Assembly (NCBI GenBank): GCA_963696295.1 | Contig: CAVOJR010000001.1 | Span: 1,376,001-1,440,000, forward strand | DNA length: 64,000 nucleotides | Source of the DNA: an uncultured Chlamydiae bacterium | GTDB taxonomy: Bacteria > Chlamydiota > Chlamydiia > Chlamydiales > JAJFMB01 | Direction of reading: 5' to 3' | Part shown: positions 1 to 64,000 of the stretch, in pieces | Numbering within the stretch: the stretch's first letter is position 1 | Layout: each line of letters starts with the position of its first letter | Notes under the pieces: model-generated | Told to the model about the DNA's origin: nothing | The model's input: the letters and a program-made list of their open reading frames with translations, nothing else | Databases searched by the model: none | Made by a program: the position numbers and the translations under genes

Positions 1-194
1 ACTACATTCCGGTTCACAATGATATGTCTAATTTGCCCGATCAAATAGCGTGGGCTTTGAAGCATGACAAAAAGTGCCGGGAAATGGCTGAGGAAGCCAA
101 ATTGTTTGCTAAAACTCATTTACTGCCTGAGCATATTTTGCTATATTGCTACAAGGTGTTGTTAAAATATGCTTCATTGATGAGGGTGGAATAA
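1..194 (+). CDS. 3' end (partial) of a GT90/CAP10-like glycosyltransferase, paralog of the next gene
   Basis: The frame from position 3 reads YIPVHNDMSNLPDQIAWALKHD...THLLPEHILLYCYKVLLKYASLMRVE* (TAA 192-194), closely matching the C-terminus of the 197..1264 protein. Confidence 0.8.
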   Translation, partial: YIPVHNDMSNLPDQIAWALKHDKKCREMAEEAKLFAKTHLLPEHILLYCYKVLLKYASLMRVE

Positions 195-196
195 AA

Positions 197-1264
197 ATGA
201 AACACGTCTTCTTTATCTTTTTTTACTCTTGTTTACTTTGGTCAAAAGAGTGGGCTCCCATCCCTTTAACGGAACCCGGACATGAATGGATGGACGCGGC
301 GATCGAAATGGACTTTGCAAATTTTGAAAGTGGAATCAGCCGGTCGCTTATAGAGCAAAATTGGAATGTTTTAAAAACAGATAATAACTTCCAAAGATTT
401 AAAATTATCGGCTCTAAGATATATGGTCCGAAGGGTCAAATACGGAATCTCCTTAAGGCCATGGTGAAACATTACCCTATGCCGGATATTGATTTTATCT
501 GGTACAATTGGGACTGTGTGAGAGACCTTCCTAATTCCCAAAATTTTGCCCCCATTTTTGTCAGCGCCAAAAGAACAGATCAAAAAGAATGCGTATTATT
601 CGTGGATTGGTTTTACGATATCGAGGGCAATTTGCCCATGTCCTGGAATAAAATCATCGCCCTTTTTGACACACAAGGAGACCAGCCGGCCTGGTCAAAC
701 AAAATCGAAAAGTTGTTTTGGCGCGGAAGCGGAACGGATGGGTTCTATGCCATCAATAACTATGCAAAAAATCCAAGGGCCAAACTCGTTTTATTATCCA
801 AAAAAAATCCCACTATTGACGCCGCCTTTGTCACGCCCGGCCCCTTTGGCAAAACCCTGCCGCCATGGACATACGCGTTTCGTTTAACCCCTCACGTTCC
901 TCTAATCGATCATCTCAAATACAAGTACCAATTAATTATTGACGGTTTGACCTGCACTTATCCGGGCACTCAATGGCGCCTCTATTCCGGGTGTCTTTCC
1001 TTTAAGCAGGAATCAGACAATATCATGTGGTTTTTTGGCGAATTGCAGCCCTATGTGCATTATATTCCCGTGCACAATGATATGTCTAACCTGGTTGCGC
1101 AGGTCGATTGGGCTATACAGAATGACGCTGAAGCCCAACAAATCGCCAATCAGGCCAAGTTGTTTGCAGCCACGCATTTGATGCCGGAGCATATTTTGCT
1201 CTACTGCTACAAGGCCTTGCTAAAATACGCATCATTGCAGACCTTTCAGCCCGTCGCTGATTGA
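197..1264 (+). CDS. Glycosyltransferase family 90 (CAP10/KDELC-like), signal peptide
   Basis: Motifs KLFWRG, YKYQLIIDG and LQPYVHYIPV. Start moved from 146 to ATG 197, 2 nt after the upstream stop; the N-terminus MKHVFFIFFYSCLLW is hydrophobic. Confidence 0.75.
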   Translation: MKHVFFIFFYSCLLWSKEWAPIPLTEPGHEWMDAAIEMDFANFESGISRSLIEQNWNVLKTDNNFQRFKIIGSKIYGPKGQIRNLLKAMVKHYPMPDIDFIWYNWDCVRDLPNSQNFAPIFVSAKRTDQKECVLFVDWFYDIEGNLPMSWNKIIALFDTQGDQPAWSNKIEKLFWRGSGTDGFYAINNYAKNPRAKLVLLSKKNPTIDAAFVTPGPFGKTLPPWTYAFRLTPHVPLIDHLKYKYQLIIDGLTCTYPGTQWRLYSGCLSFKQESDNIMWFFGELQPYVHYIPVHNDMSNLVAQVDWAIQNDAEAQQIANQAKLFAATHLMPEHILLYCYKALLKYASLQTFQPVAD

Positions 1265-1446
1265 ACTAAACAGGCTAAGGCTTCCTTAGGAATCCAGCTT
1301 GTTAACTATAGAAGTGAAGGCTGCGCATGACGTTCCCATGCCCGCTTTTGACTTCGATTCAGTTCTTGGCCGATAAATCTTTCTTCCCCGATTTTCAAAT
1401 CCTTCCAACGGATGCAAAACTTGTTGGCTGTTTTCCAAGGTAAAGC

Positions 1447-1659
1447 CTATTGCCGCCTCTCGGAATCCTGGATGGGATAGGTGGTGTTGGCCGCGCGCTC
1501 AAGCTGCTGCCAATAGCCCGGATCGAACCACCCCCGGGTGCCGTTCCAGAAGTAGAACAGGGTTAAAAAACCCCAAATCGGCAGGATGATATAGGTCAAA
1601 ATGAGCCAGCGGGGCACTTTGTTGTGCGCCTCTTGAATGCCATATTCTTGTTCTTCCAT
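1447..1659 (-). CDS. cbb3 oxidase CcoP N-terminal-domain-only protein (no heme motif)
   Basis: GIQEAHNKVPRW plus a TM helix resembles the FixP/CcoP N-terminus (GIxEyDNPlPrWW). No CxxCH; last gene of the cco cluster. Confidence 0.7.
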   Translation of the reverse strand: MEEQEYGIQEAHNKVPRWLILTYIILPIWGFLTLFYFWNGTRGWFDPGYWQQLERAANTTYPIQDSERRQ

Positions 1660-1665
1660 AGCTTC

Positions 1666-2931
1666 TCACGGTTTTATTGTTTTCTTCCCTTCGATAATCA
1701 GTTTGGTCTGCACAGGATCCTTGCCAAGCCACCACGCTTCGGTCGGCGGGGTGATGCGGGTGCCTTTGGTCATCAAATATTGATAAAGGGCTTCAAATTG
1801 GCGGTTGGGGATGCCAGGGGATATTCCAAGCGACTTGCCGCTGGGGTCTTCATCGAAAAAGTGCTTTAAGGCGGGCATGATCGACCCCTTGCTCGCCGTT
1901 TTTGGGGACCAGAAATGCCCTTTGTGCCAGTCGCGGCTCGGCCGCTTTATGCCGACGCGGGAAAGATCGGGCCCGATCCTTCGCGTGCCGGGAAAGGTGA
2001 TTTCTTGAAAGATATACTCATTGGCAGAAGAGGGCGGGGCGGGATAGGAATCGGAGCCGTTCAAAACCACATCCTGCACTAACGTGCGCGTCTGATCCGT
2101 GTGGCAATAAAAGCACCCCTCTTTCGCAAAAAGGCGCTCACCTTCGTGAATGAGCTCTTGCCGCGAGCGAAAACCGAGCGGATTGCTCTTCAGCTCCTCC
2201 AAAGAGCTTATTTTTTTCCCTGCGGGATCATAGCGCCACCCCGTTTCCTGGCCGAAGGTGTAGCTTAAAACGCGATACTCTTCCGGGTTTTTGACAAAAA
2301 TGACGCCGGAGCTTTTATGATACTCCTGCTTCGGATCAAGTATCACATAATTTTTATCCACCCAGCTCTCTAAAACCCCTTCCGTAGTCGCCAGGGCAAA
2401 AGCTTCATTTTCCTGCGGATCATAGAGTTCCAAAATGGTAAAGCGGGGCAGGGTCAACTCCTCCTTTTCAAAACCGGGATGGGCGAGCCGCCACTCCTCC
2501 TGCAATTTTTTCCTTAAGGTATCCGCTGCCTGTTGGGCGTTTTTCTGCGGCTGGCGGAGCAGCAAAAGTCGGGAGGTCAGACGCAGCACCGGATCCTCTT
2601 TTCGCGTTATATAGGTCTCCAGATCAGCCGGCGCCACGATCCGGAAAGTATCGTTTTCATTAAATGAGAGCAGCGTGAAATCTTTTTTTAAGTGGTACGC
2701 AAACTCCAGGTTCTGCCCTTTAGTTGAAGAACTGCTGATGTAGAAATTCGGGTCGGCTATCGTGTACATCTGGACCTGATAGGCGCTCGACGGCGTGGTC
2801 CAGGAGGAATCGACATGCCTTGGCGCAATCAGGGTCACAAATATCGCCGTAGAAAAGAGCAAAATGATGCCGATAATGGTCAGAACGGCTGATTTTTCAA
2901 CTTTAAAGGGTGCCATGAGCTCGCCTTTCAT
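1666..2931 (-). CDS. ccoO: cbb3-type cytochrome c oxidase subunit II with a large insertion
   Basis: N-terminal TM, EGCFYCH, GTRRIGPDL and SIMP; directly follows ccoN. Alternative start at 2916. Confidence 0.85.
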   Translation of the reverse strand: MKGELMAPFKVEKSAVLTIIGIILLFSTAIFVTLIAPRHVDSSWTTPSSAYQVQMYTIADPNFYISSSSTKGQNLEFAYHLKKDFTLLSFNENDTFRIVAPADLETYITRKEDPVLRLTSRLLLLRQPQKNAQQAADTLRKKLQEEWRLAHPGFEKEELTLPRFTILELYDPQENEAFALATTEGVLESWVDKNYVILDPKQEYHKSSGVIFVKNPEEYRVLSYTFGQETGWRYDPAGKKISSLEELKSNPLGFRSRQELIHEGERLFAKEGCFYCHTDQTRTLVQDVVLNGSDSYPAPPSSANEYIFQEITFPGTRRIGPDLSRVGIKRPSRDWHKGHFWSPKTASKGSIMPALKHFFDEDPSGKSLGISPGIPNRQFEALYQYLMTKGTRITPPTEAWWLGKDPVQTKLIIEGKKTIKP

Positions 2932-4324
2932 AGGAGGGTTCTAATAAAATGGTGTTGTACATATTCAGCACAAACAAGATGTTGCCAAGCAAGATGATCA
3001 AACCGCCGACCGCCCGGAAGATCCAAGAAAGATGCATCCGGCTCACCGTCTCTAAAAAGGGCAATTCAGCCAAATGGCGATGGTATTCGGCGTAAGTCGA
3101 CCCCTCAGCCCACGTGGACCACATCATCCCTTGCCAAAAGCCGGCAATGGACAAAGTAAAGATAAATGGGAAAATGCCCCACACATTGAGGGAAAAGTGC
3201 CAGTCGGCCAGGCGGTCGGACCAAAGGGGCTTGTTCGTGATGGCGGGAATGACGAGATAAACCCCCGAAAAGGCGAAAAAGGAGAAAGTGGCGAAGAGGG
3301 AGATATGGGAATGGCCGATAATCCAATCGGTTTTCGAGGTGATCTCGTTCACATTGCGCAGCGCCTGCAAAGGGCCTTGTATACAGGTCATCAGGTAAAA
3401 AAGCACTCCCATGGTGGTGAAGCGCACCGCCGCGCTTTCCGTGTATTTTTCCCAATTGCCCTTTAGCGTGCCGAAAAGGTTTGTGATCACGGTCCAGACG
3501 GGGATGAAAAGCCAGATGGAGAAGATGATCGACACCGTCTGCAGCCACTGCGGCATCGGTCCGTGCATCATATGGTGCGCCCCTACCCAGGCATAGACGA
3601 AAGCGATAGACCAGAAGCCGATGAGCGAGAGGCGGTGGCTGTAGATCGGAGTATTGGTGAGTTTGGGCAGAACATAGTAGGCGATGCCTAAACCCATCGG
3701 CGTAAAAATAAGGCCGACCAGGTTATGCATATAGAAGAAATTGACGTTGACTCTCGATATCCCCCCGGGCACAAAATTGATAAAATAGACTCCGGCCAGA
3801 TAAGTGAAGGTGGTCCAGATTAAAGTGCCCATCACATACCAGAGGGAGACATATAATTTCTCAAAGCGCCTTAAGGCAATGGTGGCAAACAGGTTGATCA
3901 CAACCAGGATCCAGGCGATTGTGACCAAAGGCTTCGTCGGGATCCACCCCACCCAATTGGGCAGCTCGGCATACTCCCATCCGAAATTGGTGCCGAAAGG
4001 GTAGGAAAAGGTGGCGATAATCAGCGCAAACCACCAGATGGCGATGGAGCAGTAAGCCAGTCTCGGGCTCCAGAGCGGCACGCCGCACAATCTGGGAACC
4101 AGATAGTAAAATAAACCGATATTGGCCGACAGCAGCCACAGCCAGGCCACAGAGAAAACATGCACCGGGCGCAGGCGGCCGAAATGCAAATACTCCCCCG
4201 AAAAGTAATCGGGGAAGACAAAGGCGTTAAAGGCCAAAAATGTGCCGAGAGTCATCCCCACCACTAAAAAAAGCAGGGCGGGATAGATCATTAATTTTAC
4301 GGGAGTGTCATTGTACTTCGTCAT
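2903..4324 (-). CDS. ccoN: cbb3-type cytochrome c oxidase subunit I
   Basis: RLRPVH, YMHNLVG, YAWVGAHH and TDWIIGHSH supply all six His ligands and the helix-VII Tyr typical of C-family heme-copper oxidases. Confidence 0.92.
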   Translation of the reverse strand: MTKYNDTPVKLMIYPALLFLVVGMTLGTFLAFNAFVFPDYFSGEYLHFGRLRPVHVFSVAWLWLLSANIGLFYYLVPRLCGVPLWSPRLAYCSIAIWWFALIIATFSYPFGTNFGWEYAELPNWVGWIPTKPLVTIAWILVVINLFATIALRRFEKLYVSLWYVMGTLIWTTFTYLAGVYFINFVPGGISRVNVNFFYMHNLVGLIFTPMGLGIAYYVLPKLTNTPIYSHRLSLIGFWSIAFVYAWVGAHHMMHGPMPQWLQTVSIIFSIWLFIPVWTVITNLFGTLKGNWEKYTESAAVRFTTMGVLFYLMTCIQGPLQALRNVNEITSKTDWIIGHSHISLFATFSFFAFSGVYLVIPAITNKPLWSDRLADWHFSLNVWGIFPFIFTLSIAGFWQGMMWSTWAEGSTYAEYHRHLAELPFLETVSRMHLSWIFRAVGGLIILLGNILFVLNMYNTILLEPSYERRAHGTL

Positions 4325-7300
4325 TTAATTCAGCCTGTTTTTTTTGATATTGTTGGTAGATTGCCTGTTGTTTTTGCACCGATCGTTTAGCGTCTCCAAG
4401 ACCGGCGGCGATCTGGTGTTCCAGCTTTTGATAGGCGGCGAGTTCCGAATCGATTTTGCTCCTCTCAACCTCCCGCTCTGCTGAGGAGATCTTCCCTTCC
4501 GCCTGAATTTTTTCCTGTTCTAAAACTCTTTTCGACTGACCGATTTCCCGGATGAGTTCCTCGCTTGTCCGGCTGATTTGTTCCTCTTTTTCAGGGCTCC
4601 AGTTGAACTCTAAACGCCCCTCTTTCAAAGTGTACCGGCCGTCATTCAAGCGGATGATCTTTATCATGTTCTCCAGGGCGGCGTCGCTCGTCATTTTGCT
4701 GAGGACGCTCACGCCCATGTTTTGATAAATCTCCCGCTCCCGCTTCACTTCCTCTTTCAGATCATTCAGGAGCTGATCCGCCAAGCGAAATTTGGCGAGC
4801 CGTTCTTGTAATTTTATCTCTTGCGCATAGGCTTCTCCGGCCTTTTCAGGGGAAGAACGGGCAAGCTCCTCCCTCATCTGATGCGTTTGCCCGATTTTCA
4901 CTTGCACCAGTTCCATTTTTTTATACTCGCCGACCCGGGCCTCTTCAATCACGCGATCCGACCGGTTAAATCCCTGATAGAGGGCATTAAAGAGCTTGTT
5001 GCGCCGCTCCGGCTCTTCGCTTAAGGTGCGGATGAACATCACAAGCTGCATCCTTTGCAAGGAGCTGGTGAGATCCCCCCAGGGAGTCATGGCGGTGCCG
5101 GGCACGCCGAATTTGATCGAACGGAGCAGGCGCAAATCGTCGCGCGTTTCTATCCAGTTCAAATTAGTCAGCATGCGCGGTTTGGCCTCTTTCAAAAACT
5201 CGGCGCGCTGTCCGCTGCCCTCCCCTTCAGCACCGTGGCAGGCGGCGCAATTCATTTCAAAAAACTGCTTCCCTTCCAGTAAATTTTCCGGGGTGTAGTA
5301 TTCTTTTTTGATGTAATAGCCATATTTCTCTTCACCCGGGACGGGAGCTTGGCGTTTGTCAAATACATCATCCACAGAAGAATTTGGGACAGTGGGGTTT
5401 AGAGCGGCATAATACTCATGGCCCGTCGGCAGAAAGGCGAGCTTTCCCTTTTTTAATTTCTGATAATTCCCTTCTTCCCGCAGCTCCTCCAAAACTTTCT
5501 CAGGACTATATTGCCATTTCGGCACCTCCTCCTCGGAGCGGATAATCTGAGAACCAGGCAGCGTGGCAAACAGCCAGTCGACAATCTGGTTGGCCTGATC
5601 GCGGGTGATGACGGGAATGCCATCCGCCGTCGGTTTATCCGTGGCCACTTCCCCCCAAGGCGGCATCGGCGTGCCGTGCACTCCATGGATGATGGCCTGC
5701 ACTACCCTTTCTTTCGTCAAATTGCGCATAAATTGGGCGTTTCGCAAATTTTTCGGTATGGGGTAGATCCATTCCGCAACGGGGCCGTTGCCCTCCAAAA
5801 ATTCCCCGTGGCATTGGGCGCAATAAATTTTCACCGCTGTTTGCGGGTCAAAACCGCGCAGCTTCCAAATTTCATCCACCTCGTTTCGATTTTTTACGGA
5901 GAGTTGATCCAGCATATTTATCAGGGCATAAAACTTCGTGTCATCAAAGGGAAAGGCCGGCATGATGGACCTTGCCGATGTTGAGCCCGGATTGCGGAAA
6001 TGCTCCATCAGCTCCTCGTCGCTGCGATAAATGCCGGACCAATTCGGGCGCGGACCCACCAGCCGCCCAAGGCCATACTCCTGAATATAAACCAGCAAGA
6101 CCCTCTTCACCCGCTTTTTCCACGCTTCCAGCCCGGCTAGCGCTTTGGCTTTTTCCACCGGATTTTTGGCGAGCCTTACTTTTTCCGTAAATTCGTAATT
6201 TTTGGCGCGGAAAGCGTATTTGAAATTGGAATAGTACGATTCGATCGTATCGGGAAATTTAGCGTCGATCTCCTCTAAGAGAGAATCTTTCCGGACCCCA
6301 TCGACAATCCGCTCATCGATCTCTTTCGCATGCTGATCGATCGCTTTGACAATGTCCGACCCCTTGATTTCTTCCGGAAACAGCTGAGAAAACCACTGCT
6401 TTTCCTTGTAAACTTCAGAGAAAGGGGGCTTCGCTCCTTTTTCGATCTTAAAACCTGCATCCGATTCAAAACCTTTTAAGCGATGGCAGGCCGCGCACCC
6501 TTCCGTCGCAAACACCGTCATGGCGAACCGCAAATCTTTCATCTCGACAGGCGTGACAGGCTTCTCCCAAGGCAGCTTCTTACCCTGCTCCCATTGTTGT
6601 ATGGCGATTTTTTTCTCGGTGGCCGACTTGACCTGGCTATCGCTCCTTTGGCCGAGCAAATAGGTGACAAGCCCTTCCAGCTCTTCGTGATCGAGATGGT
6701 AGTTTGGCATGGTGGAGGTCTTTAAGTCCCATTGAGGCCAAACAATCTTTTCCTTAATGTACCAGGGATACCCCGCCCCTTCATTGGTCAGCTCCGGACC
6801 GACGCCGCCGCGGGCAAAGCCGCTGATGCGGTGGCAGGCGTAGCAGGCTTGCGAAAGAAAAAGGCTTTTTCCCTGGTGATAGCCGGCTGTCAGGTAGTCG
6901 ATATCCGATTGCATCGAGTTGATCACTTTTTGATCCGATGCGGTGTAAGAAAACGTTTTTTCCGTGTCTTTAATATGCTGTTTGACCGCTTCTTCCAGAT
7001 TGATTTGGCTCAATTTGACAAATATTGTGCCCGTGGCGGCATCGTCGTTCAGATGAGCCTCTAAAAACTTATCGAGGGCAGCCATAGAAGGGGGCTGTTT
7101 TTCCAGCTCTCCGGCCAGCCCGGGAGAGCCTAAACTGCCTGCGATTTGCCGGTTAATCCTCTCTAAGGGGGCCTCTGCTTTTAAAAAGCTCAATTGCGAT
7201 TCGAAAGCTTTAATTTGCGCTGCGGAGAGGGAATAATTTTGCGTTTGCTTCTTTAACTGCTCTTCCGTTTTTTCCAGGCCCTCTCTTTTGATTTGGTCCT

Positions 7301-8228
7301 GCAACTGCCAAAGGGAAAGCAGCTCTTCTTTTTCCCTTTCAAAGCCGGTATTAATCGCCTGCGCCTTCTCTTGCCCCCTTTTGGCGAGCACTTGAACGCC
7401 GCTCACGCTGTTTATCAAAGCCCCTTCGCTCGACTGGTGGCATTGCACACACTTGGCCTGCATCAAAGATCCCACCAAAATCGGAGTGGTTTGAAAGAGC
7501 AGTTCATTGCCCGGTTTTGAATTAAACACCGTGGCAAATTGGGGATCGTTTAAATAATCTCTTTCCAGAAATTGGGGCCTCGGTCCCATAAATTCCACTT
7601 CATATGTCCCGTCGAAGACCGGACCGTGGGCTTTATCGGTTGTCAAACCCCGGCCGTTTCCGCCGTGGCAGGAGGCGCAGCCATAATCGTCAAGGGGGTG
7701 GTATTCGAAGGGGCGCGTCTCCCGGCCTATTAAAGGATGCATCTGCAGCACTTTGGCGACATCGTAAGTGTGGTCGCCGACTTGGGCTGTCTTTAAAGCC
7801 TTTAAGCGGTCGGCTTCGCTTGAGTCTCCAAGCTCTTTAATCTTTTGATCCAAACGCAAAAAGACATAATTTTCGTTGGGGATTTTGAGCGGCCAGCCCC
7901 GCTCATCCAGCTTCAGGTTGCCGTTGACGTCGTAGGCGAGCTTGGTGGGGGAAAAGTCGGGAAGCTGCAAGGCGACGTGGCAGGAGATGCAGCGGTCGAT
8001 CTTTTCCGGCCCTTTTTCCGGATTCAGGATGACAATTTGCTTCACTCCGAATTGAAATTCCGGCGGGGGCTGCCCTGTGTAGGTGGAGCGGAACTCCTCC
8101 AAAGCGACATAATCTTTTTGATAGATGCGGTACTCCGGAAAAATCTCCCGGTACAAAAAAACGCCGAACAGGGCCGATACAATGACCCCAAGAAAAATCA
8201 AAACTATTTGGTACAAATCAGATCGCAT
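4308..8228 (-). CDS. Membrane-anchored multiheme (7x CxxCH) cytochrome c, 1306 aa
   Basis: N-terminal TM; CISCH, CASCH, CVQCH, CYACH, CAACH, CAQCH, CAACH; several MP axial-Met motifs; coiled-coil-like C-terminus. Confidence 0.9.
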   Translation of the reverse strand: MRSDLYQIVLIFLGVIVSALFGVFLYREIFPEYRIYQKDYVALEEFRSTYTGQPPPEFQFGVKQIVILNPEKGPEKIDRCISCHVALQLPDFSPTKLAYDVNGNLKLDERGWPLKIPNENYVFLRLDQKIKELGDSSEADRLKALKTAQVGDHTYDVAKVLQMHPLIGRETRPFEYHPLDDYGCASCHGGNGRGLTTDKAHGPVFDGTYEVEFMGPRPQFLERDYLNDPQFATVFNSKPGNELLFQTTPILVGSLMQAKCVQCHQSSEGALINSVSGVQVLAKRGQEKAQAINTGFEREKEELLSLWQLQDQIKREGLEKTEEQLKKQTQNYSLSAAQIKAFESQLSFLKAEAPLERINRQIAGSLGSPGLAGELEKQPPSMAALDKFLEAHLNDDAATGTIFVKLSQINLEEAVKQHIKDTEKTFSYTASDQKVINSMQSDIDYLTAGYHQGKSLFLSQACYACHRISGFARGGVGPELTNEGAGYPWYIKEKIVWPQWDLKTSTMPNYHLDHEELEGLVTYLLGQRSDSQVKSATEKKIAIQQWEQGKKLPWEKPVTPVEMKDLRFAMTVFATEGCAACHRLKGFESDAGFKIEKGAKPPFSEVYKEKQWFSQLFPEEIKGSDIVKAIDQHAKEIDERIVDGVRKDSLLEEIDAKFPDTIESYYSNFKYAFRAKNYEFTEKVRLAKNPVEKAKALAGLEAWKKRVKRVLLVYIQEYGLGRLVGPRPNWSGIYRSDEELMEHFRNPGSTSARSIMPAFPFDDTKFYALINMLDQLSVKNRNEVDEIWKLRGFDPQTAVKIYCAQCHGEFLEGNGPVAEWIYPIPKNLRNAQFMRNLTKERVVQAIIHGVHGTPMPPWGEVATDKPTADGIPVITRDQANQIVDWLFATLPGSQIIRSEEEVPKWQYSPEKVLEELREEGNYQKLKKGKLAFLPTGHEYYAALNPTVPNSSVDDVFDKRQAPVPGEEKYGYYIKKEYYTPENLLEGKQFFEMNCAACHGAEGEGSGQRAEFLKEAKPRMLTNLNWIETRDDLRLLRSIKFGVPGTAMTPWGDLTSSLQRMQLVMFIRTLSEEPERRNKLFNALYQGFNRSDRVIEEARVGEYKKMELVQVKIGQTHQMREELARSSPEKAGEAYAQEIKLQERLAKFRLADQLLNDLKEEVKREREIYQNMGVSVLSKMTSDAALENMIKIIRLNDGRYTLKEGRLEFNWSPEKEEQISRTSEELIREIGQSKRVLEQEKIQAEGKISSAEREVERSKIDSELAAYQKLEHQIAAGLGDAKRSVQKQQAIYQQYQKKQAELNDEVQ

Positions 8229-8230
8229 GC

Positions 8231-9556
8231 CTAATGCCTAATATAGGTTTCTGTCCAGGGCCAAATCCAGTGCCAGTTGGCTCCTCGAAAATAGGTGCCC
8301 ACGATAATCATCAATCCCTGCCACGTCATGAAGGCCGTATAGAGAAAAATCGCGACATAGCGGCTCCTATGAAACCAGACACCCTGCCCATGCGGATTGC
8401 GGTCGAGATAGGGAATGGACATCAGCCCTAAAACAAAAATTAAGGGCATCATCACGCCGCCCCAGAACGCATCGTAGGCCACCATCTCCTGCAATCCCAA
8501 AAAATACCAGGGAGCCTTGGAGGGGTTGGGAGGTTTGCTCGGATTGGCGGGCTCTTCCAGCGGCGCATCAATAAATGAGAGGAGGAGCACCAAAGCTGTG
8601 GTAAATAAAAACGCAACCAATTCAGCTCTTAAGAGATGCGGCCAGGTAAAGACGAAATTGTAAGGGCCCTTATCCACTGTGGGACAAGTGCCGCGCACAA
8701 GCTCCATCAAACCATACGTGCGCTTTACTCCCGGGGCAAACGATTCTTTGGTGTCGGAGCGCTGCACCACGCGGTAGGGGTCGGGGCGGATTTTATCGGG
8801 CGGCCGCGACAACCCCCCGTCTTTGCGGATGCGCCAGAAATGAACGCCGATCAAAGTCCCTGCCAATAGGGGCAGCAAAGCCACATGCAGCACGTAAAAG
8901 CGGATCAGCGCATCTTGCCCCACACTCGTTGAGGCGAGAAGCATGACGCGGTTGATGTTGTACTCAAAACCGGGCAGATTAGGCGCGTAGCCGGCAATAT
9001 TCGTTCCCACCGTGATAGCCCAGAACGCGAGCTGATCCCAAGGCAAAAGATAGCCGGTGAAGGAGAGCAAAAGGGTGAGCAGCATCAAAAAAACCCCCAC
9101 CACCCAGTTAAAGCGGCGCTCTCCCTTATAGGATCCCGTATAAAAAACCCGGGACATGTGCAGAAAAACAAAAAGCACCATCAAGTGGGCGCTCCAGCGG
9201 TGCATGTTGCGGTACATATTGGCAAATGGAGTCGTGTCCTGCCAGTCCTTCATAATGTCGTAGGCGCGGTCCTCGGCCGGAATATAATAAAACATCAGAA
9301 CAATGCCCGTGAAGACCAGAATCAAAAATAAACTCATGGTGATCGCGCCAAGCCCCAAAGTATAAAAGGGGTCGAGAGAATGTTTGTGGCATTTCACCGG
9401 ATGGAAATGGAGGAAGAAGTTTTTAAACACCACTTCCGAGCGGTCGACATCGTTGTTGGGGTAGTTGTGCCTGAATATCGAGCGCACAAATTCCTTGGGC
9501 AGATTCAGCAGATGCTGGCCAAAAGATTCCCTCTCCTTTCCGCTAAAGACAGCCAT
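8231..9556 (-). CDS. petB: Cytochrome b (b6 + subunit IV-like fusion) of a Rieske/cytb complex
   Basis: RNMHRWSAH..LHMSR, GYLLPWDQ, FYVLH..GVHF; Qo motif variant APWYF. Confidence 0.88.
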   Translation of the reverse strand: MAVFSGKERESFGQHLLNLPKEFVRSIFRHNYPNNDVDRSEVVFKNFFLHFHPVKCHKHSLDPFYTLGLGAITMSLFLILVFTGIVLMFYYIPAEDRAYDIMKDWQDTTPFANMYRNMHRWSAHLMVLFVFLHMSRVFYTGSYKGERRFNWVVGVFLMLLTLLLSFTGYLLPWDQLAFWAITVGTNIAGYAPNLPGFEYNINRVMLLASTSVGQDALIRFYVLHVALLPLLAGTLIGVHFWRIRKDGGLSRPPDKIRPDPYRVVQRSDTKESFAPGVKRTYGLMELVRGTCPTVDKGPYNFVFTWPHLLRAELVAFLFTTALVLLLSFIDAPLEEPANPSKPPNPSKAPWYFLGLQEMVAYDAFWGGVMMPLIFVLGLMSIPYLDRNPHGQGVWFHRSRYVAIFLYTAFMTWQGLMIIVGTYFRGANWHWIWPWTETYIRH

Positions 9557-9566
9557 TATATCGCTC

Positions 9567-10088
9567 CTAAATCACCTGAGATTGGGGGGCAAACCATGCG
9601 GCATTCCAATCAAGTGTTGTTTTTGACTTATCCACCATAATGTCTCCTGAAGCCCCTTTATAAACGTGAAAATAAACCAAAGGCAGAGGCGCCGGGCCTC
9701 CGGTATTCTTCCCATGCCGGTCGTAAGTGGAGCCGTGGCAAGGGCAGGCATAGCCGGTTTCCACCATATTCACCGTGCAGCCCAAATGGGTGCAGACCGC
9801 CGTCTGGACTCTGACTTTGCCTTCGCTCGTCTCGACAAACACCTTCTGCTTGGGATCGAACACCTTTCCCTCTTTCGATAAAAGCTCATCGGGGCGGCCG
9901 AGGGAAAACACGCTGGGCGGGATCTTCATCGCATTGGGATAGAGAAAACCCAGGACGGAGATATTCACCAGCTGCCCGACGCCCAAAAGACACGCTCCGA
10001 CCCCGAGGATGGCTAGAAAGGTGCGCCGGGTAATTTTCGGGTCATTACTGTCGGGATCGACATTTAACGAGTTGCGGTACTTTGGCAT
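9567..10088 (-). CDS. Rieske [2Fe-2S] subunit, Tat-exported
   Basis: TRRTFL twin-arginine motif, CTHLGC, CPCHGS and GPAP. Confidence 0.92.
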
Positions 10089-10223
10089 CTATTTCTCATC
10101 CTCTCGAAACATTTGATATTTGACATCCTCGGAATCTTCAAATTGCCCTTTTTGAAAATAATAAATATAAACGACTATCCCTGCAAGAGCCATCATCAAA
10201 GTACTGCCAAAAACCCAGATCAT
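10089..10223 (-). CDS. ccoS: CcoS-like cbb3 oxidase maturation protein (44 aa, absent from ORF track)
   Basis: MIWVFGSTLMMALAGIVVYIYYFQKGQFEDSEDVKYQMFREDEK*: a TM helix plus GQF(E/D)D. It fills the gap between the flanking genes almost exactly. Confidence 0.75.
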   Translation of the reverse strand: MIWVFGSTLMMALAGIVVYIYYFQKGQFEDSEDVKYQMFREDEK

Positions 10224-10224
10224 A

Positions 10225-12063
10225 TCAGCCGATCCACCTGAAAGAGTAATTCATCACATCCATCGTAACGGCCTGCGTCGGGCACTTTTCCGCGCACAAA
10301 CCGCAGCGGATGCAAAGGTCCTCGTCTTTCAGCATGATGGAGCCCATGCCATCCAGTTCCTCCGGTTCCATTTCCGAAGAGTCGACGCCGTAAAAGTTAT
10401 CGACCGCCCGGCGCAGATTGCCCTCTCCATTGTCGAGGTTGGCGTGGCTGACCGGAATCAGCTTCAGACAATTCGCCGGACAGACATCGACGCACCCGTT
10501 GCATTTGATGCACAGCGTTCCGTCAAAAACGGGGCTGACATGGCATTGCAGGCAGCGATTCGACTGTTGATGAGCTTCTTCTTCCGTGTAATTATTTTCC
10601 ACCATATTGAAGTTTTTGATCCGCACATCCACCGGCTGCATGGTGGGAAGGGCCCATTTGGTGCGCAAGTAGGTTTTATCCCGCATCGGAGATATTTCCG
10701 TGAACTCGCCATAAAATTCCCGGTAGGGCCTCGCGCCCGTCAAATCCTCGTCGATCGCACGCGCCGCCTCCTGCCCGTGCCGGACGGCCGAGATAAAAAG
10801 CGCCGGCCCGAAAGCCGCATCGCCCCCCGCGTAAATCCCCTTGACCGACGTTCTTCCCGTCCCCCGCTCGCTTTTGACAACGCCCCGGTCCAACACGAGC
10901 TCACTCATTTTATCCCACCCTTTGAAAAGGCTCATATCCATTTGCTGTCCAATCGCTAAAGCGAGAGAATCGCACGGGATGACAAATTGCGTATCGGGGA
11001 CAAGCTCCGGCTTGAAGCGCCCCGTGAAATCAAAAAGGGAAGAGATCTCCTGAACTCTAAGCCCGCAAATCTTCCCGTCTTCTCCCCGTTCGACCGCTAT
11101 CGGAGCCAGGCGGTTCCTGATGGCAATACCCTCTTCCAGGCCGTCTTCGATCTCAAATTCATCAGCCGTCTGCTCGTCGCGCGTCTCCAGGCAGACCATC
11201 GTCACCGATTTAGCGCCATTGCGGACCGAGGTGCGGGCCACATCGAAAGCGACGTTGCCCCCGCCGATCACTACCAGCTGCTCGCCTATTTTCCACTCCT
11301 CATCGGCGCACATCACGCGCAAATACTCAATCCCCCGGATCACATCGGGAGCGTCGGCGCCTTTAATCGGCAAATCACGCGATTTCCAAAGCCCCGGCCC
11401 CAAGAACACCGCATCAAAATCGCGCTGTAAATCGGTCAGAGTCTTATCGCGCCCGATTTTGACATTGTAGTGGATTTTAGCGCCCAGATATTCGATAGCG
11501 GCGCACTCGTTGATCGCCACCTTGTTTTTCAAGCGATAAGAGGGCACGCCATAAGTGAGCATGCCGCCCGGCATGCGCATCATCTCAAACACTTCCACTT
11601 CGTACCCTAAGCGCAAAAGATCGTGCGCGCAGGTCATCGAAGCGACTCCGGCGCCCACGCAGGCTACTTTCAGGCCGTTTTTCACCGGCTTGGTCGAGCC
11701 CCTGGCATAACTCATCTCCAAAGACCTGATGTGCGCCTCCCGGCTCATGCCGTACCATTCGTTCAGGAAGCGCTTTTGGGCGCGGATCGTCAACGTTTTG
11801 TCCACCCGGTCGCGCCGGCAGGTCAGCTCGCAGGGCGCGCCGCAAATGACCCCGCAAATCGAAGCGAACGGATTCGGCCCCCTGGCGATCTTATACCCCT
11901 CCAGATAGTTGCCCGAATGGAGGGCGAGCATATAGCCGCGCGGGTCGGTATTGACGGGGCAGCCGTCGCGGCAGTCGATCTGCCGGATATAATAGTCGAG
12001 ATCGGGGATGACGACGTCGTAGATGGGTTTATAGACCCGAACGATATCTATTTCATCTGCCAT
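10225..12063 (-). CDS. GltD/NfnB/SudA-like FAD-dependent NAD(P)H oxidoreductase with extra C-terminal 2x[4Fe-4S] ferredoxin domain
   Basis: CRDGCP, NPFASICGVICGAPCE, GAGVAS, GGMLTYGVP, GGGNVAFD, RCLQC, CIKCNGCVDVCP and CIRCGLCAEKCP. Confidence 0.88.
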   Translation of the reverse strand: MADEIDIVRVYKPIYDVVIPDLDYYIRQIDCRDGCPVNTDPRGYMLALHSGNYLEGYKIARGPNPFASICGVICGAPCELTCRRDRVDKTLTIRAQKRFLNEWYGMSREAHIRSLEMSYARGSTKPVKNGLKVACVGAGVASMTCAHDLLRLGYEVEVFEMMRMPGGMLTYGVPSYRLKNKVAINECAAIEYLGAKIHYNVKIGRDKTLTDLQRDFDAVFLGPGLWKSRDLPIKGADAPDVIRGIEYLRVMCADEEWKIGEQLVVIGGGNVAFDVARTSVRNGAKSVTMVCLETRDEQTADEFEIEDGLEEGIAIRNRLAPIAVERGEDGKICGLRVQEISSLFDFTGRFKPELVPDTQFVIPCDSLALAIGQQMDMSLFKGWDKMSELVLDRGVVKSERGTGRTSVKGIYAGGDAAFGPALFISAVRHGQEAARAIDEDLTGARPYREFYGEFTEISPMRDKTYLRTKWALPTMQPVDVRIKNFNMVENNYTEEEAHQQSNRCLQCHVSPVFDGTLCIKCNGCVDVCPANCLKLIPVSHANLDNGEGNLRRAVDNFYGVDSSEMEPEELDGMGSIMLKDEDLCIRCGLCAEKCPTQAVTMDVMNYSFRWIG

Positions 12064-12171
12064 GTTCAAACCGCCTTCAGAAAAGTGAACTGTAGCAAAA
12101 CAAACAGATTTTTTAAAGACAAATGGGATTAATTAATATTTCATAAAATCATAGACTGCGCCAAAAAAATA

Positions 12172-12200
12172 TTGCATTAATATCCCATTTTTGGGATAAT
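12172..12200 (+). promoter_or_regulatory. Sigma70-type promoter with overlapping operator palindrome for the TA pair
   Basis: TTGCAT-17nt-GATAAT, with inverted repeat TATCCCA-tttt-TGGGATA at 12181-12198. Confidence 0.6.
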
Positions 12201-12216
12201 TAAGTTTGGAGCGAAT

Positions 12217-12597
12217 ATGAGTGTGATAAAGCCGATTGCCTGGATTGGATCAAGCAAAAAAAACTTCATGGCATTTCCTCAGGATATCCGAAAGGAGATG
12301 GGACACGCTCTATATATTGCTCAAAAAGGAGGAAAACACCGAGACGCTAAACCTCTCAAAGGATTTGGAGGCGCTAGCCTCTTGGAAGTTGTGCAAACTA
12401 ACGGGGATGGGACATTTCGAACTATGTACACTGTGCAGATGGAAGAAGCTGTTTATGTTCTCCATGCTTTTCAAAAGAAATCAAAAAGCGGAATCAAAAC
12501 CCCAAAAGAAGATATGGAACTTGTGGATCAAAGGTTAAAAGAAGTACAAAAGAAACATAAAGAATGGTCTATTAACTGCAAAAAAGGGGTCAAATGA
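12217..12597 (+). CDS. Type II TA toxin, RelE/ParE (Gp49/HigB-like)
   Basis: KPLKG, GTFRTMY and VYVLHAFQKKS; toxin-first order. Confidence 0.85.
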   Translation: MSVIKPIAWIGSSKKNFMAFPQDIRKEMGHALYIAQKGGKHRDAKPLKGFGGASLLEVVQTNGDGTFRTMYTVQMEEAVYVLHAFQKKSKSGIKTPKEDMELVDQRLKEVQKKHKEWSINCKKGVK

Positions 12598-12980
12598 AAA
12601 AACAGCGAGAGTCAAAAGATCTAAACATCGAAGTCGGCAGCGATAATATTTTTGCTGATATTGGTGTTGAGAATCCTGAAGAGGAACTCACTAAGGCAGA
12701 ACTTGCTTGGGAAATTGAGCAAACTCTCAAGAAAAAAAAGCTGACTCAAGCAAAAGCTGCAAAACTTATGGGCATCAATCAACCTAAGGTGTCCGCATTG
12801 CTCCATAGAAAACTTGATGGATTTTCTGTTGAACGCCTCATCCATTTTTTGACAGCTTTGGGACAAGATGTTGAAATTACAGTTAAACCAAAACCACGCA
12901 ATCGTCGAAATGCTCGTGTCAGTGTCTGCGGCTCACAACGAACCTATGGAAGATCAGCAATCGCAGCAAAGGCTCACTGA
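12594..12980 (+). CDS. XRE-type HTH antitoxin (HigA-like)
   Basis: GSDNIFADIG, LTQAKAAKLMGINQPKVSAL and FSVERL; ATGA overlap with the toxin. Confidence 0.85.
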   Translation: MKKQRESKDLNIEVGSDNIFADIGVENPEEELTKAELAWEIEQTLKKKKLTQAKAAKLMGINQPKVSALLHRKLDGFSVERLIHFLTALGQDVEITVKPKPRNRRNARVSVCGSQRTYGRSAIAAKAH

Positions 12981-13004
12981 AACTAAGCATTCGGAACGAA
13001 CTTT

Positions 13005-13835
13005 ATGAGCAAAAAAAGGCATTGCAACACACTTACCATCGCGGGATTTGACGGCAGCGGCGGCGCCGGGATTCAGGCTGACCTGAAAACCTTTTCCGCT
13101 TTAGGATGCTATGGTATGACCGTGCTGACCGCCCTCCCGGTGCAAAATACGAGGGGCGTTCAATTCATCTATGCCATTCCCGACTCATGCATCGAAGAAC
13201 AGCTCAACGCCATCCTGGAAGACATTGAAGTGGACGCCTTTAAAATCGGGATGCTGCACCGCCCGGAAGTGGTCCGCATCGTGGCCAAACTGCTGGCGGG
13301 GCAACCGAAGATCGTTTTAGACCCGGTCATGATAGCCAAAAGCGGCGATGGGCTTCTGACTGTGGAGGCCATTGAAACTATGAAAGAGCTGTTATTTCCC
13401 CAGGCGGCTTTGATCACCCCCAATCTGCCCGAAACGGCAGCCCTGTTAGGGCGGGAGGTAGGCACTAAAGCCGAGATGGAACAGGCCGCCCTTGATCTGA
13501 TCAGAATGGGGCCAAAAGCCGTTGTGGTGAAAGGGGGGCATTTATCTTCAGAGACGTGCGACGACTGCCTTTGCCTTTCCGGCGGAGAAATTTATTGGTT
13601 TTCCGCTCCGAGAATCGCCACAAAAAATACGCATGGAACGGGATGCACTTTTTCCGCCGCCGCCACGGCTTATTTATCCAAAGGGATGAATGTCGTAGAA
13701 GCTGTGGAAAGGGCAAAACAATACCTGCATGGCTGCCTGGAAGCGGGAGCCGGATTCACCGTTGGCAGAGGTTTTGGCCCGGTGCATCACTTTTTTTCCC
13801 TTTGGAAGGAGGAAATGCCCCCTTTCAGCGTATAA
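13005..13835 (+). CDS. thiD: HMP/HMP-P kinase
   Basis: LTIAGFDGSGGAGIQADLKTF, VLDPVM, TPNLPE and HGTGCT. Confidence 0.95.
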   Translation: MSKKRHCNTLTIAGFDGSGGAGIQADLKTFSALGCYGMTVLTALPVQNTRGVQFIYAIPDSCIEEQLNAILEDIEVDAFKIGMLHRPEVVRIVAKLLAGQPKIVLDPVMIAKSGDGLLTVEAIETMKELLFPQAALITPNLPETAALLGREVGTKAEMEQAALDLIRMGPKAVVVKGGHLSSETCDDCLCLSGGEIYWFSAPRIATKNTHGTGCTFSAAATAYLSKGMNVVEAVERAKQYLHGCLEAGAGFTVGRGFGPVHHFFSLWKEEMPPFSV

Positions 13836-14740
13836 ATTTCCAGGAGGGGAAAGCGCTCCTTAAGCAGCTTGGCAGCCTGAAGACTTCTAATTCCCCGCTC
13901 GCAATAAAGTATCGTTACTTTACCTTTCGGAACTTGTATCTCTTCCCTGGCATCGATGAGCTGCAGGTCCACTTTTTCTGAAAGCATTTGGCGAACTCTT
14001 TCTGCGCTGATTTCCAGACTGTTTTCCTGAGGAGGACCTATTTGATAAAGCCGGGTCGTCCAGCTCAAAGCGTCGATCTTCAGCAATTTTCCCTTAAGTG
14101 TCTGCCCGGCGTCCAAAATCACTTTCATGGCTTCCAGGGCCTGAATGGTGCCGATCATGCCCGGCAGCGGGGCGATCACGCCTGCCGCGGCGCAAGAGGA
14201 CCCCTGCACAGGGGGAACGGGATATAAGGAGCGATAATCCGGTTTTCCATGAAAGAGGGCCGCCTGGCCTTCAAAATGAGAGATGGAACCATACACGAAA
14301 GGTTTGCAAAGCGCGAGGCAAGCATCGTTTATAGCGTAGCGCGCAGGAAAATTATCGGTTGCATCAATCACAACATCATAATCTTGAAGGAGTTCTTGCG
14401 CGTTATACTCAGTTAAAAAGACAGCTTTGGCAGCAAAGGCCACATGAGGATTTAGCATAGAGAGCCTCTCTTTTGCCGCCTCGCCTTTCAACCGGCCAAT
14501 ATCTTCCGAATGGTATAAAATTTGCCTCTGCAGATTGCCGAGCTCAATGCGGTCAGGATCGATAATGCCTATTCGGCCAATGCCGGCCGCCGCCAGATAT
14601 AATAAAGCCGCGCACCCCAATCCTCCCGCACCGACGACCGCCACTGAAGCCGATTTCAGCTTTCTCTGCCCCTCCAGGCCGATTTCACATAATTTGATTT
14701 GACTCGTATAGCGGCAAACTTCAGTCTCACTTAAGTCCAT
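13787..14740 (-). CDS. thiF: ThiF/MoeB adenylyltransferase with short rhodanese-like C-terminus
   Basis: GQRKLK, VVGAGGLG, NLQRQ, DATDN, and C-terminal YCERGIRS and LKGGI. Start taken at MDLSE. Confidence 0.85.
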   Translation of the reverse strand: MDLSETEVCRYTSQIKLCEIGLEGQRKLKSASVAVVGAGGLGCAALLYLAAAGIGRIGIIDPDRIELGNLQRQILYHSEDIGRLKGEAAKERLSMLNPHVAFAAKAVFLTEYNAQELLQDYDVVIDATDNFPARYAINDACLALCKPFVYGSISHFEGQAALFHGKPDYRSLYPVPPVQGSSCAAAGVIAPLPGMIGTIQALEAMKVILDAGQTLKGKLLKIDALSWTTRLYQIGPPQENSLEISAERVRQMLSEKVDLQLIDAREEIQVPKGKVTILYCERGIRSLQAAKLLKERFPLLEIYTLKGGISSFQREKK

Positions 14741-15332
14741 AAAAGATCCTTCTGAACTTCTCTGTTTCACTTAAGGGATCTGCGGCACTGCTGATCGCTG
14801 AGATCACCGCAATGCCCGCCACGCCTGTTTTAGACACGTTTTCTACATTGTGCTCATTGATGCCGCCAACGGCCAGCAGAGGAATTTTGACTTCGCGGCA
14901 AACTTGCTCCAGAAGGGCAAGACCAAGTGGAGGACCTGTCTTGATTTTGCTTGAAGTTGGATAAATATGCCCTAAACCAATGTAATCAGCCCCCTCCCTT
15001 TCCGCCCGTTTCGCCTGCTCCAAATTTGAAGCGGTAGCTCCGATGATTCTATTTCCCAGCAAGTGGCGCGCCTTAATGATCGGCAAATCGGTTTGCCCCA
15101 AATGAACACCCGCCGCATCAATTGAGAGCGCAATATCCACGCGGTCATTGATTATCAAAGGAACGGAAAAACCGCGGCACATTTCTGCCAGCTCGCAAAC
15201 CAGAGCATACACTTCCCGGGTATAACTCCCTTTATGTCTGAACTGAATGGTGTCAATGCCTCCGAGCAGGGCCTTTGAGGCGAGTTCTAAAGAGGCAGGC
15301 GTGTTGATGATCAGCTGTACTCCTTTAATCAT
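14727..15332 (-). CDS. thiE: Thiamine-phosphate synthase
   Basis: QFRHK, IINDRVD, GVHLGQTD, DYIGLG and AVISAI. Confidence 0.9.
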   Translation of the reverse strand: MIKGVQLIINTPASLELASKALLGGIDTIQFRHKGSYTREVYALVCELAEMCRGFSVPLIINDRVDIALSIDAAGVHLGQTDLPIIKARHLLGNRIIGATASNLEQAKRAEREGADYIGLGHIYPTSSKIKTGPPLGLALLEQVCREVKIPLLAVGGINEHNVENVSKTGVAGIAVISAISSAADPLSETEKFRRIFYGLK

Positions 15333-15847
15333 TGGAACGCTCTAATAGCTGCAACTCCATAAGCGCCGGCTTCCAGGCAACTTCTGAAATTTAAGGGGGT
15401 GATCCCGCCCACCGCTAAAACCGGTATAGAGAGCTTCTGCGCCACTTTTTCCAAATGGCAAAGACCTTGAGGTGGACCCGTTTTAGAGGGGGTTTCAAAA
15501 ACAGGCCCAAAAAGCAGGTAATCGGCGCCCTCCCCTTCCGACTTTCGGGCCGCTTCCAAACTATGCACGCTCACCCCGACAATCATAGAGTTTTTCAGTT
15601 TCTTTGGAATTTGGGGCGATAATCCCATTTCCGGAAGATGCACACCGTCCGCTTCTACCGCAAGCGCGATGTCTATTCTATCGTTGATAGAAAAAAAAAT
15701 CCCCCGGTCTGCGGTAATTTTTCTCAAATCGAGTGCAAGCTCCCATAACTTTCTCGCCTCCATTGTTTTGTTTCTCAACTGGAGGGCCCAAGAGAGATCT
15801 TTATCTATATGGCCATCAGTTATTTGCATCAATTTGGGAATTTTCAT
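15329..15847 (-). CDS. ThiE-fold protein, probable thiazole tautomerase TenI-like
   Basis: GVHLPE, GVSVHS and [11 protein letters not shown]. Second ThiE-fold gene, next to thiG as in ThiO-type operons. Confidence 0.65.
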
Positions 15848-16614
15848 ACACTGATCATTCCTTCTACGGGACTGGAGGCCGCCGCATACCGTTTTGTGGG
15901 AATTCGCCCCGCTTGATAAGCCAGCCTGCCCGCCTGCGAGGCCAGCTTCATGGCTAAAGCCATCGATACCGGCCGCTCGGCCTGGGCTATCGCCGTATTG
16001 ATCAAGACGGCATCAAAGCCAAGCTCCATAGCTTTAGCCACGTCTGAAGCCGTGCCAATCCCCGCATCGAGAATTAGGGGAATGGCGATTTGCTCGCGCA
16101 GAATTTTAAGCGTATAAGGGTTGAGAAGGCCCATGCCGGAACCTATCGGCGATCCCAATGGCATGACTGCCGCGCATCCCATACCTTCCAGCTTTTTGCA
16201 CGTGACCAAATCATCGTTACAGTAAGGAAGCACCACAAATCCCTCTCTGGTTAGCACATCGGCCGCTTTTAATAACTCCACCAGATCGGGGAATAGCGTC
16301 TTATCGTCGCCGATCACTTCCAGCTTTATCCAGTTTGTCTCTAACGCCTCCCGGGCGAGCTGCGCCGTTAACACCGCTTCTTTTGCCGTAAAGCATCCGG
16401 CTGTATTCGGCAGCAGACGGATCCCTTTCGATTTGAAATAAGGGAGCATCCCCTCCATTTGTGAATGCACCGCGCTCGTGCGCCGCATGCTGACGGTGAC
16501 TATTTCCGTTCCGCTCGCCTCAATGGATTGGATCAGCGTCTCCTGATCCGGATAGAGCGCAGAACCGAGCAGCAAGCGGGATTGAAACGTTTGATTTCCA
16601 AGGATAAAGTCCAT
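15844..16614 (-). CDS. thiG: Thiazole synthase
   Basis: [26 protein letters not shown] and DAGIG. Confidence 0.96.
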
Positions 16615-16617
16615 TTT

Positions 16618-16818
16618 CTAGCCTCCCGAAACCGCGTGCACAATTTCTATTTGATCCCCTTCTGCAATCTTCGTCGATCCCCAATCGGACCTGAAGACGA
16701 TTTGGCCGTTCACCGCCACAGCAACTCCCGCAGTTTCAATGGATTGCTCCTTCAAAAGGAGTTCCAGGGTTTCTGAATCGTCAAATAAAACATTTTGTCC
16801 ATTAAGTTGAATGCGCAT
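16618..16818 (-). CDS. thiS: Sulfur carrier protein
   Basis: 66 aa, VAVAVNG, C-terminal GG. Confidence 0.93.
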   Translation of the reverse strand: MRIQLNGQNVLFDDSETLELLLKEQSIETAGVAVAVNGQIVFRSDWGSTKIAEGDQIEIVHAVSGG

Positions 16819-17854
16819 GGTAATCCTTCATAATAAGTTTTTTCATCGCATAGGCCGTGTACGGGGCAAGCAAAATACCCGCACGGCCATGCCCTATGGC
16901 CTGATAGATCCCTTTTTGGGAAGTGGCTCCGATGAGAGGCATCTGGTTCGCCGTCACAGGCCGCAAGCCCACTGCAATTTCTTCCACTTTGTACTCTGAA
17001 ATGGCAGGAACGATCTCCCACGCATTTTCAAGCAGCTCTAAAACAGCGCCTGCAGTCGCCTCTTCGTTAAATCCCACGTCTTCGCTGGTTGCTCCAACGC
17101 GCACGATCCCATCCTGCTTGGGAGCAAGATAAATGCGCGGCGTCCGTATCATACCTTTTAACCGCAGATGGGGGGGCATTTTTAAATTCAGGAGCTGCCC
17201 CTTAATAGGGCGGCAAGGCAGCGAGGGGTCGATTTGGCTAGCCCAGGCCCCTGTGGTATTGATCACCGCTTCCGCTTCATAGCTTGGCCCGTCCGATTGA
17301 ATCCTGATAACAGGATGGCTTCTTGATAACCTTATGACTTTCCTGTTTTCTATCAATACCCCGCCACGGGCAATAAAGGCCTCTTTTAAGGCTTCGATTA
17401 GAAGATGATTATTGATTTGCCTTTCAGAGGGGATCCAGACCGCGGAATTCACCCGGGGGGAAAGCAGGGGTTCTTTCTCCCGCGCCTCATCGCCTGTCAG
17501 CCAGCAGACAGGCATCCCCTGTTCTTTCTTAAAAACATAGTGCCTATGCAACCATTCCCGGTCATCCCGGTCGATGGCCGCACACAAAGTCCCCTCCCCC
17601 TCCATTGGCAGAACCGTACAACTATCCTCTTGCAGTTCCTTCAGAAATGAGGGGTAAAGGGAAAGGCTTTCCCTTCCGATTTGCAGAGCATGGGGGTGGT
17701 TATGCTCCCAATAAGGAGAGAGCATTCCCGCGGCGGCAGAGGAGGCTTGCTTTCCGGCAAGCCTCTGATCAAAGAGTTGAACGGAGATCTTTTCTCTGGC
17801 CAGCTGCCACCCAATGCTTAATCCGATAATGCCGGCGCCGATAATCGCAATCAT
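16802..17854 (-). CDS. thiO: Glycine oxidase
   Basis: IIGAGIIG, ASSAAAGML, GLRP and GHGRAGILLAP; ATGA overlap with the thi5 stop. Confidence 0.9.
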   Translation of the reverse strand: MIAIIGAGIIGLSIGWQLAREKISVQLFDQRLAGKQASSAAAGMLSPYWEHNHPHALQIGRESLSLYPSFLKELQEDSCTVLPMEGEGTLCAAIDRDDREWLHRHYVFKKEQGMPVCWLTGDEAREKEPLLSPRVNSAVWIPSERQINNHLLIEALKEAFIARGGVLIENRKVIRLSRSHPVIRIQSDGPSYEAEAVINTTGAWASQIDPSLPCRPIKGQLLNLKMPPHLRLKGMIRTPRIYLAPKQDGIVRVGATSEDVGFNEEATAGAVLELLENAWEIVPAISEYKVEEIAVGLRPVTANQMPLIGATSQKGIYQAIGHGRAGILLAPYTAYAMKKLIMKDYHAHST

Positions 17855-18792
17855 CGGGATAAACAGCAAGCTACCGGTTCAATCTCAGAATAGGGGCTTT
17901 CCGGGATATATTCATTGGTGTAAAGCTGATTTACATCAAACGCTTCCGGAATAATCCCCAAGTGCTTGGTGTAGCGCCCCACCTTATTCCAGTCGCGCTC
18001 GACATTCAAAAGATTGCGTGAGAAAAAGGGCAGCGTGCGAATATAAATCTTTTTATAAAGATCGCTGCGAAGCTGCGGTTTGGATTGACATAACAATTCA
18101 AACGCCTCTTCAGGCTGTTCCGTCGTAAAGGCCGCTCCCCTTTGCGTCGCCCGCATGAATTTGGTCAATAATTCCGGCTGGCCCGTGATAACATCGTTAT
18201 GGACAATAAATTGAATGGAACAGAAACAGCAGCACCCAAGGCCTGCGAGCTGATCAAGGCGCAGCATGACAGTTTCACCGAGAGCCTCCAATTCCACTTG
18301 CTGAAAGTTGATGAAGCCGATCCCTGTGTCAATAATGCCTCGCCGAATGGCATCAGTGACATTCATCCCCACCCGCACCGTCTGAAAACTTTTAGGATCA
18401 ATCCCCGCCAGCCTGGCCAGATCCTCAATCATCAATTTCCCAAATTCCCCAATGTAACCCACCCTTTTGCCGACTATATCGGAAAAAGTGCGGATGCCGC
18501 TGGATTTCAGGGCGATCAAACCTGTCGGGGGTTCATCTAAAAGGGTGCCGATGGAAGTGACCGGGAATCCTTTGGCCCTGGCGGCAATGGTATGAATCAT
18601 AGCTTTCAAGCCGATGTCCACTTTTCCCAATCCGACGATTTCAGTCACGTCGCTGGGATCTGTCGTCTCCAGGATAGCGAGGTTGATCCCTTCATCGGCA
18701 TAGTAGCCTTTGGCTTTTGCAACAAATATAGGGGTGTGGTACGGATTTGCGTACCAATTGAGCAACAAAGTTGTTCGTGATTTCATCATCAT
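17851..18792 (-). CDS. thi5: Thi5/NMT1-type HMP-P synthase
   Basis: LLNW..PYH, DPSDVT, GLKAMIH (PLP Lys and substrate His) and GCCCFCS; no signal peptide. Confidence 0.88.
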   Translation of the reverse strand: MMMKSRTTLLLNWYANPYHTPIFVAKAKGYYADEGINLAILETTDPSDVTEIVGLGKVDIGLKAMIHTIAARAKGFPVTSIGTLLDEPPTGLIALKSSGIRTFSDIVGKRVGYIGEFGKLMIEDLARLAGIDPKSFQTVRVGMNVTDAIRRGIIDTGIGFINFQQVELEALGETVMLRLDQLAGLGCCCFCSIQFIVHNDVITGQPELLTKFMRATQRGAAFTTEQPEEAFELLCQSKPQLRSDLYKKIYIRTLPFFSRNLLNVERDWNKVGRYTKHLGIIPEAFDVNQLYTNEYIPESPYSEIEPVACCLSR

Positions 18793-18856
18793 CTCCTAAA
18801 ATACAGGTTTATGATGACGAGAGGAGGAGAGAGCACATGTATTCTACTGTCTAACG

Positions 18857-18930
18857 GTGTCCCCACGCTGGCATTATCCAGATCGGGTTATTCGGGTGTA
18901 ATCTCAGCCAATCATCTTGGCACCCCGCGC
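18857..18930 (-). promoter_or_regulatory. TPP riboswitch
   Basis: Minus strand reads GGGGTGCC..GGCTGAGA..ACCCG..AACCCGATCTGGATAATGCCAGCGTGGGGA upstream of thi5. A downstream CTCCTCCT could sequester the AGGAG RBS. Confidence 0.93.
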
Positions 18931-18975
18931 CATCTTCATAAAAAAAGTATGACATTAGACAAAATTTGTCAATTA

Positions 18976-20439
18976 TCAATTTTTCGGGATCGCAGGCTTT
19001 TCATGGGGCACGCCACCGTCATCCACATCGAAATCGGGGTCGAGAATAGTCTTGCCCTGAGCGCCTAAAAACTGAAACTGGGCTTTCAGCCACTCGCTTG
19101 GTTTCTGCTGTTTGGCATAATCGAGGAGGATAGCTTCAAGTTCGCGGACTTTCTCGGGATTCTGCTCGGCGAGGTTGTTTTTTTCACCGGGATCTTTCGA
19201 CAGATCATAGAGTTCCGTTTTTCCAGGAAGAAGCGCGATTTTGATCAACTTCCAATTCCCTTTTCGGACAGCCCCGCGAAAGGCTTCGACATTGATGAGA
19301 ATATTATCATGCAGCGTTTTTTGCTGTCCCGTCAGTACCGGCCACATGTTTAAGCCGTCCAGCGGTTTTCCTTTTGAGTTATTGGCTTTGCCAAGATACA
19401 AAAGCGTTGGCATAAGGTCCACATGATGCATAGGGACCTCTATCACAGCGGGTTTCAGTTTTCCCACCCATGTGATGAATGTGGGCAAGCGGACCCCGCC
19501 TTCATGCAGACTCCCCTTGCCGCCGCGGAATATGCCGTTAGAGGCGGGTGGTTTCTCGCCGGGAGCCAACTCATCCGGGTTCTCTTCCCGCTCCTCAGGG
19601 GATCTCGCGCCCGTCGCAAATAAGGCGTTCGTGGCCCCGCCGTTGTCGCTCGTAAAGAAAATAACCGTATTTTCAAACATCTTTTTCTTTTTCAGCTCAG
19701 CGACAATTCTTCCCACCTGCTCATCCATATCGGTGACCATGGCGGCATAGGCTCTTCGATATTTATCCTGGATCTTGTCTTTGTATAGGTCGAGGTATTT
19801 CTGCGGAGCCTGATAAGGAGCGTGCGGCGAAAGGAAGGCCACAAAGAGAAACAGGGGTTTTGAAGTATTGTGGTTTGCAATGATATTGACCGCTTCCTTG
19901 CCTATGAGGTCCGTATGGTATCCCTCTTCTTTAAAAAACTTTCCGTTGCGCTGCCAATCGACGATCCCCCCTCTTTCCTTCGTGAAGTAGTCAACTTCCC
20001 CCACCAGATTGCCATAGAAAGAATCAAATCCCCGGTTTTGCGGCCAATATTTTTTATCGGCGTGTCCAAGATGCCATTTGCCGACCAGGGCTGTTTGGTA
20101 TCCTGCGTCCTTAAGAGCTTGAGCTACGGTTTCTTCATCTGTTGGGAGGCCGTAGGTGTGGCTTGGGAAAATCACAAGGGTCTGCAACCCCTGGCGCATC
20201 GGATAACGCCCCGTCATAAGCGCGGCGCGCGCCGGTGTGCAGACCGGCAATCCATAATAGTCCTCTAACCGGACCCCCTCCTTGGCCAGGGCGTCAATAT
20301 TCGGGGTGGAGATATCGCTTCCTCTGTAACCCAGATCCGCATTGCCCAAGTCATCGGCGACAAATACAACAAAATTAGGCCGGTCATCCGCATAACTGTA
20401 TCCTAAAACAAGACAGAAGGCGATAATTCTTAAAATCAT
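18976..20439 (-). CDS. Arylsulfatase (formylglycine-dependent, ARSB-like), exported
   Basis: Signal peptide, ADDLG, CTPARAALMTGR, GKWHLG and SDNG. Confidence 0.92.
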   Translation of the reverse strand: MILRIIAFCLVLGYSYADDRPNFVVFVADDLGNADLGYRGSDISTPNIDALAKEGVRLEDYYGLPVCTPARAALMTGRYPMRQGLQTLVIFPSHTYGLPTDEETVAQALKDAGYQTALVGKWHLGHADKKYWPQNRGFDSFYGNLVGEVDYFTKERGGIVDWQRNGKFFKEEGYHTDLIGKEAVNIIANHNTSKPLFLFVAFLSPHAPYQAPQKYLDLYKDKIQDKYRRAYAAMVTDMDEQVGRIVAELKKKKMFENTVIFFTSDNGGATNALFATGARSPEEREENPDELAPGEKPPASNGIFRGGKGSLHEGGVRLPTFITWVGKLKPAVIEVPMHHVDLMPTLLYLGKANNSKGKPLDGLNMWPVLTGQQKTLHDNILINVEAFRGAVRKGNWKLIKIALLPGKTELYDLSKDPGEKNNLAEQNPEKVRELEAILLDYAKQQKPSEWLKAQFQFLGAQGKTILDPDFDVDDGGVPHEKPAIPKN

Positions 20440-20443
20440 AGAT

Positions 20444-21994
20444 TCAGCTCCCCACGGCGTTATTTAAGGTTTTCAAGGACTGATCCACGGTGAAACTGGC
20501 TGCTTTTTGCCTCGGTGGAAACTCCTTGAATGTCTGCATAAACTTTGCCACATATTCCTGAGCCGGAACCAACATGAAGGCGTGGTTTAACACATAATCA
20601 TAGTAGGTGTTTGAAGTGATGTCAGCCCTTTCATAAGGATCCATCCGCAGATTGAAAATTTTGGGGACGCGCAAACGCACATACGGCTCTGCCCATACCT
20701 GTAAAGTCCCCTGCACTCTTTGTTCGGCAAAGACAAACTTCCAATTATCATAGCGAAGTCCCGTCAGATCTCCATCATCTGAGAAGTAGAAAAACTCCTG
20801 GCGAGGCCCTTTTGGCTCTTTTTGAGTCAGGTAGGGCAGGAAATTATAGCCATCGAGATGAACCTTAAAGGTTTTGTTTCCGGCTTTATATCCTGATAAG
20901 AGCTTTTCTTTGACGTCTGGAAGGCCTGCTGCCGCAAGCAGCGTCGGAAACCAGTCCAGATGCGACATGATCGTATTGGAAATAGATCCCGCTTTTATTT
21001 TTCCCGGCCACCGCACCATCGCCGGAACGCGGTAGGCCCCCTCCCAGTTGGAATTCTTTTCATTGCGAAACGGGGTCATCCCCGAATCAGGCCAGCTATT
21101 TATATGAGGGCCATTGTCTGTGCTGTAAAAGACAATAGTATTATCCGCAATGCCCAACTCGTCTAGCTTTTTCAAGATGGTGCCCACGTTTTTATCATGA
21201 TCGATCATCACATCCGCGTAGACTCCAAGCCATCTGCCCGCCTGGCCGATGCTCTCAGGTTTTGGATGAGTGCGAAAATGCATATGGGTGAAATTAATCC
21301 ACACAAAAAAGGGCTTATTCGCTTTCTTTTGTTTTTCGATATACTCGGCTGAGCGCGCCGCGATATCATCGTCGATTGTTTCCATCCGTTTTTTGGTCAA
21401 AGGACCCGTGTCCTCGATTTTTTGCGTCCCGTCGGGATTGGCGAAGCTGTGGATAACGCCGCGAGGGCCGTAGCGTTTGCGAAAATTGGGAAAATCAGCT
21501 TCCGTGGGATAATCGGGTAATTCCGGTTCTTCTTCGGCGTTCAAGTGGTATAAGTTTCCATAGAATTCATCAAACCCGTGAGCCGTCGGCAGGAATTCAT
21601 CCTTATCCCCCAAGTGGTTCTTGCCGAACTGGCCTGTAGCGTAGCCTTGAGCCTTAATAAGCTCTGCTATCGTGGGATCTTCCGGCCGAAGCCCCAGATC
21701 GGCACCCGGAAGGCCTACTTTGCTAAGGCCCGTGCGGATGACACTTTGCCCGGTGATAAAGGCCGCTCTTCCGGCCGTACAGCTTTGTTCTCCATAGTAA
21801 TCAGTAAAAATCATCCCTTCATTGGCGATCCTGTCGATATTCGGAGTGTAATAGCCCATTAAACCTTTGGAATAAACACTCAAATTGGTTTGGCCGATAT
21901 CGTCCCCCCAAATGACGACAATATTCGGCTTTTCTGCTGCTCCCAGAGAAATAAAAAATGAGAGCCCAAGCAGGGTAAAAAATTTACAAAGCAT
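20444..21994 (-). CDS. Arylsulfatase (CxAxR variant), exported
   Basis: Signal peptide from MLCKFF, WGDDIG, SCTAGRAAFITG, GKNHLGD and TDNG. Confidence 0.92.
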   Translation of the reverse strand: MLCKFFTLLGLSFFISLGAAEKPNIVVIWGDDIGQTNLSVYSKGLMGYYTPNIDRIANEGMIFTDYYGEQSCTAGRAAFITGQSVIRTGLSKVGLPGADLGLRPEDPTIAELIKAQGYATGQFGKNHLGDKDEFLPTAHGFDEFYGNLYHLNAEEEPELPDYPTEADFPNFRKRYGPRGVIHSFANPDGTQKIEDTGPLTKKRMETIDDDIAARSAEYIEKQKKANKPFFVWINFTHMHFRTHPKPESIGQAGRWLGVYADVMIDHDKNVGTILKKLDELGIADNTIVFYSTDNGPHINSWPDSGMTPFRNEKNSNWEGAYRVPAMVRWPGKIKAGSISNTIMSHLDWFPTLLAAAGLPDVKEKLLSGYKAGNKTFKVHLDGYNFLPYLTQKEPKGPRQEFFYFSDDGDLTGLRYDNWKFVFAEQRVQGTLQVWAEPYVRLRVPKIFNLRMDPYERADITSNTYYDYVLNHAFMLVPAQEYVAKFMQTFKEFPPRQKAASFTVDQSLKTLNNAVGS

Positions 21995-22134
21995 GATTGT
22001 CCTAGTTTTTTTTTGGTTAATCCTCTTGTAATACAAAAAAGGTTAAATACTCTAGTGTCATTTTACCTTTTGAAATAAATTTCCCTCACTGCTATACTTA
22101 CCCCCTTAATTTTCTAACTTGAAAGGAGTTATTG

Positions 22135-22455
22135 ATGCAAGCCGTCAGCAAAGGAACAAAGACTACTCACACAGTATCTAACATACAACCCCCTGCAAAT
22201 CCCATAACAGCAGCCGCTCAGCAATCCCTGCAAAGCCCAAAGGCTCAGCCTAAATATAAATGCGACTTTTGCGCCGCAAAAATTACCCTGGCACAATCAC
22301 TTGTCGCCTGCAAATGCAAAAAAGTATTTTGTGAAAAGCATACGCCTCCAAAAACGCACGAATGCACCTTTGACTATAAAACTCCATCGCCAAAGACCCC
22401 AACCAGACAGAACAGTTTTCACGGCGGGGATTTCTCTAACAACGCGGCGTATTAA
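22135..22455 (+). CDS. AN1-type zinc-finger protein (eukaryote-like)
   Basis: KCDFC..CKCKKVFCEKH..THECTFDYK; AAGGAG RBS upstream of ATG 22135. Confidence 0.8.
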   Translation: MQAVSKGTKTTHTVSNIQPPANPITAAAQQSLQSPKAQPKYKCDFCAAKITLAQSLVACKCKKVFCEKHTPPKTHECTFDYKTPSPKTPTRQNSFHGGDFSNNAAY

Positions 22456-22718
22456 ATGATATTAAAACTCAATTTTTTGCTGATTATTTCAAAAAATTGA
22501 GTTTCGATCGACTGTACGTGAAATTCGCTCTTGATCGATTGCAGCAATTGCTCGAGCTGCACTTTTGTCCCTTGCGCATAGATTTCGACGCTGCCGTTTG
22601 GCAAATTCTCAACGGTGCCGGTCAGGCCGTCCCGGCGCGCCATATGCCGCACCGTGGCCCGAAACCCCACCCCCTGCACTCGGCCGGAGATAACGGCATG
22701 CATCTCTAGGAGCTGCAT
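22452..22718 (-). CDS. acyP: Acylphosphatase
   Basis: ISGRVQGVGFR and GTVENLPNGSVE. Confidence 0.92.
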   Translation of the reverse strand: MQLLEMHAVISGRVQGVGFRATVRHMARRDGLTGTVENLPNGSVEIYAQGTKVQLEQLLQSIKSEFHVQSIETQFFEIISKKLSFNII

Positions 22719-23701
22719 ACTTCCTCAGCTTCGCCGGCCGGCTCCTCTTCAGAGAGCGCTTCGCCAACCGGGAAAGTTAAAATGATATTTTCAATCTCTT
22801 CCAGGCTTTGCGCCCGGGCTATCATATGACGGAACTCTTTAGTCCCGCGCATCTTTTTGATATACCAGCACCCGACCCGCCGCATGTCGACGATCGCCCG
22901 CCGCTCATGATGGTACTGCTTGATCAGCAGAAAATGCTCGTAAAGCATCTTGCGGCTCTCTTCAGGGCCCCGCTCGATAGGCTCTTCCCCATTGAAATGG
23001 CGCTGAATATCTTCATAAATCCAGGGCTGCCCGAGCATGCCGCGCGAAACCAGGATCCCATCGCAGTTTGTCATCTCATACATCCGCTTCGCCGCCTTAG
23101 CGTCGAACACGTCGCCGTTGCCGATCACTTCGATTTTATTCGCCACGAGCTTGGCTTCCCTGATGACGTTCCAATCGGCAAAACCGCTATACCCCTGAGC
23201 CCTGGTGCGTCCATGAATCGTAATCGCTTTAGCCCCGGCAGCTTCCGCTATTTGTGTGATTTGCGGCGCATTGATGGAATGCTCGTCCCAGCCGGTGCGT
23301 ATCTTAACCGTGACCGGAATTTTAACCGCGGCCACCATCTCGGATAACACCTCGCCGATCAATTCGGGGTGCTTGAGCATGCCCGACCCGCTGCCGTCCT
23401 TTGTCACTTTATCCACGGGACAGCCGCAATTGAAATCGAGAACATCGAACCCCAAATCCTCCACCATCCTGGCCGCCTGGGCGGCTAGCTGCGGCTTGCT
23501 GCCGCAAAGCTGGGCGCCGATAGGGCGCATGGAAGCGTTGTAATCGAGCAAATGAAAAGTATTTTTGTCATAACGGACCAGCGCATCCATTTTGACCATC
23601 TCGCAATACATCAAAGCGGGCTTCCAGCGCGCGCTCATCTGACGAAAAGGGTAATCGGTGCAGCCGGCAAGAGGCGCGTATAAAATTCTTGGTCTTTTCA
23701 T
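22706..23701 (-). CDS. dusB: tRNA-dihydrouridine synthase
   Basis: APLAG, DFNCGCP, VTVKIRTGWD, HGRTRAQ and IGNGD. Confidence 0.92.
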   Translation of the reverse strand: MKRPRILYAPLAGCTDYPFRQMSARWKPALMYCEMVKMDALVRYDKNTFHLLDYNASMRPIGAQLCGSKPQLAAQAARMVEDLGFDVLDFNCGCPVDKVTKDGSGSGMLKHPELIGEVLSEMVAAVKIPVTVKIRTGWDEHSINAPQITQIAEAAGAKAITIHGRTRAQGYSGFADWNVIREAKLVANKIEVIGNGDVFDAKAAKRMYEMTNCDGILVSRGMLGQPWIYEDIQRHFNGEEPIERGPEESRKMLYEHFLLIKQYHHERRAIVDMRRVGCWYIKKMRGTKEFRHMIARAQSLEEIENIILTFPVGEALSEEEPAGEAEEVCSS

Positions 23702-23961
23702 CGGATCATCATAATGGTAAAATAAAGAGTCGCTTTTTCTAAAAGGCTCAAAACAATAAAGGCGACGATCGGGCTAAAATCGATCATCCCGATAGGGGGA
23801 ATAATCTTGCGGAAAAGGTTGAGATAGGGGTCTGTGTAAAAGGAAATAAAGTGCATAAACCGGGTCTGGCTCAATTCCGGAACCCAGGATCCTATAATTC
23901 GCACAAACAACATCAGCATATAAACTTGAAAAAGAATGCTGACCGTTTGAAGGACAACCAT
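23698..23961 (-). CDS. yggT: YggT family membrane protein
   Basis: SWVP, TDPYL and IPPIGMIDFSPIV. Confidence 0.9.
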   Translation of the reverse strand: MVVLQTVSILFQVYMLMLFVRIIGSWVPELSQTRFMHFISFYTDPYLNLFRKIIPPIGMIDFSPIVAFIVLSLLEKATLYFTIMMIR

Positions 23962-24088
23962 TTCTCACCTCCGAATAACAAAAAAAATAAAGGAAAAAAT
24001 CATTTTTGTCTAGGAATAATGAAAGGATTTATCTTGAAACGGAGCGGGATTTACCGTATTATTTAATTTCACAATTATTGCCTGTTTT

Positions 24089-25807
24089 ATGTTTGATAAA
24101 CCGACCTCTTCCCACACTCTTGGCTTAGAACTTGGCCCCTCCTCCATCAAAGGAGCCCAGCTCTACTATCGCAAAGGAAAACCCTCCTTTGTGCAGATAT
24201 TCGATATGCCCACCGACGTGGAGCACACGGAAACCTCGGAGCGCACCAGCCCGCTCGATTTGACCGAGGAGGGGCGAAAGCTCTTTCGCCTGATCGATAA
24301 AAACCTGGTGGTCACCTCCCTCCACACCAAAGAGGTGCTGGTCCGCCCCCTGGAAGTGAAGCTGACAAAACTCCGCGACGTCGACGCGGTGCTCGCCTTT
24401 CAGGCCGAACCCATTCTGCCTTACGCGGAAGATGAAGCTCTGCTGGATCGCATTGTGCTGGGAAAAAACCAGGAGGCGACTCAGCTCACTCTATGCACAA
24501 CCAAGAAAGAATTTTTAGAAAATCACCTGGACGTGTGGCAATCCCTCCATATCGAACCTGAAGTGGTCACCTGCTCCCCCGCCGCTCTGGCTGCATTTGC
24601 GAGACAATTCTTTCCTTCTAAATCCCCCTATTTTGTCCTCCATTTGGGCATGCTGGAAACCATCTGCCTGCTGATCCAGAACGACAAACTCATCGCAGCC
24701 TACCCTTGCCAAACAAATTTTCATATGTTGTTAGAGGCTTTGACGAAAGATCTAAAGCTGGAGGAGCCGCCCAAGTCGAACTTTTCTGAGCTTTTTAAAA
24801 ATATTGATGATGAAACCTGCCCTCTATCCGCCAAATTGCTTCATGATTGGCAGCTTGAGATCACAAAAGTCATTTTTGCGCTAAACAAGCAGATCAAAGA
24901 AGAGGCTCCCAGCCTTTTGATTACCGGAGACGGCGGAAGCCACCCCCCTTTAATTTCGAAGCTTTGCTCCAGGCTGTCTCAAACGGCCGAAACCCCGAAA
25001 TCCACAACCGAGTTCCCTCTCCCGGAAGCCCACCTGCAGAAATACGCCATCCCGATCGGCATGGCGTTAAGCGCGCTGCCCAAATTCCCCGACCCCATCA
25101 ATTTCCGGCAGGAGGAATTTGCCTATCCCAACCCCTGGAAACGGGTAAAAAAACCTCTTTACACATACCTGGCGTCAGTTCTTTTTGTCTCTTTAGCCTT
25201 TTATTTTTTCGGGAACGCCTATTTGAAATACCGGGAAGATCAATTAAAGCAGGAATTTGTCAGCCTCGTCGCCTTTATGCACAAACCCTACGCCGAATTC
25301 GAAAAGGAATACTCGAAGAAATTTCCTTCCGAAGCGGAAAATCCCGCGGAGTTGTCTGTTAATGTTAAAAATTTGACCCAGGCGGGCTTAAAGAACCGCT
25401 TGACCCAAATTGAAAACACCCTAAAGTCGATTCCCGAAACTTTCCCGCTGCAGGCGAATATCCCTCTTGTCAGCGACGTCTTAGCCTGGTTAAGAGCCCA
25501 CCCCAACGCCGTAAAAATTGAGGAGGCAACCGGCCAGGCGACCCCTTTGATAGAAATTCAAAATTTTTCCTACACGATGGTAAAAAGACCTGAAAAAAAC
25601 CGGATGAATGATAAATACCAGGTCAAAGTCGATCTGGAATTTACCAGCCCCTCTCCGAAATATGCCCGTGAATTCCACGATGCCCTTATAACGCCAAATG
25701 ATTTTATCGATCCGAAAAATGAAGTGAAATGGAATGCGTCGCAAGGGAAATACCGCACCACCTTTTTCCTGAAGGATAGAACCGTATACCCCTCTCAAAA
25801 AGGATAA
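24089..25807 (+). CDS. Conserved chlamydial membrane protein, PilM/GspL-like N-terminus
   Basis: LGLELGPSSIK, IPIGMAL, INFR followed by one TM helix. Confidence 0.55.
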   Translation: MFDKPTSSHTLGLELGPSSIKGAQLYYRKGKPSFVQIFDMPTDVEHTETSERTSPLDLTEEGRKLFRLIDKNLVVTSLHTKEVLVRPLEVKLTKLRDVDAVLAFQAEPILPYAEDEALLDRIVLGKNQEATQLTLCTTKKEFLENHLDVWQSLHIEPEVVTCSPAALAAFARQFFPSKSPYFVLHLGMLETICLLIQNDKLIAAYPCQTNFHMLLEALTKDLKLEEPPKSNFSELFKNIDDETCPLSAKLLHDWQLEITKVIFALNKQIKEEAPSLLITGDGGSHPPLISKLCSRLSQTAETPKSTTEFPLPEAHLQKYAIPIGMALSALPKFPDPINFRQEEFAYPNPWKRVKKPLYTYLASVLFVSLAFYFFGNAYLKYREDQLKQEFVSLVAFMHKPYAEFEKEYSKKFPSEAENPAELSVNVKNLTQAGLKNRLTQIENTLKSIPETFPLQANIPLVSDVLAWLRAHPNAVKIEEATGQATPLIEIQNFSYTMVKRPEKNRMNDKYQVKVDLEFTSPSPKYAREFHDALITPNDFIDPKNEVKWNASQGKYRTTFFLKDRTVYPSQKG

Positions 25808-25810
25808 AAA

Positions 25811-26434
25811 ATGGTAAAAAACATACCGCAAAACCGCCTGCTTATTTACCTGTTTTTTTTAGGTTTAGTCCCTTTTATATTCGTATTATTTAATTTTTAT
25901 ACTAAAAAAAGCCATTTGAATGAAATCCAACACAGCCTCGACTACATCCAGCAAAGAGCGCTTTCCCTAGAACAAAAGCAGGCTCAAAATGTCGCACTCC
26001 GCAACCACTACCGCAACGCGGACCACTTTTACATCGATAAATATCTTGAAACCATCACTTTTCTCGATCCGGAAATAGAGAACCTTAAGATGATCATGAA
26101 GGACAAAAACTTCACCAACGATAAAGCGATCGAAAAACGGCTGGAATTTCTCACAAGCCCGGCAAACCATCTCTCTTTTGTCGAAGGGGTTGTACAAACT
26201 TATCCCTTCTTTCAAGAGACCACCGAAACACTCTCCCACCCTGTAGAAGTGAATGTCGAAGATATCAAAAAAATCCTGGCCCGCGTTGAGGGAATCAAAA
26301 TCGGCCCTTATGAGCCGGGACCCAATCCGCCCCAGCTAGTGATTTTAGATTTCAAAATCGACAAGAAATCATCCAACAACGAAAGTGATGTTTATCTTCT
26401 TAATATGAAACTACTTAAAAGAGAATACACATGA
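25811..26434 (+). CDS. Conserved hypothetical bitopic membrane protein
   Basis: N-terminal TM plus coiled coil; tight operon spacing. Confidence 0.65.
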   Translation: MVKNIPQNRLLIYLFFLGLVPFIFVLFNFYTKKSHLNEIQHSLDYIQQRALSLEQKQAQNVALRNHYRNADHFYIDKYLETITFLDPEIENLKMIMKDKNFTNDKAIEKRLEFLTSPANHLSFVEGVVQTYPFFQETTETLSHPVEVNVEDIKKILARVEGIKIGPYEPGPNPPQLVILDFKIDKKSSNNESDVYLLNMKLLKREYT

Positions 26435-27708
26435 GACTCCTTTCACTCCTTCTTTTACTGCTTGCCGCCGGGTGCGTGCAGCGCCAATTTTCTTCGGAAA
26501 AACCGGGCCAGCTGGTCAGCATCAATTTAGTGGATCAAAACGGCTTAAGCGAAACGATTAGCACCCCTGACCGCTTAAAAGAATACGACCGGGTGAATTT
26601 CCTCTCTAATCAGCCCTACGCCAAAGTCCTTCGCGTTTATGGCAGGGACCAGCTCGGCAATACGCGCACCTTCCTCACCACCTATCACACCAACGGCCAG
26701 CCCAAACAATACCTTGAAGCGATCAATAACCGCGCTCATGGCCGCTACCGCGAATGGCACCCCGAAGGAGCCCTCAAACTCGAAGCCTACATCATTGGCG
26801 GCGATGGCGATCTCAGCCTTGCGGCTGAAAAAACCTGGCTTTTCGACGGAGTGGCCCGCGTTTGGGATGAAAATAGAAACCAGACAGCCACGATCGCCTA
26901 TGAAAAAGGAGTTCTTCAAGGCCCCTCGCTTTACTATCACGCCAACGGCAAAATCTGGAAAAGCATTCCCTACGACAAGGGTCAAATCTGCGGCAACCTG
27001 GAAATTTTCCTGGAAAACGGGGAAAAATTTCAGACCATGGAATATGTAAACGGCAAACTGCACGGCAAATCATTTAAGTATTGGGCCGATGGCAGCCTCG
27101 CGGCCGAAGAAACCTTCGTCAACGATTTGCTGACTTGCGGCAATTATTGCCAAAGGGACGGCAAACTCATCACTCAAATCAAAGAAGGAAAAGGATATCG
27201 CGCCATTTTTGGCAAAACGGCGCTTTGCGAACTTCAGGAGTATCAGCAAGGCGTGCTCGAAGGTGAAGTTAAAACCTTCAGCGAAGATGGCAATCTGCTC
27301 ACCATCAGCCACATCAAAAACGGGTTAAAACACGGCGAGGAGCTGGAGTATTTCCCCCCCAACCCCTTCAACAACCAGCTGCGCCCGATGCTTTCCATCA
27401 GCTGGCATGAAGGCAAAATTAACGGCACCGTCAAAACGTGGTATGAAAATGGAATGCTGGAAAGCAAGCGCGAAGTAGCCAACAACGTCAAGGAAGGACT
27501 TTACACCGCCTGGTTCCGCGATGGCAGTTTGATGATGATAGAAGAGTATGATCAGGACAAGCTCGTTAAAGGGGAGTATTATAAGAAAGGGGAAAAATAT
27601 CCGGTCAGTGAAATTGCCCTCGGCCAAGGAATGGCGACCCTCTATGACGGCGAAGGAAATTTCATGCATCGCATCAACTATAACAAAGGCGTGCCGGATG
27701 ACATGTAA
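26431..27708 (+). CDS. MORN-variant (YwqK-like) repeat lipoprotein
   Basis: Lipobox-like LAAGC; repeated Y/W-x-x-NG..G..hG units. Confidence 0.75.
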   Translation: MRLLSLLLLLLAAGCVQRQFSSEKPGQLVSINLVDQNGLSETISTPDRLKEYDRVNFLSNQPYAKVLRVYGRDQLGNTRTFLTTYHTNGQPKQYLEAINNRAHGRYREWHPEGALKLEAYIIGGDGDLSLAAEKTWLFDGVARVWDENRNQTATIAYEKGVLQGPSLYYHANGKIWKSIPYDKGQICGNLEIFLENGEKFQTMEYVNGKLHGKSFKYWADGSLAAEETFVNDLLTCGNYCQRDGKLITQIKEGKGYRAIFGKTALCELQEYQQGVLEGEVKTFSEDGNLLTISHIKNGLKHGEELEYFPPNPFNNQLRPMLSISWHEGKINGTVKTWYENGMLESKREVANNVKEGLYTAWFRDGSLMMIEEYDQDKLVKGEYYKKGEKYPVSEIALGQGMATLYDGEGNFMHRINYNKGVPDDM

Positions 27709-28207
27709 AGAGGCCTTGCGCGCCCGCTTTAAGCTGTTGCGCAATCAGCTTCCCCACTCAAAACCTCCCTTGTCCCCATTATTACCCAGATTTTCCCCCC
27801 ACAAACTCATCCTTTCTTATGCCAGCTTCGGCAGCGAACTCGACACCTGGGAAATTAACCGTTTTCTCGCCGATAACGGAAAGCTCGTTCTTCCCAAAAT
27901 AACCGGAAGCACCCTGCAATTGTTCCACGTGGAACATCTCTCTCAACTATCCGAGAATGCGGGAATCCGGGAGCCCAACCCGCTTCTTTGCACGCAAGTA
28001 GCTTATTCTCAGATTAGTCTGGCCTTAATCCCAGCTCTGGCGTTTGACCGCAACTTTTATCGTCTGGGATATGGCAAAGGCTACTATGACCGCCTGCTTG
28101 CAAACGGGCGCGCCTGGACTATCGGCCTTGGCTACCGCGAGCAATACACGGAGGAATTGCCCGTTACGGCAACGGACGTTCCCCTCAAAGAGCTGATGTT
28201 GCATTAG
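27698..28207 (+). CDS. ygfA: 5-formyltetrahydrofolate cyclo-ligase
   Basis: K..LR start, LIPALAFD, RLGYGKGYYDRLL and DVPL. Start reassigned to ATG 27698. Confidence 0.9.
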   Translation: MTCKEALRARFKLLRNQLPHSKPPLSPLLPRFSPHKLILSYASFGSELDTWEINRFLADNGKLVLPKITGSTLQLFHVEHLSQLSENAGIREPNPLLCTQVAYSQISLALIPALAFDRNFYRLGYGKGYYDRLLANGRAWTIGLGYREQYTEELPVTATDVPLKELMLH

Positions 28208-28659
28208 CTGCCGCAAACAGACGTTCCCCTCAAAGAGCCGATGTTGCATTAGCTGCCGCAAGCGGACGTTCCCCTCAAAGAGCCGATGTTGCATTAGCTG
28301 CCGCAAGCGGACGCTCCCCTCAAAGAGCTGAAGCTGCATTAGCTGCCGCAAGCGGACGTTCCCCTCAAAGAGCCGATGTTGCATTAGCTGCCGCAAACGG
28401 ACGCTCCCCTCAAAGAGCCGATATTGCATTAGCTGCCGCAAGCGGACGTTCCCCTCAAAGAGCTGATGTTGCATTAGCTGCCGCAAGCGGACGTTCCCCT
28501 CAAAGAGCCGATCTTGCATTAGCTGCCGCAAGCGGACGCTCCCCTCAAAGGGCTGATGTTGCATTAGCTGCCGCAAGCGGACGCCCCCCTCAAAGAGCCG
28601 ATATTGCAGACGCTCCCCTCAAAGAGCCGAAGCTGCCGCTGGCGCTGATGTTGCATTAG
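28171..28659 (+). repeat. 45-bp tandem repeat array (9 full units plus degenerate tail)
   Basis: Unit A(G/A)CGGACG(T/C)TCCCCTCAAAGAGC(C/T)GATGTTGCATTAGCTGCCGCA starts at 28171, 28216, 28261 ... 28531; partial copies continue to 28659. Confidence 0.98.
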
Positions 28660-28716
28660 TCTTTTATTGCCTATTCTTGTATTCTGGATTTTCAACAAAA
28701 CAACGGGAGAAAATCC

Positions 28717-29760
28717 ATGTCTCAACCAGATCAAGAACGTAAAAAAGCGCTAGATCTCGCCGTCGGCCACATCAAGAAGCAGTTCGGCGACGGAGCAATC
28801 ATGTCCCTCGGCAAGAGCTCCGCTATGCGCGAAATCAATGTCATAAAAACAGGCGCGCTGGCCCTCGATATAGCCACCGGCATCGGCGGCGTTCCCCGCG
28901 GCCGGATTGTCGAAATCTACGGCCCCGAATCCTCGGGTAAATCCACTCTGGCCACGCACATCGTCGCCAACGCCCAAAAGAGCGGCGGCCTGGCAGCCTA
29001 CATCGACGCCGAGCACGCCCTTGACCCGGGCTACGCCGCCAAGATTGGCGTTAACCTGGATGATTTACTCATCTCGCAGCCGGACAGCGGAGAAGAGGCG
29101 CTAAACATCGCGGAAATGCTCGCCCGCTCGAACGCCGTCGACGTGATCGTGATCGACTCCGTAGCCGCCCTGGTGCCCAAGTCGGAGCTCGAAGGGGATA
29201 TCGGCGACTCCTTTGTCGGCCTGCAGGCGCGCATGATGTCGCAAGCCCTGCGCAAACTCACCGCGGCGCTCTCAAAGAGCAATACCTGCGCGATCTTTAT
29301 CAACCAGATCCGCGAAAAAATCGGCGTGATGTACGGCAGCCCCGAAACCACCACCGGCGGCCGCGCCTTAAAATTCTACTCGTCGCTCAGGCTCGACATC
29401 AGACGCACCGCCTCCATTAAAGGACCGGAAAACAGCGAAATCGGCAACCGCGTCAAAGTCAAAGTCGCGAAGAACAAGCTCGCGCCGCCGTTTAAAATCG
29501 CCGAATTCGACATTCTGTTCGATGAAGGGATCTCCCGCACAGGCTCTGCCATCGACCTCGGAGTAGACTTCGGCATTATCGACAAGAAGGGCGCCTGGTT
29601 CAGCTATAAAGGGCAGCGCCTCGGCCAAGGCCGTGAAGCGGTGAGAGACGAGTTGAAAAAACAACCTTTGCTGCTCGACGAAATTGAAGTGCAAATCATG
29701 AAAAGGATGAAGGAAAACCCGGTGCCAATCAGAGAAACTTCCCCTGCAATGGCGGAATAA
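28717..29760 (+). CDS. recA: Recombinase A
   Basis: [22 protein letters not shown] and [10 protein letters not shown]. Confidence 0.99.
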
Positions 29761-29803
29761 CCGGTGCGGCGGCTCACCCCGGGCCGCCCCTCTTTAAAGG
29801 ATC

Positions 29804-30730
29804 CTAAGCCCCAGAGGTCACCTTAGCCACCTGCTCAGCCAGAAAATCGGCGATCGCCTTCATTTCCGGTGTGTCAATTTTAAGGTTTTTAATCGTTTTT
29901 TGGTACTGCTCGATCTCCTCGTGAAACACTTTAGCCGATTTTTCCACGCCCATAGAAGAAGCAATATTGACTTTGCACTCATTTTCCACATCTTGGGTCA
30001 TGTCGCTCAAGTCATCGGCAATTTGATAGGCCATGCCAAAATGGTAGGCAGCCTTTTTGATAAGATCGGTTTTCTTCAAATCGCCGCCCCCGAACAGCCA
30101 TCCGAACATAAAGGCAATTTCAAAGAGAGAGACGGTCTTTTTTTGGATGATCTCGCGCAGAGTTTCAACTGAGAGGTTTGGAGGGTTCAAATCCAGGAAC
30201 TGTCCGCCGGTAGCTCCATAGAGGCCGGTATTGCGCGTGGCATTGGTTAAAGCAACCAGACAAATCTTATCGTTGCTTAACGCGTGGGGAGCGTTAGAAC
30301 GGGCAAACTCGTCACCACACTTGGCTAGACACTCATAGGCCGCTGATATGAGCGTGTAGGTCACCAAAACGGCCGTAGCTTCGCCATAAACTTTATGAAC
30401 GGTCGGCTTATTGCGTCTGAAGTCCTCATTGTCCATGCAAGGCAGATCATCGGCCACCAAAGACGCCGTATGGAAAAACTCGATGGCCAGAGCTGAAAAA
30501 GACACGTCCGTATCGAAGCCAACCGCTTTTGCCACCATAAAAACAAGAGCCGGACGCAGTCTTTTGCCGCCGTTAAGCAGAGCATATTCGCACGCCTCCC
30601 TTAAAACGCTTTTATCGCCGATGGTGGGCAAATATTCGCGAATTTTTTCATCAGTGATCAATTTGTATTGTGTGAGATTAGATGATATAGATTCAGAAGT
30701 AGAGTTCGAAAATATTTCTTTAAACGGCAT
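29804..30730 (-). CDS. ispA: Polyprenyl (farnesyl/geranylgeranyl) diphosphate synthase
   Basis: GGKRLRP, DDLPCMD, GGQFLDL and QIADD. Confidence 0.92.
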   Translation of the reverse strand: MPFKEIFSNSTSESISSNLTQYKLITDEKIREYLPTIGDKSVLREACEYALLNGGKRLRPALVFMVAKAVGFDTDVSFSALAIEFFHTASLVADDLPCMDNEDFRRNKPTVHKVYGEATAVLVTYTLISAAYECLAKCGDEFARSNAPHALSNDKICLVALTNATRNTGLYGATGGQFLDLNPPNLSVETLREIIQKKTVSLFEIAFMFGWLFGGGDLKKTDLIKKAAYHFGMAYQIADDLSDMTQDVENECKVNIASSMGVEKSAKVFHEEIEQYQKTIKNLKIDTPEMKAIADFLAEQVAKVTSGA

Positions 30731-30784
30731 AGCTACCTAACTTTTTTGTAAAATCGGTATTATAAAGAAAAAAATCATTCCGCT

Positions 30785-31480
30785 CTAGCTAATTTCGAAT
30801 AAGGGAAGCGCGGTTGGTTTAAAATTATTTTTCACAACGTGTTGAGAAGGGATGAAGCCGCCGACATTCAGGCAGGGATGGCAGTAAGAAGAGGGGCCGA
30901 ACAAGGTTCCCGGATTAGTGACCGCATTGCAGCCAATTTGCGCCTTATCGCCGATGATAGCGCCGAATTTGCGTAAGCCCGAATCCACCTTTTCGTCGTT
31001 AAAATAAATAATTACATTATCATGCGCGAGTTTGAGATTGGCCAATTTCGTCCCGGCACCCAAGTTGCAGTGATTGCCCAAGATAGAATCGCCGACATAG
31101 GCAAAGTGGGCGGCCTGCGCATGATCCAAAAAGATAGCGTTTTTCACCTCGGTATCATGGCCGATGACGCAGCCGTTTCCGGTGATACAATCGCCCCGGA
31201 TGTAGGCGCCGTGACGCACCACGCAATTTTCGCCGATCAAGCAAGGCCCTTTAATATAAGCCCCCGCCTCGACGACGCTGCCTTTGCCGATCGAGATTTT
31301 CTCCGGATGAATCAAAAAGGCTTTGGAAGAAACATCTCCTTCGATATTTCCAAGAGGATAAGATTTCAAATATTCCGAAATCTCTTTAAGGGCATTCCAG
31401 ACAAAGCGCTCTTCTTTAAAAAGCTCTTTATGTTTAAAGTGGGATAGGTCGAAAAAGTAATCGGCTTGAAAATGGTCCAT
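30785..31480 (-). CDS. GlmU-related left-handed beta-helix acetyltransferase
   Basis: Hexapeptide repeats, HFAYVGDSILG and NLGAGT; no nucleotidyltransferase domain. Confidence 0.85.
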   Translation of the reverse strand: MDHFQADYFFDLSHFKHKELFKEERFVWNALKEISEYLKSYPLGNIEGDVSSKAFLIHPEKISIGKGSVVEAGAYIKGPCLIGENCVVRHGAYIRGDCITGNGCVIGHDTEVKNAIFLDHAQAAHFAYVGDSILGNHCNLGAGTKLANLKLAHDNVIIYFNDEKVDSGLRKFGAIIGDKAQIGCNAVTNPGTLFGPSSYCHPCLNVGGFIPSQHVVKNNFKPTALPLFEIS

Positions 31481-31524
31481 GGCCCAATTTTAGGGGATTG
31501 AGGATATATTGCAAATGCTTTTCG

Positions 31525-31751
31525 CGAAAGCTTCCACACCGGTTTACTTATTATTAATGTATCTATATACTCTCTATTTCTTTTTCTTTAGAGGCTGTGG
31601 ATATGTTCACAACCGGGCTTCGCGCTCTTGGAAAAAGAGCTGTTGATGACTCATCGATAGCTTGTCTGTAACTTGCGACTTATGCACAAAAAGGGCTTAT
31701 GAACATTTCAGCGGTCAAAAACATCAACAGAAAAAGGGGGGGTTATGAACA
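31525..31751. other. Candidate chromosomal replication origin (oriC)
   Basis: DnaA-box-like sites: TTATGCACA 31680, TTATGAACA 31697 and 31743, TGTGGATAT 31596, TGTTGATGA 31641, GCTTCCACA 31530. AT-rich tract at 31543-31590; apparent C>G to G>C skew change nearby. Confidence 0.65.
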
Positions 31752-32422
31752 GTCCTAAATTGGCTTCAGATATCCTTGCGAGGCGGCAGCTGCTGCCTGA
31801 AAAGCCCTCCTCGATCACACTCACCGGAAACCATGTCTATCTAACCCCTCTTATAATAGAGCGCGACAGCAAAGCCCTCTTTGAAGTATCTAACGGGGCG
31901 CCCATCGCCCTAAAAGAGCGCTCACATAACGCCTACGATGCCAATGAGCTCATTTGGCGTTATATGTTTGACGGTCCCTTTGAAAACGCTGCGGATTTTG
32001 CAGCGAGCCTGCTACCCTATGTCAATGCTTCTAATGGTTTGTGCTTTTGTGTTTTCGATAAAGCCTCGCAAAAGCCTGTGGGAGTGGCTAATTTGATGAA
32101 TAACAGCCCGGCGCACCTAAAGATAGAGTTGGGAGGAATCTGGTACAGTCCTATTGTGCAACGAACCGCAACGAACACCGAATCGGTCTATTTGATGCTG
32201 AATCACGCCTTTGATTTAGGTTATCGCCGGGTCGAGTGGAAATGCGACGCGCGCAACGAGCGCTCCCGCAAAGCCGCCCTGCGTCTGGGATTTCAGTTTG
32301 AAGGCATTCAGGAAAGCCACATGATTATGAAGGAGCGGAACCGGGATACCGCCTGGTTTCGGATCCTGGAATCAGAGTGGCCCGCCGTCAAAAAGAAGCT
32401 TCTCCATCTTGTAATTGATTAA
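31745..32422 (+). CDS. GNAT acetyltransferase (RimJ/RimL-like)
   Basis: IELGGIWY, GYRRVEWKCDARN.RS, LGFQFEG and RNRDTAWF. Confidence 0.9.
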   Translation: MNSPKLASDILARRQLLPEKPSSITLTGNHVYLTPLIIERDSKALFEVSNGAPIALKERSHNAYDANELIWRYMFDGPFENAADFAASLLPYVNASNGLCFCVFDKASQKPVGVANLMNNSPAHLKIELGGIWYSPIVQRTATNTESVYLMLNHAFDLGYRRVEWKCDARNERSRKAALRLGFQFEGIQESHMIMKERNRDTAWFRILESEWPAVKKKLLHLVID

Positions 32423-32600
32423 CTCCACATCATTTCGAACAATCGTTTGCTCGCAAACTTTTTTGCCCACCCCTTCCCCTCCAGACTCGCTGCCGGCGCC
32501 CAAACATCCACCTGTTCCTTTGTATAGTGCCGGGAGTTGATCAAATGAATGGTGTTGTAGTAGATTTCAGCCAACACTCGAGTATCACCGGGCTTTTAAG
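32419..32600 (-). pseudogene. N-terminal fragment of a YafP-like GNAT acetyltransferase
   Basis: GDTRVLAEIYYNTIHLINSRHYTKEQVDVWAP..., then terminates after about 55 codons. Confidence 0.55.
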
Positions 32601-32714
32601 AGTTTGTTTCTAATTAAGTTATAACACGCGCTCTATTTTTACAATAAACCACTTTGTTTGAATTTCAGTTTTTTGATATTCTGGCGTCCCCTTCAAAATA
32701 CGGGAGATTAACCC

Positions 32715-33539
32715 ATGAAAAAAGATTTAGCTGAAATTACTCATCATCAAACTTTTGAATCACTCAAACAAGAAGAGGATGGATGTGAATATTGGAGTGC
32801 TCGAAAGTTGGCAAAGGCTCTCGAATATTATGAATATCGGAATTTTCTTCCAGTGATTGATAAAGCGAAAGAAGCCTGTAAAAACAGCGGATATGATATT
32901 GAAAACCATTTCGTGGATGTCCACGAAATGGTCGATATAGGTTCTCAGGCAAGACGGCAAATATCAGATGTAAGACTATCTCGCTATGGCTGTTATTTGA
33001 TTGTTCAGAATGGAGACCCAGCAAAGCCTGTTATCGCCAACGGCCAAACGTATTTTGCTATACAAACACGCCGTCAGGAACTTGCTGATAACCAAGCTTT
33101 TCAGCAACTAAAGGAAGAGGAGAAGCGATTGCTGCTTCGAAGCGAACTTAAAGAACATAACAAACAACTAGTTGAAACAGCCCAACAGGCTGGTGTAGAG
33201 ACGCCTCTTGATTTTGCCGTTTTTCAAAACCATGGCTATAAAGGTCTTTATGGAGGGTTGGATGCAAGGGGAATTCATCATCGTAAGGGATTAAAAAAGA
33301 GTCAGAAGATTTTAGATTACATGGGAAGCACAGAATTAGCTGCAAATCTCTTCAGGGCCACACAAACGGAGGACAAACTTCGCAGAGAAAATATCAAGGG
33401 AAAAATCAAAGCGAACAAAACTCACTATGAAGTAGGCAATAAAGTGCGTCAAACCATCAAAGAGTTAGGCGGCACTATGCCTGAAGACTTGCCGGTAGCG
33501 CAAAAAGGGGTTGGTAAGTTAGAAAAGAAATCTGGGTGA
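32715..33539 (+). CDS. dinD: DNA-damage-inducible protein D
   Basis: WSAR.L, LSRYGCYLIVQNGDP, YFAIQTRRQE and GSTELAANLFRATQ. Confidence 0.92.
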   Translation: MKKDLAEITHHQTFESLKQEEDGCEYWSARKLAKALEYYEYRNFLPVIDKAKEACKNSGYDIENHFVDVHEMVDIGSQARRQISDVRLSRYGCYLIVQNGDPAKPVIANGQTYFAIQTRRQELADNQAFQQLKEEEKRLLLRSELKEHNKQLVETAQQAGVETPLDFAVFQNHGYKGLYGGLDARGIHHRKGLKKSQKILDYMGSTELAANLFRATQTEDKLRRENIKGKIKANKTHYEVGNKVRQTIKELGGTMPEDLPVAQKGVGKLEKKSG

Positions 33540-33605
33540 GAGGATTTGAACCTCCGGCCTCTTGCACCCCATGCAAGCGCGCTAGCCAAGCTGCGCTACA
33601 CCCAG
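33531..33605 (-). tRNA. tRNA-Pro (GGG)
   Basis: CTGGGTG/CACCCAG acceptor stem, anticodon arm CTTGC-ATGGGGT-GCAAG, T arm GGTTCAAATCC; CCA not encoded. Confidence 0.95.
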
Positions 33606-33613
33606 ATAGAAAT

Positions 33614-33868
33614 TTAGACGGCAGCGAGACCTTCGAAGCGGAAGTCTGACTTTTTATATTCGCGGACGGCTACGTCGGCGCACTTTTCAATAATCGATTC
33701 CAGCGTGTCGGCGGCGGTAACCTCTGCGGCGGACAGGTCGACGGAAATGGTTGTGCTGAATGCCGAACCACCCTTGATCCCTTTCACGCGGTAGTTGGCA
33801 AAGAGCCCTTCTTTGGTCTTGGTGATTCTGATGAAGCGTACGAGATTGTTGTCCTTAATGTCTTGCAT
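33614..33868 (-). CDS. Small conserved hypothetical protein
   Basis: 84-aa ORF beside tRNA-Pro, a position occupied by a small conserved gene in chlamydiae (recalled, not verified). Confidence 0.65.
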   Translation of the reverse strand: MQDIKDNNLVRFIRITKTKEGLFANYRVKGIKGGSAFSTTISVDLSAAEVTAADTLESIIEKCADVAVREYKKSDFRFEGLAAV

Positions 33869-33985
33869 AGTTCAAACCTTCGAATGTTTCCTGAAATTTT
33901 AGGTAAAGAGACCCATTCTGGTCAATAGGCTTTTTCAGTAAAACTTTGCTTGCCTATTTATTTCGCTTGGCGCAAAATCCTCTCT

Positions 33986-34583
33986 ATGTCTGTTCAAAAT
34001 ATTTATTTTAGTTCCGCTTATGCTCCTTTTCTGGAGAAAATCAAATCTTTGCCCGCCAATGAGAGAACTCAAAGACCGTCCTGAATTGGATAGAAAAAAG
34101 GTATACAGTTTTCATTTTAGCCAACAGACGTCTTTGAATTCGGAATCCTTAAGTATTTATATACAAAACGATGGTATAACCCTCAACCCGCAATAGCATA
34201 CTCTGCATTTATCTCTTGCCTGTTCGGAGAAAATAGCAAAATCCATGCCGAACCTGGAAATTTTGGAGTTGGTTAACGGGGATGATAAAACGATCGCCAC
34301 TTTTGCTGAATGTTGTTCCAAATTATATAAGGTCTCTTTGGTTTCATCCGGGGTCACCCGCGCCGGATTATCGAGTTTGTTTAAGTGTAAGATCGAGAGC
34401 CTCACTTTTGACAGATGCGGAAATATTGTCGACGAGTGTCTCGATGATATTGCGGAACAATGCCCTGATCTGACAAATCTGTCTTTATTGTCTTGTTCGG
34501 GTCTTTCGTCCCAAGCGGTTAACAAAATTTGCGCCATTAAAGAGAAATGCCTGAAGCTCGCAGCCATAATTTATAAGACGTAA
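33986..34583 (+). pseudogene. Disrupted leucine-rich-repeat (FBXL-like) gene
   Basis: The 34245..34583 frame has Cys-containing LRRs (MPNLEILEL, CPDLTNLSLLSCSGLS). Upstream there is an in-frame TAG at 34194 and an ATG 33986 frame that stops at 34084. Confidence 0.5.
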
Positions 34584-34640
34584 GATTTACAAAAAAAGGG
34601 GGTTTTTTGTAAGATTACCTCCTTTTTTATGGGGAGGACC

Positions 34641-35492
34641 ATGGCAGCTATCGGTTATTGGGAAGCTTCGGCATTTCTCTTGGATCCCTACACGTCACAA
34701 CTTCTGGGTATGAAAAACCCGGTTTATTCGGCCGAAGAGCATTTGTACAGGATTCAACAGAGTTCGATCATTGAAAAAGTGGCCGCTATCGCCTACGCGG
34801 TGCTTCACCATATCCGGTCGCTGCTATCCGGCAGCTATAAAGCGGAATTTTTGCGGAAAGCGCAAGTCGTTCACAATGCCTTTCTCCCCCAACCCGTTGA
34901 GATAATCAAAACAGCCGATCAATCTTCTGAATTAAACGATATGTTGACAAAGGGAATGTCAAAAGGTTTCGCCGAAGCCTTTGAAACGCTCATAAAAAGA
35001 GAAAATGTGGTAAAGCTGGAAAAGTTTATGGGGACATTTATAACTTTAAAAGAAGCGGTAAAATTGAGCATCAAGACGGATGAACCCGATTTGCTCGGGG
35101 GAAAGATTGTCTTAATGCTCGGCGTTGAAAACAAACAGGTGCATTTTCAGCTGGCAAAGGAACAAGTCACCAAAAGCAGCAAGCCCAAAAATATGGGAGA
35201 CGATGAATTTCAAAAACTGCTGGGCAAGCCCATCACCCGCATGATCTTTAAGAACGGTTTTCAGAGCTGCGTCAACTATAATGGCGTTTGGCCGATCGGG
35301 GGGTACCAATACCCGAAGGTGGCCGAGATTGGCTATATTGACGATGAGCACGTTCTAATAAAGGGAACGATGGACTTAATGGTCGGCACCTGGGAGGAAA
35401 GCCCCCGCATACATACGATCGCCGATTTGAAGGCGAATTGGAGCCAGGGAAAGGCGGTCGCAGATGAAAAAGCGGAACTTAAGGTAAAATAA
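34641..35492 (+). CDS. Hypothetical protein
   Basis: Long ORF with GGAGG RBS before ATG 34641; no recognised motif. Confidence 0.7.
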   Translation: MAAIGYWEASAFLLDPYTSQLLGMKNPVYSAEEHLYRIQQSSIIEKVAAIAYAVLHHIRSLLSGSYKAEFLRKAQVVHNAFLPQPVEIIKTADQSSELNDMLTKGMSKGFAEAFETLIKRENVVKLEKFMGTFITLKEAVKLSIKTDEPDLLGGKIVLMLGVENKQVHFQLAKEQVTKSSKPKNMGDDEFQKLLGKPITRMIFKNGFQSCVNYNGVWPIGGYQYPKVAEIGYIDDEHVLIKGTMDLMVGTWEESPRIHTIADLKANWSQGKAVADEKAELKVK

Positions 35493-35494
35493 AT

Positions 35495-36175
35495 ATGGCC
35501 TATACCCCCTTTGTCTTAGAGCCGAGCTGGCAAAAAATCCTGGAAGAGGAGCTGAAAGCTCCCTATATGCTGCAATTGGCGGCCTTCCTGAAGCAGGAAA
35601 GAGCCGGGGGGACGCCAGTCTACCCGCCGGAAGATCTCGTCTTCAACGCCTTTCAAAAAGCCCCCTTTGACAAGGTTAATGTCGTCATAGTCGGCCAGGA
35701 TCCCTACCATGGCCCCGGCCAGGCGCACGGGCTTAGCTTCAGCGTGCCCGCCGGCGTGCCGCCCCCTCCATCGCTTCAAAACATTTTTAAAGAGATTGCC
35801 CAGGATGTGGGGGTGCCTGTCCCTAAGCACGGGTGCCTGACTGCCTGGGCAAAGCAGGGCGTTATGCTGTTAAATGCGACACTGACAGTGCGTCAGGGGC
35901 AGCCGATGTCCCACTTCGGCAAAGGGTGGGAGCAATTTACCGATGCGGTCATTGAGCGGTTAAACGAAAGAGAAGATCCGGTTATTTTCGTGCTTTGGGG
36001 TAATTCGGCCAAAAAAAAGGGGGCTAAAATCAACTCCCGCCACTTCATTTTGACCGCCCCCCACCCCTCCCCCCTCTCGGCGCATAGCGGTTTCTTCGGC
36101 TGCCGCCACTTTTCCAGGATCAACGAGCTATTAAAAAAACAAAATAAAACGCAAATTAATTGGTCAATAGCATAA
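35495..36175 (+). CDS. ung: Uracil-DNA glycosylase
   Basis: GQDPYH, HGLSFS, LLNATLTV and HPSPLS. Confidence 0.98.
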   Translation: MAYTPFVLEPSWQKILEEELKAPYMLQLAAFLKQERAGGTPVYPPEDLVFNAFQKAPFDKVNVVIVGQDPYHGPGQAHGLSFSVPAGVPPPPSLQNIFKEIAQDVGVPVPKHGCLTAWAKQGVMLLNATLTVRQGQPMSHFGKGWEQFTDAVIERLNEREDPVIFVLWGNSAKKKGAKINSRHFILTAPHPSPLSAHSGFFGCRHFSRINELLKKQNKTQINWSIA

Positions 36176-36246
36176 ATTTTATTTATCTAAAATTAAAAAT
36201 AGGTTATTATAATAATAGAGAAAGATAAGTGTGGAGGGGGCCCACA

Positions 36247-36639
36247 ATGGTTATCGAGAAAACAGCCGAGCAAGCATTATCCCAATTGATCAATCAGAAG
36301 GAAGCTCAGATTGCTGTGGGTGATTTTCTGATCTCAATCCGCATCTTTGACAACGCTTCAAAACTCACTTTCTCAACTCCCGTTTTTATGGGAGAAAAAT
36401 ACATTCCTCTGAGCGTAAGAGGGTGTCTCTTCGAGAAATTCCCAGAGCAGACCATTAAGACCTACTTAAGTGTCGACGAGCTCAACTATAGAGTTAATTT
36501 ACACTACCTGGGCACGACGGCTGGTTTGGATTTTGGGAGGTTCAAAGATCTGTTGGAAGAGTTTGCGCAAATTGCGGATTTGTGGAGCAGTTGGTTAGAC
36601 GATCACGATCGGCGCGATTTTGTTTACGTGCGCAAATAA
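36247..36639 (+). CDS. Hypothetical protein
   Basis: About 130-aa acidic ORF after an AT-rich promoter region. Confidence 0.65.
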   Translation: MVIEKTAEQALSQLINQKEAQIAVGDFLISIRIFDNASKLTFSTPVFMGEKYIPLSVRGCLFEKFPEQTIKTYLSVDELNYRVNLHYLGTTAGLDFGRFKDLLEEFAQIADLWSSWLDDHDRRDFVYVRK

Positions 36640-37504
36640 GCGCATAAAAAATGACGCCTTCGTACAATCCCATTAGCGGGATGGCGAGAAGGATTTGCGT
36701 AAAGACATCCGGCGGTGTCAGTATAGCGCTTATGATGAATATGGCAACAATCGCGTGCCGTCTCTTTTTTTTCAGATGATTAGCCGTTAATTTTCCAAAA
36801 TGCACAAGAAAGAGAAGCACGCTCGCGCTTTCAAAAGCAAGCCCGGTCGCCAGCAGCAGAGTCAGCGTGTAATCGAGGTAAAGGCTGAATCCCCATAAGT
36901 TTTCCCCTACATCCTGGTTGAAAGCGGCGAGAAAATGGTTGGCCCAGGGGATGGTGATCGACCAGGCAAAGGAGAGGCCGGCAAAAAAAAGGCTGGTGGC
37001 GAGGAGCCAAAAAGCTGGCAGCAGGCGGGAGGTTTCCCTTTTTAAGGCGGGGGCCACGAAGGTCAGAATCATGTAAAGCCAAATGGGAGAGGTTAGGGCG
37101 ATGGCTGACCAGAGGGTAATTTTTAGGGTAGCGACCATCCCTTCAAGGGGGCTGAAGATTTTGAGAGTGTCTGTTTCTGTGTAAGAGAGTAGCAGAGATT
37201 CTCCCTTTGGCATGAGATAGCATCCCGGCTCCACTTCGGTGATTTTATCTGATTTTTCCAGAATCTGCTCGCTGGAGGAGAGGCGATAGACAGTTTCGCG
37301 GCCTGGATTTGAGAGGCGCTTTTGCTTGACCTCCAGGATATGCAACCCTTTAGGGGCGGCCGGCTGGATGAGATACTGAATCAGAGGTTTATAGAAAAGG
37401 AAAGAGGCAATAAAGCCGAGAGAAACAACAAAAATAATGCGCAGCAGTGTCCGCCTTAAATCTTCCGCATGCTGCCAAAATGTGGCCAACTCTTCATTCA
37501 TCAA
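36542..37504 (-). CDS. tatC: Twin-arginine translocase subunit C
   Basis: TFWQHAEDLR, FVAPAL, GLAFE, AILTPPD and LYE. Confidence 0.92.
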   Translation of the reverse strand: MMNEELATFWQHAEDLRRTLLRIIFVVSLGFIASFLFYKPLIQYLIQPAAPKGLHILEVKQKRLSNPGRETVYRLSSSEQILEKSDKITEVEPGCYLMPKGESLLLSYTETDTLKIFSPLEGMVATLKITLWSAIALTSPIWLYMILTFVAPALKRETSRLLPAFWLLATSLFFAGLSFAWSITIPWANHFLAAFNQDVGENLWGFSLYLDYTLTLLLATGLAFESASVLLFLVHFGKLTANHLKKKRRHAIVAIFIISAILTPPDVFTQILLAIPLMGLYEGVIFYALICARKQNRADRDRLTNCSTNPQFAQTLPTDL

Positions 37505-37512
37505 ATTTCCTT

Positions 37513-37594
37513 GAAACCTGGCCCTTTAGGGCCGGGTCATTCAAATCCGCGTTTGAAACCTTTCCCACATCATTCCCAGGCCTTCAGGCCTGGG
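37513..37594. mobile_element. Paired GC-rich hairpins resembling IS200/IS605 ends (PATE/REP-like mini element)
   Basis: CCTGGCCC-TTTA-GGGCCGGG (37517-37536) and CCCAGGCC-TTCA-GGCCTGGG (37575-37594). Confidence 0.45.
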
Positions 37595-37595
37595 T

Positions 37596-37745
37596 TCATT
37601 TTTCATCTTCATCAATCCCTTGGCTGGCCCGCTTAAATTCCCGGATCCCTTTACCTAAGCTTCGCGCGAGCTCGGGCAGGCGCTTGCCTCCAAAGAGGAG
37701 CAATATTATTCCAAAAATAACGATCAGCTCACCGCTGCCTATCAT
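37596..37745 (-). CDS. tatA: Twin-arginine translocase TatA/E (49 aa, absent from ORF track)
   Basis: MIGSGELIVIFGIILLLFGGKRLPELARSLGKGIREFKRASQGIDEDEK*; GGAGGTG RBS. Confidence 0.93.
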   Translation of the reverse strand: MIGSGELIVIFGIILLLFGGKRLPELARSLGKGIREFKRASQGIDEDEK

Positions 37746-39132
37746 CTTCACCTCCCAATTGGGGATATACTTCACTTTCTAAAAATTCCTCAACTTGCTG
37801 AGGGGCTCTTCCGACAAAATGGGTCACATTGGATAGCGTTTGCAGATCCTCTTCGCTCAAGTCAAAAGCGGGATCATTGGCAATCCTTTTTAAAAGGTCG
37901 TTTTCTTCGCCGTTTTTGACCTGTTCCGCAACGGCCATGCTATACTTTCGCATTTTTTCGTGCAGCGTTTGCCTGTCTTTGCCTTTTTTTACCGCTGCCA
38001 TCAAGATGCTTTCGGTCGCTAAAAAGGGAATCTCTTCCATGACATGCTTCTCGATCATTTTTGGCCAGATCTTTAGGTGGGAAGTGATGTGAAGCAGAAG
38101 ATTTAAGAGGGCGTCGGCTGTCATAAAGGCGTCAGGCAGGCATAGCCGTCTATTTGCCGAATCGTCCAAAGTGCGCTCCAGCCACTGCGTAGCGGCTGTA
38201 TAGAGAGGGTTTTCGTTGAGGGAGATCAAATAGCGGGAAAGAGAGCAAACCCTTTCAGACAAAATGGGATTTTGTTTATAGGGCATAGCGGAAGAACCCA
38301 CCTGCTTCTTTTCAAAGGGTTCTGAGATCTCCTTGAGGTGGGCCAAAAGGCGCAAATCGGTTGCAAACTTATGAGCGCTTGCGGCAAAGCCTGCAAGGGC
38401 GGAGACGATTTGCACATCTTGTTTGCGCGTATAGGTTTGCCCGGAAATCAGGTAGTTGTTTTTGAAGCCCATTTTCTCGCTTAGGAATTGATCGAGGCTC
38501 TTTACTTTATCGTGGTTTTGATCGAAAAGAGCGAGGAAGGAGGCTTGTGTGCCTGTCGCCCCTTTTGCTCCCAGAAATCGTATGTTCTCAATCCTGTGCT
38601 GCCATTCTGTCCAGTCGATCAAAAAATCCTGGATCCACAAACAGGCGCGTTTGCCAACTGTGGTCAATTGCGCCGGCTGCAAGTGGGTATAGCCCAGACA
38701 GGCTAAAGAGGCGTGTTCTTTGGCAAACTGGCAAAGCTGCCTGATCACCGTCTTTAATTTGGGCAACAACAGCTTAAAACCCTCTCTCATCTGTATGAGA
38801 TCGGTATTATCCGTCAAATAGCATGAAGTCGCGCCCAAGTGGATGATGGGCCTAGCTTCCGGACATTGGTCTCCATAGGCGTGAATGTGGGCCATGACAT
38901 CATGGTGCAGCTGATTTTCGTAGGTATTGACTCTTTCGAAATCGATATCTTCAATATGGGCGTTTAATTCGGCGATTTGCGCGTTAGTGATAGGTAATCC
39001 CAGCTCTTTTTGTCCCTCCGCCAGAGCCGCCCAGAGTTTGCGCCAGGTAGAATGTTTGTATTGAGCGGAAAAAAGCTCCGACATCTCTTTTGAGGCGTAG
39101 CGGACAGATAGAGGGCTTTGATATTGTTTCAT
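37729..39132 (-). CDS. purB: Adenylosuccinate lyase
   Basis: SPLSVRY, HDVMAH, GATS, THLQPAQ and GSSAMPYKQNP. Confidence 0.95.
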   Translation of the reverse strand: MKQYQSPLSVRYASKEMSELFSAQYKHSTWRKLWAALAEGQKELGLPITNAQIAELNAHIEDIDFERVNTYENQLHHDVMAHIHAYGDQCPEARPIIHLGATSCYLTDNTDLIQMREGFKLLLPKLKTVIRQLCQFAKEHASLACLGYTHLQPAQLTTVGKRACLWIQDFLIDWTEWQHRIENIRFLGAKGATGTQASFLALFDQNHDKVKSLDQFLSEKMGFKNNYLISGQTYTRKQDVQIVSALAGFAASAHKFATDLRLLAHLKEISEPFEKKQVGSSAMPYKQNPILSERVCSLSRYLISLNENPLYTAATQWLERTLDDSANRRLCLPDAFMTADALLNLLLHITSHLKIWPKMIEKHVMEEIPFLATESILMAAVKKGKDRQTLHEKMRKYSMAVAEQVKNGEENDLLKRIANDPAFDLSEEDLQTLSNVTHFVGRAPQQVEEFLESEVYPQLGGEDDRQR

Positions 39133-39884
39133 ATTTCCATATTGTTGCTTTGACTGACCAGGTGATTTACATGAGCCAGCAAATCATAGATGGTGTTTTT
39201 TTGCTCCCGGGAGATGGAAATGGGCTTTTGGGCCAGCAGGTCGCAGAGGCGCTTCAAATGCTGGATCACTCCCTCGCCGATGTTTTGGCGCCGTTTATCC
39301 ACAATTTTCAAGGGAAATTCGTTGCGGATCAAGGTCAGCAGCTCCGTTTTGGTTTCCCCGTTATATTTTTGGATTATTTCCAGCTTTTTTTCCGCCGGTC
39401 CCGTTCTCGTAGCGAGAGTATAGATCGCCTGCCTTGGCATCGATTCTATTTGCGGTCTTACATTTTTCGGCATGGCGTGGTAAAAATCGTAATATTGCAT
39501 GAAATTGTAAGGGGTTTGCCGGTTGCCGTAGGCTGCCACCAGCCACGAGGAAAAAGCCCCGTCGCGGTAGCGCGTGAGGATGGTGTGAGCTTTTTTGATT
39601 CTCTCTCCATGCAAAATGGCGGCCTGGTTATTAATGGCTTTGACTTCGGAAGTGATGGAGATGAGGGTGTGGAGGTCATTGGAGACGTTCACTTCGTCAG
39701 TGGCATACTCTTTCAGCATGGTTTCGAGAAGATCCTTCTCTTTTTGACTGAGTTCGACCAGACTGAAAATTCCGGAAAATCCCGAGCGGTTGCCCGCAGA
39801 GGACTGATTGGCCATAGCCGTCATTTTTTTAGAGGATTCTTTTATTTTTAATCTTTGGGTCAAAAGCGTATTGACTTTTTCCAT
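39129..39884 (-). CDS. Chlamydial pGP6-D-like (CT583 family) protein
   Basis: LTQR, FSG.F, ITSEVKAINNQA.ILHGERI and YGNRQTPYN; follows parA. Confidence 0.85.
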   Translation of the reverse strand: MEKVNTLLTQRLKIKESSKKMTAMANQSSAGNRSGFSGIFSLVELSQKEKDLLETMLKEYATDEVNVSNDLHTLISITSEVKAINNQAAILHGERIKKAHTILTRYRDGAFSSWLVAAYGNRQTPYNFMQYYDFYHAMPKNVRPQIESMPRQAIYTLATRTGPAEKKLEIIQKYNGETKTELLTLIRNEFPLKIVDKRRQNIGEGVIQHLKRLCDLLAQKPISISREQKNTIYDLLAHVNHLVSQSNNMEI

Positions 39885-39891
39885 TTCACTC

Positions 39892-40668
39892 CTAATGTAA
39901 AGCGGCTTGACATTGTTTCAGTCGTTTTAAGATCTCTTTGGTCACTTGAATATAGTCTTCGGCAGCCCGGCTGTTCGGGACAGTTTCAAAAACGGGTTTC
40001 CCATAAATGGAGGCTTCAGAGACGCTGATATCGCGGCGGATTTTAGCTTCCAGAACCTTTTGCGGGAAGGTTTTTTCAATCACATCAAGGAAGGCGTCGT
40101 TGCTTTTTCCTCTTCCGTTCCAGAGGGAAAGGAGCACGCCTAAAATGTTTATCGGGTGGCGCTGACTGACGCTTTCGATGAATTGAGAGAGTCTTTCCAG
40201 CCCTTTGATGCTGTAAAATTCCGGCGTGGCGCAAATCAGCGTGTGGTTGGCGGCGATGAGGGCGGATTCGGTGAGCCAGCAAAGGGAGGGAGGGGTGTCG
40301 ATGATCACATAGTCGTAGGTAAGAACGCTTAAAATCTGCTTCAGGCGCTCGTGCGAGTAGCGGTCTGAGGCTAATGAGCCGGTTACTTCGACCCTTTCCA
40401 GCCACGTATCCGCGGGAATCAAATCGAGTTTAGGGATAGATGTCGAGAGGATAACTTCATTGAGGGATTTATTTTCCAGCAGAACTTGAGCTAAGCTGTC
40501 ATACTCGTCCGGATCGAATCCAAGGCCGGTCGTGAGGTTGGCTTGAGCGTCAAAATCGATGAGCAGGACGTTTTTTTTGTGGAATTTGGCCAGTGCTGCG
40601 CCTATGTGCAGGGCGGTGGAGGTTTTGGCGGTTCCCCCCTTAAAGCTGCTTACTGCAATAATCTCCAT
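39892..40668 (-). CDS. parA: ParA/MinD family ATPase
   Basis: SFKGGTAKT, DFDAQANL and IDTPP. Confidence 0.9.
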   Translation of the reverse strand: MEIIAVSSFKGGTAKTSTALHIGAALAKFHKKNVLLIDFDAQANLTTGLGFDPDEYDSLAQVLLENKSLNEVILSTSIPKLDLIPADTWLERVEVTGSLASDRYSHERLKQILSVLTYDYVIIDTPPSLCWLTESALIAANHTLICATPEFYSIKGLERLSQFIESVSQRHPINILGVLLSLWNGRGKSNDAFLDVIEKTFPQKVLEAKIRRDISVSEASIYGKPVFETVPNSRAAEDYIQVTKEILKRLKQCQAALH

Positions 40669-40769
40669 CTTACTTCCTTTTTCCTGTTACTTTAGCGCAA
40701 AAGGCAGATATGGTGCAACAATCAGAAGGTTCTCCCGCGAAATTGCGGGAGAACGGTGTGAGTAATTGC

Positions 40770-41570
40770 TTATTCCAGCTCGCGATCCGCAAAGAATTCC
40801 ATCGCTTCTGCCATGAACTCGGCAAGTTTAGGGTGGAACGGGTCGAGCTGTTTCCTGTATTCAGGATGAGCGCGGTAAAGCTGGGCGTAAGCCTTGTATA
40901 CCGCTTTTGGGGCAGCATGAAAGCGCCCGGCAAAAGTGTGGTGCTTTTTGATGAGCTTCTGAACCTCTACTGAAGTGGGTTTCAGCCCTTTTTCAAGGAG
41001 TTGAGCCATTTTGCTCATAATCCCCTTGCTTTCTCTTTCAATCTCTTCATATTCGGCTTGCGTCCTCTGTTTCCCTTCATCTTTGATGTTTTCTAAGAGT
41101 ATGGCTTCAGCCTCTTTGGTAGGTCCGTAAGGTTTAGTGGCGTCTCCGATGTAATAGGATTCGCTCCCTTTGCCTTTTGCCCACAGATTAAAACCGTAAA
41201 AAATGTCTTTTTCTTGCATTTTTTTCTTTCCTTCTAAATGGTTGATTGTTTTATCAACGGTCTTAATCAGTTGTCCGATTTTTTTCCACTCCCGGACTAA
41301 GGCATTTTTGTGAGTGTGTAAAGCTGCCAGCTGGTCAAATTCGCTTCGCCCCATGACTTTTTGAATTTGCTTGAGCGTAAAACCGAGCTCCTTAAAGAAC
41401 AAGATTTGTTGTAGCTGCAGCAATTCTCTCTCTTCGTAATACCGATACCCATTTTCACCGTAATAGGCCGGTTTTAGAAGACCTGCTTCTTCATAAAAAT
41501 GCAGGGTTCTGACGGTTACCCCGGAGAGTGCGCTTAATCTTTTAACTGTATAGGCCATTGATTCCTCCAT
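40770..41570 (-). CDS. MerR-family regulator with TipAS-like C-terminal domain (Mta/TipA-like)
   Basis: YTVKRLSALSGVTVRTLHFYE, GYRYY and LQQILFFKELGF; C-terminus PKLAEFMAEAM. Confidence 0.9.
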   Translation of the reverse strand: MEESMAYTVKRLSALSGVTVRTLHFYEEAGLLKPAYYGENGYRYYEERELLQLQQILFFKELGFTLKQIQKVMGRSEFDQLAALHTHKNALVREWKKIGQLIKTVDKTINHLEGKKKMQEKDIFYGFNLWAKGKGSESYYIGDATKPYGPTKEAEAILLENIKDEGKQRTQAEYEEIERESKGIMSKMAQLLEKGLKPTSVEVQKLIKKHHTFAGRFHAAPKAVYKAYAQLYRAHPEYRKQLDPFHPKLAEFMAEAMEFFADRELE

Positions 41571-41605
41571 CCTTTACTATCCCTTTGATCTTAAAGGATG
41601 AATCC

Positions 41606-41637
41606 ATTATACACAATGACGTATACGTTAGTGTCAA
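41606..41637 (-). promoter_or_regulatory. MerR-type long-spacer promoter/operator
   Basis: TTGACA-20nt-TATAAT with dyad ACGTATACGT in the spacer, upstream of the MerR gene. Confidence 0.75.
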
Positions 41638-41702
41638 CAGGGGGATTTGTCTTATTCTAAAAAAAGCGACAATGGTGAGATTAGGCGAAAAAAAGAGTCA
41701 CT

Positions 41703-42050
41703 CTAGTAAGACTTGCCGTATTTGATGAAAAGCAGAGGAAAGCCGAGGCAGTGTTGTTTGCTTGGCGTGCCGTCCATTTAAAACAAACGTGGGAAACTGG
41801 AGGTGCAGTTCAAGAAACCGCTTCTGATTGCCTCTCCGCTAGAGCTCTTTCCCGATCACAAAGTCAGGGCCGATTGACAAACAGGAGCTGATCTCCAAGA
41901 CCTAAGCCGAGGTAGGGGGAAGTCTCATGCGGCTTCAAATAATAATGACCTGTGAGATGCCCCTGGATGACTCCAACGTTGTAGTCATATCCCCATTGTT
42001 GCGAACAGCGATTCCTATATAGGGCTAACAAAAATAGGGATAGGCTGCAT
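41703..42050 (-). pseudogene. Decayed outer-membrane-protein-like gene
   Basis: Broken frames read WGYDYNVG..SPYLGLGLG / DFVIGKEL*..RFLELHLQFPT / PLLFIKYGKSY*, with an alternating beta-strand pattern. Confidence 0.35.
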
Positions 42051-42066
42051 TAAAGGCAATAACACT

Positions 42067-43982
42067 TTAGTAAGGCGATTCAAGGGCTCTTTCATCCCGT
42101 TCTTTAGCGATCTTCTCGATAAACTCGGGGAGGGAGACCTCTCCGTGCACGATGTTATTGCGGGTGCGCAAACCGACCGTCTTGTGCTCGCACTCCTGAT
42201 CTCCCACGGTGAGGATGTAGTTGATCTGGGCGAGCTGGGCGTTGCGCACTTTTTTGCCGACTGATTCGCTGGACTGGTCGAGGTCGCAGTGAAAGCCGGC
42301 TTTTTTCAAGGCGCTTAAAACTTCCTCGGCATAAGGCTGATGCCGGTCGGCCACCGTCAGGATGCGCACCTGCAGCGGGCTTAACCAAAGGGGGAAGCGG
42401 CCGGCGAAGTGCTCGATCAATATCCCGAAGAAGCGCTCGATGGAGCCAAAAATGGCCCGGTGGATCATGACGGGGCGTTTGCGGGTCCCGTCGCTTGCGC
42501 TATATTCGAGCTCAAATTTTTCGGGAAGAGCCATGTCGAGCTGGATCGTGCCGCATTGCCAGGTGCGGTTTAAGGCGTCGCGGATGTGAAAATCGATTTT
42601 CGGCCCGTAAAATGCGCCGTCCCCTTCATTGATTTTGTAGGGGCGCTTCCATTTCGTCCAGCGCGTCTTTCAAACCGTGAGTGGCCACTTCCCACTCTGC
42701 GTCAGTGCCGATGGTGCCTTTTTCAGGCTTGGTGGAAAGCTCCAGGTGGTACTGCAGTCCGAAAGTGCCGTAAATGAGGTCCGCGAGCCGGATGGCGCCG
42801 AGGATTTCACTTTTGATCTCTTCCGGCTTCATGAAAATATGGGCATCGTCCTGGTGGAAGCTGCGCACGCGGAACAGGCCGGAGAGGGAGCCTGAGGGTT
42901 CATAGCGGTGGACGTTGCCGATCTCGGCCAGGCGCAAAGGCAGTTCGCGGTAGCTGTGCACGTGCATTTTGTAAAAAAGCATGCAGCCGGGGCAGTTCAT
43001 CGGTTTGATGGCGAAATCGTGCTTTTCGATTTGCGAAGTGAACATGTTTTCGCGGTAGTTTTTCCAGTGTCCGGAACGCTCCCATAGCTCGCGCGTGATC
43101 ATGACAGGCGTTTTTATTTCGACATAGCCGGCCTTATCGATCGTGCTCGCGCAAGAAGGCGAGGAGCTGATTCCAGACGATCATTCCTTTGGGGTGGATG
43201 AAGGGCATGCCGGCCGCTTCTTCGTTCAAAGAGAAAAGGTCGAGCTTGGGGCCCAGGATTTTATGGTCCCGTTTTTTGGCTTCTTCCAGGAAGGTGAGAT
43301 AATTTTTTAATTGCTTCCGGTCGGGGAAGGTGATGCCGTAAATGCGTGTGAGCATCTCATTTTCCGAATCTCCCCGCCAATAAGCCCCTGATGTTTTCAG
43401 GATTTTGAGCGCTTTGATTTTTCCGAGATTGAACAGGTGGGGTCCGCGGCACAGGTCGAAAAACTCCCCTTGCCGGTAGCCTGTCAGTTCATCTCCTGGA
43501 GCAAAACTGTTGATCAGCTCGCATTTGTATTCGTTGGAGGCAAAGGCGTTTAAGGCAGCCTGTTTGTCTGGGAAGACTTCCCTTTTGGACTGGTAGTTTT
43601 CCGCCACGATCGCCTGCATCTCCTTTTCTATCATCGGGAAATCGGCATCGGAGATGTGGAGATTCGCAAAATCGTAATAGAATCCGGCTTCGATCGGGGG
43701 CCCGATGGTCGGTTTTGCTTCGGGAAAAAGGCGCAGGATGGCCTGGGCCAGAACGTGGGCCGAAGTGTGCCAAAAAACTTCTTTACCTTCTTTGTCGTCG
43801 AAACTCCAAAAGTGAACCCGGTCCCCATCTTTCAGAGGAGTGCTTAAATCGCGCGTCGTTCCGTTAATCTCGGCTGAAAGGGCTTGATTGGGGGCGTTTA
43901 AATTCAGCTTTTCAGCTAAGTCTTTAGCTGTGCAGCCTTCCGGCAGTTCAACGGATGATTGGTCTTTTAATTTGATATGCAT
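42067..43982 (-). pseudogene. thrS: Threonine-tRNA ligase, split by two +1 frameshifts (real or sequencing error)
   Basis: TGS domain, HTSAH, DLCRGPH, KPMNCP, GAFYGPKID and MIHRAIFGS lie in three frames; shifts at about 43140 and about 42653. Confidence 0.9.
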
Positions 43983-44038
43983 ATGGAACAGATTCCCTTA
44001 AAATGGCGATTATCATAAATTAAGAGAGTATATAGCGA

Positions 44039-46843
44039 GTGAGAATATTTGTCATGATTTCTTTGGTTAAAGTGCAACCCGACTCCCCAGAATTTTACCC
44101 CGAAACCTTCCATCTTGTCGCAAGGCAGAGAAAAAAGGGAAGCTCCGTTGAGGAGGCGATTCTCGAAGATTACGACGCTCTGTCTAAAGACCTGGATGAA
44201 ACGGCCTTTCAAGAGAGCTGTTCCGTGCGGAATGTCTTAAGCTCCCGGGCTATTGCCGCCTTATTGATTGATGAGGAGGGTCGTCTGAATGACGCCCTTC
44301 TTTCGGAAGCGGTTAAAATTTTGCAAGGCTCCCTTTATTCTCTAGGTCCTGAGCGGCAGTTTGACGCTCAAAGACAGGAGCAAATTTTGCGGTCTCTGGA
44401 GAAATTGCAGAGCGAAAAAGAGTTAAAAAAAATATTAATTGGAGTTTCCAGGCCTCATCAGCATAAATATGCCGATCAGATCATTCGCAGCACCCTCGAT
44501 CTCCCCCCTTTTACGGCGGTGACCGACGCGCATGCGCGGCGCGCTGTTTTGGCGGCCTGGATGGGATATTTGCGGCAAAATGTGGGTTCCTGTTTTGCGA
44601 CGGCCCCGGCCATTATCGTACACAATGAGCAGCCTCATCAGTTTCTGCAGGATGTCTCCGACATGCTGGCTACGGGCCGTTTGAACCGCGTTTTTGGCGG
44701 CAACGAGTACTCGGTTCCGCTGAGCGCAAGCTGGGGCAAGGGGGACTTGAAAAAACCTGTTCTGATCCAAAGGGGAAAAGAGGGGATTTCTCCCCGAATC
44801 TGGAAATCGCCCGGTTTGCAAAAGGCTTTGGAAGCGGTTGGGGTTAAGATGGATGAGAGTCTCATCCAGAGGGTGTTGAGCGATGAGCCGGAGCTGTTTT
44901 TCACCGATGCCGAGGAGATTATCAAACGGATTTTGCTGCGCCAGTTGAAGATTACCCTTGAGGAATTGGAAGAGGAGGAAAATCGCCCCAGGCCGTCGAG
45001 ATTAGTTCAGGCTCCGGCGAACCGGTTCAAAGTGTTTTATGATAAGTTCGAACTGGCCTGCAACGCCTTTAAAGCCCTTTCCGAAAATGCTCTGCTAAAG
45101 GCCTGGGAGTTTACGATGGCTTCGTTTGCCGAGACCAAGCAAGAGTTTGCCAAGTGGAATCTTTACTCAAGCCTAGGTTTGAAACCGGACGAAAAAGGAG
45201 GCATCGGCTATTGCATTTATCGCATTCTGCAGGAAAAACTGGAAAGATATAACGCCAAGACAAAGGACTTGCAGGCCCAGTATGAACAGCTTTATACCCA
45301 TTTAAAGCATCTCGAAGGGCGCATGCGCCGCGCTTCAGAGGATGAGATTAAGTGGCTGAAAATCGAGTATCAGACGAGAAGCAGCGAATTTTATTCCGTG
45401 GAAGAGATGCGCAACAGCCATCATCAAAAAGCGCAGAAAATCGCCGGTCTCTACGATGTTTTGATCAACCATTATTTTCGCCTCTTCCCCGGTTATTTCC
45501 AGGAGGTTTACGACCCCGATATGCAAGATGTAGAAGCCGGGCCCTTCGATGACAGCCCGGCCGGATTCCGGCTGCTTTACAAATATGGGCGCTCCAACAC
45601 GTCGCAATGGACGATGATCCGCAATGCCGACGAGTATATCGATTCGCTCGTCGCTTTTTTTACCTCCAGCGAAACGGAAATAGCCTCTGCTCCCGATATG
45701 GAGGGAATGCAGGAGGAATTGGTGCAGATCGTCACCGATATCGTCACTCACGTCAGAACCAGGGAATTTCTGGAAAGCTCCTTTTATCGCATGGCTCTCG
45801 CGCATAACACTCAGCCGGTCGAGAACCCCCTGGAAAATTTGGATAAGATCACCAAAAAGCCCTGGGTTTACACTTCGGGCGGCGCGATGGCCCCTCTGGT
45901 CAGCACTTATTTCAGGCGGGAGGAGAAACCACTGGATATGGAAACCTGGGCAGAGAATCCCATGGAGCTGCTGGTTTTTCTGGTGGATACGATGAAGCAG
46001 CTTCCCCCAAAGGTAAGCCAGCGGGAATTCCACTCCTTTCTCATGCATTCCCCGACCCACGCCTTCTTGCTCAAACCGAAATTTCAGCTTTTTTTGCAGG
46101 CGTGCCAAAGCGAGGATTTCACCTATACCTGGCTCAGGGATCGGGCCATTGAGCCGATGCGCCAGTTCGTCCATCAGCTGATACTCGATGAAGAGATGAT
46201 GGAATATCTGCTCGAAAAGTTAAAAAAACGCCTTCCGGAGCGCTTCTTCCACTATTTTTCAAGGAGCCGGCTGATTAATTTATATGGAAAAATGGCGCCT
46301 AAAGAGTTTCGGAATATCCTTTTGGAGCACTTTAAGGGGGATTTCGGGCTGCTTAACGCCGAAGCGGTCGACAGCGAGCTATATTCGCTGCTGCCTCTTT
46401 TTCGCAGTTCTGATTTAAAACAGCGTTTAAAGGACATTTTTAACGATTTGATGCCGGCCGAAAGCGAGATTGAAGAGGTTTGCGAAGCCATAGGATCTTA
46501 TCGCATGATGGATGCTAAAATGCTGCGGAACATCTGCCTTTCCATACTGTGCTACAAATTGAAAAAGACAAGGACAAAGACAGATTACCAATGGGAAGTG
46601 GCCCAAGCGGCGAGAAAACACGGCTACGCCCTGCCGCTCCCCATTATTTTCGCCGACACCAACTGGGTGAAGGATTATTTCGGATTTGTTTATAATCCGA
46701 TGACTGAAGAGCTTGGGTTGTGGCGGGTCGATTATACCGGTACGGAGGGGGCGCCGATGCACAGCTGGACGAAGTGGGTGGACGGCAGCGCGAAGCATCC
46801 GAAGTGGGGAGTCTATGCGAACCCTCAGGAATATATGGCGTGA
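44039..46843 (+). CDS. Large hypothetical protein
   Basis: 934-aa ORF; motifs LRQNVGSCFATA, HSPTHAF and FADTNW. Confidence 0.8.
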   Translation: MRIFVMISLVKVQPDSPEFYPETFHLVARQRKKGSSVEEAILEDYDALSKDLDETAFQESCSVRNVLSSRAIAALLIDEEGRLNDALLSEAVKILQGSLYSLGPERQFDAQRQEQILRSLEKLQSEKELKKILIGVSRPHQHKYADQIIRSTLDLPPFTAVTDAHARRAVLAAWMGYLRQNVGSCFATAPAIIVHNEQPHQFLQDVSDMLATGRLNRVFGGNEYSVPLSASWGKGDLKKPVLIQRGKEGISPRIWKSPGLQKALEAVGVKMDESLIQRVLSDEPELFFTDAEEIIKRILLRQLKITLEELEEEENRPRPSRLVQAPANRFKVFYDKFELACNAFKALSENALLKAWEFTMASFAETKQEFAKWNLYSSLGLKPDEKGGIGYCIYRILQEKLERYNAKTKDLQAQYEQLYTHLKHLEGRMRRASEDEIKWLKIEYQTRSSEFYSVEEMRNSHHQKAQKIAGLYDVLINHYFRLFPGYFQEVYDPDMQDVEAGPFDDSPAGFRLLYKYGRSNTSQWTMIRNADEYIDSLVAFFTSSETEIASAPDMEGMQEELVQIVTDIVTHVRTREFLESSFYRMALAHNTQPVENPLENLDKITKKPWVYTSGGAMAPLVSTYFRREEKPLDMETWAENPMELLVFLVDTMKQLPPKVSQREFHSFLMHSPTHAFLLKPKFQLFLQACQSEDFTYTWLRDRAIEPMRQFVHQLILDEEMMEYLLEKLKKRLPERFFHYFSRSRLINLYGKMAPKEFRNILLEHFKGDFGLLNAEAVDSELYSLLPLFRSSDLKQRLKDIFNDLMPAESEIEEVCEAIGSYRMMDAKMLRNICLSILCYKLKKTRTKTDYQWEVAQAARKHGYALPLPIIFADTNWVKDYFGFVYNPMTEELGLWRVDYTGTEGAPMHSWTKWVDGSAKHPKWGVYANPQEYMA

Positions 46844-46903
46844 AAAGAAAATTATTGTTTATGATAGAATCAAATAAGCAAGCTTCAAAATGGGAGAAAA
46901 AAT

Positions 46904-47191
46904 ATGCAAAAATTAAAGATTGCTCTTGCCTTAACAATACTGGTGAACGGGGCCGTATTTGCCGAAGAATGTGAAATGGCGGCTGAAGTGATTGAGGAAA
47001 CTCAAGAGTTAGAGGCTTTTAATGAGGAACAGCCTAGCGAACTCAAAGAATTAATTAGCGCTATGAAGCAAGACAGCAGCGTTAATAAAGAGAGAGTCAA
47101 GCGTTTGAAGAAATTGATTCGCGAAAGAGGGTGGAGCAAACACGATAAAGGGAATCAGCCTGCAGCTGAAGCCGTCGAAGAGTCTGTTTAG
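46904..47191 (+). CDS. Small exported hypothetical protein
   Basis: Signal peptide ending AVFA; acidic helical mature region; GGGAG RBS. Confidence 0.65.
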   Translation: MQKLKIALALTILVNGAVFAEECEMAAEVIEETQELEAFNEEQPSELKELISAMKQDSSVNKERVKRLKKLIRERGWSKHDKGNQPAAEAVEESV

Positions 47192-47200
47192 TATTTCGTC

Positions 47201-47222
47201 GAGATGCCCCTCAGGGCATCTC
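47201..47222. terminator. Hairpin between convergent genes
   Basis: GAGATGCCC-CTCA-GGGCATCTC. Confidence 0.55.
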
Positions 47223-47223
47223 A

Positions 47224-48951
47224 TCACTGTCCGAAAATGATCGAGGCCGGCACGCGGAATTTGTTATAAAGGCGTCTGAAGAATCTCGGCTGCTTGTGCT
47301 TCTCTCCCTTCTCTATAGTCACTGGAATCAGCGGGTAATCGCCAATATTCTGAAACAGTTCGGAAGAGCGGATTTTTTTCACCTCATCAAACACGTTTGG
47401 CTGATCGGTAAAAATACACACCGATAAACCCAGTTTTAAGGTCCCCTGGATCGATTTCATCGAATGCCCGTCATTTTGCAGGGGGTCGATAGAAGGAATG
47501 CTCACAACGCTTAAAAGGCGGTAAAATTGGCTCAGCCAATGAGGCTTCGTCTTATTCTCCTGTTTGATAAAAAAGCGCATGCGCCTGCGCTGTCCGCTTA
47601 ACATGAGCAGCGTATCATTCCACGCCGTGTGGGTGCAGATGTAAATCGCAGGGGTAGTAGGGATATTGCTCGATCCGTAGTAGGTCGTCTGAAAATGGAG
47701 CCTGGAAAGCATTGTGCCTAAAAACCTGGTCAGATAATCGAAAAATTGGTACGTCACGATCAAGTTGACGAAGAGAGTGATGACGCCGATGATGGTAAAC
47801 CCCTTAGCGGCACTGAAGCCTAAAATTTCCGTATTCACATAGAGAAGCCCGGCAGCCAGCAGGACGCCAAAAAAGCTGACAAAATTGGTCGCTGCGATAA
47901 TTTGGCCGCGCGATTCGTTCGGGCTTTCGATCTGAATGAAAGAATCCATCGGAATTTCATACATGCCTCCAAACATTCCCGCCAGAATGACCAGTGGGAT
48001 CACCGCGCTCAATTGGGTGGTGTTGAGCAGCAGGCAGCAGGTCAGCAGGCCGATCCCGGCGATGGGCACCAGTCCGAGCTCGGCGGTTTTTCCCGAAATT
48101 TTCCCGGCTAAAATCGAACCAAAGGCAATGCCTAAGGCGGTTATCAAAAACAGATACCCTCCCTGAAAATCGGTCAAATGGAGAGACTGCACGGCGAAGG
48201 GGATCAGATTGAGCTGAAGATAAGCTCCTAGGAAAAGGAAGAAAGCCGATCCGAAGATGGACATCAGAAGAGAGGGTCTTTTGCCGGCCATTTTCAAAGT
48301 GGAAAAGATCTCTTTTAAAAAGAGGATATTAAACCTCTTTGTAGAACCCAAAGGGGGCGTGTACTCGATGCAAAAGCTTGTGATCATGCCGACAAGAGCG
48401 ATAAAAGTTCCGAAGATGGAGGCCAAAACGAAATTCCTGTTCGTTATATCCGTGACGAATGAGGCTAGGAAGGTGCCGAGAATAATCGCGAGAAAGGTGA
48501 AAGAGGTGAGCAGGCCATTGGCCTCCGATATCTTGTCCGTGGCGACGATTTCTGGGATGATCCCATATTTCGAGGGGCCGAATATGGCGCTTTGCGTGGC
48601 GAGCAGAAACAGGATGCAGTAGGCGCCATATTCACTCTCATAGGCGAAGACCATAATACTGAACGCCGTAATGACCAGTTCCAAAATTTTGGTGAGGACA
48701 ATAATGTTTCTTTTGCTGAACCGGTCGGCCAAAACCCCAGAGGATGCGGAGAAGAGGAGGAAGGGGAGGACGAATACGGCGCCAGTGATCGCTAAAATCG
48801 TCGGGCTGTTTTCTACACCCCTCAGGTCGATCAAAAAATAGACGACGAGCAATTTATAAATATTATCAATAAGCGCCCCGAGAAATTGGGTAATATTTAA
48901 GTAGGTATAAGAAGAAAACAATCTGTTATGGAATAGGCTCATAGGGCTCAC
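47224..48951 (-). CDS. MFS transporter (LplT/YgeD-like) fused to a degenerate acyltransferase domain
   Basis: TQFLGAL.DN.YK, G.LADRFSKR and FGPSKYGIIPE; about 12 TM helices plus a soluble C-terminus. Confidence 0.85.
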   Translation of the reverse strand: MSPMSLFHNRLFSSYTYLNITQFLGALIDNIYKLLVVYFLIDLRGVENSPTILAITGAVFVLPFLLFSASSGVLADRFSKRNIIVLTKILELVITAFSIMVFAYESEYGAYCILFLLATQSAIFGPSKYGIIPEIVATDKISEANGLLTSFTFLAIILGTFLASFVTDITNRNFVLASIFGTFIALVGMITSFCIEYTPPLGSTKRFNILFLKEIFSTLKMAGKRPSLLMSIFGSAFFLFLGAYLQLNLIPFAVQSLHLTDFQGGYLFLITALGIAFGSILAGKISGKTAELGLVPIAGIGLLTCCLLLNTTQLSAVIPLVILAGMFGGMYEIPMDSFIQIESPNESRGQIIAATNFVSFFGVLLAAGLLYVNTEILGFSAAKGFTIIGVITLFVNLIVTYQFFDYLTRFLGTMLSRLHFQTTYYGSSNIPTTPAIYICTHTAWNDTLLMLSGQRRRMRFFIKQENKTKPHWLSQFYRLLSVVSIPSIDPLQNDGHSMKSIQGTLKLGLSVCIFTDQPNVFDEVKKIRSSELFQNIGDYPLIPVTIEKGEKHKQPRFFRRLYNKFRVPASIIFGQ

Positions 48952-49040
48952 TTATAAAAAATATTTTTAAACGCTTTTTTTACCACCATCAATATACATT
49001 ATTTTCGCATTTTTATCATCCGATTGTTACGATAGGAGGC

Positions 49041-52000
49041 ATGTCGTCTTTATTTGTGTATTTTAGCAATAGTGTAGAATTTCTATACGAAAACTTAAAA
49101 AAAAGGCTTTTTACTTACGGGGAGCCTTTTATAAAAAGAATCATTGTCGTCCCAAATCCGGCGATGAAATCCTGGCTGATGGTGCGGCTGGCGTCGGACA
49201 AAGAGGTCAAAATTGCCGCCGGCGTGCAAATCACGCAGCTGGACGCGCTCCTCCAGACATCCCCCCGCTCTCTGGAGCTTTCATTAAGCATCGAAGCAGA
49301 GATTAGAAAAAATTTGAAGGGTGAGGGCATCTGGCAGCCGCTTAAGGAGTATCTCAATTCGGATCAAAGAATAACGGCCCTTTCCGATGAGCTGGCCCAT
49401 CTTTTCCAACTCTATGGCAAGTATGGGGAAAAAATGCTGGAAGAGTGGATCGATGCCTCTTCAGATTGGCAGCAGGAGTTGTGGAAAAGCATCTATCAAA
49501 AATACGGCTGGCCTTTTTTATCCGATTTGAAATGGGAGCTTGATCCCTCGGCTCAGGTCCATCTCTTTTGCCTAAGCCATTTGAGTTTGCGGCAGCACCT
49601 GTTTTTTACTAAATTGCCGCAAAAAGTTTGTTATTATCAGCTCTCCCCTTGCCAGCACTTCTGGAGCGATCTCGCCTCCTATCGGGAAGCCTGTTGGCTG
49701 CAAAGAAGGCTCTCTTTAAAAAATTGGAACGCCCTGGAGGAATACCTGCGCGATTGCCATCCTATATTGGCTAATTTTGGAAGGCTTGGCCGCGAAATGG
49801 CTTTGCAGATCGAAGAGAGCGACGCGGTGACCTATGAAAAATATTTTCTTCCTTCAGGAGCCCTCCAGCTGGAGCCCTATCTGGAATTGACGACCCATGA
49901 AGAGGAAATCAAAGAGCAAAATCAGCCTCTGACCCTGTTGCAGGCCATTCAGACCGACATGCTGCTTTTGCGAAATCCTAAAGAAATCATCGGTTTAACC
50001 GAAGGGGAGTCGGTGCAGATCCATAGCGCTCCCTCTCTTTTTAGAGAAATCCAAATTTTACATAATAATATTTTAGACCTTATCCACCGCAAAGGGGTGC
50101 AGCCGGGAGACATTGTGGTGATGGCGCCCGATATCATGGAGTATTACCCATATATTCCCATGGTTTTCGATGAGACTCAAGTAAAGTATCAAATAAACGA
50201 TGTGCCGGTCTCATATCAAAGCTCTCTTATAAAGTCGTTTCTGTTTTTGTTAAGTTTAAGCCTGGGGCGCTTTGACGCCCATTCGGTTTGGCAGCTTTTT
50301 GAGGACGCCCGCTTTCAAAAGAAACAAAAATGGCAGCCGGACGACCTTTATCTTATCCAGCGCTGGTTGAAGGAAGCCCGGGTTTTATGGGGAGAAAACA
50401 GCGCGCACAGAAAGGAAATTTTGCAGCGGAATTACTGCGAAGGCGCGATGGATGACGGACAAATGATCGGCACCTGGGAATGGGCCTTTGGCCGCCTTCT
50501 CGAAGGCTTGGCCATGAGTCATGACGAAGAATTTAACGCTTTGCCCATTGTGGAAACCACCGAAATGGATCTTTTGGGGCGCTGGATCCACTTGATGCGC
50601 ACTTTAAGAGATGATTTGCGCGTTTGTACGGATGGGACTGCGATGAGCCTCGCGCACTGGGCGGATTACCTGCAGAGGGTTTTAGAGAGCTATTTCACCC
50701 TCGATTCCTTATCGGATGCCGACGACGCCCTGATTTTGCAAATCGAAGTATTCCGCACTCTTCCCGTTGAGGATTCCTTTACTTTTGCGACCCTCTTTCA
50801 TCAACTGGAAAAGAGCTTAACGCAAAAGGTTTTGCCCTATCGGGAGAGGAACCTGAACGCCGTCCGCTTCTCCTCATTGCTTCCCATGCGGGCCGTACCG
50901 GCCGACATAATTGCCCTGTTGGGCATGCAGGAGGGCAGTTTTCCGAAAGTGGAGCGAAAATCCCCTCTGGATCAGCTTAAGGACCATCCAAAGCGCGATT
51001 TTATCCCAGGGCAGACGGATTATGACCGCTACCTCTTTTTAGAACTCCTCCTGTCGGCCAGAAAAGGGTTGCTGATAAGTTATCAGGGGACAAATTCACG
51101 GGATGGGGAAAAGCAGGCTCCATCAATTCTCGTTTCTGAAATTTCGGCTTATTGCGACCAGGCCTATTCGGTTCAGGGCAAAAAATGGTCCGGAATGTTC
51201 CACGTAGAGCACCCCTGCTTTCCCTTTGACAGCCGCTATTTTTCGAAGGATAAAATGCTGTTTAGCTATTCGGAAGAGCACTACCGGCTGGCGTTGGCCT
51301 ATTACCGGGAAAAGGACCCTCCTCATAGTTTTATCGCCCAGTTTGACGGCAGCGCTCCAAGCGCGGAAATTTCCCAAGTTTCCATTTCCCAGCTGAAGGC
51401 CTTTGCGAAGAATCCTATCCGCGCCTATTTTCATCAAACGCTGGGAATGTATCTCAAAGATGACAAATCCAAACTTCAAACGGAAGAGCCGTTCGGCCTT
51501 AATGCCCTGGATAAGTACACCCTAAAAACCGAAGCCATTCTGCAAGATCCCGAATTCGTTCTGAAAAAAGCCGAAAAAGAGGGGCGTTTGCCTTTCGGCA
51601 GATGGAAGCAGCTGGCCTGTCACACCATCCATGAAGAGGTGGCAGAGCTCAAGTCGACTTATGCCGATTTGAAGATAGAAGAGCTTTTTACGATCGAGCT
51701 TTCCGACAAGGTCCAAGGGGTGGAAAAGGAGGGAAAAAACTGGAAAGTGCCAGTTCTAAACGTAGCTTGCGGAGCGGGTATCCAGGTGGTGATATCCGGG
51801 AAGCTGACAGAGGTGTGCGCCGAAGGATTTGCCTTCAATGGTAAGAATGAGCGCGCCGACGCTATAAAAGCCTATCCCCTTTTACTCGTCTTAAGCTGCC
51901 TGATTAAGAACTACGCGCTGCCTGTAAAGCCGCAGCTTCTTTTTACCAAAAGCGGGCATGTCAAAACCCCGTTTTATGAGGACGCCGAAAAGCAGCTTGC

Positions 52001-52259
52001 AGAATACATGGGTTACTATGTTCAGTCTATGCTTAATATGTCTCCCCTTCTTCCGGAGTTTACCCATGAAATATTGCGTAAAGAGGGTAGTGAGCTTGAA
52101 AAAGCGCTGTCTCAAAAGGTGCAAAACCCCCATCAGCCCTTCTATAATGAGGAATTAATCTGGGCTTTACAGGGCGGAAAACTTCCGGAGGCGGGAACCC
52201 TTTGGAAGGAAGCCGCTGAGAAAATTTACAAAGAAATGCTATCTCATTGGTATGAATAA
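49041..52259 (+). CDS. recC: Exodeoxyribonuclease V gamma subunit
   Basis: IVVPN, SPCQHFWSD, DIVVMAPDI, LLPMRAVP and DRYLFLE. Confidence 0.93.
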   Translation: MSSLFVYFSNSVEFLYENLKKRLFTYGEPFIKRIIVVPNPAMKSWLMVRLASDKEVKIAAGVQITQLDALLQTSPRSLELSLSIEAEIRKNLKGEGIWQPLKEYLNSDQRITALSDELAHLFQLYGKYGEKMLEEWIDASSDWQQELWKSIYQKYGWPFLSDLKWELDPSAQVHLFCLSHLSLRQHLFFTKLPQKVCYYQLSPCQHFWSDLASYREACWLQRRLSLKNWNALEEYLRDCHPILANFGRLGREMALQIEESDAVTYEKYFLPSGALQLEPYLELTTHEEEIKEQNQPLTLLQAIQTDMLLLRNPKEIIGLTEGESVQIHSAPSLFREIQILHNNILDLIHRKGVQPGDIVVMAPDIMEYYPYIPMVFDETQVKYQINDVPVSYQSSLIKSFLFLLSLSLGRFDAHSVWQLFEDARFQKKQKWQPDDLYLIQRWLKEARVLWGENSAHRKEILQRNYCEGAMDDGQMIGTWEWAFGRLLEGLAMSHDEEFNALPIVETTEMDLLGRWIHLMRTLRDDLRVCTDGTAMSLAHWADYLQRVLESYFTLDSLSDADDALILQIEVFRTLPVEDSFTFATLFHQLEKSLTQKVLPYRERNLNAVRFSSLLPMRAVPADIIALLGMQEGSFPKVERKSPLDQLKDHPKRDFIPGQTDYDRYLFLELLLSARKGLLISYQGTNSRDGEKQAPSILVSEISAYCDQAYSVQGKKWSGMFHVEHPCFPFDSRYFSKDKMLFSYSEEHYRLALAYYREKDPPHSFIAQFDGSAPSAEISQVSISQLKAFAKNPIRAYFHQTLGMYLKDDKSKLQTEEPFGLNALDKYTLKTEAILQDPEFVLKKAEKEGRLPFGRWKQLACHTIHEEVAELKSTYADLKIEELFTIELSDKVQGVEKEGKNWKVPVLNVACGAGIQVVISGKLTEVCAEGFAFNGKNERADAIKAYPLLLVLSCLIKNYALPVKPQLLFTKSGHVKTPFYEDAEKQLAEYMGYYVQSMLNMSPLLPEFTHEILRKEGSELEKALSQKVQNPHQPFYNEELIWALQGGKLPEAGTLWKEAAEKIYKEMLSHWYE

Positions 52260-52267
52260 GGATTTTC

Positions 52268-55200
52268 ATGCGTCATTTTGATATTCTCGACAGGAATACT
52301 CCCATCCACCAAAACACGCTCTTAGAGGCGTCGGCAGGAACGGGCAAAACCTTCTCGATTGAACACCTGGTCGTAAGACTGCTGATCACGGGCGAAAATC
52401 CCCCCGTCCTATCCCGTCTGCTGGTAGTCACGTTCACCCGGGCAGCCACTAGAGATTTAAAGATGCGCATCAGGCAGAACATGGAAACCGCGCTGCAAAA
52501 TTTGCGAAATCACTCCTCCGCCTTTGATTATTTGAACGCCATCCTGGAAAAGGGGGAAGCGGAGCGCTTGCAGGCGGAAAGGCGGTTAGAGAGCGCTTTA
52601 TACTGCTTTGATCAAGCCCAAATTTACACCATTCACGGCTTTTGTTTGCGCATGCTGAAAGACCATGGATTTGCAGCAAATATCAGAGTCGATCTGCCGG
52701 AGAGTGAAAATCCTTTATCTAAAAGCGAAGTGTTGGAACTGATCAAAGATTTTTTTCGCACTGATTTTAATAAATATAGTTTGGCTGAAATTAAACTGGT
52801 GATCGGAAAACTTTCCGTGGAAAAATTTCAGGAGCAACTCCTCCATCTTTTGATCAATAGCAAAGAGATCGAAAGACAATACAGCTATCAGGAGGCCTTT
52901 TCCCTATTTCAAGAGAGAATGAGGCTGTTGAAAAGAGAAGGCTTTACAGCAAACGATATTCTTCAGCGGGTAAACCTTTATAAAGGCTTAAAGCCGGAAA
53001 ATCAAATGCAGCTTGAGGGCTTTGCCAAATTGTTGGAGCTGGAGGAGTGGACGGAAAAGGAGTTTGATTGGCTAATCCTGGATCAGCTCTCGATATTAAA
53101 ATTGTTCGACAAATCCAAGCTGAGATCCAAGCAGACAGATGTGAATCGTTTTTACCGATTTAAAGAACTGCTCTTGCCGCTGATCCATGAAGGGGTTATT
53201 TTGGCTAAAATAGCCTCCGACTGCCAACAGAGATTTTATCATTATTTGGAAAAGTCGGAAAAGTACCGGTTCGATGACTTGCTTCAGATGATGAAAAACG
53301 GCTTGTCCCATCCACAGTTCAAAGCGCGGGTTCAGGCGCAGTTCTCCTTGGCAATCATTGATGAATTTCAGGATACCGACCCTGTTCAATGGGATATTTT
53401 CCGCGATCTCTTCCTCCAGGCTGGGCATCACCTCTATCTGGTCGGGGATCCCAAACAATCCATCTACGCCTTTAGACAGGCTGATATTTACACCTATTTG
53501 CGCGCCCAGGCAGATATTGGACCTCAAAACGCAGCCTCATTGACGACCAACTACCGCTCGCAGCCCTCTTTGATCCGCGCCTTAAATGCCCTCTTCTCCA
53601 AGCCGGGCTTCCTGGCTTTGCCCAAACTAAAGAGCTATCTGCCCTATCGGGAAATCAAACCAGCGCCAAAAGCTGCGGATTATCCCTTTAAAGATGGCAA
53701 AGGCAGTGTGCATGTCGCCTGGCATGAATGCAGCGGCAAATTTTCCCTGGAGCCGCTGGAACAAACCGAATTTTTTCCCTTTGCCGCCCAAGAAATAAAG
53801 CGGCTGGCAGAACAGGAAAACTTCCACTATTCCCAAATCGCCATTTTAGTGGCCGACCGATATCAGGCTGCGCGCCTGATGACCTTTTTACAAAAATGGC
53901 AAATCCCCGCTGTCAACCAAAAGCAGCAGAGCTTATTGGAATCCCCGGCCTACACAGGCATGAAAGATCTGATTCAAGCTCTATTGAATCCAAAAGACCT
54001 CTCTTCGGTAAAGCTGGCGTTGGGAGGGGGCATTTTTGGATGGACGCACCATCGCATCAAAGACGTGGATCTGATAGAGGTTTTGCGCCTCTTCATTGAG
54101 CTGCACCAGCGCTTATTCACGGAAGGGTTTGGATCCTTATTTAAAAAGCTCCTCTCCGCCAAATTTTTTAACGCTGAAACGACCCTTGCAGAACAGATAT
54201 TGTCGCGAGTTGAAGGGGATCAGTTTTATTCCGATTTGAATCAAATAGCGGAATTACTGATTGAAAGCCGGGCGCAGCCGGAACAGTTGCCGCTGGAGCT
54301 GGAGCTGCTGGTGGAAAGGGGGCTCGATGATGATCCTTCGATTCAAAGAAGATTTGCTCCAAACGCGAATGCAGTCAAACTATTGACTATCCATTCCAGC
54401 AAGGGATTGGAATTCGATGTCGTGATAGCGCTTGGTTTGATCAAGCGCGTCAAAATATCGGAGAGTTTTATTCCCGTGCAAAAGGAGGGGAAAACCAAAC
54501 TCATTCCTGTCATTGATGAAGAGAGCGAGGCATACATAGACTATTGCGAAGAGATGAATGCCGAAAAAATGCGCCAGCTCTATGTGGCCTTGACGCGTGC
54601 CAAATACCGGGTTTACATTCCCTTGGCCACCCCCTTGTCGGAAGAGATGATGAACTGCTCCCCTATGGATCTGTTCCTGGCCCATTTCACTCCTGCTTCC
54701 TTGCGGCAGCTGGCGGAGAGCGGCGAGATCGGTTTAACGGAATTGAATGGAAATTATACTATAGGCCCTGTGAAGTTGGAGGAAACAGCGCCGGTATTGA
54801 CGGCTCCTGAAGCAGTTACTCTCCTCCTTCCGGCAAAAAAGATAGCCTCTTTTTCACTGCTTGCCAACCAGACCGAAACTGGGGAGTATGAGAGAATTAA
54901 GCTGGAGTTATCCAATGAAATAAAGTCGCCTCACACCTTGCCCGCCGGAAGCCATACAGGCAATCTCCTCCATTTGATTTTGGAAAAAATCCCGTTAGCT
55001 CAGGCCTTTGAGTGGACTTTGCCGGAATTTGAACGCTATCTCGCGCCCTTTGTCAATCATTCCCCATTCAAAGGGTGGGCGGAGGTTTTAAGCGAAATGC
55101 TTTATAATGCCATGACCGTTCCTCTTTTGGATTCCTTTGCTTTAAATGAGATCGATCCTGCAAAAACCTGTCGGGAGATGGAGTTCCTTTATGAGGAAAC

Positions 55201-55504
55201 TCTATATCCCATCACTCATATGAAGGGGTTTGTGGACCTCGTGTTCCAGCATAAAGGTCTTTATTACCTCCTTGACTGGAAAAGTAACTGGCTGGGGCAC
55301 TCATGCGATGATTATCAACGGCAGCACCTGGAGAAATGTATGCTGAAGCACGATTACTTTTTGCAGGCGGACATTTACAAAACCGCTTTGAAAAAGTATT
55401 TGGCTTTAGTGGACGACCGCCCATTTGATCAAATTTTCGGTGGAGTTTTCTATGTATTTTTAAGAGGGCTTGCCCCCGGCCGCGGAATATATCATCTGGA
55501 GTAA
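52268..55504 (+). CDS. recB: Exodeoxyribonuclease V beta subunit
   Basis: EASAGTGKT, DEFQDTD, VGDPKQSIY, TIHSSKGLE and GFVDLVF..LDWKSN. Confidence 0.95.
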   Translation: MRHFDILDRNTPIHQNTLLEASAGTGKTFSIEHLVVRLLITGENPPVLSRLLVVTFTRAATRDLKMRIRQNMETALQNLRNHSSAFDYLNAILEKGEAERLQAERRLESALYCFDQAQIYTIHGFCLRMLKDHGFAANIRVDLPESENPLSKSEVLELIKDFFRTDFNKYSLAEIKLVIGKLSVEKFQEQLLHLLINSKEIERQYSYQEAFSLFQERMRLLKREGFTANDILQRVNLYKGLKPENQMQLEGFAKLLELEEWTEKEFDWLILDQLSILKLFDKSKLRSKQTDVNRFYRFKELLLPLIHEGVILAKIASDCQQRFYHYLEKSEKYRFDDLLQMMKNGLSHPQFKARVQAQFSLAIIDEFQDTDPVQWDIFRDLFLQAGHHLYLVGDPKQSIYAFRQADIYTYLRAQADIGPQNAASLTTNYRSQPSLIRALNALFSKPGFLALPKLKSYLPYREIKPAPKAADYPFKDGKGSVHVAWHECSGKFSLEPLEQTEFFPFAAQEIKRLAEQENFHYSQIAILVADRYQAARLMTFLQKWQIPAVNQKQQSLLESPAYTGMKDLIQALLNPKDLSSVKLALGGGIFGWTHHRIKDVDLIEVLRLFIELHQRLFTEGFGSLFKKLLSAKFFNAETTLAEQILSRVEGDQFYSDLNQIAELLIESRAQPEQLPLELELLVERGLDDDPSIQRRFAPNANAVKLLTIHSSKGLEFDVVIALGLIKRVKISESFIPVQKEGKTKLIPVIDEESEAYIDYCEEMNAEKMRQLYVALTRAKYRVYIPLATPLSEEMMNCSPMDLFLAHFTPASLRQLAESGEIGLTELNGNYTIGPVKLEETAPVLTAPEAVTLLLPAKKIASFSLLANQTETGEYERIKLELSNEIKSPHTLPAGSHTGNLLHLILEKIPLAQAFEWTLPEFERYLAPFVNHSPFKGWAEVLSEMLYNAMTVPLLDSFALNEIDPAKTCREMEFLYEETLYPITHMKGFVDLVFQHKGLYYLLDWKSNWLGHSCDDYQRQHLEKCMLKHDYFLQADIYKTALKKYLALVDDRPFDQIFGGVFYVFLRGLAPGRGIYHLE

Positions 55505-55506
55505 TC

Positions 55507-57159
55507 ATGAATTTAGAACTAACTGCTATCGATAAAGCTTTTGCCAAACATTTTCTAGGCGAAGATGCGAGAGATGATTGCCTCTCATTTCTCTCTTATC
55601 TTCTGGCATCCGCCCGCTCAGGCCACCTATGTGTTCAAGAGGACGAACAGGGGTTGCTTCCCCACCCAAAAGAGATTTGGCCGGAAGCGGACTGGCAAGA
55701 CGAAAGCCTGATGAAATGCCTCAAAAGCGGTTTGCAAAACCTCCCGAAGCGCCTGATAAGCCCATCTCTATTGACACCGCTTTACTGCGACGGCCATAGC
55801 ATCTATCTGCAAAAGAACTGGATACTTGAGACACAAGCTATTCATCTGTTTCATCAGTTACTTGACTCCAGGCCGGATAAAGAGATTGATATGCAAAAAG
55901 TGGAGGAAGCGCTGAAGCGCCATGTTAGCGAATCTATCTTGACAGCAGAACAAGCTCAAGTGATCAAGGCCGGTTGTCAAAGTTGTCTGACCCTGATTGC
56001 CGGCGGTCCCGGAACCGGGAAAACTTACACGGCCGGCCATCTCATTTCGCTCCTTAATCAGTCCGGACAGCCGTTAGAAATTGCCCTGGCCGCTCCTACA
56101 GGAAAAGCTGCGGCGCGTTTGCAAAATAGCATTCAAGCCGCTTCTCGCCATCCGGTCAAATTGAAAGCAAAAACTCTGCATAGCTTGTTAGAGGTGAAAA
56201 AATATCGGGAAAATGAAGAGTTTACACTATCCGCGGACATTGTTTTGATCGATGAATGTTCCATGATCGACATCAAGATGATGGTAAAGCTTCTAAGTTC
56301 TCTGAAAAAAGGAGCGCGTTTGATTTTGCTGGGAGATCCTTGTCAGCTTCCTCCGGTGGAATTGGGTAATCTTTTTGCAGACTTTGTTTCCTATTTAAGA
56401 AAAAATAAAGGGGAAAGGTTTACCGAGCTGACAGGCTGTTTGAGGGTCGAAAATAGCGATCTGATAGCTTTGGCGCAGTTGGTGAATCAAGGGGAATGTC
56501 AAGCCGCTTTACATTTTGTAAAAAATTTAAAAGGTTCATGCTTAGATATTTACTTTAAAAATGAATCGGTGAATGAGCTTGTGGATATCATACACGCCCG
56601 CTTTGCAACTCTCGAAGAGCAGCTTATCAACATTGATGATTTATCTGCCTTGCGGCTGTTCGAAAAATTCAGAGTGTTATGTCCCTTGCGCGGCGGCCCA
56701 TTGGGAGTCGATTTATTAAATAGGGAAATCGACCTCGCCAGAACCAGCCAATCAATCAGGTATATACCGATCATCCTGAATCGGCACGCGAAGGATTTCG
56801 ATTTATTTAATGGCGACACCGGTCTTTTAGTCAGAGGGAAAGAAAAGGAGGCTTATGCTCTCTTTGAAAAAAAAGGCGAGGAGTCCGTGATGAAAATACC
56901 GGCTTGCCTATTGCCTTCTTTTGACTTAGCCTATTGTTTATCTGTTCACAAGTGTCAGGGAAGTGAGTATGAGGGGGTATTTCTGGTCCTGCCAAATGGT
57001 TCTCAAGTTTTTGGGCGCCAAGCACTTTATACAGCAATCACACGAGCAAAGCGGAAGTTGGCTATCTGGTCCGCTCCTGAGGTGTTTCAGCAAATGGTGG
57101 AACAAAAATATGCCCGTTTATCAGGTTTTGAAAGGCGTTTCCACCATCTAATTTCCTGA
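55507..57159 (+). CDS. recD: Exodeoxyribonuclease V alpha subunit
   Basis: GGPGTGKT, APTGKAA, IDECSMID, GDPCQL, HKCQGSEY and YTAITRAK. Confidence 0.95.
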   Translation: MNLELTAIDKAFAKHFLGEDARDDCLSFLSYLLASARSGHLCVQEDEQGLLPHPKEIWPEADWQDESLMKCLKSGLQNLPKRLISPSLLTPLYCDGHSIYLQKNWILETQAIHLFHQLLDSRPDKEIDMQKVEEALKRHVSESILTAEQAQVIKAGCQSCLTLIAGGPGTGKTYTAGHLISLLNQSGQPLEIALAAPTGKAAARLQNSIQAASRHPVKLKAKTLHSLLEVKKYRENEEFTLSADIVLIDECSMIDIKMMVKLLSSLKKGARLILLGDPCQLPPVELGNLFADFVSYLRKNKGERFTELTGCLRVENSDLIALAQLVNQGECQAALHFVKNLKGSCLDIYFKNESVNELVDIIHARFATLEEQLINIDDLSALRLFEKFRVLCPLRGGPLGVDLLNREIDLARTSQSIRYIPIILNRHAKDFDLFNGDTGLLVRGKEKEAYALFEKKGEESVMKIPACLLPSFDLAYCLSVHKCQGSEYEGVFLVLPNGSQVFGRQALYTAITRAKRKLAIWSAPEVFQQMVEQKYARLSGFERRFHHLIS

Positions 57160-57446
57160 AATCTAAGAAAATAAAAATAAAAGAATTGACACTAATCATT
57201 GATATTATTTAACGTAAAATATGTAAAACATGGATGGGGAATTGACCGTCTATGACCCTTTTTGACTTCAGTGAAATAGCTTGAGAATATAGCTAAAAGT
57301 GATATATTGGGTAAAACAAACTAAAAAAGTGTAAAGACCGGTGCCGAATTGTCGCATAGGTAAAGGCACCGCAAAAAGTTTTAGAAAAAAAGAGCAGCCG
57401 TGTCATCGACATAGGTTAGCCAAATTAAAAATGAAGGAGTTTTAAC

Positions 57447-58712
57447 GTGCGTAAATCAGTAATCGTATGTTTGTTGATGCTAGCAGCTTTTTCTGTTGAA
57501 AGAGCTTGGTCATCGTCTTACCAATTTCAATGCTGCAACTGCTGTTCCGTGAGAGAAGCTTCGGCAGAATTTAGACTTGGTACCCGCACTGATGATTTTG
57601 AATGGAGATTCAGAGATAATTCTGTTGATGGCGTTTTAGGAGTTATTGATCCGCTTATATCTTATTTTGATGAAGAAGCAGGCGATATCGCCACGTTTTT
57701 AAATGGAACGCCTGTAGCCTGTGTAATCAACAAACTTTTGGGTTTCAACAATAACTACAAAAGTCATTGGAGAAAAATGCGCATGGTCAATTTGGGTTTT
57801 GAAGGAAAAATAGATACCAATTGCTGTGTGTATGCTAGAGGTACAGCTAATTACGGTTGGATTGCAGACGGTACTTACCAGCCTCGTGGATATTATGAGG
57901 GTAATGGCGAGCTGTTCGAAAACCTTCTTTCCGATTTCGGGCTGGCACCGTCTGCAGATAAAAAAGTGAGAGGCTCTGTCTGGGATGTTTCCGGAGGTAT
58001 TGGCTATAACTTCAGGCTGGCCTGTGATACCTTTGAGTTTGCCCCTCTAGTCGGCTGGTCTTATCATAATGTGCATTTCCGCACTGACAGGTACAGAAAT
58101 TTTACTGAGCTTTTCGGCCAACTCAATGAAGTATTAGAACAGGCGGACTTGGGTGATCTCGGAATCGTAGCGTTTACTTCAGAATCAAGAGCGCGTTATA
58201 ATTCCTATTGGACAGGTCCTTGGATTGGTTTTGATACCGTGTATAACTGGGATTGCCGTTTGTCATTGGTTTGCAGCTTCCAATACCATTATGCCCGTCA
58301 AAATGGAAAGGGTAATGTGAGAAGTTATGATCAATATTTCCAATCCGAGGAAGTTGATTTTCACTTCGATGATTTTGCGGTAGGTTCTTCAGCAGATGAC
58401 TATGGCCGCCTTGCTTTCGATTCAGATGCCCATTTCAACACACGTGTGAATCTAAGAGGATATTTCATTGGCGGTGGTATTAATTACAATTTGAACGATT
58501 GCTACTATGCCGGTTTCCATGTGGATTATTGGAATATGAGAAAAGTTCAAGAGGGACATGTTAGAGTGGAAACTGACGCACACGAATTTACTGCAGGTTT
58601 TAGCTCAACCAGTGATTTCAGGGATGATCAGTTAAGCGAAAGAGATATCTGCTTGAATTATATGAAATGGACTTCTTTGCGGTTTAATCTCGTGGTTGGT
58701 GTCAACTATTAA
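57447..58712 (+). CDS. Cys-rich outer-membrane beta-barrel protein (chlamydial MOMP/porin-like)
   Basis: Signal peptide, Cys clusters, WDVSGGIGY, YWTGPWIG and terminal aromatic Y; AAGGAG RBS, GTG start. Confidence 0.75.
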   Translation: MRKSVIVCLLMLAAFSVERAWSSSYQFQCCNCCSVREASAEFRLGTRTDDFEWRFRDNSVDGVLGVIDPLISYFDEEAGDIATFLNGTPVACVINKLLGFNNNYKSHWRKMRMVNLGFEGKIDTNCCVYARGTANYGWIADGTYQPRGYYEGNGELFENLLSDFGLAPSADKKVRGSVWDVSGGIGYNFRLACDTFEFAPLVGWSYHNVHFRTDRYRNFTELFGQLNEVLEQADLGDLGIVAFTSESRARYNSYWTGPWIGFDTVYNWDCRLSLVCSFQYHYARQNGKGNVRSYDQYFQSEEVDFHFDDFAVGSSADDYGRLAFDSDAHFNTRVNLRGYFIGGGINYNLNDCYYAGFHVDYWNMRKVQEGHVRVETDAHEFTAGFSSTSDFRDDQLSERDICLNYMKWTSLRFNLVVGVNY

Positions 58713-58723
58713 AACAATGAAGG

Positions 58724-58752
58724 CTAACGGTCGATGTATAGTTGACCGTTAG
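58724..58752 (+). terminator. Hairpin after the first OMP gene
   Basis: CTAACGGTC...GACCGTTAG inverted repeat. Confidence 0.5.
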
Positions 58753-58933
58753 AAGCTCCATTTTCTAGGAGATTATGGAAGTAATAAAGAATAACAAAAT
58801 GGGTTTGAAAGAGAAGTTTTTGATTAGACGACAGCAAACCCAGATGAATTACACTAGTCTTCGCCAATATAAGGCCTAAATGGAAGACTGGTAAAAATTT
58901 TGAAAATTAAACAATAAATTAAGGAGCTTTAAC

Positions 58934-60226
58934 GTGCGTAAATCATTGCTTATAATGGTTATAGTGCTCACCGCATTTTCCCTTCACGCCTCAACATGTG
59001 TTTTACAGGATTGTGGCTGCGTATGTCCGGAATTACGGGAGAAGTCACTTGAGCTGAATGTTGGGTATCGTCGCGATTACATAAATTGGAAGTTCACAGA
59101 TCCATCACTCCACTTAGTTCAGGTTGCATTGCCTGTTCTTGCAGAAAAAGCACATTCATTATTTAAAGGTATTTCACCAAACCGGTTTCTAACTAAAGAT
59201 GATATTCCTAGTTTCTTGGCCGGTGCCCTTGATGCGGAAATTTGTAAAAACGGGCTTTATGAAAGCAGTTGGAACAATTTACGCATGATCAATGTCGGCG
59301 GCACTGCAAGAGGGGTAACGTGCGGCAATCTCTATGCTCGCTTTGGAGGCAACTGGGCTTACATTGTTGAAGGCAAATACCAGCCAAGAGGCTTATTTGC
59401 AGGAGAGAGAGATATTGGAAATGACTTGCTGGGTTCTTGCGGCTTTGGCTCATCAGCTTATTGCAAAAGGGTCAACGGCAATACATGGGATGTATCCGGT
59501 GCTGTCGGCTATCAAATAAGATCATGCGATGATGATTTTAGTTTCACGCCGGTAGTTGGTTACGCCTATAATGAAATACACCTTCATACCAACCGCAACA
59601 GTTTTGCCAATTCAAACGGCGATCTTGTTGATCAGTTAAATTCAATTATTCATTTATTTACAGATGAGATTGATTTTACCGACATAAGACTTTTTGGAAC
59701 TTCAAACTCCCGTTTCAAGAGTTATTGGACAGGTCCTTATTTAGGTTTTGATGCCGTTTATTCGGCTAATTGCAAACTTAACTTGTATACCAATTTTGAG
59801 TATCACTGGGGTATTTATCGCGCAAAAAGCCGAAACTTCAATGATCTTAGGTTAGTATTTGATGGCAATTATAATGATGAATATCATATTGATTTTGATG
59901 GTTCAAACATAGAAACCTTCCATGAATCCTGCTTCAAGCATTACGCTTTTGCAAGAGGTCTGTACTGCAATGTGGGTGGAGACTATAATTTCTGTGAATG
60001 CTGGACAGGTGGAGTCAAATTCAGTTGGATGGATTGGAAGACATTTAGACAAGGACGCATTTGCGCTTCTGTTAATAATGATCTTAATGTCAACGGCGCA
60101 TTGTCACTGGTAGACAATGTTATTAATCTAGCCACTCTCGGTGAGCGATTCGAAAAAGATACTAGTTTGGAATCAGCGCATTGGAATTCCTATCGCATTG
60201 AAGTCACTGTTGGACGTGATTTCTAG
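58934..60226 (+). CDS. Cys-rich outer-membrane beta-barrel protein, paralog of 57447..58712
   Basis: Shares YQPRG, WDVSG, YWTGP and RM.N.G motifs; terminal F; near-identical RBS/start context. Confidence 0.75.
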   Translation: MRKSLLIMVIVLTAFSLHASTCVLQDCGCVCPELREKSLELNVGYRRDYINWKFTDPSLHLVQVALPVLAEKAHSLFKGISPNRFLTKDDIPSFLAGALDAEICKNGLYESSWNNLRMINVGGTARGVTCGNLYARFGGNWAYIVEGKYQPRGLFAGERDIGNDLLGSCGFGSSAYCKRVNGNTWDVSGAVGYQIRSCDDDFSFTPVVGYAYNEIHLHTNRNSFANSNGDLVDQLNSIIHLFTDEIDFTDIRLFGTSNSRFKSYWTGPYLGFDAVYSANCKLNLYTNFEYHWGIYRAKSRNFNDLRLVFDGNYNDEYHIDFDGSNIETFHESCFKHYAFARGLYCNVGGDYNFCECWTGGVKFSWMDWKTFRQGRICASVNNDLNVNGALSLVDNVINLATLGERFEKDTSLESAHWNSYRIEVTVGRDF

Positions 60227-60272
60227 AAGGAAGGCAGCTTAAGCGGTTTGGGGATTAATGCCCCAAACCGTA

Positions 60273-62027
60273 TTATTTGTTGAACAGATGTTTCATCTGG
60301 CCGAAAAGATCCTTGCTGATAGAATAAAGCACATCAGTTACTGTGGCGTTTGGTTTGCGCGGTTCAACCCCTTCGATATATCCTCCGATCATGTTGGATT
60401 TCAATATCCGAAAAGGGACCCCTTCTTCGATGCAGACCTCAACTAACTTATCCTGCAGCTCTTTGGGGAAGGAAAGTTTTCTGGTTTGATAGGCATAGAT
60501 CCATTTTTTGATGCCGGAATCAGAAACGGGACAGCTCAACTTACCTGTCTCATCCGTGGTCCAGCGCAAGGGAAGGCTGCTCTCCGATTTTAGTAAGTTC
60601 TGCACCATCTTGTTTATAACATGGTATAGTTTAGCAAACTGTTTATCCGGTTTAACCAGATGCCCATGAGTTTTTAGATCTTGAAACAGGAGAAATAGCG
60701 CCTGGCTTGACTCGCGGGTACAGGTGTTAATCAAGTCAAAATGCAAACCCCCTTCCCCTTTTTGCCCCCTTCGCGACAATGCGGTGATCTTTTCAAGCTG
60801 TGAGCGCAGGCTGGATAGAGGGTGTATGTTGTCGTAAACTTGATTAAACTCGGGCAGTTGAATGATGACATCAGAAGTGGGCCGTAAAAACATGCTGCCG
60901 GTTTGCACACTGCCCATAAATTTATGCCATTTTTGACTGCCGCTGAATCGGGGGATCATATGGGCAAACAGGACCTGATGGTAGGTGATATCAAAACGCA
61001 GTTCTCCGGTTATTAAGTCTTTTATGATCTTGGCTATCCCGAAACTAAAATGCCCTGCCCTCAAAAAGCAGGTCAGTTCGGCAAAAAAATGGATGGTATA
61101 CCGGCGTAAATAATTGAGCATGATCAGCTCTTTATCGCCTTGAAAGGGGGCTAGCAAATGCAGCAGGAGATAGCTCTCCCCTTCCTTCCACTCGAGGGGT
61201 TTTTGTGGAATAAGATCGATGCTGAAGGCGGATCCTTTGCCGTTAATTTCTTCATCCCAGTTTCCTTCGCGATAATAGGCATTAACTTCCAGGGCCGATA
61301 CTGTTTTGTCAGGCTTTAGCGAAGTGAGCGATCTCGGCTCCAACCCTTTGATGACAAAAGCACTTTGCACATGTTCTCCAAAGACATACCATCCCGCTTT
61401 GTTCAGGGGGCTTAAATGGATATTTTTCATTGATGTGATCATCATAGGGCATTTATCCAGGACGATCGGGTCGGGAATGCTCATCACACACTCTAAGCCG
61501 TCAAAGAGGCGGGAAGCGGGATTGTAGTGTCTGACTTTCCACTTATTTTCCTGGCCATTTATCGGGTTTATGAAAGTAATGAGGGCATAATCCCGGCCTA
61601 ATATCTGAATAGGCTCATGGCAGGTAATAAGCTCGATAAAATCTTTTTCGTCAAAATTGATCTTCGGGTCTTCTATGATGACCTCAATTTGATCGTGTGC
61701 GCTCAGACTGGCGAGAATTTCTAAAGCGCTGACGTTGGAAAGGCCATCAATTTGATCGGGATACAGATTGCCTTTGGATTTAGCGAGATTGATGTCTGAG
61801 CTAAATCGCATATCGATTTTAATCTGTTCCTGCCACCCTTCGATTTTTTCATTGTCCCGCCAGACCAGCCAGACAATTTTTCCGATCATATCCCGATGCG
61901 GTTCAGGGGCATGGGTTATGTGGCATAAAATGCCCCCGCTTGCGTGCCTATGATCTTTCGAGGGCGGAAGGAGCTTGCCTGTCCACGGAGCAATCGGCTG
62001 AAAGCAGTGGTTATCGATATACTTCAT
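60273..62027 (-). CDS. Hypothetical protein
   Basis: 584-aa ORF; motifs PIAPWTGKL, VRHYNP, GHFSFG and GELRFDITYHQV. Confidence 0.7.
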   Translation of the reverse strand: MKYIDNHCFQPIAPWTGKLLPPSKDHRHASGGILCHITHAPEPHRDMIGKIVWLVWRDNEKIEGWQEQIKIDMRFSSDINLAKSKGNLYPDQIDGLSNVSALEILASLSAHDQIEVIIEDPKINFDEKDFIELITCHEPIQILGRDYALITFINPINGQENKWKVRHYNPASRLFDGLECVMSIPDPIVLDKCPMMITSMKNIHLSPLNKAGWYVFGEHVQSAFVIKGLEPRSLTSLKPDKTVSALEVNAYYREGNWDEEINGKGSAFSIDLIPQKPLEWKEGESYLLLHLLAPFQGDKELIMLNYLRRYTIHFFAELTCFLRAGHFSFGIAKIIKDLITGELRFDITYHQVLFAHMIPRFSGSQKWHKFMGSVQTGSMFLRPTSDVIIQLPEFNQVYDNIHPLSSLRSQLEKITALSRRGQKGEGGLHFDLINTCTRESSQALFLLFQDLKTHGHLVKPDKQFAKLYHVINKMVQNLLKSESSLPLRWTTDETGKLSCPVSDSGIKKWIYAYQTRKLSFPKELQDKLVEVCIEEGVPFRILKSNMIGGYIEGVEPRKPNATVTDVLYSISKDLFGQMKHLFNK

Positions 62028-62061
62028 AATTTTTTTCTATGAAGCAAGGGGAATTAATTTT

Positions 62062-63117
62062 TCAAGTGATGTTTTTGGCCAAATGGATGGTTTGGGTGGG
62101 ATAGGCCATTTCAGCGCCGCAATTCTTAACGATATCCCCTATCTTAAAAAAGATTTCTTGCTGGATATCGCGAAATTCCAATTGCTGGGTTTTTTTCGTA
62201 AAGCAATAGACTTCAACATCAATCGCAGATTGGCTGAAAGCAATCAAATGTACCATGGGCGGTTGGCTTTTTGAGATCTCCGGATGATTTTGCAGCAACT
62301 CTTTGATCTTGGCGATAATCGCTGGAACAGCGTCGTAATCTTCATACCGCAGACCGATGGTAGTGCGGATGCGCCGGTGGTACATGCGGCCGGGATTTTC
62401 GATAATGGCGTCTGTGATAAGCGCGTTGGGGATATAGGTTGGACGTCTTTCTAAAGAGCGTATGCGGGTCATATACCAGCCTATTTGCTCTACCACTCCC
62501 TCAAAGTTTTTGTTCGTCGATTTGATCCAGTCGCCAATCGAAAAGGGGCGGTTGATGTGGATCATCAATCCGCCGAAAAAATTGGCAATCACATCTTTTG
62601 CCGCCCAGCTGACCGCGATACCGCCTAATCCGCCAAAAGCGAGCAAGCCGGTATAGTTGATTTTCAATATGCCCAAAAGGAGCAGAGAGGCGCAGATAAT
62701 GAGGATGATGGAAAGAAATTTGCTGATGCCGGTGATCAGGGAGAGATCGCGGATTTTACCTTTCCCTTCGTGTAAGTTTTTTATCAGCAAGGTTTCATAT
62801 TTGCTTTTCCAGCTAAACAATTGCCAGGTCATAAGAAACAAAATAAAGAGGTTCCGAATTTGACTGAGAATCTCCTGATTCACTGGAAGCTGATAATAGC
62901 CGACGACTAATTCTATTGTCAGAAAAAGCCCATAACCCAATATCAAGAGAGTGCTGATGGTGAGGAGCGATTGGAAAAATGTTCTAAGGCCGTTGTTCAA
63001 GCGGGGCTGATCCGCCACTTTTTTAAGTCCTTTTTTTACCAAAAAAGCCAGCAGCAATGGAATAACGACGGCCGCGGCCAGTCTTAAGTAAAAGGGTTCT
63101 AACATATTAAAAAGCAT
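62062..63117 (-). CDS. mscS: Small-conductance mechanosensitive channel family protein
   Basis: AAKDVIANFFGG, PFSIGDWI, GVVEQIG, IPN and MAYPTQ. Confidence 0.92.
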   Translation of the reverse strand: MLFNMLEPFYLRLAAAVVIPLLLAFLVKKGLKKVADQPRLNNGLRTFFQSLLTISTLLILGYGLFLTIELVVGYYQLPVNQEILSQIRNLFILFLMTWQLFSWKSKYETLLIKNLHEGKGKIRDLSLITGISKFLSIILIICASLLLLGILKINYTGLLAFGGLGGIAVSWAAKDVIANFFGGLMIHINRPFSIGDWIKSTNKNFEGVVEQIGWYMTRIRSLERRPTYIPNALITDAIIENPGRMYHRRIRTTIGLRYEDYDAVPAIIAKIKELLQNHPEISKSQPPMVHLIAFSQSAIDVEVYCFTKKTQQLEFRDIQQEIFFKIGDIVKNCGAEMAYPTQTIHLAKNIT

Positions 63118-63937
63118 AAATTATCATGAAGCGGGCGCCCCACATTTCATACTTGGTTTCCAGAAAATCAAAGGGGCAATTCTCTTTCGCGCCGTAGATT
63201 CTATTTCTGTAAAAGGGGACAATGCTGATTTCATAAGCCTGCTCCCGGTCGCACCAGTAATAATAGGTGAAAGGAAAATCGATTTGGAGCTGTGTGCGCA
63301 GCCCCATATTTTGGTAAAAAACAATGGGATGGCATTCAATCGCGTTATCGATAATTTTATTTGTGGCGTGGCTCATGAATTTCCACTTCACGTTGCAGCC
63401 GATGCTGGCGCAACCATTGCAAAAATAGTACGCGCTCAAGAAACCTGAAGTGAAATAATTGTAGCTCGGTTTGAAAGTCAGCTTAAGAAAATGGGGTTCG
63501 AGCAGTCTAATTCTTCCGGTAAAATTGCCATACCCGATAAATGGGGTAAACATGACGGTGACCGGCCAGGTATTCAGCAGGGTATACCCCAAGCGTCCTT
63601 CAACTTCGGCGTCCTGCAGTTTAGATTTCGATTTCTTACCGCAATCCCTTTTTTTGGAGATGCAGCCGGTAGCATAATATTGATCGGCTCCATAATAAAT
63701 ACACCATGGACGCAAGCGTTCGTAAAAGAAGCGCTCCCCATACATCCAGCCATCCTCCGGCTTCTCCCCCTCGCGGTGCCGTTCTATATAATAAAACTCA
63801 GGGCCGATGGCCAGGCGGTGCGGGCCGCAAAAGAGGTCGCAGAAACAGTTAGATTCTCCGAATAACCGGTACTCTTGAGAGGATAGAGAGGTAAAGGAGC
63901 AAAAAATTAGCAAGAATAGGATCGATTGTTTTAGCAT
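63107..63937 (-). CDS. Probable outer-membrane beta-barrel protein
   Basis: Signal peptide, EGRLGYT, aromatic-rich alternating strands and C-terminal YAF. Confidence 0.6.
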   Translation of the reverse strand: MLKQSILFLLIFCSFTSLSSQEYRLFGESNCFCDLFCGPHRLAIGPEFYYIERHREGEKPEDGWMYGERFFYERLRPWCIYYGADQYYATGCISKKRDCGKKSKSKLQDAEVEGRLGYTLLNTWPVTVMFTPFIGYGNFTGRIRLLEPHFLKLTFKPSYNYFTSGFLSAYYFCNGCASIGCNVKWKFMSHATNKIIDNAIECHPIVFYQNMGLRTQLQIDFPFTYYYWCDREQAYEISIVPFYRNRIYGAKENCPFDFLETKYEMWGARFMIIYAF

Positions 63938-64000
63938 ACTGCTCCCACAAGGTCTTGATGTTGATATCTTAGGTTTATAATCGATTTTTTCTTGGGTGTC

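Follow-up and report, generated by a model that had tools for sequence, protein, structure and literature searches.

Gene content and organization of the locus

The window, i.e., the whole stretch of 64,000 nucleotides analyzed, contains eight intact minus-strand open reading frames (ORFs) arranged as one operon (Table 1). Their coordinates are unchanged from those of an earlier note on this DNA, and the ORFs, gaps, and family matches agree with its description of eight co-oriented genes that overlap or lie within 10 nt of each other: from the first gene (flavoprotein) to the last (CcoP stub), the intergenic gaps are 1, 0, 10, 2, -17, -29, and 6 nt. All of these genes are present in one copy each in the genome. 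Two short products matched their Pfam families below the cutoff, namely, the FixS-like peptide (FixS, 20.9 bits, E 3e-4; cutoff, 23.1) and the CcoP stub (FixP_N, 24.8 bits, E 1.8e-5; cutoff, 24.9), which is conserved as the last gene. No dsr genes were found among the family assignments of the operon.

Table 1. Genes of the operon and its putative promoter
Feature	Position	Strand	Remarks
Putative housekeeping-sigma promoter	12089..12117	-	TTTAAA, 17 nt, TACAGT; extended -10 TG
FAD/Fe-S oxidoreductase (flavoprotein), 612 aa	10225..12063	-	GltD-like body and C-terminal 2x[4Fe-4S] domain
ccoS/FixS-like peptide, 44 aa	10089..10223	-	Pfam FixS, below cutoff; same position in relatives
Rieske protein, 173 aa	9567..10088	-	Twin-arginine signal-anchor; Ser120/Tyr122 high-potential signature
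Fused cytochrome b6 and subunit IV, 441 aa	8231..9556	-	Heme ligands H119/H133/H224/H239; Qo motif APWY
Membrane-anchored seven-heme cytochrome c, 1306 aa	4308..8228	-	Exactly 7 CxxCH
CcoN, cbb3 oxidase catalytic subunit, 473 aa	2903..4324	-	COX1/ccoN family
CcoO, monoheme, 421 aa	1666..2931	-	FixO/ccoO family
Heme-less CcoP stub, 70 aa	1447..1659	-	N-terminal membrane part only; Pfam FixP_N; without CxxCH

Thirteen of 25 chlamydial loci, the window among them, have the pattern TGnTAnAnT, picked only after viewing the sequences concerned, in their 120 nt of upstream sequence, whereas shuffles averaged 1.7 and never exceeded 6. A generic promoter scan returned 11 sites where shuffling gave 8.7 on average, and the TTTAAA-17-TACAGT site was not among them. 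Neither an FNR- nor a Rex-type box was found in the operon upstream regions, and no convincing terminator was picked out for the operon.

Cofactors and nucleotide preference of the flavoprotein

The flavoprotein, for which an alternative TTG start exists at 12069, comprises Pyr_redox_2, Fer4_20, and two Fer4 domains with four predicted clusters, and its best PDB matches are 9bov and 8oh5. Lys97 at the FAD-proximal cluster is kept in all 76 relatives and in 9/9 anammox-type rows, and a gapless alignment equates it with StnC Lys170. The latter has been contrasted with the glutamate of NfnB, and StnC is non-bifurcating (PMC10482914). Since this lysine takes the place of the glutamate ligand that marks the bifurcating NfnB/NfnL, the sequence suggests that the FAD is non-bifurcating. 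By prediction, it is the ferredoxin-like domain that faces cytochrome b, and this domain carries the residue that a model of the anammox complexes puts at a heme, which argues against a soluble-ferredoxin partner. Flavin-based bifurcation and a role for soluble ferredoxin were thus rejected as the main reading, and the ferredoxin link that the earlier note had placed at this protein is not supported.

Residues 291 to 293 read CLE, as had been reported, where StnC, NfnA, and the anammox-type relatives (9/9 rows) have YRR. The form C/S/T-L-E is found in 74 of the 76 relatives and YRR in one. DsrL-1, which also has a non-YRR motif, prefers NAD (PMC7596348); by this analogy, the different pyridine-nucleotide preference suspected earlier can be read as a hint at NAD over NADP.

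Cytochrome b and the Rieske protein

The predicted structure of cytochrome b (pTM 0.77) matched canonical cytochrome b folds only. Comparison with 88 relatives, fetched from about ten phyla, revealed the following. (i) An extra invariant residue, His50, and the APWY motif (A348-P-W-Y351) are kept in all 88. (ii) The cysteine that would bind heme cN is present in none of them, with Gly68 at its position here, and in 10/10 anammox-type rows. (iii) Despite this loss, 84 of 88 retain the inner-site residue Glu312. (iv) In 86 of 88, the glycine next after the heme cN position has given way to larger residues, a possible sign that the inner site is blocked. (v) Where bc1-type proteins have an inner-site histidine, this protein has an arginine (R244), like b6; because plant b6 shares the conserved Arg244/Lys245, this pair does not discriminate.

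In the PDB, the Rieske protein matched two Rieske domains of Kuenenia best, 9rk3 and 9rk4. Serine and tyrosine of its signature are found together in 27/27 chlamydial relatives, and the serine in 92/92 Rieske rows; from the Ser120/Tyr122 motif, we infer a high-potential cluster.

The seven-heme cytochrome and the cbb3 oxidase

In the seven-heme cytochrome, three predicted bis-His hemes precede four His/Met domains, of which the last two are CcoP-like; a ccoP profile matched residues 976 to 1071, below the cutoff. Chlamydia-specific insertions amount to about 700 aa of this protein, and non-chlamydial versions have 549 to 634 aa. H164, H177, H201, M756, M855, and M1047 are kept in 49/49 seven-heme relatives, and M507 is kept in 42/49. 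CcoN scored 277 bits against a ccoN cutoff of 583, and H55, H200, H250, H251, H338, H340, and Y244 are kept in 38/38 relatives; we take Y244 to be the family C tyrosine, six residues before the CuB His-His pair. CcoO (FixO, E 1e-20; top fold matches, CcoO chains at E 0.007 to 0.06) carries an extra beta-rich domain of ~200 aa between its anchor and heme domain (pLDDT mostly >85), for which we found no usable Atlas match and no Foldseek match at E 0.001. A stand-alone diheme CcoP, which is not universal in the cbb3 family, is absent, and the 70-aa heme-less stub stands in its place. No ccoG, ccoH, or ccoI was found in the operon, and the ccoG-like and DsbD_2-like proteins of a related locus (L092) had no match in the genome, which has five P-type ATPase matches.

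Among the 52 open frames with CxxCH in this genome, 10 of which were scanned further, no other credible c-type cytochrome was found. The Rieske protein and cytochrome b, the seven-heme protein as a wire, and the cbb3 oxidase thus likely form the hard-wired III-IV unit that the earlier note had envisaged. Its microaerobic role found no backing beyond the reputation of the cbb3 family, and the cbb3 of two acidobacteria was not induced at low O2 (PMC8407424).

Distribution and shared inheritance

The operon is widespread and not peculiar to this genome. Cytochrome b was found in 23 of the 61 genomes of the order. Co-conservation of the oxidoreductase with Rieske/cytochrome b, whose absence had been named beforehand as refuting, was observed: the flavoprotein is present in 22 of these 23 genomes and in none of the other 38. 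In the one genome that misses it, G020, cytochrome b begins at base 3 of the contig. Twenty non-redundant chlamydial loci offer 3 kb or more of upstream and 9 kb or more of downstream sequence; all of them have the flavoprotein gene on the same strand, and 19 have ccoN, which excludes a chance grouping of the genes. The phylogenies concur as well, since each of the seven groups taken from the cytochrome b tree is also set apart by a single branch of the flavoprotein tree (support, 99 to 100; five rows ungrouped). The chlamydial clade joins a molybdoenzyme-rich clade in the cytochrome b tree (support of the chlamydial clade, 100) and the Kiritimatiellae in the flavoprotein tree, both with a long-branch warning.

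In other phyla, the flavoprotein-Rieske-cytochrome b-multiheme core is found again, its partners being cbb3, aa3, or molybdoenzymes. Its layout varies: in acidobacterial loci, the flavoprotein gene lies at the far end of the operon; inserted genes part it from ccoS in loci L031 and L045; and among the 42 non-chlamydial loci with ample flanking sequence, two (L116 and L119) are without it, yet keep His50.

Probable wiring of NAD(H) to cytochrome b

The operon's kinship with the NAD(P)-linked Rieske/cytochrome b complexes of anammox bacteria, already proposed in the earlier note, is supported by alignment and by the Rieske matches above. In the alignment to anammox-type loci, His50 corresponds to His43/His62, Arg244/Lys245 to Arg247 and Arg266/Lys267, and flavoprotein Lys593 to Arg550; a basic residue (K/R) at 593 is kept in 76/76 flavoprotein relatives. 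An AlphaFold3 model of the anammox complexes has an extra heme b site on the dimer axis, and its residue numbers match the aligned ones (PMC12954380). The equivalent of Arg511 is Gly523; Arg503, considered for this place, was ruled out by the alignment.

Co-occurrence, the matching trees, and the presence of His50 and K/R593 at the modeled heme site make it quite probable that NAD(H) is wired to cytochrome b through the flavoprotein, and we hold this to be likelier than the NADH-oxidizing direction of flow discussed below. The interface modeling proposed earlier was run with the ferredoxin domain and a cytochrome b dimer. It lends weak support to docking of the flavoprotein on cytochrome b, with a score of 0.39 against 0.00 for the best of three controls; runs shared at least 56% of the contacts, and the partner pLDDT was at least 63. 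In a calibration that fits this job only roughly, 116 of the 157 solved pairs attained the score mark, and so did 2 of the 215 mismatched ones; at 0.60 or under, only 18 of the 157 but both of the mismatches attained it. Counting against the wiring are the operon-end position in acidobacteria, the absence of the flavoprotein from L116 and L119, the fact that the extra heme is itself a model only, and Gly523.

Direction of electron flow

The genome contains both Nqr and Nuo, MenB of the classical menaquinone route, TatC, and a CcsA-family protein; PF02621 of the futalosine menaquinone route was not found in it. As judged from the sequence, the cofactor ligands of the operon are all intact and its genes are inherited together. 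We lean, tentatively, toward a reading of the operon as one membrane machine that burns NADH with O2 through its own quinone cycle. The cytochrome b dimer would oxidize menaquinol at the outer (APWY) site, and the first electron would pass via the high-potential Rieske protein, the seven-heme cytochrome, and CcoO/CcoN to O2; the last two domains of the seven-heme protein would replace CcoP and make a soluble carrier unnecessary. The second electron would cross the membrane via hemes bL and bH. On the cytoplasmic side, one flavoprotein, held on the dimer axis by its C-terminal ferredoxin domain, would oxidize NADH at the non-bifurcating FAD and deliver electrons through four Fe-S clusters and a heme b, ligated by His50 of both monomers, to bH, so that quinone reduction could be completed at an inner site that retains Glu312 and has lost heme cN. 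The net result would be a non-pumping NADH dehydrogenase joined to complexes III and IV, which would give the cell a short NADH-to-O2 chain, complete in itself, next to its Nqr, Nuo, bd, and bo3 routes.

Feeding of the inner site by NADH is favored by the survival of Glu312 and by the finding that 14 of 24 operon-bearing genomes gave no match to NuoD; moreover, PMC12954380 concedes that NAD(P)+ reduction would lose out to an inner site that quinone can reach. Several points argue against this direction. A Ser/Tyr Rieske protein in a menaquinone organism is not needed for NADH oxidation and is what PMC12954380 chiefly invokes in favor of uphill NAD(P)+ reduction. Nqr and Nuo conserve more energy per NADH, the ground on which NADH oxidation was rejected for Kuenenia (PMC12954380). 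R244 in place of the bc1 histidine and the larger residues after the heme cN position speak against an open inner site, and the operon is present in 10 of the 11 genomes that have NuoD. The same complex may instead work in the opposite direction with respect to NAD(H), which we consider possible but doubtful. In this anammox proposal (PMC12954380), O2-pulled bifurcation would send two electrons per two menaquinols to O2 and two very low-potential electrons via bL, bH, the His50 heme, and the Fe-S clusters to NAD+; re-oxidation of the NADH by ion-pumping Nqr/Nuo would take the place of the Q-cycle's inner quinone site. The Ser/Tyr signature shared by all chlamydial relatives, alongside a menaquinone pathway, and the general lack of the heme cN cysteine fit this direction, as do partners that, where identified, are oxidase-like or putative high-potential enzymes. 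NAD+ would be the easier uphill target (compare DsrL-1; PMC7596348), and a calculation from assumed potentials makes the whole reaction, down to O2, favorable by 14 to 56 kJ per NADH. However, the same assumptions leave the quinol step by itself close to equilibrium (-8 to +12 kJ), Glu312 is retained, heterotrophic symbionts presumably have ample NADH, and many operon-bearing genomes gave no NuoD match. With similar doubt, one may see here a widespread, undescribed type of complex III whose Q cycle would deliver its low-potential electrons to NAD+ via a fifth heme, pulled by cbb3, with Nqr/Nuo closing the cycle.

The weak complex model and the flavoprotein genes that are shifted, parted from ccoS, or missing would also suit a complex III that runs the usual Q cycle and is hard-wired to cbb3, the flavoprotein being a loose or separate helper (a redox valve, an aid in O2 stress or start-up, or the partner of a soluble carrier) that is co-regulated but stands outside steady turnover. 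Strict co-occurrence, matching trees, the invariant His50 and basic residue 593 where the anammox model sets a heme, and the finding, cited in PMC12954380, that the subunits co-migrate in Kuenenia render this arrangement improbable. Least probable of all, and in our view very unlikely, is a reverse Q cycle, in which a periplasmic donor would feed the multiheme cytochrome and the proton gradient would drive part of the electrons back to quinone and NAD+, the rest going to O2. APWY has been called characteristic of reverse-running complexes on the basis of an untested Geobacter proposal, according to the available part of PMC4122944, and the core of some relatives sits with periplasmic molybdoenzymes, which are possible donors. 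In this genome, however, no other credible c-type cytochrome (among the 52 open frames with CxxCH) and no match to the molybdoenzyme of one such locus (L110) were found. The sole in-operon partner is an O2 sink, in which the high-potential chain ends, and no periplasmic donor was found, so that the reverse flow raised in the earlier note is unlikely to come from the periplasm. The operon is a counter-example to APWY as a sign of such flow.

The value of these observations lies in the class and not in this copy. They bear on what the oxidoreductase subunit of anammox-type Rieske/cytochrome b complexes does, and a heme ligand predicted by a 2025 model turns out to be invariant in the fetched relatives from about ten phyla, even without heme cN. 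Complexes III and IV, separate in chlamydial genomics, merge into one inherited unit. If either direction holds, complex III would be run in a new way, with NADH feeding the inner quinone site or NAD+ replacing it. If the NAD+ reading holds, the core would be a plug-in module for aa3, periplasmic molybdoenzymes, and HAO-like proteins in other phyla, and its O2-respiring carriers would offer the first practical test of the anammox proposal. In this operon, the module is paired with O2, a sink that is easy to assay.

Comparison with known systems

The individual parts are already published, and the operon as a whole is a variant for which no paper was found in the literature searched, most subscription papers being outside its scope. 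CcoN ligands, CcoO, and a CcoS-like peptide are shared with cbb3 oxidases and bc1-cbb3 supercomplexes (e.g., PDB 8smr), and III-IV coupling as such is known; the operon differs in its CcoP stub, the CcoP-like heme domains at the end of the seven-heme protein, and the extra domain of CcoO. The available part of a chlamydial reconstruction (PMC9816063) places CcoN/O in the last common chlamydial ancestor and traces PetBD to most of the lineages below one later ancestor, with loss from Chlamydiaceae; it lists complexes III and IV separately and does not mention a shared operon or the flavoprotein. The flavoprotein shares fold, cluster ligands, and the proximal lysine with the GltD-like domain of StnC (8oh5) and with NfnA of NfnABC (9bov), and the C-terminal 2x[4Fe-4S] domain with DsrL. 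It has no NuoG-like part, and its partner is a membrane cytochrome b, unlike those of StnC, NfnA, and DsrL.

The APWY motif links the operon's cytochrome b to the APWY clade (PMC4122944), group A2 (PMC3509893), and subfamily G/G' (PMC5600118). As far as the available parts of these accounts go, no APWY member had been characterized as of 2014 (PMC4122944), group A2 lists Waddlia chondrophila and Parachlamydia acanthamoebae alongside Kuenenia (PMC3509893), and oxidoreductase genes are often near such cytochrome b genes (PMC5600118). The description of subfamily G', a long cytochrome b in large conserved operons, would suit the operon; the cbb3 link, the seven-heme wire, the His50 site, and the cofactor motif do not appear in those parts. 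A close likeness in cluster content is to Kustd1480-1485 and Kuste4569-4574 of Kuenenia stuttgartiensis (PMC12954380), which encode a Rieske protein, cytochrome b/subunit IV, a multiheme cytochrome c, and an FAD/four-cluster oxidoreductase. APWY, the dimer-axis histidine, the proximal-cluster lysine, the inner-site glutamate, the high-potential Rieske signature, and replacement of c1/f by a multiheme cytochrome c are common to both. The Kuenenia complexes have split b6 and subunit IV genes with the heme cN motif CxGG, whereas here one fused gene lacks the cysteine; YRR in the anammox oxidoreductase contrasts with CLE; and an HAO-like octaheme protein serves as the electron sink in anammox, where the chlamydial operon has a cbb3 O2 reductase.

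A conserved operon, ordinary for its group

The eight-gene operon is real, intact, and conserved, and the earlier note had described its shared gene orientation, gene families, and small gaps or overlaps accurately. Its genes, all single-copy in the genome, are separated by 1, 0, 10, 2, -17, -29, and 6 nt (see table), and no frameshifts were seen in it; the threonyl-tRNA synthetase of the same window is split into three ORFs in three frames, probably by assembly frameshifts. A promoter-like motif, its pattern picked post hoc after the upstream sequences had been viewed, lies ahead of gene 1 at 13 of 25 loci, versus 1.7 in shuffles. A divergent, toxin-antitoxin-like gene pair adjoins the operon, and the perfect inverted repeat 5' of it may be an operator. 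The thiamine-synthesis-like cluster contains ThiD-, ThiF-, DAO-, and NMT1/THI5-family genes (Pfam), with two ThiE-like and one ThiG-like ORF assigned by eye only. Pom and UPF0137 genes in the window indicate a chlamydial host.

Features of the window and of related loci (L-numbers)
Feature	Sequence	Coordinates	Strand	Length
Operon	window	12063-1447	-	
Gene 1, flavin/Fe-S oxidoreductase	window	10225-12063	-	612 aa
Gene 2, FixS-like peptide	window		-	
Gene 3, Rieske protein	window		-	
Gene 4, fused cytochrome b6-subunit IV	window	8231-9556	-	
Gene 5, seven CxxCH motifs	window		-	1306 aa
Gene 6, CcoN	window		-	
Gene 7, CcoO	window	1666-2931	-	421 aa
Gene 8, haem-less CcoP stub	window		-	70 aa
Inverted repeat	window	12181-12198		7 bp
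Gp49-like/HTH_37 pair	window	12217-12980	+	
Thiamine-synthesis-like cluster	window	13005-18792		
Two sulfatases	window	18976-22036		
tatC	window	36542-37504		
Threonyl-tRNA synthetase	window	42067-43982	-	
Two Pom genes	window	57447-60226		
Core + molybdoenzyme	L097	11478-19237		
Core + molybdoenzyme	L110	11557-19438		
Core + molybdoenzyme	L080	11537-17242		
Core + molybdoenzyme	L088	11535-17015		
Second ccoS-like peptide	L032	14131-14361		
Second ccoS-like peptide	L035	13827-14018		
Second ccoS-like peptide	L053	17054-17212		
Second ccoS-like peptide	L039	8403-8564		
Second ccoS-like peptide	L058	15104-15307		
Two inserted ORFs	L127	1846-5397		
Inserted glycosyltransferase	L045	7676-8947		
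Inserted IS200 transposase	L037	5177-5668		
Flavoprotein in pieces	L041	7484-9329		
ccoN/ccoO in pieces	L043	14565-17249		

As related genomes are not independent, counts within the order are descriptions, not tests: (i) cytochrome b is present in 23 of 61 genomes, its own included; (ii) a flavoprotein orthologue (matches with E above 1e-36 left out) accompanies it in 22 genomes and is absent from all 38 others, the exception being G020, whose cytochrome b sits at a contig start; (iii) CcoN-type matches were found in all 23 and in G013, on a contig that stops within the seven-haem gene, so that 24 of 61 genomes carry the operon, whole or in part; (iv) a CcsA-family protein is found in 21 of 23 versus 3 of 38, the two genomes without a match being 81% and 57% complete; and (v) of the 29 chlamydial loci left after removal of 4 duplicates, those with at least 3 kb upstream and at least 9 kb downstream contain the flavoprotein in 20/20 and ccoN in 19/20 cases. 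The flavoprotein is thus co-conserved with Rieske/cytochrome b, as the earlier note had expected.

Distribution beyond Chlamydiae

A genome scan confirmed 583 stretches, of which the best 80 supplied further relatives; among these the closest named matches, Parachlamydiaceae and Waddliaceae MAGs, likewise point to a chlamydial host. The 67 non-chlamydial loci contain the flavoprotein on the same strand in 56 cases and ccoN in 17 (40 and 13, respectively, of the 42 with the same flanks). Gene order in Kiritimatiellae is nearly the chlamydial one, and acidobacterial loci place the flavoprotein gene after ccoO. The core is joined to an aa3-type oxidase in L067, to type II DMSO-reductase-family subunits in L097 and L110 (scanned), and to NapA/Fdh-like molybdoenzymes in L080 and L088, all matches under curated cut-offs; in the last four loci, the flavoprotein-Rieske-cytochrome b-multihaem core lies directly 5' of two kinds of periplasmic-type molybdoenzyme genes. 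In quick and FastTree phylogenies, 7/7 groups from the cytochrome b tree form one side of a branch of the flavoprotein tree (5 rows ungrouped).

Some relatives have a second ccoS-like peptide between ccoO and the ccoP stub. Insertions comprise two ORFs (one an aminotransferase) between flavoprotein and ccoS, an opposite-strand glycosyltransferase gene, and a transposase gene before ccoN; genes in pieces probably reflect assembly frameshifts.

Cytochrome b and the Rieske protein

The query was aligned with 88 relatives (28 chlamydial, 60 other), each spanning 80% or more of it; invariant throughout are the four haem ligands, the APWY motif, and His50, a fifth histidine. The anammox-type set comprised ten loci from five genomes chosen by a hydrazine-synthase-family match. 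His50 aligns with its residues 43 (256-aa b6) and 62 (275-aa b6), and Arg244 with residues 247 and 266, exactly the numbers in the available part of PMC12954380, where two Kuenenia complexes are modelled with a new b haem at the cytochrome b dimer axis, His43 or His62 being its ligand. The haem cN cysteine is present in 10/10 anammox-type rows but absent from the window protein and its relatives (0/88). Glu312 is kept in 84/88 relatives and aligns with a glutamate in 10/10 anammox-type subunits IV. Judging by motif spacing, we take it to be the haem cN ligand of PMC12954380 and the equivalent of the inner-site aspartate in bc1. Two cysteines on the predicted cytoplasmic side are chlamydia specific (Cys56, 28/28; Cys291, 23/28; 0/60 others), and a conserved His57 directly follows Cys56.

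The Rieske protein has a twin-arginine signal. Its Ser/Tyr pair occurs in 27/27 chlamydial rows; in the other 65, Ser is paired with Phe (46) or with Tyr (19). The best PDB matches of the protein are Kuenenia domains 9rk3 and 9rk4, measured at +335 and +303 mV. The quinone is probably menaquinone, since the genome has MenB.

The flavoprotein and its proposed contact with cytochrome b

The 76 relatives that span 85% or more of the flavoprotein conserve the cysteines for four clusters, of which Cys504/Cys507 are predicted to complete the distal one. The invariant Lys97 corresponds in a gapless alignment to Lys170 of StnC, where NfnB has a glutamate; PMC10482914 draws this contrast and shows the StnC FAD to be non-bifurcating. 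The motif at residues 291 to 293 is C/S/T-L-E in 74/76 relatives versus YRR in 9/9 anammox-type rows. In DsrL, enzymes with YRR use NADP(H) and those lacking it NAD(H) (PMC7596348, available portion), so by analogy NAD(H) would be the likely cofactor. At residue 142, where the FAD-binding motif has its last glycine, 25/25 chlamydial rows have serine and 51/51 others glycine.

Lys593 of the C-terminal ferredoxin domain occupies the position of the haem-facing Arg550 and is K/R in 76/76, and Arg511 maps to Gly523 (anammox numbering as in the available part of PMC12954380). For the flavoprotein-cytochrome b contact proposed earlier, a model of the cytochrome b dimer with flavoprotein residues 505 to 612 gives weak support to an interface, scoring 0.39 versus 0.00 for the best control (contacts agreeing to 56% or more, partner pLDDT 63 or higher); the mark is reached by 116/157 solved and 2/215 mismatched pairs, of which only 18 solved pairs and both mismatches lie at or below 0.60.

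Periplasmic side and terminal oxidases

All 49 seven-haem relatives retain three extra histidines and three methionines, and 42 of them also a fourth methionine, a pattern that suggests three haems with bis-His and four with His/Met ligation. The last domains of the seven-haem cytochrome are CcoP-like, whereas the CcoP of the operon is no more than a stub. The genome has 52 CxxCH open frames, among which only two, this protein and CcoO, resemble c-type cytochromes (10 other frames scanned, 9 in unrelated families and 1 without a match; the rest judged by eye); direct electron transfer from Rieske to oxidase is therefore most likely. CcoN ligands are kept in 38/38 rows. Chlamydial CcoO contains a beta-rich insertion (residues about 60 to 260), modelled with high confidence and without an Atlas or Foldseek match; CcoO of other phyla has 189 to 195 aa versus 421. 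The genome also encodes Nqr, Nuo, bd, and a second, bo3-sized COX1-family oxidase.

Direction of electron flow

Inheritance and residue conservation make it well supported that NAD(H) would be wired to the low-potential chain of cytochrome b. We tentatively favour NADH oxidation with electrons entering cytochrome b, because the glutamate at the inner site is retained although haem cN is gone, NAD(P)+ reduction would fail with an open inner site, as the available text of the Kuenenia paper concedes (PMC12954380), and 14/24 operon carriers lack a NuoD match. Its close rival, NAD+ reduction pulled by O2, is possible but less likely. It accounts for the high-potential Rieske protein and, by rough bookkeeping with assumed potentials, is downhill overall by 14 to 56 kJ per NADH, with the quinol step alone near equilibrium. 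A flavoprotein that is a loosely linked helper fits less well than either and is unlikely; a reverse cycle driven from the periplasm shares this poorer fit and is very improbable. The microaerobic role suggested in the earlier note stays hypothetical; in the part of PMC8407424 available, low O2 did not induce cbb3 in two acidobacteria, which may or may not carry this type of operon.

Comparison with known systems

The operon's parts are already in print, and the window copy is ordinary for its group. In their available portions, PMC3509893 assigns the cytochrome b of Waddlia and Parachlamydia to group A2, which also includes Kuenenia, PMC4122944 defines the APWY clade, itself uncharacterised, PMC5600118 mentions oxidoreductase genes close by and large operons whose function is unknown, and PMC9816063 lists chlamydial CcoN/O and PetBD separately; one supplement of the latter had no matches, and its Supplementary Data tables may bear on the operon. 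Literature searches gave no description covering the operon as a whole; such operons may be described in works cited by these papers, namely Kartal 2013, de Almeida 2016, ten Brink 2013, and Dibrova 2013. The operon is predicted to work in the manner of the anammox NAD(P)-linked complexes; it is a variant of them and no member in the strict sense, because three anammox features are missing: split cytochrome b, haem cN, and YRR. Through this variant, the unsolved class becomes testable.
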